This document shows positions 1-62,750 of a DNA stretch of 62,750 bases, one piece after another. How positions within the stretch are numbered: the stretch's first letter is position 1; every line of letters starts with the position of its first letter. Made by a program: the position numbers and the translations under genes. Source of the DNA: Haliotis rubra (Eukaryota). The DNA lies in contig NW_025766155.1 of assembly GCF_003918875.1 (NCBI RefSeq), forward strand, positions 1 through 62,750. The letters run 5' to 3'. The notes beneath the pieces are model-generated. The model was not told the origin of the DNA and ran no database searches. It saw nothing but the letters and a program-made list of their open reading frames with translations.

Positions 1-90
1 TCATGCTGTTGGATCACTGGATTGTCTGGTCCATGGCCTCGATTATGTATTATTATGTACAGACCACCTCCATAGAGCGCTGTTGAGAGT
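1..90 (+). mobile_element. SINE family B, 3' fragment
   Basis: tcatgctgtt..gatcactggattgtctggtcca..ctcgatta matches the other family B copies in the window. Confidence 0.65.
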
Positions 91-3000
91 GTACTCTGAC
101 TTCACTGGAATGCATTGGCTGTAGGATTGACATAAGACAACTGTTGTGCAATCTTGGTTTATAGGCACCAATTTCAACCCTATTTCAACTGGAATCCACG
201 AAAAATGTTTAACCTCCCCATATTATTATCAGACATACAAGTTTCAGTTTAAATGTCATTCTGTTGATTGAATAACAACTGTTTCAGTTCATGGTATTGA
301 AGATAATAACTGTTACAGTTCATTGTATTGAACAACAATTTAAAATGATCTGTAATGAATATATTTATATATAAACGGTTTATAAATACATAAGCTTATT
401 ACACTAGTGTTGTAAAGCCGGTCTACAGCCGTTTTGACATGTAACCGGTTTGGACATGTAGTCATTTTGAGTCAGGAACCGTTTCAGGAACCGTTTTGAC
501 CAAGTTTCACTGAAACCGGTTTGGCAGAGGCTGGTTTCGAGGACTGAGACAGGTGGCGCCTCCCAACTCTGGCCCACTGAACCCGCGTGGCGGTGCTCTT
601 GTCTCAGATCTTAGAAATGGAGTAAAATCTTCATGTCCATGGATGATGGCCAATACGAAATGTAATTTGTGCAATGGAATTTCGGCATTTCGCGTAGTTA
701 GATAGCGTTCAATATTTTGATGGAATCAAGGGCTGAGGACAATAATTTAGAGAGTTTACCGTCTGCGATTTTCGCCGATGATGGACAGATCACGTATGTT
801 TACATTGACATGCTCTGCGGGTATCATACCGGTGCATGTATGATCTCGATGATTCATGATTTTAACCCCATCAAGTCATCTCATATTTAACATTGACATG
901 TTTATTATATCCACACATAGTACAAGATGTGTTTCCGATGGTGATCAAATTTTAAAATACGTAGATTACGAACTATGGCCATTTCTATACAAAGCGACCT
1001 TATAGATCGAGGATGCTCTTTACCATAATTCATCACATACCATGTAACGCCATGATTATTACGGCTTGCATTCAGTTTTGTTGGTCTTTAAAATTATGAT
1101 TCAGGCATGGTTATCAGTATTTATTATTTTTTGTGTTATTAATTGTCTCAATGACTCAACAACAACTATTTTATTGTAACTGAAACAACAAGAAATAAAG
1201 TAAACATTGTCTCTACATATAATTGTAATTTTTTTTTTGTATCTAGATGTTGTTTCTTCGTTTTATGATTACAAACGTTGAGAGTTAGCACAACCAAATG
1301 TTTTCCAGGTGACTACAGACACACCCTGGCCTATTGTTAGCACTGAAAGAAATGAAGGACGCTAACATAGATTGGTACATTTGTCCAATGTCGGTATTCT
1401 AACCTTAGGAGTCTTCTCTCTTTGTGAAACTAGTGTAATCTTTCCAGCACCAGCTGCTAACCTCAAAACATGTTGGTCATTTTGGGTAAACTTGAAAAGA
1501 AAAATGCAGGTCATTGATGAAAAGTTCCAGGGTTTGGTACTGGACGTTTAACTTGTGTGAATATTCCCTATTTAAAACCCCGGGTCCCCATTCCTACACA
1601 CTTCACCCCTGGCTCATTCACTGTTGTACCTAACAAGAAAAAAAATGGCAGAAGAATTTTTGGAACTGTAAGAGAGTATTTCTATGTTACATTTGATAAT
1701 TATTGTGAAAGTAATTTCATCATCACAAAATGTTTTTCTGACTATCATTTCACATGAATCCTTATGACACTAAGACTAGTGTAAAATGACAGTCCTAAAA
1801 GCATTTTCATTATGGATTTCAGCCAAGACATGATTGAGGAATTTTCCCCAGTCTCCCCAACTATTCCGGGACATCACAGATTGGGATACAGAGTAAGTAT
1901 GCTATAAAATAGTTATTTTTTACAAGTATTCAGTTAATCAATGGTAATGTTGTAAAACATTAAATTCTGATAAACAGTAGGCTCATTTTTCACTAATGTC
2001 AATTTTATTGCTCTTTCAGTGATATTGATGACAGCCTTCTGTTGGGAAGCTGTTGAGTGCATGAGCACCTCTGTGGAGTAAGTAATATTAATTTGAAAAT
2101 GATTTAATACTAATGCATGTAATACATGATGTAAAAGAATTAACATAAATGGCACAAAAAGTTTGTGTGTGTGTATTATTGTGTGTATTGGATTATGACC
2201 TTCAACCATTTTGTGTTAATTTAGGTATATTGTTCTCATTTTTCAGTGATGATGACTGTGTCATCACAAGGTTTGAGATGCCTGCTACTATTATCCGTCA
2301 CCAGTGACGCCACCAACACCAGTGACCTGCTTCACTGAGGGCATCCACCCCCAATCTCCCTCCTGGTAAGTGTATATTAGATACATTGAAGTTATTACTA
2401 TCTGAAGTAAATGTATTATTATCATATACAGGATTTTTTATCTTATTTGTTCCTTATTTTTTTCAGTCTAACAGAAGTCATCAGGCACATATAGAGTGGA
2501 GAAAGGGGAGTGGAAAATCGAATATGGCTCTTCAACATGAAGAGTCCCATTGACATTTTAGAGATAATTATTAGAGAATATTAGGTTTCTTGTAGCAGAG
2601 TTAGTTAGTGTTAGCTCTTTGTATTTATGTTTAATTTGTTATCTTTGTGTATATATTGTTAACTTTGCCCATATATGTGTTTGTGTAAATAAAGGTGCCC
2701 AAGGGTGGGCAAAATGAGTCATTCATTGTTGGAGTACAGTATGAATCAATCTGTTTCTTCACATGAATGGGTTACTTGTCCCAACCCCTCTAAAACATCC
2801 AGACATGCTTTGGAAACAAGGATGTTGAATATATTCCTCAATATTGGACATACCTGCTGGACTGCATATGTGTATTCATGGAAATATGTGTGGATACAAT
2901 GGATATGTATGTGAATCGATCTGTTCACCGGAACTATTCTAAGTGAAATTGGTGTGCTGTTCATGGACATATGTGTCGGACGTGATGTGCTGAGGATTTC

Positions 3001-3467
3001 CTATGGATCATATGAGGAGTAAGTTGCACCAATTCCCTGTTATTCTGATGTTGTTTCCACAAATGTGTAGTCACTCCAGGAGTATAAGTTAAAGGCTATT
3101 ATCCTCATATCCAGTAGACAGTATAATCCAAGGTTGTTTAGTATTCCAGTGCGCACAGTATAAATCAATGAGAAATGCACTCTGGTATATCCACAATGTG
3201 TGAAATCCTTGACACAACCCATATCCGCTAATGACTTCAGAGACTGAAAGGTATGATATGGGGACTGTTTGGGGGACTTTATATACCCACCGAGTCTAAA
3301 AATTGACAGTACCAGGTGTTCAACACTGGCAATATCAGTAATAGAAAGCAGTGACTCATCATCTAAAATAGACTATGTGAAGTCTAACAATAGATTTTGA
3401 CCCTATAAAGCCCCATATAGCTAAAAAATAGATCTTCGCCCCATAAAGGCCTCTATACTACTAATAA

Positions 3468-3668
3468 CCCGTCTATCTGGGTGAGAATCGGCCTTCTGTA
3501 ACCCATACTTGCCGTAAGAGGTGACTAACGGGATCGGTGTGGTCAGGCTCTGTGACTTGGTTGACACATGTCAGCGTATCCCAGTTGCATAGATCGATGC
3601 CTCATCGATCATTGGATCGCCATGGATTGTCGGGTCCAGACTCGCGTTAAAACAACAAACCAACCTAG
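3468..3668 (+). mobile_element. SINE family B (core cgtaagaggcgactaacgggatcgg; Meta-domain-like, tentative)
   Basis: Dispersed repeat with an (aac)n-type tail. Homologues at 13199, 16155, 19350, 32229, 36863 and 41408. Confidence 0.75.
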
Positions 3669-4249
3669 CAACAATAACAATAATCTGCTAAGTGTGTAGA
3701 TGTTTATTTAAGTTACGCCTTATACAGTTCAAACCAACTTAAAGAGCTTAGGACTTTTTCATATGACCAACGACGAAATGTTATGGAGCTGGAATTTTGG
3801 CTTTCTTCAACTTTTACCTTGAATAGTATATGCACCTCTAAAACACCTTACATTTACAAACAGCTCTGGTAATAGAGAATATGTATACGTATGACATTTA
3901 GCCTAAGACCAAAAGGATCGTTTTGGTGGATATTATTCGGTAAGTGCTGCTCTTATTTTCAGCATTGACAATATATACATAGATTAGAAGTTGATACAGA
4001 TATATGTTACATTGAATTATATTTTATTTTCGAATACCAAACTATGTCTTATTTGTGCGCCAGACGAAAAAGAAGTGTACAGTCTTCAGTTTACAGTTGG
4101 GAGAACTTAGCTTTCAGCTTGAATTCAATTTTCTTAGGTTAATGATGTTTTGAATCAAATTAAACCAAATTGGAAGTGTATGATAGCTTAAATATTTCAT
4201 GCCGTCTGGTTAAACATGATATGATGTATATGTCATCTCTGTCGTGAAA

Positions 4250-4420
4250 GGGCGGTGGGGTAGCCTAATGGACAACGCGTTCGCTCGTTACATCCGACGA
4301 CCAGGTTCGAATTCCCACATAGGCACAATGTGTGAAGCCCATTTTGCGTCCCCCGCCGTGATGTTGCTGCGAATATTGCTGCTGGCGTCAAAACCAAACT
4401 CAGTCAGTCAGTCAACAACA
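4250..4420 (+). mobile_element. tRNA-derived SINE family C
   Basis: Box A-like ggtagcctaatgg and box B ggttcgaattcc. Flanked by a tgtcgtgaa duplication; the empty site lies in the paralogous block at ~9290. Confidence 0.8.
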
Positions 4421-4662
4421 GTCTTGTCGTGAAGAACGTCAAATGTCACGTCACTCAATGGCAGATAAACCATATTTGTCTTGTCATATGGAAATATCCT
4501 CTATATATATCCGTTGCTAAGAAGATCCGATTCCGGCTGATATATTGTTTGTATTGGGGTGGTGGGGTACCTTTGTGAAGTTGCAAAGTGTTATGTCGGG
4601 TTCGTTTCCAAACAAGATTCATCAGAAGATGACATCCCCTCGGCCCCCACATTTTGTGAAAG

Positions 4663-5283
4663 AACAAATCATCTGACAGTTACTTAAAGTCCAGCCCTAG
4701 ACTTTTAGACTCGGTGCAAATCGTTCCATGGAAATCATGAAAAAAAATAAATGACAAAAATGCAAAATGGCAAAGGCACCACTTTGGGATCTGCTTCACA
4801 TATCTTGCAAAGTATTGCTGAAAAATATTGAGAAGTTTTGGAGTTGTGCTCCGGAAGCGAAGCCCACCCTCCTTTGGGACTAAGTCTGAATCGTTTCCAT
4901 GGAAACCGTGGGGAAAATAAAAAATGCCAAAATCTGCAAATAAAGGCACCCACTTTGCATAGGTTCTGTTTGATATATCTACCAAGTCTTGTTGAAAAAT
5001 ATTGAACGGTTTTGAGTTATGCTCCAGAAACGAAGCCCACCCTCTTTAAGACTAAAGTCCCAAACGTTTCCATGGAAACCGAGAAAAATAAAAATGACAA
5101 TAATCTGTAAATAGCAAAGGGCACCACCTTAGGTTATGTTTGACATATCTACCAATTTTTGTTGAAAAATATTGAACGGTCTTTGAGTTATGCTCCGGAA
5201 ACAAAATGATTACGGATTTGACCGATGGACAGACAGGACGGAGATTATATCTCCCCGCATTACGGCGCGCTGGGGATAAAAAT
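4663..5283 (+). mobile_element. Non-autonomous element with ~172-bp internal tandem repeats (pearl/HINE-like, Helentron-associated)
   Basis: Subrepeats start at ~4722, 4892 and 5065 (cgtttccatggaaacc). They are followed by a ggac/agac microsatellite and a short terminal stem-loop (tctcccc...ggggata) before an A run. Confidence 0.6.
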
Positions 5284-6212
5284 GTTACTAAAAGTAACAT
5301 TATGACCAGTATGATACTCCAATGATTATTCAATATAACGAAACAGTCACATTAACCCTTCCAAATTGTGAGATAGGGTTACACAGTAAAGATCTCCATC
5401 CTACCTCCTGTGGAAAAAATATAGAGGAGGATATACTCCCCACAAACTTCTATGGGTGTGAAATTTTACTTATTCTGCATGGTAAAGATACTTTGCCAGA
5501 TGTATTCAGGGCTTTGGCAAACGTTTTTCATCTGCCTCGGTTCAATTTTTTTGCGTACAAATCATTCTCGAGCAAAAGTTTCAAAGTATTGTGAACTCTG
5601 TGAAAGACACTGTAATGACTATGACTGCCATATCATTCTACATTGTGATTTTTACATCTACAACAGGAACTTTTAGATCTTTTTCATGTCAATGTTTCTG
5701 TACAAATAGAATCACTTCCAGAAGATGAAATGCTGTCTCTCTTTTCTGGATTTTTCCATCACAAGGGATAAATATTTCAGTGTCAAAACAAAGCAAAGGA
5801 CCATTTAATAACGTTCATTCTCATTTAATCTTGGGTTTTAAAAGAAACAGATCTAATTAATAAATTCTGATGTACATAGATATTTTTATATAATTAGGTA
5901 GGACTTATTTATTAACAGGGATTGATTAAGGCTGTGTCTTCTTCAACGGGGGTTGAAGTACCGTGAAATTATTGTCCGTATGTAAGTCCATGTCTCTCCA
6001 AGTATTTTATATCTACCAGGTTTTAATTGTAGTATCTCTGTTATTTTTATTTATGGGTTACTGAAGATCAATATCCTAACCCGGACCTCATGAGGTAGTA
6101 AGCATACATAGATATAAATATATATGGTTGTATCTAAAGCCTATAAACAATTCTCAGGCATTATATGCCAACATTTCCCTATGCCTTATATTGCTATGGT
6201 CAAATTCATATA

Positions 6213-7099
6213 CACTCAAACGCCAAAAACCCGTTAATCTTTATGAATTACTGAAAACTATCAAAGACATGTTAGAAGGTATTAGTTTACAAGAACGCTT
6301 AAAACACAGCTTTATGCAAATCACGAAAACAAAATCTCAAATGCATTCATATTTAGGTGAATGCATCTTTTCGGAAGAGTTAAATTGTTTTATAATCGCC
6401 CATGCCGAAATAAACCAATAACAGTGATTTTGATGTCCAAATGAAAGGTTGAAATAAAATTCTGCTTTGGGACAATGTTTACCATATAAAGGCACCATTT
6501 TTCAACTCTTTAAAACAAGAAACAACTGTTGCAGAGTGTAAAATTGTAAAATAATCATTCCTATGATTTCAGTCTTTTAAAACATTGTCTGCTGATAAGC
6601 ATTAGTAAAACAAGTAAAACGTGTCTTTGGTATTGTGAAAAATGTTTAGGAACATCAAAAATTGTCTTTGTTAACATGTTTGTTTGCAAAATAACAATTT
6701 TCTGTTTTTTGTTTACACATAGCAATATCAATCGCCTTAACGCAGGAATATTCAGGCAGTATTTGCAGCCATTTCACATGTACAGTGATTCTATAGGGTA
6801 TGAAGAGAGCCTAGAATACACGATATGATACACGGGTACGCGAAATATACCACAATTAACAGCCGAAGAGAGAGAGAAAAGAGCCAATGGGATGGTGCAG
6901 ATGAGGTCGACATACAATGCGGTCGCCAACGCCCTCGGATGCCACCGTGTCACGGTTATAAGACTTATTTAGGCTTCAGACAGACTGGAGTCATTGTAGA
7001 CAGACCAAGAAATGGACGTCCACGCACCACAACGCCAGCTGAAGATAGGTTGCCTCCGTCACTAAAGGAAGGAGCGTAACGTTTCTTTGGCGTTTAGTT
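6213..7099 (+). mobile_element. Internally deleted Tc1/mariner transposon
   Basis: Imperfect ~24-bp TIRs (cactcaaacgccaaaaacccgtta / taacgtttctttggcgtttagtt) flanked by TA. Frameshifted N-terminal HTH ...ANALGCHRVTV..RQTGVIVDRPRNGRPRTTTPAEDR. Absent from the paralogous site at ~17585. Confidence 0.85.
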
Positions 7100-7135
7100 T
7101 AGGCCAAAACCACTTACAAAACCAGTTAGTAGTGT

Positions 7136-7406
7136 ATATATATATAACAAGTTTTATGGATAACAACTTTTTATTTTGGTGAGCTGCGACGATTTTCATT
7201 GGATTTTATGCCGTTGTCAGACACAAGCAAGGTAGGAGCTACATAGTGTTACAGTATATATATGCAGCTCCTACACTTCATGTATCACTCTTGCTTGACA
7301 ACGGTACAAGAATCTGTATCGAAACGTCGCACTCACCAAAATAAAGAAGTTGTTATCCATAAAACTTGTTATATATTGTACGTCTCAACTTCTCAAAATG
7401 CCACTC
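7136..7406. mobile_element. Fold-back insertion resembling inverted Penelope-like element termini, with a hammerhead-like motif
   Basis: 7140-7197 is the near-perfect reverse complement of 7321-7376, with nested inner IRs. Flanking direct repeat aaaccagtta(a)gtagtgt at 7119-7135 and 7407-7424. TTGACAA-stem-GAAACGTC followed by AATAAA. Confidence 0.65.
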
Positions 7407-7654
7407 AAACCAGTTAAGTAGTGTTTTGCAATGTCATTGCCGAGATGAGCTTGGTATTTACTTAACCCACTTGTAAATGTCAGTTTAACATTTTGAGTTA
7501 AGAACGTGTAGAGTCACATCCTTGTCCTGTTCCGTAAGGTGCCTTAAAGGCATGTGTCAGTTTGGTAAATACCTGTGACATCAACTTTTCGTCGAAGGGA
7601 TATGTTCGAGATCATGTTCTTCCCTTTCAGCAAATGATTGAAAAAGATCATCTG

Positions 7655-8457
7655 GTGTTAAGGAGATCCTGAAGTTGATTGAGTTAATTCATACAGCTAC
7701 ACAAGGATAACAGGGTCCAGCAGTGGGCAATGTTAAGGAGATCCAGGAGTTGAGAGGGTTAATTGATACAACTACATAACAATAACCGGGTCCAGCTTAG
7801 TGGGAAGTGTTTAGATGATCCAGGAGTTGACAGGGTTAATTGATACAGCTACACCATGATAACCGTGTCCAGTAGTGGGTAATGTTAAGGAGATCCAGGA
7901 GTTGAGGGTTAATTGATACAGCTACTCAAGGATAACCGGGTCCAGCAGTGGGAAGTGTTTAGAAGATCCAGGAGTTGACAGGGTTAATTGATACAGCTAC
8001 ACAATGATAACCGTGTCCAGTAGTTGGTAATGTTAAGGAGCTCCAAGTGTTGACAGGGTTAATTGATACAGCTACACAAGGATAAATGGGTCCAGCAGTG
8101 GGAAGTGTTTAAAAGATCCAGGGGTTGACAGGGTTAATTGATACAGCTTCACAACAATAACCGGTTCCAGCAGTGGGAAGTGTTTAGAAGATCCAGGGGT
8201 TGACAGGGTTAATTGATACAGCTACACAATGATAACCGGGTCCAGCAGCGGGCAATGTTAAGGAGATCCAGGAGTTTACAGGGTTAATTGATACAACAAC
8301 ACAAGGACAACCGGGTCCAGCAGCGGGCAATGTTAAGGAGATCCAGGAGTTGACAGAGTTAATTGATACAGCTACACAAGGATTACCGGGTCCAGCAGTG
8401 GGCAATGTTAAGGAGATCCAGGAGTTGACAGAGTTAATTGATACAGCTGCTCAAGGA
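7655..8457. repeat. 75-bp minisatellite, ~10.6 copies
   Basis: Unit gatccaggagttgacagggttaattgatacagctacacaaggataaccgggtccagcagtgggcaatgttaagga recurs every ~75 bp from 7665 to 8415. Confidence 0.95.
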
Positions 8458-9668
8458 CCTTCTGCCTCATGAAAAAACTGTTGTGATTTTGTACCCGCCT
8501 GTAATGTCAAACACCATGGTGAAAGGTAAATATCTGAGTTTGGGAAAATGTGTGAAAATATCACTTTGCAAGAACTTCTTTGTGGGCCAACAAAGTTTTC
8601 TGCCCAGTTGAGTATCTTTTACTCACTTTAAATTCCAATGTAATCATATACATTTCATCATATGCATTTGACCAGCAAGCCTGAACATCGGGTGATCAGC
8701 CTCAAGCACCGAGGGAGTGCGACTGTGTTACGTCGAGTCCACGCCTCCAGTCCAGTTTACCTCTGTTCCAAACAATTGAGTTACGTTCTGGCAGAGTTCA
8801 ATTTTATGACATTTTATGTACACGTGAGTTTATTTCAATCGATCGACAGCCGTCTTTACTAGTATTACACAGTAAGTAGTTGACTTTTTTCTCAATTGCG
8901 TTCTTACTTTCTTTCGGTCCTCCATGTTTGTTAGTGGTTCTTATGTATTTGTGTGGCAGCACCGAATTTTGACGTTTAGGCTCAGACCAAATGGATAGCT
9001 TGATGAATATTATTATAAGTGGTGATCTTATTCAAACAATGACACTGGATAAATAGAAAGCAACTGATACAGATGTGTGTTGTCTCGATTTTTATTTTAT
9101 TTTCGAATACCAAACTATGACTGTCTAATTTGTGTGCCAGACGAAGGAAGTGAACAGTCTTCAATTTACAGTTAGGAGAATTTAGCTTTTGTTAATTTCA
9201 TTTTCACAAGTTATAATGTTTTAATGTAATTGCACAAAATTGGAAGGGAATGATGAAAAGAATATTTTATGTGTCTGCTTAAATATGATGTCTCTGCCGT
9301 AAAGAACGTCAAATATAACATTTTTGACGTCACTCGATGACAGGTAAACCATATTTCTCTAGTAACATGAAATACCCTCTATATATCCTTTGGAAAAAGA
9401 TCTGAATTCCCATGGCTTATATATTGTTTGTTGTAACAATAATGTTCCACTCAAATACACCACTTCATGTTTTAGTGTCGCCGTATGTTTAGACGTTTAT
9501 TATTATTTTTTTATTTACCATTTTTTCATTTATTTGTAGGGACAGTATGTGTAGTCAATGTGTGACGTTGGTAGGTACAATTGTGCTGATGTACAAGGTA
9601 TACAAAACAATCAATGATATTTCTATAGAAAGAAGTCTGTAAATGCCATCAGATAGCACCATAACTTC

Positions 9669-9670
<2 letters not shown>

Positions 9671-9702
<32 letters not shown>

Positions 9703-9747
9703 CGCACATATGTACGTATTTGTATATGGATGAATGGATGGATGGAT
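9671..9747. repeat. (TG)15 microsatellite plus short (ATGG)n
   Basis: Read directly. Confidence 0.9.
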
Positions 9748-10015
9748 GTATGTTTAGACTTATTCCGACCATTTCGGAAGCACCAGTCGTCCGCAAATAG
9801 AACATTATCATCAGTACATAAATATATGTATACACAGTCCTTGAAATCTCCAGCATTTATAACAAAAGGAGTCTAATCAATACGTTTCCAGCGTGGAGTC
9901 GCTCAGCGGCGGGAGATGTGTGTCCACTGCTTTTCAACTAAGTTTTTGCAATTCCGATAGTGTGCAAGCAGAAAGTTGAAAGTTCAAAATCTCGAGGCAG
10001 TGTACTTTGAACACA

Positions 10016-10063
10016 GTATCGAGAGAGGCCATCATTATATCCACAGCCTGTAGCGTGGTGAGT
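10016..10063 (+). promoter_or_regulatory. Putative non-coding 5' exon end (splice donor) of copy A
   Basis: atcgagagaggc...GTGAGT is conserved at 20223 (GTGAGT) and 32897 (GTAAGT). A CAG acceptor lies 16 nt before each ATG. Confidence 0.5.
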
Positions 10064-10882
10064 ACAAATCACGAATAACACCAGCTGCTACGAGTGACAG
10101 TAGTGGGTGCAGTTTGGATAAATACACATTCTCCGACATCAGTATTTGAACGTTTGTCTTACAGTACCAGCTGAAAGCCCAACGTTTGTAGGTCAAGGTG
10201 AAAGATATGCTTTCGATGTTGACAGCAAATGCTGTAAATCAAACCGGTGAAATGATAATTGTTTTTTCCTCTAGTGGTGTTTCAATGAGGAGGGTTTTGA
10301 TTGTTATGTGGGGTCGGAGCTCTGCAGAAGCGCCCATGGTGCTTTTGTGAGGGAAAAGAATTAGTGTACTAAATATCAATGACGAGTTTAGGTGAGCTTC
10401 TCCGATTATGTAGTTTAATGTGGCGTATTGGTTGCGTCCCTTTGTACTGTCAACTGCTGGTTGTGGTTTAGCATATTCTCTCCATTTGATCTGCCTGGTG
10501 GTTTTCAAGCTATTTGTTTTGCAGCTGTATAAAATATAATATTTATTCAGTCCGACATATTCATGTCCACGTACTCAGATCTGTCACTGATTCGGTGAAT
10601 TTTATGAATTGTTCTTTTAATTTTTTTTAGTGTATAATTCATATCAACAGGAATAAGGTGCATTTCAAAATGAAATATTACTTTATATATACCTTGCCAT
10701 GTTGTATGTAGTTTAAATTTCTATGTTGCCTTGTGGTTCTGAAGCTATTAGTTTTGCAACTGTTTAAAATATAATGTTCTACATAGTCATGTCCACTCAT
10801 TACAATCCCGCTGCACAGAACAGTATAAGTGTGTATTACATATACATATATTGTTTCCACCTACAGCACACCTGAAGTCGAC

Positions 10883-13800
10883 ATGCAGCTGAAAGATAAA
10901 GTAGTGTTCATCACCGGCGGTGCACAGGGATTCGGAAGGGCGTGGCTGAAGCAGTATTGAAGAAAGGTGCAAAGGTAAATATGTCTTATTCAGTTCATTC
11001 TGAAATGCATCCAAAGCAAAACAGCTTATTTACAGAGAGTATTATATGATATGAGTGGGGTGAGTGAGTAACATTCTGGCAATATCACGGTAGGGGACAC
11101 CAGAAGTGGACTGTATTCATTTCACCCATATGGGGAATCAAGAACCAACACTATGTAGATGACGCATGTTGTCTTTGTTTGTTGTCTCGAGACAACAGTT
11201 TGATTCTCCGGTTCGATTCTGTGGGTTGAATTTGTACTTATCTCCCAAACAGCACATTGCCTGTCTGTTACCCCAAAGGTAATAAAGTGTATTATGAATT
11301 ACGCTGTCATCAAAACCTTTCCATACATATGAAATCCAAGAAGGGACATAAGCCTTTACAAATACAAGCAAGAAATGTCAAAATTGACCAAAGCGAGATA
11401 ACATCACAACATTCTGGCCATTTATCGCATTATCGCTATATCACATTATCGCCCTTCTGTAAACAAAAATTAAAATATTTATCCTAAAGCGACAATGCGA
11501 CGAAGGGCACAAATGATTCGTAGTCGCATTGTCGTATTTTTGTGACGCTTTAGTTAATTTTGACACTTTGACAAGGATACCATATACACTGTTTTAGACA
11601 TTACGAGTTGCAATGCCTGGATACCATTCTTATCAGGTCGATTACTCCGATACGATACATCTCAGTGTGGAGACCTGAGTCCGCTTCTGATGATGAATAA
11701 ACGATAGGGATGCCTGGGTTCAGTCAGAAGTTGTCTTCTGAAATGATTCTTGAGTTCTGTACCACCTCGATTCAGAACTGTGTATCTTTTCACAGGATTA
11801 ACGTTACATTAAAAAAATATAACCTGAAGTAAATTCTGTTGGATGTCGATGCCATAGCGCTCAGAATTTGCATGAAGCATAAGAACAATATAATCACGTT
11901 GCATTTTGTTTTGCATTCGAAATTCCTAAATTACATTTGTTTTCAAGATACAAATGTGTTTTGGAGGTGTTCTCAGATCTTCAGACATCATATTTCCATT
12001 TCCGGCCAGGTTTGTATCGCAGATGTCAAGAGGGATCAAGGGATGGCAACGGCCAGGGAACTACAAACTTCCAGTGGAGCTGATAATGTCTTCTTTGTGA
12101 AGTGTGACGTGACAAATGTTGCTGAATTTGAGGGTGAGTTTAGTGGCATGGCCATGCTAATGTTATAATGGTTGCAGATGTAGCGTTGACGACAGCCGAT
12201 GTGTTTACATTTAGTTCTGATTTCGTAGAACACGGCTCCAACTCAATCATATATATCTACATAGGTTGCCCTTAATACATATGAACGTATATGCATGACT
12301 TTTTTGTCCAGATGCTTTCAAAGCTGCCGTCTCGAAATTTGGTCATGTTGATGTAATGTGCAACAATGCAGGCATCATGGATGAACGGATATGGGAAAAA
12401 CAGCTGGAAATCAACTTCGTAAGTGTTTGTCATATTAGTATATACGATATACCATACATCCGTTCATAGGCCCACAGAATTGCTTGTTGTGGTTGGAGCG
12501 TGCGCCCGGAGAGCGGAAGGTCGCGGGTTCCATCCCCGACCGCGTCATACCAAAAGACGTTAAAATATGGTACTTGTTGGTCCCTGCCTGGCGCTCGGCA
12601 TTAATGGGTACAACAAGGACTGGTCGGCCCGGAGTCAGTATAATGTGTCTGAGTGGGGTATTCATGCTTCACTGCGGCATGGTATCTCAGTGGGCTAGCA
12701 CTATATAACCAGCTTCAGTCTGGGCTAGTACAAGCAGCCACACGCATGCACGTCGTCATATGAGCTAAATATTCTCAAGCACGACGTTAAGCCCAATTTC
12801 ACCTCACCTCAACTCACAGAATTGCTAAATAGTAATGCTCATAGTAACTGTACATCCAGTAACAGATTGTCTATTGTTTACTTGGGAGGGTCACCTCTCT
12901 CTCCATTAAAGGATTTACGAATTTATAATGGCTTAATTGCTGTCTGTGTTCAGACAGCTGTTGTTCGGGGGGACCATGATGGCGCTAAATCACATGAGGA
13001 AGGATAAAGGGGGAAGAGGCGGCGTCATCATCAACACTGCGTCATTGGCAGGTATGAGGTAGTCATGCTTGTCCATGAATGTGCATTATACTGGGTCGAG
13101 ATAAGGTGTTAAGGCTGGTCTGTGTGTGGTGGAATGGTTTGAGTGATGTTGGAGGAGGAGGAGGAGTCCTTCTTTCCTTGACTTACCAACCGCAATAGCG
13201 AAGATCCGGGTTTGAACTGCTCTTGCAGCCCGTGCTTGTCAAGGCGTCAAATGGTCGGATGGTCAGGTTACCTGACTCTCATGTCATCGTATCTCGTTGG
13301 TTCATAATGATAGTCGGTGGATTGTCTGCCGACCGCAGACTTACTTAACTGGAAAATAAATACTGAACAAACGACAAAGTAGTTCTCGTCACAAGGTTGC
13401 ATTACATAGTGTTTATGAAACGCCTCAAGCAGTTACATGAATAAGAAATCCTTACGCATTAACGGTTAATCTTTCTTTCACTCTTTATTAAGGTTTGGTG
13501 CCTACAATGTGGTTCCCTGCTTATGGAGCCAGTAAGAGCGCTGTTTATCACTTCACGTCGAGTTGGGCAGTAAGTTAATTTTAAACGTTTCTTGCAATCT
13601 ACATAATGTGCTTTCATTTCGATATATTCTGAATCATCAATATGAATCTCGAGATACATGACCAGAACCTGTCTTCTGTTGGAATGAACAACGCGTTGTC
13701 TCTACTAGTGCTGATGAAACTAAATGAGTGTGCAAATGCAATATGATGTAAATGTATAACGTATACAGTGTAACAGAAATTATTCCGTGTCGATTATATG

Positions 13801-15993
13801 GTCAGCAGTTATAATTTGCAATTACTGGTCGTGTTAGTGAAACAATGACAATGTTACCCCATGCAAATTGAATGACTATGCCCTGTGTAGCTATGGCTGA
13901 AATATTGCTGATGTGACGTAACTCATTCACACTGAGTAATGCCATTGTTTCTTCAGCAAAACCCTGACATGAAGGCTGCCGAAGTTCGACTGGCCAGTAT
14001 CTGCCCTATGGGTGCTAAGACGGCTCTTATGGACTTAGATGAAGACCAGATCGTACAATATGCACACTTCAAGCAGACTATGGAACGTACTGAGTATTGC
14101 ACGTAAGCATTTATGCTTTTTACATAGAAACTGAAGAAAACCAATGTGATGAAGCCTTTTGTAGTGTACTGATGTAATCCCCGACCTCTGACGCGATATC
14201 GTCCGGTTATGAAGTTATATCAACACAATCTGTTCAATGAAAGGTTTTAAATCTGTTGTGGTCTATACGCAGCAACGGTAACCATGGGTAGAGGAGTACA
14301 ATAACGATGTACATGAAAACAGTTGCCATTGGTATATATGTTTCATTATGTCTGACTGCCTGAAAAAGGTAATCAAAGAGTCGAAATTTAATACACCTCC
14401 AGGACCTGATGGTATTCCAAACCGGCATTGGAAAATGATCCCTTGTGTCCAACCATCATTACGTCACTGTTTGAATTCTCTCGTGGAGAAGTAGAAAAAA
14501 GAAAGGTGACTGAAAAAGGTCCGCCCCATTACGTGCCTGAATATACAATAGAAAGTATTTACAGGGTGTCTTAGAGATTTCGTGTCATCCTACTGCTCCT
14601 CCAATGCCTTTATTTACATGGAATGGAAAGGAGCCAGAAATGGATGTTTGGGTTGCAAGGATCAATTGTTGGTTTAAACAAATTATCCTTGACTACTGAG
14701 CGCTTATATTTCTGTTCCTCGCGAATAGATTTTAAAGTCACTAGAAGGTATTGACCCTCCTGAGGGACTACTTGTTTTACTCAAGTCTTCAATGATTTGC
14801 TGGTCAACTAAACTTGAAATGTATTCGCAATGGCATGTGCTGACCTGACTTGAAGTGGTTGATAATGGAGATTCAACACTGAACAAATAGGAACATTTCA
14901 AATCTGAAACGTGGCAAAGATAGAAGAAGTGGGGCTGGGAGTGGGGGTGGGGGTGGGGGGTTTATTTTTTTTGACAGTTGTTGACATCTCGTGTATTTAC
15001 TTGGGGATGCAGGTTAGAGACGAACTGCAGCGTGCCCAACATTCGGGCAGAATAGAAATCCAGACTTAAAAACATCTGGAGTTCAGAGCCGACCGCTCGC
15101 AAATACTAATGCTGTGCCCTTCCTTTCATATTCTTTTGGTGTTGTTGGTTGGGCGAAACAAGAAATTAAGAGTGTTGACACTCTCACAAAATAACATCGT
15201 GACAGAAAATAGACCCCAACACCAATACTTTTACCTCAGTTGCGTGTATTTATCAATTAAAATGGGTGGGCGTGATTTGATTAAAGTGGGGGCTCCTCAT
15301 GACAGAAATTTTATTGTTCACTTTTGTACATAATTATTTGTCCGATGATCCTCTTGTGAAACATGTCAAAACCCATGCTGAAAACAAGGTCGTTTCACAG
15401 CTATCTAATAAGAGCTACTGGCGTTGGACAGAATCTGAATGGAAGTGCTCTGTACTGTTTGCCGGTACAGAAACAAGTGTCAGCCCGATCTTTCGTATTT
15501 TACCTCTTGTTGGTAAATTAGGGAATTGGTATTAGACGACACCAAATCATCGGCATGAAATTTATGATAAATTGTCTTGAACAAAGTTACTTTTTACCGT
15601 TGGTATTCCGTCCTAACTTCACTTCTTGAATTGTTTTTGGCTATATGATTTTGAACATCATCAGTATCCACAGACACTGAATATACTCAACACACTTTTC
15701 TAAAATAGGACATGTTCGTCAAAGCGTTCACTATGATTGTCGTAAGTCATTATGTGAGTAACGATTGTCTTAGCATTACGATCGTTTTGTGGAAAGGGGC
15801 TCTGAACTGACGTAATGTGTTAATGTAACATTGTAACAGTGTTAGTATAATGTTTATGTGTTTCAGGGTAGACCAGGTGGTTAGCGCATTCCTGATGGCA
15901 ATGGAGGACGACACCATCAACGGCATAGCCCTCACAATCAGAGCCAAAGAAGGTGTGGAGAAGAAGAAGTTGAGCATGGTCCCGGTGGAATAA
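10883..15993 (+). CDS. HPGD: HPGD-like classical SDR, copy A (7 coding exons, ~256 aa)
   Basis: GT-AG exons 10883-10974, 12010-12133, 12312-12418, 12954-13051, 13493-13569, 13957-14102, 15867-15993(TAA). Motifs: MQLKDKVVFITGGAQGFG, VCIAD, CDVT, NNAG, NTAS, YGASK, ICP. A -1 (exon 1) and a +1 (exon 4) change relative to the paralogues both lie in G runs, probably read errors. Confidence 0.88.
12485..12814 (+). mobile_element. tRNA-derived SINE family A (V-domain-like core, tentative) in copy A intron 3
   Basis: tRNA-like head, gtcataccaaaagacgttaaaatatggtac core and (cacct)n tail. 12-bp TSD cacagaattgct at 12473-12484 and 12815-12826. Confidence 0.9.
13199..13330 (+). mobile_element. SINE family B, degenerate (copy A intron 4)
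   Basis: gaagatccgggtt...ggtcagg...catgtcatcgtatc...ggattgtctg; a counterpart sits in copy C intron 4 at ~36863-36995. Confidence 0.55.
14395..14925 (+). mobile_element. Fossil non-LTR retrotransposon RT fragment in intron 6 (copy A)
   Basis: Homologous to 26950-27800; begins PGPDGI. Confidence 0.7.
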
Positions 15994-16154
15994 TACCACG
16001 ACACGTACCATACCACGACATCCCCCAACCCCACTCAAATACGAAACAATAGTATTGAAAGTTAGCAAAATATTGAAAACTATTACGTTTGATTTTGGGG
16101 TGCTTATTAGTGCTGAAGTGAACAAAATATTTTCCTTGTAACTGCCTCAGCTTA

Positions 16155-16393
16155 GTTTGTATGTATGTTATTTAACGTCGCTTTTAGCAAATCCCAGCTA
16201 TACGACAGCTGTCTTTAAATTAATCGAGTCTGGCCCAGACAATCCAGTGATCAACAGCATGTACATCAATCTTAGCAATTGTGTTACGATGACATTTGTT
16301 AACCAAGTGAGCTAGCCTGACCACCCGATTCCTTTAGTCGCCTCTTACAAGCATGGGTTGCTGAAGACCGACTCTAACCTGGATATTCACGGG
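16155..16393 (-). mobile_element. SINE family B
   Basis: Reverse complement of the family consensus (ttagtcgcctcttac..gcatgggttgctgaagac..taacctggatattcacggg). Confidence 0.8.
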
Positions 16394-16769
16394 TCTTAAA
16401 CGCCTAGCAGTTTTATTCAGGTTTACATCATTTAAACAGATAAACCAGTTAAAACGAAAAATATGTATAAAAAGATGGGTCTAAAGATAGCTATATACAG
16501 AGCTTGGAATCTTTGTCATAAGGCAAACTGCACTAAACATATGGGAGATATGAGTGATTGTTGACATTTTGTGAATAAAACATATTACAACATCGTGTTT
16601 TGTCTCCGCGTTTAGTAATACTTGCGACATGTGCGTGTAGATATTCCGTATTGTTTTCTCTAACAACAAAAGTCGGAGGTTGAAATTTAATATCATGAAG
16701 ACCCGCCAAAGTCAATTTGTTTGCATCGAAATGATTTATAAATTGTTATGTTACATGATAGTGTGTTCA

Positions 16770-17232
16770 GGGGTTGTGGGGTAGCCTAATTGCCCTAATG
16801 GGTACAACTTGTGAAGCCCATTTGTAGTCACTGTGTTATGTCCTTAGGGACCGTTCATAATTTACGGCTTTGGGGTGGGGGTGGGGTGGTGGTGGTGGTG
16901 GTTTTGGGGTGGTGGGGGTGACTTTAAGGTGGGGTCACTCATTTTGTTCTGGGGAGCTGGGGGAGGGTTCATCAATGTATACACACGTACTGGGGGTTAA
17001 GCAATTTTGTACGTAAAAGTATGTTTGAAATTATGCTTACAAATTATGATTTTGAGTTAGATTTTGTACATGGCATGCAGGGGGGTCACATATTTTGTAC
17101 ATAAATTTTAGGGGGGGTAATTCACATTGTACATGCTTCTCCATAAAAATCAATCCCCCCCCCGGCTATAAATTATGAACGGTCCCTTAATGTTGCTAAA
17201 AGCGGCATATAATCCTGCATACTCCAGTCAGT
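16770..17232 (+). mobile_element. SINE family C split by a MITE insertion
   Basis: 5' half gggggtagcctaat..gtgaagcccattt precedes the MITE; 3' half ttgctaaaagcggc follows it. Confidence 0.6.
16847..17186. mobile_element. PIF/Harbinger-type (Tourist-like) MITE, 340 bp
   Basis: Perfect 18-bp TIR gggaccgttcataattta / taaattatgaacggtccc, with TTA on both sides. Confidence 0.85.
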
Positions 17233-17934
17233 ATTCAACTTAACTCCTCACGCTAAAGAATCATATTAATCTTACCAAACCTTGAGCTTATTTTTTTCAT
17301 CGAAAGAAGGTCGAAACCGTACAGGATCATAATCACGTGACAGAGCTCACGCCAGGACCATGTGACCAATATTCCCGTTGTTGACGTACATATCGACACA
17401 CCTCCATGCCTCCAGTCCTACTTGAATTATCTGTCGGTAGCGTCCGTTATGTCGTGGCCTACATTAAACGTGTGTAGGCATACATAGATATAAATATATA
17501 TATACTAGTATATATAGCCCTTAAACAATTAAAAGGTGTTATACGTCAACATTTTCCCAGCCATTTGTTGCAAGTCACATAGACATAGACCAAATACATT
17601 TTGTTGGTATTACGAACTCAGTTAAGTAGTTTTTGCACTGTCATTGTCGAGGTGAGCTTGGTATTTGCTTAACCCACTTTTGAATGTCAGTATAACATTT
17701 TGAGTTGAGGACATGTCACCAGTATTATCCTGTGCTTAAAGGTCTTGCCACTTTGTTAAATATCTGTGACATGAGCTTTTAGTCCAAGCGCGATATATGT
17801 GTAAGTTTTCTTAATACGGAAAGGGGTAGTGGTGTTGTGAGCTTTCGTAAGTGTTCTTCATATAATGCTATTAATATAAAATGTGTGCCTTTTAGAATTA
17901 ATGCATCTTTTGATGCATGTTCATTAAGATGTCT

Positions 17935-18260
17935 AACCGCCTAGTGCAGTAGTTAGAGCGCCCGCCTGGAGAGCAGGTTCGATCCCCGGCCGCATCATAC
18001 CAAAAGACGTTGAAATATGGTACTTGATTGGTCCCTGTCTAACGCTCGGCATTAATGGGTACAACAAGGACTAGTCGACTCGGAGACAATATGAGTGGGG
18101 TATTCATGCTTAAATGCGGCATTGTAGCTAGTGAGCTAGCACTATAACCAGATTAAAGTCTGGGCTAGTACAAGCAGCCACATATACACAAGCATGCACG
18201 TCGTCATATGAGCGAAATATTCTCAAGTCCGATGTTAAACTTCATTTTTACCTCACCCCA
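17935..18260 (+). mobile_element. SINE family A (diverged)
   Basis: Same head, core and tail as the 12485 and 40156 copies. Confidence 0.85.
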
Positions 18261-21255
18261 CCGTGATTGACAATTTGCACGTTAATGGTCATGCATTTCA
18301 CACAATTTAGATGTTTACATGTTCGTTGGGAGCATGATACTCATACACATGGTTTTGGAACGTGAAAAGCACACAAAGATTGTTCAGCTACCATCTGATC
18401 TTAAAACACTTTTGTTTTACCATGAATACTTAGTGCTACAGCTTGCTGAAAACCAGGATAGTGTAATGTTCACAGTTGAGTCTGGTTTCATCTGGGTAAA
18501 TCTAATAGTCGTAAAAGGGCCAACAGGCTCCCAGAGCGTTTGAGTGCCGCTTGTGCCACTCAACGCCGTCGGTTTAAGGGGTCGAAGTCGAATTATGTGG
18601 GGTGGCATCTCAACTTATATGAGAACACAACTCTTCATCATTACCGATGCAACATCGTTCGAAATCATGTTTTTCCCTTGGGCACATGCTTGAATGATCA
18701 TCTTGTGTCTTTAATGCTTCGTGGCTATCTCGCCTGTATCGACGAAAATGGTGGCCACTCCCGGTATTGACACTGGTACTTCTTTTAAGGCGCGTCGCAC
18801 CTTTTCCTTTTTCCAAGTAAAGATCTAGATTTAGTCAATGAATTCGTTGCGATAAAACATTCCTGTCCATATGAAGCATAATTACCATAATTAGAAGATA
18901 ACGCTACTCTTGTAAGCGTGAGGTTTTTAAATTGAACATTTAGCGGTCTTACATCAACTATAAAGGACCGCAAAATTGAAAACAGAGTAGCTTTATCTTC
19001 ATCCTAGCACGATTGATCAGCGTTTAAAACCGGAATCCTTGGTACGCAAGAACACAAGGCGTGAAGGGACCTTTTTCCTGGAGATTGCTTGGAATCGTCC
19101 AGCATATTTGTAAATCATACCATGGGCGTTGCAAAATGACCAATTCATGCCGTTGCATTCAAATTTCATCCGAATACTAAAACCATTTTATGCCCTTTTC
19201 AGAGATATCAAGGAAAGCAATCGTACAACATATTGTAGAAAAATGACATAAATTAAGAACGGTATCGTTCCGGTCACTAATTAACGTGCAACATGAACTT
19301 ATAAGGAACAATTTTCTCTTCCAATTGCATCTGGGCTGCGATAACGTGCAACGAACCTTATCATCCGATCCCGTTAGTCACCTCATATGACAAGCGTGGG
19401 TTGCTGAGCATCAGTTGTAAGCCGGATGACTGAAGCTGAATTACCTTAATTTGCTGAGCCTATTTTCAATGTAACCTGCCACAGTAATGAGTGAGTTAAT
19501 ATTTAGCGTCACACCGCAGTAATGATTTCATTTGCTCTTTATTAAGCTTAATTCGTGTTATTGGCCCCGACATATGCAGACAGTAAGAGCGATCATTCGA
19601 TCACTGGGCAGTCAGTGGATTTCAAATGTCTTTCGTTTCACTACAACCATGTATAAACACATGGTTTCATTATTACAATCCTCAACCCACCAATGTCTTC
19701 CTCTCTCTCCATCACACGTATGTATATACGTACGTATGTGTGCGTGCGTGCGTTTGTATCGATGCACACATTTCTGTGTTTGGATTAAGCAACATATCCC
19801 TCTCGTCAGTAGTTGAAACACGCAATTGGCCATATAAGCACTTACTGTTTGTATTGGAAATACTCAGCGAATGAGTGAGTGAAGTTTAAGGCAGCTTTGA
19901 ATCCGCAATGAACGAAGATTTAAATAGAAGGATATATGATACACAATGAAGTATCACTTATCCACAGGAAAATTCAGACATGAAGTCAGGTCCGTAAATG
20001 TTTGTACACAAAGTCCTTGTAAACCCTAGCATATAAAAGATAAATACTCTTTTCAGTATCTGACAGCGTACGTTTACAGTGACTCGGGATATATGGAGGT
20101 AATTTCAATGCCTTTTGCCTAGTTTTTGGAACACGACAGTCCAAAGTTCAAAAGCCCGAGATGTGAATTCTTATCGTAATATCGAGAGAGGCTATATATT
20201 CACAAACACAGCGGGCAACGTTGTGAGTAATAATTACCAAGACCATCAACTGTTACGAGTAACAGTTCTGGATGAATGTTGTATAAAAACGCTGGCGTGC
20301 ATACACATACTCCGACAAGAGTATTTGAACTACTGTCCTACAGCCCCAGCTAAAAGCGAAGCATTGGTAGGTCAAGGTGAGAGATATTCTTTATTTGTCC
20401 ACAGCAAAACCTGCAAATCCAACCCGTGAAATTATCATTGTTTATTCCTCTAGTGGTGTTCTCATCTGGAGGCTTTTGAGTGTTTTCTAATGGTTATGTC
20501 GGGACGGAGCTCTGTAGAAGCGCCCATGATACTAGCGCGAGGAAGGTAGAAAAAGTGTACTGAAAAATCAAGATGGGTTTGGGAGAGGGTCTCCCCATAT
20601 GTTGTTTAAAGTGGGCATATTGCTTGTGAAAAGTTGTGTTCCTTTGTTGATTTCAGTTCGAATCGCATTTTCACATCACTTGATCTGTCAGCACAGTGGC
20701 CATGCCGTTAGTTACACCGATAAGTTTCCAGGGGAAGCACCACTTTGGTTTCCACATGGCATAACAGGGCGCACCATGATACATCTGAACTTGTCTTTAA
20801 CATGACGAGAAGCAAAACGCATTCACTCACCCGCAGTCTGATACATGTTCCATGTATAGTTCATATCAACGGGATAAAGGTGTATATTAAAATTAAATAT
20901 TACTAATTGTTGTATGATAGTTCAAATTTCTGTGTAGCCTGGTGGCTTTCACGTTACTAGTTTTGCAGTTGTTTACCATATACTCATGGAGACAAAAACA
21001 GGAACACCTGAAAGGACAAGTGTTCCTGTATTCTTTTCCAGAATTTCACCCACAGTGCAATACATACCTTGTGAAGAAACCTGGAAAAGAATAAAGGAAC
21101 ACTTGTACTTTTAGGTGTCCCATATTCGTTTCCATGAGTACATAATGTGTATTCAGCCCGACTTATTCATGTCCACTTATTACAGTCTCGCTGCACAGAA
21201 CGGTATGAGAATATATTATGCATGTATTGTTGCCACCAGCATACCTGTAGTAGAC

Positions 21256-24200
21256 ATGCAGCTGAAAGATAAAGTAGTGTTCATCACCGGCGGGGCACAG
21301 GGATTTGGTAAAGCCATAGCTGAAGCAGTATTGAAGAAGGGTGCAAAGGTAAAGATGTCTTACGCGCAGATCATTATGAAATGCAACCAAAGCAAAGAAC
21401 GATCTTCAGCATTTTTGTAAATAGTATTATATCGCATCGTGTTAAATAAGAGGAGTGAGTGATTGAGTAAGGACACAAATATACTCTGTAATAAACTGTC
21501 TTGCATGCATATATCAGGGCGCTTTGAAAATGTAGACAGAATAGCAACAATATGATAACGTAGTATTTTTGTTTTGCATTCGGAACTCCCATTTATATTT
21601 GTTTCCAAGATACAAATGTTTTTGGAGGTCTTCACATACAAACGTGGTTTTGCGTTTGAATGAATGATCCAATTGTAGAGATTATAGTGAACTTATCAGA
21701 AACATGGCGAGTATAAGTAAGCAACTAGTATAAAAGTCTATATCTTCTTTGAAGGATCTGAAGAAAGAAGATATCCTGTCTGACATTATATTCCCATTTC
21801 CGGTCAGGTTTGTCTCGCAGATGTCAAGAGGGATCAAGGGGAGGCAACTGCCAAGGAACAACAAACTTCCAGTGGAGCTGATAATGTCTTCTTTGTGAAA
21901 TGTGACGTGACGAATGTTGCTGAGTTTGAGGGTGAGATACTAACTAGTGACGTCACCACGCTGGTGTTATTATAGCTGCAGATGGGAATCGACTTCAGTA
22001 ACTGTTACGCCTGTATCTGGAGGCTCAGGTGGTCATAATGTTGCATAATGTCCTTGATATTCAACAAACCTAGGGCTATAAAATCTCCACGTTGCGTTGA
22101 CGACTGGAGATTTGTTTACCTTCAATTTTCGTTATCTGTAATGGTTGCCTTAAATAAATATGTAGGTATATGCATGACCTTTCTTTGTCTAGATGCTTTC
22201 AAAGCTGCCGTCTCGAAATTTGGTCATGTTGATGTAATGTGCAACAATGCAGGCATAGTGGACGAACGGATATGGGAAAAAGAACTAGAAATTAATTTCG
22301 TAAGTATTTAAATATTTGTCATATGAGTATGTACTTTATTTCATACATCTGTTCATAAGCCCAGAGAATTGCAATGGTTATTGGTTTCCGTACAGACACA
22401 ATGTTCACTCCCGAAATTTGACCGGACATATACTGACTGAGTCAAAATAACAACTTCACAATTTATATTTGTGAATAAAAACAGGAACGGTTATAGTCAA
22501 CAGTTTTCCCCAAGTATCGACACAAGAAAAAACTCACCACAGCACATTGAAGTCAATCTAAACATCGTGCACCCCACAATATTGCTAAAACGTGTTTTTT
22601 ACGTGCCACTGGTCACGTGATCTTATCAGTGCACGTGCATTCGATCGCACATGTTCCCATCAACTGTACAAAGTGAAAAAACACTTTAAAGCACTAACAA
22701 GAACAGCCAGTTCTGGAAGCAGGAACGTCAGTAAGTGACGTTACAAGGACAATGGGGTGCAGCCGTCGGACTGTTTATGATTTACAGACTCGACTGCAAC
22801 AAACTGGCACCGGTGCTGATCGTCCAAGGCCAGGTTGACCACGTGTGACGTCATAGGCGTCAAATTGTGTTACGTCACCTCCGTAATCGTTTTTTGACGG
22901 CTACAGGAACCAGAAATAAGCTGTTTAGGGTCGATTGTCGGCACAAACCATCCAAACCGGCTGCGAGCTGATCACCTTCGTGGTCGACGACTATATCGCA
23001 GAACCATTTTGACGCCATTACATTTGCAGGAACAATGGCGCCGACTCCCCAATAATGTATTTACACGCATCAGACAGTCCATGAAGCGGCGTTGCTTGAC
23101 AGTTGTGAACGGGCGGGGTGGCCATACACGCTCCTGAACGTTTGAAACACCAGATTTAATGTCTTGTGACTTGACACTTTGTTTACGCCTTTTATTGACA
23201 AATTCTGTAATCACATTGAACCGATTTTTGGCATTGTGATTATCCTCAGTTCATCCTATCGACCTTAACAAAAAATGATAATCTGTATACCATATTCCTG
23301 TGTCATTTCCTTTATATATTATTGATTATATGATTGTGAAGTTTCTAGTTTGACTCAGCATAGTACATCATGTAAAGGACTGCTTATTATAAACTTGGGA
23401 CTGTCACTAACCATTATGAACTAAGGACTCCATGTTTATACTACTTTCATTGCTCTCTGCGTTCAGACGGCCGTTGTGCGGGGAACCATGACGGCGCTGA
23501 ATCACATGAGGAAGGATAAAGGGGGTAGGGGCGGCGTCATCATCAACACTGCGTCAATGGCAGGTATGAGGAAGTCATTCTTGTCAAGCAATGTCCGTGT
23601 TACTGGACAACAAGAATATCAAAGAAACAGTATGTAAAACTAGCATCTCTCTTTGAAATTTGACAGTATAGAAACAGGTTGTAGATCACCAGGAAATGAA
23701 GGTTGATCACCATACTAGGGACCATGTGGACTAACAGTACGTTTGCTACCTACGTGGATCCTAATAATAGTGATGTGTACATGTATATAGCACCAAACAC
23801 CACACCAGGTATGCTCATAGCGCTAACAATGAATACCACAGCACATTATTACCCCGGATAACCCTAGCTTGATGTATGTAATCTCTTTATCCGTTGGCGA
23901 CTGTACTCTAATTTAGCCATCATTCAAAATCACAAATAAACTAGGATTAAAATTCAGGTAGGCATAAAATTACTTTGAATGTTTCGGGAATTGCCTTCCC
24001 CTCAGGAGGAAAATAATTTTACAACACTTCACCTCTCCGTGAGGCCACCGCCACTAACAACCTCAATTGTTAATTTAAACTATCACCCAATTGCAAAACA
24101 TTTGTCTACATAAAACACATTTATCCATAATTCTATTTCGTTTGAACATGCAAACAATAAATGACCATGGACATTATTAAACTGATCTTACACTGTTTTA

Positions 24201-27200
24201 CACAGAAATATTATTCCTTGTGATGGAAACTTCGGTTAAGACAAGCAGGACATGCTTGACCTTGATTCTTTCAGAATAGTTAATCATGAGTTTATCTTGT
24301 ATGGGCAATGCAACATCGTCGCATGAGGAACTTCTCCAAATCTGGACTGACAACCCAAGTAGGTGTAACCGATAGTTGATTCTGTTTGATATGACGTATT
24401 ATACTTGAGTGTTCTACTTCTTTTGCATTTGATCACGGATGTAAGATTTAATCACGGTTTTATAGTCAGAGTATGGCATGAGAAGATGTGTCACAGATTT
24501 GTTGAGCGTTGCCTTAGCAGCAGAATCGGTCATTATGTTACCCAAAATTCCAATATGGCTGGGTAACGATGTTGTATTGGCCAGTAGCAAGATCACTATA
24601 TAATTTAATTATTTTGAGTAAATGTGGATGACACAAGACAACCATTTAATAGCATCAAGGCACGAAAGTGAGTCTGATAATATACATAGTTTTTATTTGA
24701 AATCTGTATTGATATATTTAGGAGCTGTTAATATGGCGTAAAACTCAACTCACTCACTCACTCACTCCGGTGACAAACAACGTTTCATACCTTTTCGAAT
24801 AGTCTCATGGTTGTCAGTTGACAGTATGGAGCTGATAATCCTTGCAAGAATAACAATTTCCGATCTAACCATCCCCACATTAGCCAACTATTACGACTGC
24901 CAAGAGCTGTGACATCCAAGCGTGGTTTTACACTTGGTCCGGTCTAGTAAAATCATATTTGGCGGTCGCGCAATTTGGAACCAGAACTGGTTTTTGAATA
25001 TACGCTTTCACCGGAAATCTGCTTCCGGAAGTAAGCTTGGCCCCGTCTCGCAGATCGTAAGTTGGCGCGGACAAAGGGAGCCGGGAACCAGCGTAGAACC
25101 GGAAGTAGCACCTCGCGAGACTTACGACCCTATACAATGGGGCCGTAATCATGAATTGAGCGGACCAGTAATCTCAGCACCTGTAGGAGGGTAGTTTGAT
25201 CCAGAGTATGAATTAGAAGCAGGAGAGCAGTTTTAGATAAATGGCTTTAAGATATTTGATGTACGGCAAATTAAAGACAGTAAAATGGGAGTGGAAAATA
25301 AACCCAAAGAACTTGGCCTCTTTTACAACTGTGATGGGGATGCCATTTACTTCTGGTCTTTATGTGGATTATAATTTCTACAGAAATGTATATAATTATT
25401 TCTGGGTTAAATTTTTTTAAACCAATTTGACCATCAGAAGAAGGAAGGATATACAGGCTGAATAATGTCAACGCAGTATGCAGTGTTAGGCGTACAGCAT
25501 CATCTTGAAGATTCGAATTTAGATATACAATGATGTGTATCATACGCTGGCGAACCAGGAGGAGAAAAGTAATGGTAATGACTGTACTGTCTTCAACCAA
25601 AGTTATTTGTATTTTTAAGATAGGCTTCTTGAAGACATAAGGCTGGCATTTTTAAATCCTGTATCAATAATTGTATTTTGTTGAAGTTCATTTCATGTCT
25701 TCTGCAAATTCACTGCATTATAACATATTGGACAATCATGGTGGCTCAAGCGGAGATCCAGTGAATGTGAGGGGGGATTATTCCTCCACCTGTCCTGCGA
25801 GGACGGGTATAACCTCCATGTCAGAGGCCCAAAATGGTTCTGTAGAGGAACCCTTGAGGGTGAAGGGGTGGTAGGTGTTTGTTTCCTGTTAATTTCTTTC
25901 CTTAGCCTGAGATCCAAACGTAGACTGATTGACTGGGAAAATTGGTAGTATTGTTCTGACTTGACCGGTAACAGAGGATGTTACCACAGGGCGAATGGCT
26001 GACGCAGAGTAGGTTATATTGATCAAGACGGCACCTTATTGCTCAAAAACTCTTTGGCGTCAAGCTACGACATGTTCTTTTCACAATTTAAGTTTCATTT
26101 TTTATTCCTTTTATCACACATGCACTTTAAGGCTTAATCTTTATTTCGCTCTTTATTTAGCGTTGCTACCTACATACTGGTTCCCTGTTTATGGGGCCAG
26201 TAAGAGCGCTGTTTATCACTTCACGTCGAGTTGGGCAGTAAGTAAATTTCAAATCTGCAAATTGTGCTTTAATCTCTAATGTTCTTTTGTCTACTATTAG
26301 ATTGAACAACACGTTCTCTCTACTGGTGCTGATTAAACCAAACGAGTGTGAAAATGTGTAACGTGTAATGTATAACGGAAACTCATTTGTCTCGAATATT
26401 TGCTCAGCCGTTCACGACATTGTAAGTGCCATAACAATAACCTGTGTAGAAATGGCTGAAATATTGCCGATGTGAATGAAAATATTTACTCACCCACACT
26501 GTGTAATACCATTGTTTCTTCAGCAAAATCCTGAAATGAAAGCTGCCGAAGTTCGACTGGTCAGTATCTGCCCCACGGGTGCTAAAACGGCCTTTTTTGA
26601 CATGGATGACGACCAGATCACTCAACGTGCACACTTCATAGAACAAACCGTGTTTTGCACGTGAGCATGTATTCACTTTTCTTAAGAATTGAAGAAAACT
26701 GTTGTAAAAAATGTGATGTTGCCTTCAGTAGTGAACCGATGTAATCCCCGACCTCTGATGCTGTATCCGGTTATCAAGTTATATCGACAAAACCTTTTCA
26801 ATGGAAGGGGTTTGAATCGGTTTTCAATACCCGGAAACTGTAACCCAAGGAACCACGAGTAAAGGAGGACGATAATGATGAACATGAAAAAATATAGCTG
26901 CCATTGGTGCTTTTCATTATACTTGATGTAACCCAAAAGTTCAGATTTAATCCACCAGGACCTGATGGTATTCGAAACCGATATTGGAAACTGTTTCCTT
27001 GTGTCCAAACACCACTACGTCACTGTTTGAATTCTCTCGCGGATACAGGGAATGTTACACCTTGGTTCTGCAAAAGTAGAACAATACTTCTCCCAAAGAA
27101 AGGTGACTGACTGATCCGTAAAATGTCCGCCCTACTGCGTGTCTGAATACACACACACAATACAAAATACTAACAGGGTGTCTTACAGATCTTGTGTCAT

Positions 27201-28317
27201 CCTACTGCTCTTCCAATAATATTATTTACATGGAGCAGAGAGGAGCCAGATTGGATGATGGTTTTTAAGGATCTATTGGTTTTAAAAAGAAAATTATCAT
27301 TGAAGAGTAAAAATCTAGTAACCTCTCTATATGCTGGATTGACTACAGAAAAGCCTATGATTCTGTAACCCACGAATTGATTTTGAGGTGACTAAAATGT
27401 ATCGACCACTTCAGGCGATAATTTGTTTTACTCATGTCTTTAATGAATCGCTGGTAAACTAAACTTGAGATGTATTCGCAAGGGTAGGTGCTCACCTCAA
27501 AAAACATTTCCATCAGAATAGGAATATATCAGGGTGATTCTTTTAGGCCTTAGCTTTTCTGTCTGTCACTAAATCCGTTAAGCTTTACGCTTAACCAAGA
27601 AGAGGGTTATCCTCTTGGGCCACCGCAGCACAGTTTCCCAAACCTTTTCCTCATCTCCTTTACATGGATGGCCTTGAACTGGAGAATATAAACAGCATAT
27701 GTTCTTCGCGTTGAGTCCTTTTCCAGTGACATAGGCATGTCCTCCGGAGTCAACAAATGCAACAATTCTCATGTGAAACATGGCAAGATAGAAGGAAAAT
27801 CCAAGAATTTAGGAGTCGTTATGGACCATCTCGTGGAATGCCAGGCCAATACGTACTGTTGTTATTGCATAATACTGAATTTAAGGCCTTGATTCAATTC
27901 TTGAATGTATACATGTTTCTTTGTTTGGCTATACGAGTCTGTAAGATTAACCTCATACATAGACATTATCCACAGACATTGACGATAATTGACACACTTT
28001 TCAAAAATTGAATATGTTCCCCTCTATTGGCACCAACTTCACAAAGCAACCGTAGCGATACGATTGTCGTAAGTCATTATTATGTGTTAGCGCTACGACT
28101 GCTGTGTCGAACGGGAAACTGAACAGGCATTAGTGTGTTAATGTAACGTTGTATTTGAATAGTGTTAGTGTGATGTCCGCTTCTTCTCAGGGTAGACCAG
28201 GTGGTTAGCGCATTCCTTATGGCAATGGAGGACGACACCATCAACGGCACAGCCCTCACAGTCAGAGCCAAAGAAGGTGTGGTCAAGATGAAGTTGAGCA
28301 TGGTCCCGGTGGAATAA
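21256..28317 (+). CDS. HPGD: HPGD-like classical SDR, copy B (intact, 253 aa)
   Basis: Exons 21256-21348 (93), 21808-21931 (124), 22193-22299 (107), 23467-23563 (97), 26161-26237 (77), 26524-26660 (137), 28191-28317 (127). The 762 nt splice into one open frame with TGGAQGFG, D36, NNAG, S138 and YGASK. Confidence 0.93.
22431..23363 (+). mobile_element. Internally deleted Tc1/mariner transposon in copy B intron 3
   Basis: TIRs ctgagtcaaaataacaacttcacaat / attgtgaagtttctagtttgactcag. Coding remnants MGCSRRTVYDLQTRLQQTGTGADRPRPG*PRVT and C-terminal QSMKRRCLTVVNGRGGHTRS*; the DDE core is missing. Confidence 0.85.
23610..26040 (-). mobile_element. Fragmented I-group (Nimb-like) LINE in copy B intron 4
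   Basis: On the minus strand: APE-endonuclease remnant (IQLLIQDLKMPALCLQEAYLK; LNSNLQDDAVRLTLHTALTLFSLYILPS), late-RT GIPITVVKEAKFFG, RNase H (SDSLSCLDAI; LPSHIGILGNIMTDSAAK) and a zinc-knuckle-like VKHVLL. Ends are approximate. Confidence 0.75.
26950..27800 (+). mobile_element. Fossil non-LTR retrotransposon RT (R4/Dong-like) in intron 6 (copy B)
   Basis: Frameshifted motifs PGPDGIRNRYWK, RTILLPKKGD, CLNT..YKILTG, WIDYRKAYDSV, IGIYQGDS, LFCLSLNPLS, HLLYMD. Confidence 0.85.
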
Positions 28318-29511
28318 TACCACGACACGTACCATATAAAATAGCTCCCCCAAATGCGAGAACCTAAGCAGTAGTATTAATAGTGTCCTTTCTATAAAGT
28401 TTGCGTATTTGCGTATGCTTATTAGTTTTAAGGTGAACAACAGCGTCTCAAGGTTCTCTTGGAACTGCCTTAGCTTGTTGTTAGATTTACGTAATCTAAG
28501 CAGATAAAGCAGTTATAACAAATGGTATATATAAGATGAGCTGGGAATCATTGTTATAAGGCAAATGCACTCAAACTATGGGAGATATGTATGATCGTTG
28601 CCATGTTGTGAATAAAACATATTACTTCAGTATTGTTTTGACATGTCTGTAGATCAAGAGTTTTATCCATGTGACAGGGCACCGAACACATGATTCTGAG
28701 GATTTTGCTAACAGCGGCGTAAAAGCATACTCATTCTTGTTATAGGAGTGAACTGGGTGAAATACCCAAATGTTGTATTGGTACTGAAACAAATCCTATA
28801 GAAGAAACATAAAAATAGCAAGAAAAATAGGCATCCTGCAAACTACAAAATTGGGAAGATTATAGAGATATCAATGTTAAATGAAACAGAGTATTATGAA
28901 GATCATATGACTTCCAACATACCGGTCGTCGATAATTGGGTAGTGTACCAACAGAATAGATACCAAACTGTCCCGTTAACAGCACGGACAATGTCTCGGT
29001 TTGAACAGTTGGTGGCAGGACTGTGTACAACCAGTTGAGGGAGCACACAATCCGGTTGCGACGTCCAGCTGTACGCTGTACTAGCATCGCAGAACTCTTC
29101 AGAATACAAGCCTGGGATAGTGCACTGTTCTCAGTTAAATCTGGGTTTCATCTGGTAACTCTGCAGCCTTCCAGGAGTATGTTTGAACGTCGTTTGCGTT
29201 ACACAGCGCTTTCGGTTTTGAGGGTGGAAGTGTGATGGAGTGCATTCAAGTAACACCCCGAAATAGGCATACCGTTCAAACAAACTTAAAGAGCATCTGA
29301 TTTTTTTGAAATGACAATAGATGATATGTTATGGATGATGGATGTTACAACCTGCCAAGTTTGACTTCCTTCAACATTTATACCTCCTGTAGAATAACAC
29401 GTTACATTTTCATTTAATGAAGGATACATGCATATTCACGTTAAATTAATAAAAGCGCCGTTTCTGTATACATGTCGACAGTGCAAAAACTGTTTAACTA
29501 TTAAAATAAGA

Positions 29512-29877
29512 TGAGGTGAGGGGAAATTGGGTTTAACGTCGTTCTTGAGAATATTTCGCTCATATGACGACGTGCATGCGCGTGTATGTGTAGGTGCGGC
29601 TGCTTGCACTAGCCCAGACTGAAGCTGGTTTTATAGTGCTAGCCCACTGAGATACCATGCCGCAGTGAAGCATGAATACCCCACACTCAGACACATTATA
29701 CTGACTCTGAGACGACTCCGAGTCGTCCAGTCCTTGTTGTACCCATTAATGCCGAGCGCCAGGCAGGGACCAACAAGTTCCATATTTTAACGTCTTTTGG
29801 TATGACGCGGTCGGGGATCGAACCCGCGACCTTCCGCTCTCCGGGCGGACGCTCTAACCACTACAACACGGTGGCGG
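29512..29877 (-). mobile_element. SINE family A, full length
   Basis: Reverse complement of the consensus; flanked by acta(t/g)taaaataag duplication. Confidence 0.9.
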
Positions 29878-30888
29878 TACTAGTAAAATAAGGCAAAATG
29901 TGACTGATACATATTCCTAAATCTAGCACACTGCAAAATGACTGCATTATAGACAATGGATTCTTTCATCCGTTCACCCAAACCATTTTATGTTCTTTTC
30001 AGACATATCAAGAAACAGTTTGACGTTTCTTCTTGAATTTACATGAGACTCTGATGAAGGATGTACAACATATTATGGAAAATGTGAATAAATCAAGGAC
30101 GGTATCTTTCCAGCTACCAGCTCAGTCCAACAAATTGACGTGCAAAGGAAACTGAAAGACACACCATAAAATCCCTTGCTGGCCAGGTCTTTACGTCCTG
30201 TTAGTAGGATAACAATATATAGGAAATGGATTTGGTATATACAAAGTACTGTAACATATTGGAAAACAGTTCTTAGCGTTTCTTTTTAACGCAGAATACA
30301 AGGGAGTTTATATAGGCAGAAAGAGCCATAGTGATACCGACATTATTCTTTAACGTATGGTGAACCCAAGTAGGTCAGTTAATAGACCTTTACCTCTCCA
30401 TTGAACTAATCATACCCAGATTTTGGAAATTTTAAGGTAGAGACTAGTTAATATTCTAATACTCCAAACTGAAATTCACTGTATAACGAACCTGAATTAT
30501 CTGCAGTGGGAACAAGTCCGAACAACATTGTATCCACTGTTTTCAGACCGAATTTCACTTATATCTATGAGTTGTTAAGGTGTTTTCGCCATTCCTTTCA
30601 TTGGTGCTGCAAGACTAATTCCTCGCCTGCCTTTCAATGGTAACAATGAGGGTCAGAGGTGGGTCCAGGATGTATGGAACCCTAGTCATGGCGAAGAAAA
30701 CTGCAATACAGGGGTACAGATTCATATTTACGTATAAAGCGTCTGTAAACATGTGTTAGTTGTGCAGCCTCCGCTCTGGATTCAACATCTGTTCGAATGG
30801 AGCTGAACATTTGCATAGCGAGACTTCATTATCTCTAACAATCCAGCTACCGTGTTTAGGTAGCGTTATAACCACATATGTAATGTTT

Positions 30889-31800
30889 AAGAAATACACT
30901 TCGCTCTTTATTTCCTATAGTGTAATAAAAGACACTTTTGCATCCTGAGTTATTATAGTTAAAGCACGAGGACGCTTGCGTCCGAGTGCTTAACGTTATA
31001 ATAGTTCAGGGCGAAAGTGTGTTTTATTACACTATACATGGTGGTAGGGCGAAGTGTATTTCTTTTCTAAGATGCCAAATTTAATACTTTCTAAAGATAA
31101 TTACGATTAATTTAAGGCAGAAAACAAACGACGGTGTCGGTGACCTAAATTAAGAATCCTCGCACAGGGCTAACTGGCGCGCTGTTCTATTGATGTGTCT
31201 GCCCCCTACGTTAAGACGAACGTTACCAGAAAAAAAAATGATAACAGTTTGATGACGGTTTACGTTCGGATTAAATATCTTCTCTGAATTATTTTAATTA
31301 CATCTGTCATTAACGTAAACCATATGGGGCAATATGAACGTTGCATTTCTACTACCAGCGTAAGTTTAGATCATTACATCCAGAGGAAGTTGAGTAGTCA
31401 AACGACATTCCACAATTGCATTGTGGGAATGTAAACATTACGAACGTTACCGTGTCGCTGAAAACTTGTGAGTCGAAATGACACATTTTAACCGTCGTAA
31501 AACATAAACGTAATGTTTCCACCAGTGATGTTAGCTGCGTGAAGCAACAGCAAACCAAGAAACTGGATGCAACGGTGTAGTTTACTGTAGGAGGCCGTAC
31601 GAGGCGATGACAACTGACATGCATTGTGACGTCGCTTACATTGTGACGTAATGTAAAATGGTTCGATTACGAGGGGGCACACTAGAATGGCGCAGTGACG
31701 GGATAACGTCATTCAATTGTTACGTCATCAAAAAACTATACCTTTATTGTCTGATAATGTATTTTTTTTTCGATTGTTCTAACCGCTAGGCATCTTAGAA
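30889..31800. mobile_element. Non-autonomous element with two abutting inverted-repeat pairs
   Basis: A 176-bp hairpin at 30889-31064 (aagaaatacacttcgc / gcgaagtgtatttctt) directly abuts a segment bounded by ttctaagatgcc (31065) and ggcatcttagaa (31800). Confidence 0.6.
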
Positions 31801-31873
31801 TTAGTTTTAATGAGACAATTGCGGTGTTCAGTCGACACATAGGTTAATGATAACGCTAATACTCGTTTATGTT

Positions 31874-32152
31874 TATTGATACAGCTACTCAAGGATAACC
31901 CGGTCCAGCAGTGGGCAATGTTAATGAGATCCTGGAGTTGACAGGGTCATTTGATACAGCTACACAAGGATAACCGGGTCCAGCAATTGGCAATGTTAAT
32001 GAGATCCTGGAGTTGACAGGGTCATTTGATACAGCTACACAAGGATAACCCTGTCCAGCAGTGGGCAATGTTAATGAGATCCTGGAGTTGACAGGGTCAT
32101 TTGATACAGCTACACAAGGATAACCGGGTCCAGCAATTGGCAATGTTAAGGA
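31874..32152. repeat. 75-bp minisatellite, ~3.7 copies (same family as 7655-8457)
   Basis: Same unit, at the paralogous position upstream of copy C. Confidence 0.92.
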
Positions 32153-32228
32153 GTGAAAATATCATTTTGCCGTAAATACCTCGTGGCTTCTGTCCAGTAT
32201 CTTGTCACAAAATACGATAAATGCCAAT

Positions 32229-32420
32229 GTTGTTTAACGCCGCACGCATCAATAGTCTAGCTATATGGTGATCCAGTGATCACAGCATGAGCATCGATCT
32301 ACGCAGCTGGGATATGGTGGCATGCATGTGTTAACCAAGTCAGCGAGTCTTACCACCCGATCTCGTTAGTCGCGCCTTACGACAAACATGTGTTGCTGAA
32401 GACCAATTCTAACCTGGATA
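32229..32420 (-). mobile_element. SINE family B
   Basis: tccagtgatcacagcatgagcatcgatctacgc...ttagtcgcgccttacgacaa matches the family on the minus strand. Confidence 0.78.
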
Positions 32421-33726
32421 ATAATGGGTAATAAATTCCAGTGTAAACATATACGTTTGGTCAGCAAGCCATGGCATCGAATAACCAGCCACCGAAATAT
32501 CCTTCAAATATCCGTTGCTAAGTAATCCGATTAATATAATTGTATTTCTATTGAGACCACACTTAAAGACACTACTCCACGTTTTAGCATCGCCGTATGT
32601 TTAAACATTTCCTAACCCTTTCGGGAGGACCAGTGTATTAATAATTGCACACACAAGCCTTGTAAACTCCAGAATGTATCCCAAAAGTGTCCACTCAATA
32701 GCTGTTTAGAGTGACTCGTCACTCAGCGGTGGGAGATCTTCAGGTATGTATATTGCTTTTCGCTTATTTTTTTTGTAACATGACTGTGTGAAATTTAAAA
32801 GTTCAAGGTTCAAAGATTAAAATCAGTAGAGGGCGGACTCTGAACGTAATATCGAGAGAGGCTATATATATATTCACAAACACAGCCGCCAACGTGGTAA
32901 GTAATAATTAAGAAGAACATGTTTCGAGTAACGGCATAGGATGTATTTTGTATACAGTGCGCATACTCCTACACCCGTATCTGAGCGTCTGTCTTACAGC
33001 CCAGGTACGATGTAAGCAGCAAAACCTGTAAATCCAACCCGTGAAATTCCGATTGCTATTCCTCTAGTGGTGTTGTAATCGGGAGTCTCTTGATGGTTTC
33101 TTAATAGTTATGTGGCGAGCACTGTAGACGCGCCCTTGATGTAAGGGAGATAGAAGAAGTCTACTGAAATATCATGATGGGTTTTGGCGAGGGTGTCCGT
33201 ATATGTTGTTTAATGTGCCGCATATTGGCTGTGAACAGTTGCGTCCCTTTGTTGATTGCACAGTCGAATCACATATTCACTTCACATTATCCTCGATCTG
33301 CCCATGTCGTTGGTTTTACCGATAAATTTCCAGGATAAACATCTCTTTGGTTTCCACATGGAATAAGATTGCCCAAAACGATAATCTGAAATTGTCTTTA
33401 AAGGAACGAAAAGCAAAACTGACTCACCCACCCACAGTCTGAATAATGCATGTTCCGATAGGTTATGACAACAGTATCACATATTAGTGCCACACTCCTA
33501 CAGTACCACAATGTGATACTTACCTTTCTGTTTTACTGCCCTTTGTCGACAGGCACTTATAAGAATTGTCTTGATCGCATGATCGCAAAACTGCTCCAAC
33601 GTTTTCAGTGCAATGTAAGATTTAACTCACTCACTCAGTATCCCTTTGCAAAAATCCGGTTGCAAGTTACAATGTTTGACCGTGCTTTGCATATTTATGA
33701 ATTGTTCTATTTATTGTTTGGTATAT

Positions 33727-33880
33727 AGGGGCGGTGGGGTAACGTAATGGTTAAGGCGTTTGCTCGAAAACCCGGGTTCGATTCCCAACATGGCTACAAC
33801 GTGTAAAGCCCATTTCTGGTGTCCCCTACAGTGATATTGCTGCAATATTGCTAAAAGCGGGTAAAACTAAACTCACTAAT
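33727..33880 (+). mobile_element. tRNA-derived SINE family C
   Basis: ggggcggtggggtaacgtaatggttaaggcg..ggttcgattccc..aagcccatttctggtgtcccc..ttgctaaaagcgg..aactcact. Confidence 0.82.
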
Positions 33881-34139
33881 TCTTTTGTGTATAGTTCATA
33901 TCAATTGGATAAAGGTATATGTTATATATTATACTTTATATATAATGTGCCATGTTCAAAGTTCTATGTCATGATCACCTGGTGATATTCACATTATTAG
34001 TTTCGGATCTGTTTAAAAATATAATGTTTATTCAGGCCGACAAAATCCATGTCCACTTATTACAGTCCCGCTGCACAGAATAGCATGAGTGTATATTACA
34101 CATATAATTGTTTCCACCTACAGCATACCTGAAGTCGAC

Positions 34140-37100
34140 ATGCAGCTGAAAGATAAAGTAGTGTTCATCACTGGCGGTGCACAGGGATTCGGGAGGGGTG
34201 TGGCTGAAGCAGTATTGAAGAAAGGGGGAAAGGTAAAGATGTCTTACGTGCAGTTTATTTTGAAATGCAAACAGAGCCTAAAAGGCAGGAGACCTATTGT
34301 AATCGTTCGGGTTATTATTTATTATGCCCCTGTACTTAGTTCCAGCAATAGCTCAAGAACCAGAAACATTATATTATGTTACATGAGAGGAGTGAGTGAG
34401 TAAGGGCATAAATATACACTTAAGTAATCTCTGTTGCTATGGCACTCAGGAAAAGCAGGAAGAATGCCAAAAATATAGTAACGGTGCTTTTGTTTTGCAT
34501 TCGGAACTCCCAAATTATATTTCTTTTCAAGATGACCGCCTCCGTGGTGTAGTGGTTAGAGCGTCCGCCCGGAGAGCGGAAGGTCGCGGGTTCGATCCCC
34601 GACCGCGTCATACCAAAAGACGTTAAAATATGGTACTTGTTGCGAAATATTCTCAAGCACGACGTTAAACCCAATTTCCCCTCACCTCACCTCTTTTCAA
34701 GATAGAAATAGTGGTTTCGTTTAAATGAATGATGCAATTTCATGAGATTACCTTGAACTGAGCAGGATATTAGCGGGTATAAATAAGCAACTAGTATAAC
34801 AGTCTATGTCTATTAACAAGGGCCTAAAGAAAGAACATATCCTGTCTGACATTTTATTCAGGTTTGTCTCGCAGATGTCAAGAAGGATCAAGGGGAGGCA
34901 ACTACCAAGGAACTACAAACTTCCAGTGGAGCTGATAATGTCTTTTTTTTGTGAAGTGTGACGTGACGAATGTTGCTGAGTTTGAGGGTGAGATACTAAA
35001 TAGTGAGATCACCATGGTAGCGATATTACAGCCGCAGGTGGGAATCAGCTTCAGCAATTGCTATGCCTGTATCTGGAGGCTCAGGCGGTCATAATGTTAT
35101 ATCCTTGATTGTGGTCGGCCAGATATTCAACAAACCTTATCGAATCCCGGCTTATGTGAATCATCAAGAAGCTTAAGCTTTTGCGATGTTTGTTTGCAAA
35201 GAGTTAAATGAATCTTTATTCTGGCCTCTTGTTTGGAAAAACTTTAGACATCTTGAATACCTTTTTATTTAGCAACATTCATAATATATATATATGGCTT
35301 AAGTCGGGGGTCCAGGGGATGCTTGCACAATGCAGCATACTCCTAATGGTAGTTAGAAACCTGATAGGGTTAACAAGGTCCTTCGTCCTGCCTCACATCT
35401 TAAAGTACATACAACAGTTCGTTTGGAACGTACAGTAGCTCTGGCACTGATTTCAGTACTTTTATTTTTCAAGCGCCTATTGTACACTGCCTTTATTAAC
35501 GAAGTTTGCAACAGTGCATCAAGTGCATGGGTGTTTTCGTGTTACTTTGTGACCATGAACGTCTTAAATGTTGGTCACTGTATTCGCTTCTGTAGAATTT
35601 TGCTATGTTAAAATTATTTCCTTCAACAGTGTAACACATAACGTCTATTACTATGTTGCGTTAACGGCTGACGATTTGTTCACCTTCCGTTTTTTAATCT
35701 AGATTGGTTACCTTCAGTAAATATGTAAGTATATGTATGACATTATTTGTCCAGATGCTTTCAAAGCTGCTGTCTCGAAATTTGGTCATGTTGATGTAAT
35801 GTGCAACAATGCAGGCATACTGGATGAACGGATATGGGAAAAAGAACTGGAAATCAACTTTGTAAGAGTTTGAAAATTTGTCATATGAATATCTACCATA
35901 TACCATACATCCGTTCATATGACCAGAGAATTGCTATGGATTATGATTTCCTTACAGACACAATGCTCATAGTAATTGTGCATCCTATTGTTAACATGGC
36001 AGGGTCACCTCTCTCTCTATCAAAGGATTTACAAATTTATGAATATGAACAAATCCGTCCATATGACCAGAGAATTGCTATGGTTTATAGATTTCGTAAG
36101 ACACAATACCCCTTCCCGAAAAATTGACGGGACATAGTAATTGGACATCATGCAAAAGATTGTCTATTGTGAACTCACCTCCCCCTCTCTATCTAAGGCC
36201 ATGGTCCCTAGCATAGTGATCTAACTTCAGTTGTTGGCGATCTATAGCCTGTTTTTATATTGTATTGTCCTAGTTAGGTATTTTAGTGTTTATTACTAGT
36301 TTTAAATTGAAATCTTTGATATACTAGTTGTTTTACTGTCCTTTGCTGACAGGTTTGTATAATTTACCTTTATTTATTGTAAAATTATAACTTGTTTGTA
36401 GTCACGATATGGCTGAAATATTGCCGATGTGACTTAAAATCTTAACTCACTCACTTCTTGAGTGGCATTTTTTAGAAGTTGGAGATTTGGAGAGATAGAA
36501 GCTGTATAGAAACGTTGCATCACCTGAACGAGTTGCTCATCCATAAAGTTTGTCCTTACTTATGTTTATACTCTCTTCATTGCTCTCTGCATTCAGACTG
36601 CCGTTGTGCGGGGGACCATGATGGCGCTGAATCACATGAGGAAGGATAAAGGCGGAAGAGGCGGCGTCATCATCAACACAGCGTCAACGGCAGGTATGAG
36701 GTAGTCATTCCTGTCCATTAATGTCCATTTTACTGGGTCGGGATAAGGTGTTGATGCTGCATGAGGTCTGTGTGTAATGGAATGGTTTGAGAGATGTTTG
36801 AGGAGGAGGTTGAGGAAGAGGAGTCTTCTTTGCAACTTGGCACCCTTTACTTGGTATCCACCCCCGTGAAGATCCGTGACGTAGGGTCAGGCTAGCTGAC
36901 TTGCATGTCATTGTATCCCGTATGTTCACGATGTCAATCACCGGAATGTATTTTCAAGACTAATTTTTTCACTGACCACGGTGGTTTCGCTGGAATATAG
37001 TTTACCCCTGAACAAACGACCGAGTTGTTTTCTTCACAAGGTAGCATTACATGGAGATTATGAGGTGAGGTGAGGTGAAATTGGGTTTAACGTCGTGCTT

Positions 37101-39760
37101 GAGAATATTTCGCTCATATGACGACGTGCATGCGTGTGTATGTGTATGTGCGGTTGCTTGAAGTTCGAAATTCGAAATCCTTACAAATAATGAACCTTAA
37201 CTGTTAACTTATCATTCTTTGGTTCTTTATGTAGCTTTGATGCCTACGTACTGGTTCCCTGTTTATGGAGCCAGTAAGAGCGCTGTTTATCATTTCACGT
37301 CGAGTTGGGCAGTAAGTGAATTTCTTGCAAATCTACATGTTGTGCCTTGATCTCGAGATCTTAGGAATCTGGACATGTCTGGACTATTAGAAAGAACGAC
37401 CCGTTCTCTATACTGGTGCTGATTAAACCAAACGAGCGTGCAAACTCAATCCGATCTGGATGTATAAGGAAAATGCATAACAGAAAATATTCTATCTCGA
37501 TTATCTGCTCAGACATTCACGACATTTTAAGTGCCATAACAATAACCTATGTAGCTATGGCTGAAATATTGCCGATGTGTACTAAAATGCTTACTCACTC
37601 ACACTGTGTAATGCCATGGTTTCATTAGCAAAACCCTGAAATGAGGACTGCCGAAGTTCGACTAGTCAGTATCTGCCCCACGGGTGCTAAGACAGCTCTT
37701 TTGTACTTGGATGAAGACCAGATCATACAACGATGCAGACTTCATAGAACAGACCGTGTTTTGCACGTAAGCACTTTTATTTAAAAAAACTGAAGACAAC
37801 TTTTTGAAATAATGTTATGTTGCCTTCTGTAGTGAACTGATGCTGTAACTTTCTGTTATCAAATAATCACGACAAAACCTTTTCAGTACCCTGCAATCTT
37901 GAGGAACCATGGGTAGAGGAGTACAATATTAGTGTACATGACAAAAGTAATGTCGCCATTGGTTTGTTTCATTACACCTGATTTCCTGAAAATAATAATG
38001 GTATTCGAAACCGGTATTGGAAACTGTTTCCTTGTGTCCAAACACCATTACTTCACTGTTTGAAGACTCTCTTTGATACAGAGGATGATCTCCCTTTGGT
38101 TCAAAGATTGCACGATACTCTCCAACAGAAGGTGCTTTGATTGATGCCACAATTACGTGTCTGAATGCACAAGGCAAACTATTTTCAGGGTGTCTTTACG
38201 GACCTTGTGCCATCTAATGGTAATTATTTACATGGAACAGAAAGGAGCCTGAAATTGATGTTGGGGTCATAAGGAGCAATTGTTTGGTTAAAAATACCAT
38301 TGAAGAGTATAATACTTACCGCAGTAACCTTGCAATGTGCTGGTTTGACAAAAGAAAAGCGCATGATGCTGTACCTCACGAATGGACTTTGAAGTCACTA
38401 GAATGTATTGACCTCCCTGGGCAATGCACTTGGTTTACTCAATTCTTTAATGAATTGCTGGTCAAATCGACCGGATATGTATTCCCTTAGACAGGTGCTG
38501 ACCTCAAAACCTATTACCATTAGAAGGGGAATATTTCAGGGTGATTATTTTAGCCCTTTGCTTTTCTGACACAGTATCTTAAGAAACAAGATGGCGTTGC
38601 TCGGTCCTTTGTTCTCGCCATACTTGCGGCTTGACTCCGATGTCCACCCATTGTACGATCCAGAATATGTAAATGAAACCAATAATTATTTATAGCATTG
38701 AATTTCCCATCCCTTTTGACAGCAATGTGATTGATACTATTCAGGAAATACATGGCAAATATGCGGACCTCACCTTTGAAATGATGCAGAGCTTTACTAA
38801 TGGTTTCTCTACTACAGGTGTGATCGCACAATCTTTGAACAAGAATCGTACGACCCTCTTTCAAACTTCGGAAGTCATCTCTAACTTGTCATACTGTTTT
38901 TTTATACTGTTTTGTCGCTCCTGATTATATGTACAATCCAAGTGAAACAGACATGAGACTGATTTTTCGTATTTTATTTCTTCTGGTAAATCAGGAATTG
39001 GTATAAGACGATGACCAAAATCATCGACATAACTGGAACTTAAATTCCTTTGTCTCGATTTTGCCAGTAAGTGCAGAAATTCTGATTCTTGTGCTCGAAC
39101 GCAACAGTTCAGCAAGTAAAGGGTACTGGGTGTGCTTGCTTCTGCCTTAATGCCCGTCCTCACATTTTGTATTGATACTGTCTTTGATTTTCAGGCTGGG
39201 CCGCCTGTAAGCTTCAATGACGATTGCTTTCATTTATGGCAAATTGTTCTTGAAGAAAGTCATTTTACGTCATGCGTTTGGATTTATTCCATAATACTGA
39301 ATTTCAATCCTTAATTCACTTGTTTAATTGGATTTTGCCATACGAGTTAGTTTGAATTAAAACTTTCGCAATAATATCCACATGCATGAAGGATATTGGA
39401 CACACTTTTCCAAAATAGAACACGTTCCCTCCGTTGGAAATCTGGGATAGGCTTCACAAAGAGACCGTAGCGTTACGATTGTAGTTAGTCATTTTATGAG
39501 TTACAATGTATGAGTTGTATGTTGGCGCTCGTTTTTGTCGAGATCGAGCCCCTGAACTCCGCAACTGGCGCGTTAATGTAACTTTGTGCTTATATACATG
39601 TATAGTGTTTGTGTGATGTCTGTGTGTTTCAGGGTAGACCAGGTGGTTAGTGCATTCCTGATGGCAATGGAGGACGACACCATCAACGGCACAGCCCTCA
39701 CAGTCAGAGCCAAAGAAGGTGTGGAGAAGATGAAAGTTGAACATGGTCCCGGTGGAATGA
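34140..39760 (+). CDS. HPGD: HPGD-like classical SDR, copy C (three apparent frameshifts; gene or young pseudogene)
   Basis: Exons 34140-34232, 34862-34987, 35755-35861, 36597-36693, 37235-37311, 37629-37766, 39633-39760(TGA). Splice sites and catalytic motifs are intact. Extra bases: +2 in a T8 run (exon 2), +1 non-homopolymer (exon 6), +1 in an A run (exon 7). Confidence 0.8.
34533..34691 (+). mobile_element. SINE family A, internally deleted, in copy C intron 1
   Basis: Head is fused directly to tail; tcttttcaagat is duplicated on both sides. Confidence 0.88.
36200..36453 (+). mobile_element. 3' UTR/tail fragment of a Nimb-like LINE
   Basis: catggtccctag matches the reverse complement of 23715-23726. 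Ends gatatggctgaaatattgccgatgtgacttaaaatcttaactcactcac. Confidence 0.55.
37061..37160 (-). mobile_element. SINE family A, 3' fragment
   Basis: (tgagg)n gaaattgggtttaacgtcgtgcttgagaatatttcgctcatatgacgacgtgcatgc. Confidence 0.85.
37995..38575 (+). mobile_element. Fossil non-LTR RT fragment in intron 6 (copy C)
   Basis: NLAMCWFDKRKAHDAVPHEWTLKSLE and GIFQGD; homologous to the copy B fragment. Confidence 0.8.
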
Positions 39761-40155
39761 TACTACGATATGAAATAGTCCCCAAAATGTGTCCTTTCTT
39801 TAAAGTTAGCGAAATACAGAAGCTATCACATTTTGATATTAAATTTTTCCTGTAACCGCCTAGAATTGTTTAGATTTGCATCGATGAAGCAGTTAAGCAG
39901 TTCAAACGAACGGAATATATAAGAAGATGGGTCCAAATCATCACTCAACTAGGCAAAACTAAGGGAGATATAAGTGACATTTGTGACGTGTCCTCGTTAA
40001 GAAGTACATGACATTTACATATTACATGTTCAGTTTGGTTTTGACATGCCTGTAGATCTAAAAAAGCTTCGTCCATGTGAAAGGGTATTGAACATCGACA
40101 CGCGATCAAAAGGAAGAACGTCCTACCTTTAATCTTATCAACGTTCATGTCTTGC

Positions 40156-40510
40156 GACCGCCTCCGTGGTGTAGTAGTTAGAGCGTTCGCCCGGAGAGTG
40201 GAAGGTCGCGGGTTCGATCCCCGACCGCGTCATACCAAAAGACGTTAAAAATATGGTACTTGTTGGTCCCTGTCTGGCGCTCGGCATTAACGGGTACAAC
40301 AAGGACTGGTCGACTCGGAGTCAGTATAATGTGTCTGAGAGGGGTATTCATGCTTCACTGCGGCATGGTATCTTAGTGAGCTAGCACTATAAAACCAGCT
40401 TCAGTCTGGGCTAGTACAAGCAGCCGCACATACACATACACACGCATTCACGTCGTCATATGAGCGAAATATTCTCAAGTACGACTTTAAACCCAATTTC
40501 ACCTCACCTC
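40156..40510 (+). mobile_element. SINE family A, full length
   Basis: Box A tggtgtagtagttaga, box B ggttcgatccc; TSD tcatgtcttgc. Confidence 0.92.
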
Positions 40511-40726
40511 ATGTCTTGCACACTTAAACCTGCAGGAGTGAACTGAGTGAAATACCCAAAATGTACATGTACTCGTTGTATTAGTACTAAAGGAAATACT
40601 AAGAAATAGCAGAAAACTTAGGCTAATCTCTTAGCTTCCCTTCTTTAATCTTAACAAGGCTCATGTCATGTGCTTGCATCAGGTGAACGTGAAATCTAGT
40701 AGTACATTTCTTGTGGTAAGGAGCGA

Positions 40727-40858
40727 GGGGCAGCCGTGTGGTAAAGGCGTTTGCTCGTCAGGCTGAAGAGCTTTCACGGGTATAATGTATGAAGCCCATT
40801 TCTGGTGTCTCATGCTGTATTATTGCTGAAAGCGGCTTACACCCAAACTAACTCACTC
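40727..40858 (+). mobile_element. SINE family C (diverged)
   Basis: gcgtttgctcgtca..gaagcccatttctggtgtc..ttgctgaaagcggc..aactcactc. Confidence 0.7.
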
Positions 40859-41407
40859 TTGTTACAGGAGTGAACATGGTGAATTACCCAAAATTGTGTG
40901 CATGTACACGTTGTATTGGTACTGAAACACATCCTATAGGAGAAAAAAAAAACCCCAGAAACCGTAGGCTTGTAGCAAACTGGAAAATTAGAGAGATCTT
41001 AATGTTAAGTCAAACACAATATTATGACTACCATGACTTGCCACACACCGGTCGTGCACGGGTGTCTTCACAAGACCACCATAATCGGTAAGTGTACCTA
41101 CAGGATCGATAACAATTGTCACATTAACAGCACGGACAGTGTCTGATTTTAGATGAATTAGTGGCAGAACTGTATGTAACCGGTTGAGGGAGCACAATAT
41201 CCGGCCGCGACGTCCGGCTGTACGTAGTAAGCAAGCTAGTACTGACAGCATCGGGTCTTCAGAATACAAGCCAGGGATAGTGTACTGTTCACGGTTCAGT
41301 TTCATCTGGATAGATCTGATAGTTGTAACGAGGGGCCTACTGGCGTGCAGGAGAACGTTTGAACGCCGCTTGTGTCACTCAGCGGGTTGGAACAGTAACT
41401 AGATACA

Positions 41408-41454
41408 CGTGGAGATCCGGGTTAGAATTGATCTTCAGAAACCCATGCTTGTCG
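41408..41454 (+). mobile_element. SINE family B 5' end, truncated at the fold-back junction
   Basis: gagatccgggttagaattgatcttcagaaacccatgcttgtcg is followed by an abrupt loss of homology. Confidence 0.7.
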
Positions 41455-44400
41455 CCAGCATGGTACAATAAACTCGCCCGTGCTGCCGTAACTCTTCCTT
41501 TGTTTTCAACGCTGCCCACAATATTTTACCATTTCACGTTCTGATAGCCTATGACGTACTGATGGAGTAAAGAGAGGCTAAAGACAACTAAAGATTTTCT
41601 GCTATTCTTGGTATTCATACAACATTATGTACATTTTGGTATTTCACTCAGTTCACTTTCCTGCGAATTTTAATATTGCAGGCTGTGGTGGTGAAACAGG
41701 TTTAAGAATAAAACGCTGATATTTCGCTTCATATGACGACGTGGTAAATATATAATGTATGATACTGACTGCTATGCTGGCGCAACAACTGTTTTACCGA
41801 AGATGCTAACGCAAACATACCGAAAATTAATATGAATACCCTACTCAGGCTGACTCCAGCCAGTCATGATGACGCCCGTTAATAAAGGTGTATTACCATT
41901 TTAACGTCTTTATTTCGAACGCGGTCGAAGTCGACACCGACGCTTTCGAACGGCTTATGCCGTTATGAACGACGGTTTCATCAAGGTAGAGACGGATAAC
42001 TCACCGTAATTCTGGACGAACGATCTGCGAACATGTCAAACAAACTGGTAACCTCAACCAAATGTCACATCGCTAACGAGACGCGTCTGTGTGCTTATCG
42101 CCCTTGGTGCCTGGATGACCATCTTCATATTCCGTTCGTTTGAACTGCTGCTAACGCATCGACAATCTAAGCTGGTAGGCGTTACGGAAAAATTTATCCA
42201 TCGAATAACTGTATTTCGCTAACTGAAAGAAACCGACTGGGGACATATTTCGTAAACAGTATCGTCCGCCGTTCATCGACCAATAAATCTTCTCCGCTGC
42301 GGCTTTTCGAACTGACCGCCGTTGATCATTGATATCCATTGCCATCGGAAATGCGCCATTACTGAAACACGGTATCACAAACATATACGTATTACGTATA
42401 AACGCAAAGTTTGATAACGCGCCGATTGCGGTCGCAGCTGTTTCATACATTAACGGCTCGTAAAATGTTAACACAATCGTATTTCTTCATGATGGCACGG
42501 AACGTGATTTATTTTGGAGAAAGTGATAAACGCTTTAGTGCGGTTTGGTCAGGCTTAACTCGTATGACGAAATCCAATTGAAGTGAAATTGATTAAGACG
42601 AAGTCGTGATATGGAACTGAAGCAAACGCCGCTGACGTAAATGACAATAGCGAAAGAACAATTTGCCGTAAATGAAAGCAATCGTCGTGAAGTACAGCGG
42701 TAACCGAAAATCGGGCGTATCCGGCTTCACGAAACCGGAAAAATTTCCAGCAATACTGCCCCGCTTCTTTGAACTAAATTTCTTTACTGACAGGTATCGG
42801 CGGACAGAAATACGTTCGTCGATGATTTGATGTCGTCTTATACCAATTCCTGTTTACCGAAGAAACTGCGAAATCGGTCTCGTCTGTTTCTCGCTGATTA
42901 TTTTAATCGAAACGTAAACGTATAAAACGGTATGTTTAATTGAATGACTTCCGGATTTGAAAAGTCGTACATTCTATTCAGGCGTCGCACCTGTGAAAGA
43001 AACCATTGGTAAAAGCTGCGGCCTCATTCCAGGTGAAGGTCACATGGCTGGCATTTCTGGTGTATCATCATTGCTGGCTCGAAAGGAGATGAAATTCAGT
43101 ATGGTTTCGACGCTTATTCTGAATAAATGCAATTGATTTTCGGCCGCGGCGGGCTGGAGACCGGTACCATGTATTTCGCTAGATGCTGTGTTCGAAAAGG
43201 GGCTAAGCCTGTCGCCGCAATGTTGCGCTCCCAATGACGTAGGTTTTGAGGTCGCTGCAAAAAGTACGCTGGCCATTTGACACCAGCATTGACAAAGAGT
43301 GATGGCTGGTGCCGGGAAAGTCAGCTACGACTACAGTGACTTCGAAATGTCGACTAAACCGAACACGGCATCGTAAACTTTCTTTGTCGAAACCGGCATT
43401 ACCGAATTTACTGCGTGTGTCCATATAACTTCCAGTGGTATTTTGGCAAACAGTAGCGCCGACTTGTCAATTTTCGGCTCTGTTCCCGTAACCAAGTAAT
43501 ACCGTGAAGGGATGACTTTGGAGTCGTGAACACCTGGCAGTTTTGCGCTTGACCGCATTCAGTACCGCTGATGGCGACATCAGCACCTTCTGACGGAATG
43601 TCGTGCAATCTTTGAACCGAGATCATCGTATCGAAGTCTTCAAACATTGGTAATGGTGAACAACTTTCGGCATCTGTATTATTTTCGGAAATCGGGCAAT
43701 GATGAGCAATGACGTTACTTTTGTCGTAATGCACTAATGATGACAACATCGCCATGGTTCAGACAAATTAAAGAAAGGTTTTTGTCAAATGTTTTGTCCC
43801 GATGAAAGTTACGGCATCGGTTCGCCGAAGGCAACACTGTATTTCGAAAGTTGACTCTTCGGTTGCAAATAAAGAAATTGGCGTGCGAAACACGGTCCTG
43901 AACTACAGCAATTGCGTTGTATGATGCGGTCTTCGTACTGAAGGCAACGCCCGTGGTGACTACTGACTGGTCGAACTTCGACGATCATTTCACTTTAATG
44001 TTTCATGGCATTGATGATGATAGCATTTTGGCGCATCGGCGTATTTCGGCCGTAACTGTATGTTTTAATGAGTAATGTCTGTCGAATATCGAGACAAGTA
44101 TTTACTGCGGTATGCACCCATACATCCGGGTATCGTTGTTTGCACGCTCTTTGGTTTAATCGGCGCCAGCTGAAACGGGTCATGGCACTACCGGTGTCGA
44201 TCTAATCGGACTGAGCTTTGTTTATGTAGTTTTGCTTAACTCGACGTCGAAATGACAAACGGCGGCAACACTGACTTCCGTAACGGGGAACCGTACGTAA
44301 GGCATCCAGCTTTACATGAACGAAAAGAATATGATAAAGGATAACGGTTAAGTTCATTATTTGAGATTTCGAATTTCGAGCTTCAACGGCTTACGCCACA

Positions 44401-47400
44401 CGCTGCACGCACGTACTTTGCCGTTATTCTCCGGCGTAAAGCCAATTTCCTTTTCACCCTGCTGTCGCCGTAATGCCCGCTTTATTTGTTCGAGGCAACT
44501 TCTCCGGCGAAATACCGTGGAACATGAAAAATTCCGGTCTTATTCCGGCCGATTGACGTACGAATATGTGACATGCCGATCATTAATGACCGATACCGGT
44601 CACGGTAAAGGGAACCAGCGAAAACAATAATACCGGCACTCGCCTCGCCGGTATCCTACTGAGCATTGCGTACCCACTAAATGCGGCATCGACACCTTAC
44701 ATCCCGACAGTAAATATGGTTTGCGATTAATGAACACTCGCCGCACTGCCGTTGACAACATGTGATTGTTCGACGCCGCCTCGCGCTTTATAAATGACGA
44801 TTAATACTGCAACGACCGAAGGCAACCAGTATGAAACGCCGAAGTGGGCAAACTTTAAACGGATGACGGCATTCGTGTTCTGGCGTTTACCGCTTCGGCT
44901 ACCGATCTCCAAACTTCCCAAAAATGCCAGCAAAGTGAGATGACCAGATTGAGAATGCGTCGACAATATTTCATTACGCAATAAACGGGCAAACAGTTAT
45001 GTTACACGATAAATGGTGAAATTATGCAAACTACCCGATAAACAAGGACGGTAAACGGCAATTATCAAGATTTCGGTAAAACTTATTAATAAACGCTAAA
45101 ACACAACTGAACAATACCCAATATGCTTCGGGCTACCTTCAATCGCCAGCGAAGCAGTTAGATCGCTATGCTTGGGAATGACAGAGGGGAAGTGGGATGC
45201 AATGAACAATCTTTGCGTGATATCGACCCGCATGTTCGATCGGCCACTGGGGAAGAAGATCATTATGATATTGCGAAATCATCAGGCATGGCAATTCTTC
45301 TTCGATTAGTATGGTTGGTTTGTTTAAATATTCTGGGGCTGGCAATCACGATGAAGCCTGCCATGATCGCTGGCAAGGTTTTATTCGATGCTGTGAAAGG
45401 AAATCTCGTGATCATAACATTCTCTGTTAAACGCTCGGATGACATGTTGCTTAATGTTCGGAATATTCGCTGAACAATTTTCAGGCTTTCTTACCTTTCC
45501 GATTCTTTTCCCCATATCGTTCGTCGCCTGCGATTAATTTTCGACCATCCTTGACCAGGCGCAATGTGGACTGAAATCAATGCATATAACACATGTTACT
45601 GAGGAAGATAACCTGTCTGAAACGGAAGGTGAACAAATCGAATGAACGTTGTGTTACGCTGTTGAAGAAATGGTACGGCGCAAAGTCTGCGAAACGTACG
45701 ACGACCGGCGCGACGTTCGTAATTAACACTGGCTGCCATGCTGATGCGCTGTTGAGCGCTTCGTTAATAAGGCGGTATTTTAACGGGCATGAAACCGAAA
45801 CCTTTAATCGGTGTAGAGGCTACTGGCGTTCCCGAGCAGGCGCGTTATGTAGATGACGGTGAAGTTGCTGAACAACTTCGCTCGGGTTTCTGACTACCGT
45901 GAAGATATTAACCGCGTTATTCCGACTTAAGCCATGTATATTGTGAATGTTGCTGAAATGAAGGCGTGGATATCTGGTTTTGAAGCAGGGCCGGAATAAA
46001 GATTCGTTGTCTTTGCAGGCTGTTTTATCGCAAAGCAAACTGGCGATGATTCACATAACTTCGGGATTCGACGCGTTTGGGTAATCGGCCATTCCCTGGA
46101 TATATTTTGACCCTTGAACAGCGCGAGCTTCGAATCGAACGCTGACTGATACTCTGTAATCATCGCTTGCCAGCGATCGCTATTTATTAATCTTCGCCGC
46201 TCGAAACTCGGCGGCATTCGTCGTCTGCGCAAAAGACGTTATCGGCATTTATTGCCTCCCATGATCTTCTTGGGCATCTGCGAACAAACTACAGTCTCGA
46301 CAGAGATATGTTAACGGCACGGGCCCGCTATGGACATGAACGCTGTCAATTTGACTGATATACTCGCAACTCGGTTCAGGCTGATAAACAATTGCGTCGT
46401 TCGTTTAAACGAAACTATATTTCTTGAGATTGATGAAATTGGTTTGGCGTCAGGTAACTGATATTTCGCGGCTGAATGCCATATTTTAACGTCTTTCGAC
46501 GCGGTCAGGATCGACCGCATTCCACTTCTCCGGGCTAATTTCGCTACGCCACGGAAGACGATAAATCTTGAAAAGAAATAACGGGAGTTCGAATCTTAAC
46601 GAAATACCGGGCCACTGACGCGGCGTTCTTCTGGCACTGCGAATTAGCCGTAACCTTTGAGATTACCCAGTGTAGCTGTTGTGCCTTATCGCTTCGCTCT
46701 ATAAATGGCGTAATATATTGTTTTCTTGATTCTTTGACTATTAACGGAATATGCGGGGCTCATAATAAATAATGGCTTGATTCTGACTCACTGCGAGCTT
46801 TCTTGTTGCGATTCAAGCGAAACTGCGTCAATACGCACTATTCAATATTCACCCTACGATCCTGATAACGCCAGTGTTTGCTACTGTCTTCATTGCATCG
46901 ACTTCGTATTATTGTCATACGCTTTTATTCTTATTAAATAGACTGAGTCGGACGTAGTTTTAGGCGCGAATAAACATTATGATTTTCAACTTCAATGTGG
47001 TTATCGCCAGTGTCATGTTTATAAACTTGTTTATGACTTTATATATAAAGGGTATCGTATCATAATAACGCTGCATCAGTTACGATATGAACTATGCGCA
47101 AAATTGGTGATTTGGTTACGCCGCTTTAACTGTCGGTACGACTGGCTGGCGGGGAACCGGGAAATGGGCTTTTACCGTTAACCATGTTAGTCGACTTTCC
47201 GACGCCTGGCTTACTACTTCAGACGATAAATAGAGCAATTCGTAGTAATAACGGCTTTTGTTGTGATTATTACTCGACGGATTTTTAATTAACCGGTCGG
47301 TGTCGTTATGGCGTTGAACGATTTTGCGTCAATGCGATCGGAATTGAATTCTTTATGGTGCGCGATAGACGAAAACAAAGAAGATGGTAATCGTTGTTGA

Positions 47401-50400
47401 CCTTTCGAGATCATTGATACTATTATTGACCTATCGAAGAACATTCGGCATTAATTAATTCGGTCGGTTGCTAAGATTCGCTTCAAAAGAACGATTTCGA
47501 ATTATGGGTACTGAACGATGTTCCGTATTGAAGGATGTTTATCCTGGAGATTTGTCGGTAAAATTAACGACAATAATGATCGATAATGATAATGAACTGA
47601 ACTGTTATATCGGCTGAAAGGGACGCAACTGATTGCGGCAATAATGTTTTAAACAACATGTGCGGACGCCATAAAACCCATCATCGATGAATAACTCATC
47701 TTCGCATCGAGTGATTAACAATACGCGCTTTAAAACCATCGAAGACTTTGATACGACGCCACTGAAGGCAACGATCGTTACGGGTTTGCTGCTAAACGCG
47801 CAGACTGTAGATTTTGACGATACGGTGTGGTATGTATGCAAAGGCTGCATCTGGGCCACTCGGCATTTATTTCTTGACCATTAGCACCCGTTGACGACAA
47901 TGTTTAATGATATATATGGCTATATTGATCCTCTACTGATTTTATCTTTGAACTATTGACGGAAATTTCGCACCCGTCATTACAAAATAGGCGAAAACGA
48001 TAACCATACCGAAAGTCCCACCGCTGATGACGGTCGCTCAAACGGCTTATTGGTCAGTTTTGGATACCGTCTGGAGTTTACAGACTTTATTGATATATGA
48101 TATTACTGGTCTCGAAAGGTTGAAATGTTTAAACGCATGCGATAAATAAAACGACAGTGTGTCTTTGGTGTGATGCTCGGCTAAATCACGGTGTATTGAT
48201 ATCGGTGCGCGAATCGAGCGGTATTTCGGTGACAGTATTGCAACCAACTTGCTGACCAAACGTACATATGTTTTGCTGAATTGTGCCGATATATCAGGTT
48301 AGGTATTCAGCTTTGCCTGTTTGTCGTGAGCGCGACTGGCACGAATCGTGAAACCGGGCTTTCAGCTGACTTCGGACCCGGCGCATGCGTACCGCCATAT
48401 CCCCGGCTTGCGCAGATCGATATGGCGCTGTGATGCTGGTCTGCTAACTGAACTGGCGTTAAACTGGCTGTTGGCGACTATCGTAATTTTGTGAACAGGC
48501 TAACAATTTGTGTTACGGCAAAAATATTATTTTCGCTCGCTGGCATTGCCGGTGCCAGTTACGTAACTGGCTGTATGTTCTGTCGAGATCTCGGCGCTGG
48601 CTGAGTTATCACCCGGTAACGGCACAGCATCGAAGCTGACCTGTCAGCTTTCGGGATCTCGTGCTGGACCCGGTATCTTATTGGCTGTATCCTTCCGGGG
48701 CTCTCATTGGCGTCGCGCTGCTGGTTCGGTTATCGCTGACAGCACCAGCCATCGATAAGCATGAAACGGTATTAGCGTTAAATCAAACCGGTATGTTATT
48801 CGACTATTTACCATATTAATATATTAAGTGCAAGATCGCGCGGCGGTTTGGCTGTCGGCAATCGTAAAGGTATGGTTTTGATGACGTGGCCTGACCGGTG
48901 ACGTGTCCCGTCACTGCGCCGACCTGGTGACCTTTTCGTAAATCGAACCATTTTTGTGCGTCTGATAACGTCACAATACGCTCGATCGGTGATAATCGCA
49001 CTCATTGACTTTATCTGCCGTTGCATCCGATTTCTTCTACGCGCTTCACGCAACTAGCATCTTGATACGTTTGCGACGGTTAAAATGATGATAATTTCGG
49101 CTTTCACAGACACTACGGCGATCTGACGCTGCGTTCGTAATGTTTACATTCCCCTGTGCGGTAATGGTATCAGACTGACTTACTCAACTTTCTGCGGGTA
49201 ATGATCTAAACTGCGCTGTTGTGAAATGCGGCATATTCCCGCCCCCGCTGATTTTGCGTTAATGACAGATGGCGGTAAAATAATTCGGGAAATATTGTCG
49301 AACGGCGAAGCGAAGCTGTTACGTCGTTGTTTTTCTGTTAACATTCTCGTCTTAACGTAGAGGGAACTGAACTGCATCAATAGAACGGCGCGCCAGCCTG
49401 ATGAGACTAGCGAATTTGGTCGCCGACGCAAAGTCGTTGTTTTCTGCTGTAAATGTCGTATTATCTTTAGAGAATGCCAGAGCGGCGTCTTGAAAGAGAA
49501 TACGCTGGCCCTGCCTGCGTGTGTAGTTGTGGTAAAGGCGCGGCAGACTGTTGTAACGTTGACGCTCCGGACGCGGCGTCTCATCGCTGCTATAAATAAC
49601 TCGGGGCAAAGGCAATCGTTAATACGCCATACATGGTGATGAAGCAGTGTATTCTTAAACATGGCGTATCAATGATTTATGGCGCTTACTGAAGCGATGA
49701 CTGTGATCCAGAGATAATGAGAGTGTAAGCTATGCAAATGTTCGGCTCGATTCGGTGATGTTGAATCAGAGGCGAACTGCAACTAACACGTGTTTACAGG
49801 CGCTTTATACCGGCGTAATCTATGAATCTGTACTTCTTACATTGCGCTTCGCCGTGTTTAGACCTCTGACCTCATTGTACCGAAGGCGAGCGAATGTTAC
49901 GTCTGAATGGCTTGAAACGCAACTCATGAATATAAGTGGGGAATTCGGTCTTAGCAGTGGATATTGTTCGGTTTGTTCCACTGCGTGTTCGGGTTCAGAT
50001 TATACGGTGAATTTCGGTTTGGAAGATGACCAGAAATGACCAGTCTCTGCCAAAATTTCCCGGAATCTGGTGTCGATTTAATTCGGTATTGACCTGCCAG
50101 TTCACCGCTGCGAACAAAGAATAATGATCGACATCACTATATTCTTTCTGCTATATCAAACTCGCTTGTTCTGCGTTAAAAGAGCGTTATTTGTTTTCCA
50201 ATATGTTCCGCGGTACTTTGTATTATCGCAAATCCATTTCTATATATTGTTGTCACTACTGGCACCGGGACGATAGCCTGAAGATTTTATGATTGTCTTT
50301 CGGTTTCGCGCGTCATTTGTTGGACTGAAACTGACGGCACCGTCGCTGTTATTCGCACTTCCATCAATATCGCTTCGTCGAGTAAATGGCAAATTCGAAG

Positions 50401-53400
50401 AAACGTTGAAACTTCGACAACGATATTGACGAACGTAAAATGATGAACGGACTCGAAGAATCGTGATATAATGCGGTCGTTTTGCGGTGTGTAATTTGGG
50501 AACATTTTGCCCAGTACTGGTACCCTTAAATGTTGTGCAGTGGATTGCGCTTGAAACGGAAGATGCGGGGTTAAACATCATCGCCAGACAAAATAATGAA
50601 CTTCGTTGATTACGCGCGGCGATAATGGGTACCAACGACACGGACGACTCGAATCATCGTGAAATTAATTCATAGCTTTCTTTGCGGCGTAATATACTCG
50701 GTCGGGCTAACACTAAGGAAACCGGCTTCGATCTGAGCTGTGCAACGTACGCCTACACGTACGCGCGTACGTCAGATATGACGAAACGTTAAACTGGGCT
50801 GCACTACTCATCTTGTGCAATAGTTGGCGGTTTTCGCTGTCTGTATTGATTTAACGATGATAATGCGTAATACATCACTTTCGTGAAATGAAATAACAAC
50901 GTATTATACGGGAGGGTATCAATGTTGAGAAGGAGATCGAAACATGGCGGTATGACATCCGTAAATCCCATAACGCCGTCTATTATTCATTTCAAAATCG
51001 AATGGCGAACGACGTGATTGTTGCGCCGCACTTTCACCCTCGAAACTTCGAAGCGACCTTGACCGTTCAGCTGCCATACTGGAATACCGAACCAGACGAA
51101 ACGATTTAACTTTGAACATTCCCCGAACTATTAGAAATTCTGCGATCTTAGTACGGCGGCGCAATTGATATCGATTTATTTTGATCACTGCCTTCGACCG
51201 AAACCGAAGATTATCCGTGTATTAACGAACTGTTGTTACATACGGTATCGAACGTTGAAGTCATGATATTTCATAATGCTCTGTTTCGATATCTCTATAA
51301 TCTTCGGTACGGTTTTGCGAAGATATATTTTCTTCTTTATTTTATGTTTTATTTCTGCCAGGATTTATTTCGTATAATGTTGGTGATTCCTCTATGAATG
51401 ATGCTTTTGCGCCGCTGTTTCATCTCGAAGCCGTATTCGTTCGTCTTCTGTCACATCGGATAAACTGTGATCTACGGGCAATCAATCGTATCGTTTATTC
51501 TGACGTATTTGACTTTGATCATACGCCATTATCTTCCGCCAGTTTGATTAGATTTAACTATTATATTAATGATTCACGTATCAACTATATGCCATTTCGT
51601 TATAACTTTAACATCTGCTTAGACCGTAAATCTAACGACGAAGTTCAGAGAACAGCGAAGACGCTGTTGGTCACCTTAAGCAATAAACATGCTGGCGAAG
51701 CAGAAGGACTATTAACACTTGCTGTAAGGTTCTCATTGAAGAACGTCGATGATGATATTCACCTGTTCAATGCTCAATTTCATCTTGACCACGGCTCTGA
51801 CTGTGATGATAGTCTCGTGCCATGAAGGCGTAACCACCTGATGGAAAAGCGGTATCATAACACTATTCAATACAACGTTACGATAGCACTATTAACGCCA
51901 TTCCCGTTCATTTACGGCGATGGCAGCAACACACTCAATATAATGAACTTACGTCGTATCATCGCTACGTTACTTTATTGATTGTTATCAGCAGAAGGAC
52001 ATTCGGTGCGAAAATTGTCGATCGGTATCGTCGATATTCGTGATTTAATCAATCTGTATTGTGAGGTTATTACGGACTCGCAGCAGCCAAACAAACATGT
52101 AGCCGATTCGAGAATCAGACTTATTCGGTGTTATCGTGGCTGGCACGGTACTGACCTGTTCACGAATGATCCATGGCGTCTATGGCGGATTTTCCTTCTA
52201 TCTTGCCGTGATTTCACGTGAACCGTTGCGTTGTTGACTTGATTTGGCTGCTATGTCGCTGGAAAGAACGCGAAAAGAACAATGTATTTTATACCGGTTG
52301 GAATCCATCAACAAGAGATGAGGAAAAGGTTTGAAACATAACATTGACGGATAACCCTCTTCTTCGGTTGAAAGCGTGAAGCAACGGTTGGTATTGACGG
52401 ACGAAAACTGGTTAATCGCCCTGATATATTCTATTCTGATGAATGTTTGCGGTGGAGCGCTACCGCGAATACACATCTCCGGATTTACCGGCTCTGGAAC
52501 GTGAGGTAAAACAGGCCAATAGCGCAATTGATCTCGTTACGACACAGTCTTCAAAAATCGACTAGTGAGTTGAAGATCATGGAATAACCGGTCAATCCGT
52601 ACATATGAAGAGGTTACTGAATTTTATAACTTCGAACACTAACAATAGACGTCGTCAATCGACCATATAACCGACAACAAATAAACTATTGACGGAGAAC
52701 TTATTAAGGGCTGATAGACTGCCTGAACCAGTATTTTGTGTTATTGATGTCCGAACTTTACGGCTGGGCGAACGTTACGGATCGATCGGTCACCTTTGGA
52801 GACGTGTTCTGCTTTGCGGTAAGGTCGGCATTCGTATCCGCGAAGCAATGATATTGTTTGAACACCAATGGCGATTTCGATGCCATCGAGGTCTGGTGGT
52901 CCGTCTGAACTTTGAATTCCGCATCGAAGTATAAATGGCATGACGTATTACTGTGTTCATCGTCATCGTCTCATAAATTGATTCGCCAGTTCACGGTTTC
53001 GGTATTAATGATTCAGAGCCTTCCGACGAAAGGTTTTGTCGATATAACGCGATAACGAACGGCATCGGTCGTCATCGATTCACTACGAACGGCATCGTGC
53101 GATTTCTTCAGTGCTTGAAAGAGCCGATACATGTCGCATTAGGCTGACTGATTCAGCCAGTGATGCGCATGATTCTGATCGTCCAAAGCGGTTGCTGCCG
53201 TGATGGCTTTGACGCCGGTCGGCTTCGGCGGCTTTCATTTTCGGTTTTGCTGGTATTGGTGATATGTTTCGCATCATTCGGCCGTTTCACTACACCGAGT
53301 TATTGACATGGCGCTACAATGATAGTGACTAGAACAAATGGTTGCGTTATGCGACCACGCGTTGCACATTTTCGTTTGTTTTAATCGGCATGACATTTAA

Positions 53401-56400
53401 TCTGAAAGAGGCGGTGGTAAAGCACGGTTGCCGAATTTGGTACTTGCGAGGCAGCAACAACGCGGCCCATGAAGCTTTGAGGGCTCCCGTATTGAGCAAC
53501 GGCATTAAGGCGAAATAAGATTGAAGCTGCCAATGCGTAAAGAAAGGAATGAAATGACCGTGGCATGTCGTAACTTGACGGCAGAGGCGCGGCTGGAACA
53601 GCGATCGGCTAACGGCTGCTTCTGCGTCAGCCATTCTTATTGATGACGTCTCACCGTCAGAGTCAGGGCTGTACCGGTACCACGGTCGATCGATGCCGTT
53701 TGGTCGAACTGAAAGAGGCGAAGTGAAGCACCTGCCACCCCTTCGCCACTCGAGTTCTCTGAAATATGTTGTGGAGTTATACTGAATGTGCGGAAGGACG
53801 ATGAGATAATCTCACTACTGGATGCTGACCGCCGATTGTCAATAATTTGCGGAAGGCGTGAATGAACTTCGACAAATACTATTATTGATAGGGTAAAATG
53901 CCGACCTTATATATTCCGAAACCTGTCTTAAGTACGAGTAACTGGTTGAAGACGGTACGGTCATTACCGCCGGCATTATGTTCATCGTGTATCATCTGAA
54001 ATTCGAATCAGAATGATGGCGACGCCTAACGCATACTGCGTAAACGCAATATCCTTCATTTCTTTCGATGGTCAAGTGATTTAAAATTTGGCAGAAATAT
54101 TGCCATGCATTTCAGCGAAGAGTATGATCACACATGAACACCGAGTAAATGTCTGCATCTGGGGCCAGCAAGGAGCCGGGATTCTTTGAGGTTTATTTTC
54201 GCTCCATTACTGATGTTTTGAGCCCTTGCGTCCATCAATATCTTAAAGCCGACTATCTAAAGGCTGCTCTCTGCTGAATTCGCCGCTCTGGATCAACTAC
54301 CCTCTACGAGGCGATTAATACTGGTCATATTCATGATTGCGACTTCCATTGTGCTGGGGTCGTGAAATATAAGCGGTCCTTTCGGTTGCCACGATTTCCC
54401 GGCTCCCCGTCGCATAACACGATAAACTTGAACAAGCGCACTTTCGGAAGCGAATTTCATTCAGGCAGTTCGCAGTTTCAAATGCTGGTTTATGAACCGG
54501 ATGGTAATGAAACCACGCTGATTCGCAATGCTTGATCGGGTCTTTAATAGTGAGGATGGTTAGATCGAGGTGACGATGGCTGCGGAATTATCGGCTTTCC
54601 ATGCTGATCGGCGATTTAACCATGAGACAAGAAGATGACGTTGTTTGTCACCGGATGGATGGCGGTTGGGCAGACGGGACGGAACGGTGGGACTCTTTCA
54701 AATTAGCGATGTATTAATGGTTGATGTGTCATCCACGGCACTCAAAATGTTCAGAACCATATAAGTGATAACGCTTTGCTGGCAATACGGCATCGTTGCC
54801 CGGCCATGTTTTTGAATGTTAATGGGCCATTCTGCTGAACGGCGGCTCAGCAAATCTTGTGACGTCTTCATGCCATGCTCTGACTTCAAACTGCATCGGT
54901 AATCAATGCCAAGCCAGAACACTTTCGAAACATAACATCTTAATCAAACGAATCAACGCCTACTTATTTATGATCGAATTTGGAGAAGTTCATTACTTCG
55001 CTAAGACAAACTCATGATTACCGAAGTCGAGATCGAAAGCATGTCTACTTTGTCTTAACCGAAGTTTCCATCACGAGGCAACATATTTCGCAGTGTGGGC
55101 TGAATATTAACGAATCGGTTGTAATGTCATGGTCATTTATTGTTTGCATCGTTCAAACGAAACTCAGGAATTATGGATAAATGTTTTATGAGCAAATGTT
55201 TTGCGGTGAGTGACTCGGACTGAAATAACAATTGGTTGGTGAATGACATTGTCTACGGAAGGTAATGTTTAATAAAGTGACACTGCTTCTGAAGTAATTC
55301 TGGCATTCAGCTAATTTTAATAACCTACTGGTATCCTGAATTTGACTGTGGTGCGATGATATTGAATCGCGCGATAATAACGGCAAAGACACGCTACATC
55401 AATATCGAGGGTATGTCATTGTTGGCATATGGTGCTATAACCATGGCGCATCACTATTGTCAGGATCACGTGGTAGCACAACGTACTGACGGCTGGTCCC
55501 TATTATGATGATCGGCTAACTAGGCACCACCGGTGATCTGACCTGTTCCATACTGTCAGTTGATAACTGACGTCAGCTGTACGGACATTAACTGATGAAA
55601 CCGACTTTCACTCGCTTACCTGCCGTTGACGATGGGCCGATTCGATGACGCCGCCCTACCCCATCTCCTTTCTCTGTTCGGCGCCGTCATGATTTCAACA
55701 TCCTGAAAATCAATGGTATGAAACGTAGTCACCCAGTTCGTAATGGTGTTTGATCACGGTTCTGTCAATCGCTTTACCCTTCGATGGCTATGCTGATCGA
55801 CTGAAACTTCTGTCGCCTGTCAATAATGCTATGAAGGAAATGAACATGGCATGCGAACCATTTTTGTTAGATCGACTGGAAACCGAGCGGATAAATGCAT
55901 TAGCAAAATCGGTTCAATCATTACGAAATTTGTCAATAAAGAGCGTGAAACAAAGATGATAAATCTGGGTGACCGATATGACGTTTCAAGCGTTCGGGAA
56001 TTGGCCGCACTGGTCACGGCTGATCGTAACGCCGCTAGTTTATTTGATAGCGTCGTATCCCCATTGACCGAGTCGCCGCTACCGTAAATGGCGTCAGCGG
56101 TTCTGCGATATGGTCGTCGTTACGGTGATCGGCTTCTCATTTAATTGTTATAGTAACATTCTGGTTAAACAACCGAATCGGCACGATGCGAGTGACGTAA
56201 CTGGTGACGCCTATGATACGTCGCGTATTCGGCCTGACGGAACGTCATTATGATTTGTTACCGGTCGATATGAAATGCATAAACGATCGACGACTTACCC
56301 CATTGTCGCAGCAACGTGCTTGCCGTTCTCTTCAGAAAACTGTGTTCTTGTTGGTGCTTTAAAGTGTTTTCGCTTTTATTACGATTGATGAACATCGATA

Positions 56401-59400
56401 ACGTCATCGCGTGCGCTGATAGATCGTGACCGATGACGTAAGCGCATTTCTTTAATGTTGACGAGTTGCGTCGACGCTGAACCGACTTCGATATTAACGT
56501 GATGATTTTTGTCGTGCGAAGGGAAAAACTTTGTTGACTAACCGTTCCTGTTTTATTCGCAAATATAATTGACAGTTGTTTGACTCCGGTCGTATCGTCG
56601 GTCGAAATTTCGGGAGTATTTGTTATTGTCTGTGCAACCGTTGCATTCTCTGGTGTATGAACGATGTCAATGTTCAAAGTGCATACTCGTAGCGACTTAA
56701 TGTTAAATACTTGCGAAAGTGTTCTAATTAACTTTTCCCCGCTGTCCGTTAAATCCTATCTTCGGTGACCCGCATTAACGGCATGACGAACCTAGGACGG
56801 CGGCACTGGCATCTAACGAAGATCATATACTACGTATTTAAGGCAGCTATTACGAATAACGAAACCGAAGGTAACAAATCTTCGATAGATGCTGGCCCTG
56901 GAGTTGAATATCGAGAGATGACCAATACGGCGACCCGCGATGCGCAACCTGCGTCGTGCTTTGTGAAGTCGATTCTTCGGCGTATTGAACGTCTTTAATC
57001 TCAGCTTCGGCAACGTCGTCACGATCATTCACCAAAACTGGACTGTTGAATTTCGCTTGGCGGTTATATCCCCTTGATCCTCTTGACATCTGCGTAAACC
57101 TGACGGAAAATGAATATAATGTCGAGCGAATATAATACTGGCCAGATCGCTTATCGAATGGTACGTTAACGCTTATGTATGTTTCTGACCAGTTAACGTA
57201 ATCTTCTTACGGTGGATCGTTCATTCAAACGCCGAAACCGCGGACGTATGTGAACTCAAAACATTTGTCTTGAAACAAAATATGAAATGGGGAGTTTCAA
57301 TGCAAAAACAAAAATACTTGCGGTCCTTCATATTGTTGCTTATTCTATACTGCGAAGCACCGATATATGCGTACCAAAGAACAGTTTATTACGGAAATTA
57401 TGTTACGATGATCATACTCAATCACTCACTCTTGTTAACGCGATATGATAACCTACTATTTAAAGTAGCAATCGTTCTTTGATTGCATTCATAATGATCT
57501 TGCGCATCGTCATCTTGCCGCCGCTGCTTCGTATGGCTTTATAATCGCGTGATGAACACTACTTTGCCTCTTTCGGCTGTCTACTACGGGCTATTATGAT
57601 GACGACTTATTCATGCGTAATATGTTCTCGTACGGGTATAATGCGGCTGGGCTTTGTAATAAAGGTCGGACATGAATGGATAATACGTGTGCTCGTGGAG
57701 CGAATGTCAGGACTTTCAAAGACGCGAAGTTGGCGTTGCTTTCGGGTTTCTTCTGGAAGTATGTATTGCTGATGAATGAAATTCGAGCGCTTGATGCATT
57801 TCGAGTGTTCCTGTTTTGTCATCGCTCTCAATTATATGTTAACAACTGCGAACAACGGCGATACGGCTACGGGCCCGAATTTCTTCATACGACGATTGGT
57901 AATGACTGATTTTTAATGCTGCACCTTCGTTGATATAACTATGCATGGAACGTGGTAATCGAACTGCGAATTGATGAACGGGATTCGGAGAAATCAATGA
58001 TTCCTATTCCATGCCGTGGTAGTGAACTCGCGGGCTTTTATCATTGTGTTTAACGGCATGTACTGTGCTGACTGAATCAATGATAATGCGTTCGAGCTGA
58101 AGTCAACGAACACGACTTTCTGGCTGTCTTAGCGTGACCTCTCCCAAACCCGTCTTGTTTCGATGCCGCACTTCTGCAACTCGCGCTGGTGAAACTCCGA
58201 CCATAACCGTGAAAACGCTCGAAAACCTCCCTGCTGAAGATAAAGCTGGCGATATTTCACCTGGTGCGGGTTTGAAATATCTCTCGCATGACCTGCAATA
58301 ACCAAACAGCTGGTGATTCAATGCTCGCGTCGTATGCCGCCAGCGACCTTATACCCAACGTCGACGGTATTAATGCTGTGATTTGTGGCCTCTGTCTTGC
58401 GACCATCTTAGGCTTTGAAGCGGTTGTCGTATGTTCAAAAACTTGAACGAACATTGAGAGTACTGCTCCATATCCCGGTCTTTATTCAAGCATGCGCTGT
58501 CAGTACTGAAAAGTATTTATCTTGCTATGCTGGGAACTACGAAGAACTGTTGGCGTGCGGACCTGACTTCTCGTACGAACGCCGCGTGAATAAGTGACTG
58601 CTTTCATTATTATCGCTGCTCTGTCATATTTAAAAATCTTCGTTCGTAAATTCGCTCATTCATGATTTCAATACCGGCTGATGAGATGGCATATGACGGT
58701 GTTTCAACTTGCGAGGATATTGTAATCAAGCGCAGAAAATATTGTGCGTCATTCGCGCACGTGCATGCATGCGTGTGATGAAGAAGGTGATGGCCGAACT
58801 AGCAATAATGAGCAAATATTGTTTTATACATGGTTATGGTGAGCAGGCTGACGAAAACTGATGCAGTGGTCGTGTTCTTCTGTAATCGTAATAACACAGT
58901 GAAACGATAATCATTACTGCGGTGTGACTTAAATATTAACTCACTCGTACTGTGGCGAAACGATGGCATTCAGCGCGAAACCAAGAGCAATTCATCCGGC
59001 TTTACGGCTTTTGTTAACGCTAACTTCCACGCTGTCATGATGCGGATCGAATGACCAGGTTAGACGCACGTCATCAAATACGGTGGAAAGAAAGAACGTT
59101 TCGTGCCCGCGATAATGCCGGAACGATACTGGTCTTGAACTATGTCATTTTTCTGCAATATGTTGACCGCTTTCGCGATACGAAAGGCAAAAATGGTTTT
59201 TTGTATTCGGATGGCTGATGCAACGGCATCAGTGGTCATTTTTATGTTATCGTTTACAATAACGGACGATTCCAGCATCTCCAGGAAAAAGTCACGCTGC
59301 TTGTTCTTGCGCGTATGCGTTCGGTTTTAAACGCTGATCCCAATATCGTCTTGAATAAAGCTGCTCTGTTTTCAGTACGCGGTCTTTGCCAGTTGATAGC

Positions 59401-62400
59401 AAAATTCGGTACAAAAACCGCGCTTTATGTTGACCAGCAATGTTTTATCGCGGCGTGCATTGTTAAATCTGGAGTCTTTATGGAAAGGCATACGCCGATC
59501 GGGTAACCACCATTTTCGTACGACGAAGACTAACTGCAACCAAGGCGCAATTTCGGTGGCGTATTATGAAAACGTGATTTCGGTGATATAACCGCCATCG
59601 TAATATTAATTTGGCGTTCTCATATAGACGATGCCGCCACATAGAATAAACACCAAACTTCGACGGTTGGTGACAACTCAACGCAGAGCCTATTCCCCGA
59701 CATTGTTGCCCAGATGAAACCGAACTTTCAACTTTGAACGACCGCTGTCACGGTTGCCAGCGAAGCTATGGCTTTAGTAAATGGTAAAACAAGAACTCGG
59801 TGTTAACTGAACGATGTTTGACCGTGCTTTCACGTTCCCAAAACCATGTGTAATCGGCTGGCCAATAATAGAGTGACATTAATCGCTGGAGCGATAACGC
59901 AGTAATCGTCGCGGTGAACGGTAAAAATGAAGTTTGGCTTTATCGGACGATATTTCGCTCGCTCTGCATTTTATATTGACTTTCCTTTGTTTCCAGCGAA
60001 CAATCTGGTTGATCTTGGCTCGCCTTCCCCAATCCTTGCGTTTAACATGATACCCACTCATAATCTCGAAGTCGACTGGTCACCTGATTGTGCCAGTAAT
60101 GCCGGCGTTGAACGAGGATCAATCAGTACTAACGTCTTTTGGTATGATGCGACCGAGATACCAACTTTCTCAGGCGACGCCTCTAACTGCACCAATTTCA
60201 TCTTAATAACGTAAATCAAAGATAGGTAATTAAAGGAGCACGCTATTATGGCATTATATGAAAGAACACTTTACAGCTCTGTACCATACCCTTTCCGCTG
60301 ACCAGAAAACTGGTGTAAGCTCGTAATGCCGAATACTTCGGCGCGAAAGTGATAAAACTATGGCAGGATATACTGGTGACGTATCCTGGCTCAAAGAAGC
60401 CCATACTTGTTTGATGAGTGAGTTAGCTGGCATAGCTCACCTGTATTGGTCACTGTACAACAAAATGCTATTTGATGTAATATGTGACTTACGGCACAAA
60501 TGGCTGAGGAAAAATCGTATAACACCTTTATTGTTGAAGCTGTATATACTGAATGTATATTTATATCTGTCAATGCTTACCCACGTTTAATGTGAACTAC
60601 ATTTTATGGCACATTTTCGGCCGAATATTGAACTGGAGAGCTGGATAATCGGTATAACCGTCAACAACGATCAATGATGCATGTCTGACTTTGGCTGTCA
60701 TGTCCTGTACGTTCATTAACACTAAATTAATGTGGCACAGCGTGGTTAGTTGAATACTGACTGGTATCGAATATATGCCGCTGTTTGATAGGGGCCGTTC
60801 GCCAATTTATGGCCGGTTGATTTTATGGCTGTACAATAATTACCCCAAAAATTTATGTACCGAAATATGGGCCCTGCGTGCCGTGTACAAAATCTGTCAA
60901 AGTCATGTTTGTGGCATGATTTCAGAGCATGCTTTTGCGTGCAAATTGTAACCCCGGTGCGTTATTGGCCGTTGATGGACCCCTCCCCCGGCTCCCCGGA
61001 ACAAAATGGTGATTACACCTTAGGTCACTTTACCGCCCAAAACCGCCGCCGCCGCCACTTGCCCCGCCCCGAAGCCGTAGGTGTGGACGATTCTGGGACC
61101 TTAACGCGGTGACTGCAAATGGGCTGCAGGATTTGGCTACCCATTGGGGCGGTGGGCTGCCACGGCCCTAGACACTTGTCGTAACGTAACGATTTATAAA
61201 TGTTTCGATGCGAGCAAATTGACTTTGGCGGGTCTTCGCTGATATTAAGTTTCGACCTCCGACTTTTGTTTGTTGAAGCAATGCGGATAATACTACGCAC
61301 ATCAATCTGTAATCACTAAACGCGAGGAACAAAACTTTGATGTTATATATGTTTATTAAAATAATCATATCTACATATGTTGAGTGCGGTTGCTATGACA
61401 AAAGATTCAGCTCTAATATATCTTTGAACCCATCTTTGTATTTTTCGTTTTAACTGATTTATCTGTTTATGATGAAACCTGAATAAGAACTTTCTTCAGG
61501 CGTTGGGCTTCCGGTAATCATCAGGTGAAGTCGATTCTTCAACAACCGCTGCTGAGCGACGATCGGTGGTCGACTATTCACTGATTGACAAATGTCGTCA
61601 CCCTTTAGATTGATATTTTATACTGATGATACTGGATTGTCTGAACCGAACTCGATTGGTAAAGACGGCTGTCATAGCGGGATTTTAACTGAAAGCGTGC
61701 GATTAATAACATGCATACAAACTAGCTGGGCAATTAAGGGAAAATATTTCTGCGCTTCGGCGCTATCAAGCGCCCGAAATCAAACGTAATAGTTTTCAAT
61801 ATTTCTTCAACTTTCAATACTATTGTTTCGTATTTATTGGGGAATGTCGTCGGTACGTGTCATTATTATTCACCGGTTTCTCTCAACTTCTTCTTTCACC
61901 TTCTTTGGCTCTGATTGTGTTTATGCCGACGGTGATAATCTCGATATGCGTGAAATGCGTAACCGTTACCACGAACATAGTTTGCTGCTAATTTACAATG
62001 TTGCGACCAACTTACGTGCGTCGGTTCAGGCTTCCTACAAACGATAAATAATCTTTAAAGACGTCGTTACTCACGCCAATGACTTACGTTAATCGTGAAC
62101 AGCGAATATCTGTGCAGAAAGTTGTTGACCGCTATTCGTGTCGCAATGAATACTGACGATGTTCGGAATCATATTAACAATTCAGAAGTATTGGACGAAT
62201 ACCAACGTGAACATCGTAATTTCGTATGCGGTCGAATAATAAATTTACAGAAGACAAACTGAAGATAATTGACACTGTTTCTGTGCCGACGAAGCTGATA
62301 CGAAGCTTTTCCATTCGGTCTGTCAACGCCGGTAGCTCTTTAATAAATTGGCGTGAAACATTTGGTTTTGACATCGATTTCTGAAGAACTAAAATCGGGT

Positions 62401-62750
62401 TTAATATTATCAACGCAAAGTGATGATAAAGGCTGCGTCATGAACTTTACTTTAATCGATACTCCTTACAGTGATAAATACGCGCGGCACTTCGGTAAAG
62501 CCGTTGAGATCGTACTGCTGATAGCGATAGAATGATCGGCGCTCTTAATTTCTTCGTTTTCGTAACCAGCAATTTCCCGCAAAACTAATGAGGAAGAACG
62601 GCATTAATATTTGCGACCGTCTGAACTCCAGATCGTTTTTGAAGTCGCAGTTTCAAACTAACCCATCGACGGGCGCGCTACCGGGTTAATCTTATTATCG
62701 ATATTGGAAGTCATCGTGGTGGTGGATGGATGGATGATCGATCGATGGGT
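41455..62750 (-). other. Degraded reverse-complement copy of ~40700 to ~15000 (probable fold-back long-read artefact)
   Basis: Colinear reverse-complement anchors: 41627-41655 vs 40540-40568; 42120-42195 vs 39841-39930; 46480-46560 vs the 34533 SINE; 55040-55085 vs 24205-24255; 57270-57320 vs 21560-21612; 61880-61920 vs copy A exon 7; 62590-62645 vs 15061-15130. Confidence 0.95.

What the first reader, a model, noticed from the sequence alone, without database searches (positions are those of the whole stretch)
41455..62750. Last 21 kb is a noisy mirror image of the preceding 26 kb (fold-back chimera)
Seen: reverse-complement anchors are strictly colinear from 41531<->40695 to ~62630<->15075, so ~25.6 kb is rendered in ~21.1 kb (~0.82x). 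Small deletions are pervasive and exons, SINEs and introns are equally corrupted. Established: nanopore template strands followed unsplit by their complement give this inverted, lower-accuracy, deletion-rich second half. Inference: the window is one read or an unpolished contig end, so the locus has three genes here, not five or six.
Basis: partly seen in the sequence, partly recalled or inferred. Interest (0 to 1): 0.75.

Follow-up and report, generated by a model that had tools for sequence, protein, structure and literature searches.

The report
Fold-back read artefact at contig end
The last 21 kb of this small abalone contig is not genome sequence: it is the error-laden second-strand half of a fold-back nanopore read that polishing never corrected, so the genes it seems to hold are ghosts.

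Summary
Window 41531-62679 aligns colinearly, in reverse complement, to 40695-15029 at a length ratio of 0.82. Match is 61%, with 18% of columns deleted, 18% mismatched and 2% inserted.

The window is the whole contig C1265 of a 1.38 Gb assembly. Its size and contig count fit the published nanopore-based Haliotis rubra assembly.

Bases 1-41454 align to a 2.95 Mb contig, C2412. Identity is 96-98% at the ends and lower in the middle. The alignment stops exactly at 41454, and C2412 runs on into sequence unrelated to the mirror.

The mirror carries C1265's own variants: 228 of 340 informative sites, against 23 for C2412. Its substitutions are strongly strand-asymmetric (A>G 14.0% against T>C 5.6%). 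Homopolymers of 6 or more are almost absent. Exon-like pieces, a young SINE and the remaining sequence are damaged equally.

Contigs from three public runs cover every bin before 41500 and almost none after it.

Verdict: an unpolished fold-back read, not a duplication. The assembly used five 2D (hairpin) libraries called with a 1D-only basecaller, which I think is the likeliest source. No hairpin sequence was found at the pivot, so that part is inference.

The left part looks like an unpurged haplotig.

The parts
1..41454 (+). Polished part of the contig. It is colinear with C2412:1610487-1566747 (minus strand) and is probably the other haplotype of that locus.
   Evidence: megablast chain at 96.1% (1-18497) and 97.6% (34642-41454), with 82-94% identity and structural differences between 20 and 32 kb. 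The alignment ends exactly at 41454; contigs of three runs cover every 200-base bin from 38501 to 41500.
15029..40695 (+). The stretch of the polished part that is mirrored in the noisy arm.
12299..14103 (+). Exon-like pieces of short-chain dehydrogenase (HPGD-like) gene 1. These pieces lie outside the mirrored stretch.
22039..26661 (+). Exon-like pieces of dehydrogenase gene 2, mirrored in the noisy arm at about 53.1-56.8 kb.
35721..37781 (+). Exon-like pieces of dehydrogenase gene 3, mirrored in the noisy arm at about 43.9-45.6 kb.
40156..40511 (+). Young SINE-like repeat copy, 96-96.6% identical to unlinked genomic copies.
   Evidence: 8,068 first-look candidates, and all of the roughly 38 full-length copies among those scored are 94-97% identical..
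41408..41454 (+). Start of a high-copy repeat that is cut off at the junction.
   Evidence: depth in the millions, and loose ends at 41453/41454 that run on into the family consensus. C2412 runs on with that same repeat, whereas the window does not.
41455..41530 (.). 76 bases of filler at the junction that match nothing.
   Evidence: alignment scores no better than shuffles; unique in the genome; no ONT Y-adapter or hairpin oligo recognisable.
41531..62750 (-). Noisy, deletion-rich reverse-complement image of 40695-15029. I read it as raw second-strand read sequence.
   Evidence: unique in the assembly; no match to C2412 beyond the junction; 12 of 15 bins at zero depth in X1 and 14 of 15 in X2 and X3.
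41684..41945 (-). Image of the SINE copy in the noisy arm, only about 62% identical both to its source and to other family members.

Best explanation
Bases 41455-62750 are not abalone genome sequence. They are the second-strand half of one fold-back nanopore read. The pore read one strand of a long DNA fragment and then its complement, and the basecaller emitted both as a single read. An assembler used that read as the end of a small contig.

The first half overlapped other reads and Illumina data, so it was polished into the good sequence at 1-41454. The second half was too inaccurate for any read to map to it, so Racon and Pilon left it raw.

The likeliest source (inference, roughly 55-60% within this explanation) is one of the five SQK-LSK208 2D libraries used for this assembly. 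In those, a hairpin linker joins the two strands covalently. Albacore 2.3.3 has no 2D caller, so the whole molecule is called as one 1D read. A complement strand that passes faster would then come out compressed (0.82x) and badly miscalled.

The noisy arm probably also kept the contig from being purged. At most 66% of it can align to C2412, which is below the 70% default of Purge Haplotigs. The polished part is most likely the second haplotype of C2412:1566747-1610487.
For: Shown:
- Colinear inverted image at a ratio of 0.82.
- Error make-up of 18.4% deleted, 2.3% inserted and 18.1% mismatched, with ts/tv 1.0.
- Complementary substitution types are unequal: A>G 14.0% against T>C 5.6% (p about 1e-62), and G>A 10.8% against C>T 6.2%. 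Only the read-out of one strand produces this.
- Homopolymers of 6 or more occur at 0.05 per kb, against 1.1 per kb in the source.
- Damage is even per kb and equal in exon-like pieces, the SINE and the rest.
- At 340 clean sites where the contig differs from C2412, the mirror has the contig's base at 228 and C2412's at 23. It has another base at 37 and a deletion at 52. Segments present only in this contig are mirrored too.
- The SINE copy in the source is 96-96.6% identical to unlinked copies and its image is 62% identical, so all the change lies on one branch.
- C2412 runs on past the junction into unrelated sequence, and the mirror matches nothing there.
- The mirror is unique in the assembly.
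- Contigs of three runs cover 15 of 15 bins before 41500. After it they are absent from 12 of 15 bins in X1 and from 14 of 15 in X2 and X3, even at 80% likeness.

From papers:
It was built from 14 LSK108 and 5 LSK208 libraries with Albacore 2.3.3, Porechop, wtdbg, DBG2OLC, Racon, Pilon, QuickMerge and Purge Haplotigs.
- LSK208 is the 2D hairpin kit. The 2D caller was dropped from Albacore after version 1.2.4. When the hairpin is ignored, the molecule is called as one 1D read. An example trace shows the template taking 2.5 s and the complement 2 s.
- The Purge Haplotigs default alignment cut-off is 70%.
Against: - No hairpin or Y-adapter sequence is recognisable at the junction.
- The pivot is not symmetric. 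About 760 bases (40696-41454) have no image, and 76 bases match nothing. A plain fold-back read does not predict this. It needs an extra assumption, for example that consensus or Pilon local reassembly overwrote the pivot with true forward sequence until it ran into the high-copy repeat at 41408-41454.
- The LSK208 libraries had read N50 values of only 3-9.5 kb, so a read of 47 kb or more would be an outlier there.
- The raw reads themselves were not seen.
- The run evidence comes from Logan contigs. These show presence, not absence, and come from a single study that may be the assembly's own data.
Confidence: 0.9

Rival explanations
1. Assembler mis-join. The noisy arm is a separate, very poor single read from the opposite strand of the same haplotype. 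DBG2OLC, wtdbg or QuickMerge attached it in the wrong orientation at the repeat near 41454. No chimeric molecule or read was involved.
For: The junction lies inside a high-copy repeat. The pivot is offset by about 760 bases with 76 unmatched bases. No adapter was found. The assembly pipeline merged two assemblies.
Against: No inverted homology was found between the junction and the place where the mirror resumes. The inverted copies of the 41405-41452 piece lie at about 16.35 and 32.4 kb, not near 40.7 kb. The mirror starts within 1 kb of the end of the good sequence and follows the same haplotype, as expected for one molecule. An independent read of the locus would normally have been absorbed into the consensus. 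The outcome is the same either way: the arm is not genome sequence.
Confidence: 0.05
2. A physically real fold-back DNA molecule. A hairpin-capped or snap-back fragment formed in the animal (fold-back inversion after a break) or during library preparation. The pore read it through, and the second arm came out noisy because the strands are covalently linked.
For: Covalent linkage would explain the compressed, low-accuracy second arm just as a 2D hairpin does. An unpaired loop of about 760 bases would explain the asymmetric pivot. No kit hairpin sequence was found.
Against: No inverted repeat or microhomology was found at the turn. The 76 filler bases match neither what follows in C2412 nor the source arm. 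The data set is known to contain hairpin-adapter libraries, which is a simpler source. Nothing in independent data supports the arm.
Confidence: 0.03
3. A real, ancient and strongly diverged inverted segmental duplication, giving five or six gene copies at the locus.
For: A long colinear inverted similarity exists in the deposited sequence.
Against: - All divergence lies on one arm. The source arm is 96-98% identical to C2412 and its SINE is 96% identical to unlinked copies, while the image is about 62% identical to everything.
- The image follows this haplotype's private variants, so it would have to be younger than the allelic split.
- Substitutions are strand-asymmetric, ts/tv is 1.0, and there is about one indel event per 2.6 mismatches, with deletions 8 to 1 over insertions by bases.
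- Exon-like pieces show no excess conservation.
- It is absent from C2412 and from the run contigs.
Confidence: 0.01

Closest known systems
Nanopore 2D (hairpin-linked) reads called as a single 1D read (described for SQK-LSK208 in White et al. 2017, PMC5600009)
   Same: One read holds a sequence followed by its reverse complement. The basecaller ignores the hairpin and calls the whole molecule as 1D. In the example trace the complement passes in less time (2 s against 2.5 s), close to the 0.82x seen here. The abalone data set included five LSK208 libraries called with an Albacore version that has no 2D caller.
   Different: No hairpin oligo sequence can be recognised at the pivot, and the pivot is offset by about 760 bases. 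Here the read has also been built into a deposited contig and half of it polished.
Unsplit template-then-complement reads in 1D nanopore libraries (the in-silico chimeras that the 1D-squared method exploits)
   Same: The paper on chimeric reads discusses fast loading of the next strand.
   Different: From my own knowledge, such a second strand is an ordinary 1D read of normal accuracy with Y-adapter sequence at the joint, and Porechop (used here) would usually split it. The arm here is only 61-70% accurate and no adapter is seen.
PacBio missed-adapter (SMRTbell read-through) palindromic reads and the palindromic contig ends they cause
   Same: The geometry and the consequence for assemblies are the same: a contig end that folds back on itself. 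This comparison rests on my own knowledge and was not tested here.
   Different: The platform differs. PacBio errors are rich in insertions and both arms are equally accurate. Here the errors are rich in deletions and the second arm is much worse.
Real genomic palindromes and inverted segmental duplications
   Same: Two arms in inverted orientation around a spacer.
   Different: Real arms are supported by independent reads, diverge on both branches, and show strand-symmetric substitutions and few indels. None of this holds here.

Membership tests
Fold-back long-read artefact left unpolished in an assembly | The second part is a colinear reverse complement of the part just before it | tested here: met
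   chain from 41531<->40695 to 62679<->15029, E = 0.
Fold-back long-read artefact left unpolished in an assembly | The second arm shows a raw-read error profile: deletion bias, loss of long homopolymers, strand-asymmetric miscalls, and evenness along its length | tested here: met
   18.4% deleted against 2.3% inserted; runs of 6 or more at 0.05 per kb against 1.1 per kb; A>G 2.5 times T>C; every 1-kb bin at 0.56-0.72 match.
Fold-back long-read artefact left unpolished in an assembly | The second arm derives from the same molecule or haplotype as the first | tested here: met
   228 of 340 informative sites follow this contig and 23 follow C2412, which is noise level. Contig-specific segments are mirrored.
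Fold-back long-read artefact left unpolished in an assembly | The second arm and the junction lack support in independent sequence | tested here: met
   C2412 runs on differently; the arm is unique in the assembly; zero depth in 12 of 15 bins (X1) and 14 of 15 (X2, X3). Caveat: these are Logan contigs from one study.
Fold-back long-read artefact left unpolished in an assembly | Adapter or hairpin sequence at a symmetric pivot | tested here: not met
   no ONT oligo scores above shuffles at 41401-41600; the mirror resumes about 760 bases back. Consensus or polishing may have overwritten the pivot, which I could not test.
Fold-back long-read artefact left unpolished in an assembly | A single raw read contains both arms | not testable with these tools
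   The raw nanopore reads were not available. The runs found are kept as contigs only.
2D hairpin-library read called as 1D | The data set holds 2D libraries and was called without a 2D caller | tested here: met
   five LSK208 libraries, Albacore 2.3.3. LSK208 is the 2D kit, and the 2D caller is absent after Albacore 1.2.4.
2D hairpin-library read called as 1D | The second strand is compressed and of lower accuracy than a normal 1D read | tested here: inconclusive
   0.82x and 61-70% identity; a single example trace with a time ratio of 0.8. No systematic reference was found.
2D hairpin-library read called as 1D | The read comes from an LSK208 flow cell and shows the hairpin bridge in its raw signal | not testable with these tools
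   No raw reads or signal. The read N50 of those libraries was 3-9.5 kb, so a read of 47 kb or more would be rare.
Real inverted segmental duplication | Divergence shared between both arms, a strand-symmetric substitution spectrum, few indels, and support from independent reads | tested here: not met

The most novel reading that the evidence does not exclude
The two strands were joined in a real hairpin-capped fold-back DNA molecule from the animal, for example a fold-back inversion intermediate after a double-strand break with an unpaired loop of about 760 bases. On this reading the join was not made by a kit hairpin or by the basecaller. The contig end would then record a rare somatic rearrangement intermediate.
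Probability: 0.03. Interest if true: 0.4.

Novelty: not a real feature. Interest (0 to 1): 0.1.

Why it matters
It matters for curation, not for biology. About 21 kb of this deposited contig is not sequence of the organism. It holds ghost images of two dehydrogenase genes, and all five open reading frames of 110 or more codons in the window lie in it. These could be annotated as diverged paralogues or pseudogenes.

The remaining 41 kb probably duplicates a locus already present on a large contig. It appears to have escaped haplotig purging because the junk arm lowered its aligned fraction.

Two other first-stage notes describe similar compressed fold-backs elsewhere in the same assembly (not checked). 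The artefact may therefore be systematic wherever 2D-kit data were re-called with a 1D-only basecaller. Users of this assembly should screen contig ends for it.

Tried and rejected
1. I looked for ONT hairpin and Y-adapter oligos, as printed in the supplement of PMC5600009, at 41401-41600 and across the window. No score exceeded shuffles.

2. I tried to place the 76 junction bases (41455-41530). They match neither the unmirrored 40601-41454, nor what follows in C2412, nor anything else in the genome. A long low-stringency alignment of 41455-43000 to the C2412 continuation scored alike on both strands. I take that as alignment noise, in line with the BLAST blank.

3. I planned a survey of 20 other contig starts for raw-read-like ends. 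How common the artefact is in this assembly was therefore not measured.

4. Pfam on ten minus-strand open frames of the paralogous blocks gave nothing. The genes are on the plus strand.

5. BLAST of the SINE image against six genomic copies found nothing at E 1e-5. Pairwise alignment was needed.

6. I considered homology-driven mis-joining at the junction repeat. The inverted copies of that repeat piece lie far from where the mirror resumes.

Full report
**What the window is**

The window has no N runs. It is the whole of contig C1265 (62,750 bases) of a genome of 1,378,282,171 bases in 2,855 contigs.

Notes by other agents of this scan call the genome blacklip abalone. The published Haliotis rubra assembly A6 has 1,378,265,264 bases in 2,854 scaffolds. 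That is this genome minus one piece of 16,907 bases, which I guess is the mitochondrial genome.

That assembly was made as follows:
- 14 LSK108 and 5 LSK208 nanopore libraries, base-called with Albacore 2.3.3 and trimmed with Porechop.
- Assembly with wtdbg 1.2.8 and with DBG2OLC.
- Polishing with two rounds of Racon and one of Pilon.
- Merging with QuickMerge and reduction with Purge Haplotigs.

**The observation**

From 41531 to 62679 the sequence is a colinear reverse-complement image of 40695 down to 15029. That is 21,148 bases standing for 25,666 (0.824).

Over the three long gapped alignments the make-up is 61.2% match, 18.4% deleted, 18.1% mismatched and 2.3% inserted. There are 1,307 deletion events, mostly of 1-3 bases, against 378 insertions. 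The best local segments reach 68-77% identity. Every 1-kb bin lies between 0.56 and 0.72 match.

**The left part has a twin on a large contig, and the twin does not fold back**

Bases 1-41454 align to the minus strand of C2412:1610487-1566747, on a contig of 2.95 Mb. Identity is 96.1% over the first 18.5 kb and 97.6% over the last 6.8 kb. Between 20 and 32 kb it drops to 82-94%, with several insertions and deletions.

The last 47 bases before it (41408-41454) are the start of a very high-copy repeat. C2412 and the loose ends of run contigs carry on through that repeat, whereas the window breaks off. No part of 41455-62750 resembles C2412 beyond that point. The arm has no other copy in the assembly.

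**Tests that separate a sequencing artefact from a real duplication**

1. Whose variants does the mirror carry? I took 340 clean substitution sites where this contig and C2412 differ. The mirror has this contig's base at 228, C2412's at 23, another base at 37 and a deletion at 52. The C2412 figure is what noise alone gives. Segments present only in this contig (for example 30890-32204) are mirrored at the usual identity. The arm is therefore a copy of this very haplotype, made after the alleles split.

2. Where does the divergence lie? The source arm is 96-98% identical to C2412. Its SINE-like copy at 40156-40511 is 96-96.6% identical to six unlinked copies. The image of that SINE (41684-41945) is about 62% identical to its source and to the family. 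All change is on one branch, which a clock-like process acting on two real arms cannot give.

3. The spectrum. Complementary substitution types should be about equal in double-stranded DNA. Here A>G is 14.0% per A against T>C at 5.6% per T (p about 1e-62). G>A is 10.8% against C>T at 6.2%. This asymmetry also explains the higher G+C of the arm. Further, ts/tv is 1.0 and deleted bases outnumber inserted ones 8 to 1.

4. Homopolymers of 6 or more are almost absent from the arm: 0.05 per kb against 1.1 per kb in the source.

5. No selection. Exon-like pieces of the dehydrogenase genes are hit as hard as everything else: 62.2% against 61.2% match. Four of the six examined have length changes that are not multiples of three.

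**Independent reads**

One search found three runs from a single study, kept as Logan contigs. I laid them on 38501-44500 at a permissive 80% likeness. Contigs lie in all 15 bins up to 41500. Beyond it, 12 of 15 bins are empty in X1 and 14 of 15 in X2 and X3. The non-empty bins hold only trivial depth.

At 41001-41205 two contigs of about equal depth are seen in runs X1 and X3, which come from the same sample. One is identical to the window and the other has 15 differences. This fits a heterozygous locus of which this contig is one allele.

Three caveats apply. Contigs show presence, not absence. The study may be the assembly's own data. Contigs break at the junction repeat in any case.

**Mechanism**

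The arm is the second-strand half of a fold-back read that was never polished, because nothing can map to sequence this poor.

I think a hairpin-linked 2D read is more likely, for these reasons:
- SQK-LSK208 is the 2D kit, with a hairpin linker.
- The 2D caller was dropped from Albacore after version 1.2.4.
- When the hairpin is ignored, the whole molecule is called as one 1D read.
- In a published example trace the second strand took 2 s against 2.5 s for the first. That ratio of 0.8 is close to the 0.82 here.

From my own knowledge, an ordinary 1D complement read would be about 85-90% accurate. It would also carry Y-adapter sequence that Porechop splits on, whereas Porechop's adapter list holds no hairpin.

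Several points count against the 2D reading or leave it open:
- No hairpin or Y-adapter is recognisable at the junction.
- The LSK208 libraries had read N50 values of 3-9.5 kb, so a read of 47 kb or more would be rare.
- The pivot is not symmetric. Bases 40696-41454 have no image and 41455-41530 match nothing.

A possible reason for the asymmetry is that consensus with Illumina contigs, or Pilon local reassembly, overwrote the true pivot with forward sequence until it met the high-copy repeat. I could not test this. An assembler mis-join of a separate poor read, or a real hairpin molecule, remain minor alternatives. In each case the arm is not genome sequence.

**Consequences**

Arm A holds three tandem short-chain dehydrogenase (HPGD-like) genes on the plus strand. 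The noisy arm holds images of the second and third and of a conserved block behind the first.

All five open frames of 110 or more codons in the window lie in the noisy arm. I take them for chance products of its higher G+C.

The colinear matches to C2412 cover about 38 kb, or 60% of the contig, and at most 66% could align. This is below the 70% default at which Purge Haplotigs reassigns a contig. I infer that this is why a redundant haplotig survived. The paper does not state the setting used.

Two other first-stage notes report compressed fold-backs on other pieces of this genome.

**Verdict**

This is not a real feature of the genome. Its interest is low, except as a warning about this assembly.

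Noticed in passing
window 7656-8457; related block at 31871-32153: Minisatellite of 10.7 copies of a 75-base unit at 85% match. A 283-base related block lies at 31871-32153, inside a segment that this contig has and C2412 lacks.
   Followed up: partly
window 40156-40511, also 12485-12811, 17944-18260, 29489-29866: Young SINE-like element of about 356 bases. The first look found 8,068 candidates in the genome, and the roughly 38 full-length copies among those scored are 94-97% identical. It looks recently active in this abalone.
   Followed up: partly
window 20000-32200 against C2412:1576000-1590000: The middle of the polished part is only 82-94% identical to C2412. It has several insertions and deletions of 0.2-1.3 kb, while both flanks are 96-98% identical. 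This could be very divergent alleles of the tandem dehydrogenase cluster, gene conversion among paralogues, or two different animals in the data set. The paper used two individuals, one of them from a farm.
   Followed up: no
window 41001-41205: Two run contigs of about equal depth cover this place. One is identical to the window and the other has 15 differences in 205 bases. They are seen in runs X1 and X3, which come from the same sample. The sampled animal seems heterozygous here, with strongly diverged alleles.
   Followed up: no
C2412:1614787-1629999 (loci L025, L026): Further paralogous blocks of the dehydrogenase gene units lie 5-20 kb beyond the region allelic to this contig, at 78-87% identity. 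The tandem family on the main contig is therefore larger than three.
   Followed up: no
window 38501-41454: Run contigs repeatedly leave out single bases relative to the window, for example at 39211, 39247, 39831 and 39955. Differences from C2412 are mostly gaps: 117 gap columns against 45 mismatches in 6.8 kb. Even the polished part keeps one-base indel errors, in line with the frameshifts other agents report in this assembly.
   Followed up: partly
whole genome G000: G000 exceeds the published assembly by exactly one piece and 16,907 bases. That is the size expected of an abalone mitochondrial genome, but I did not check it.
   Followed up: no
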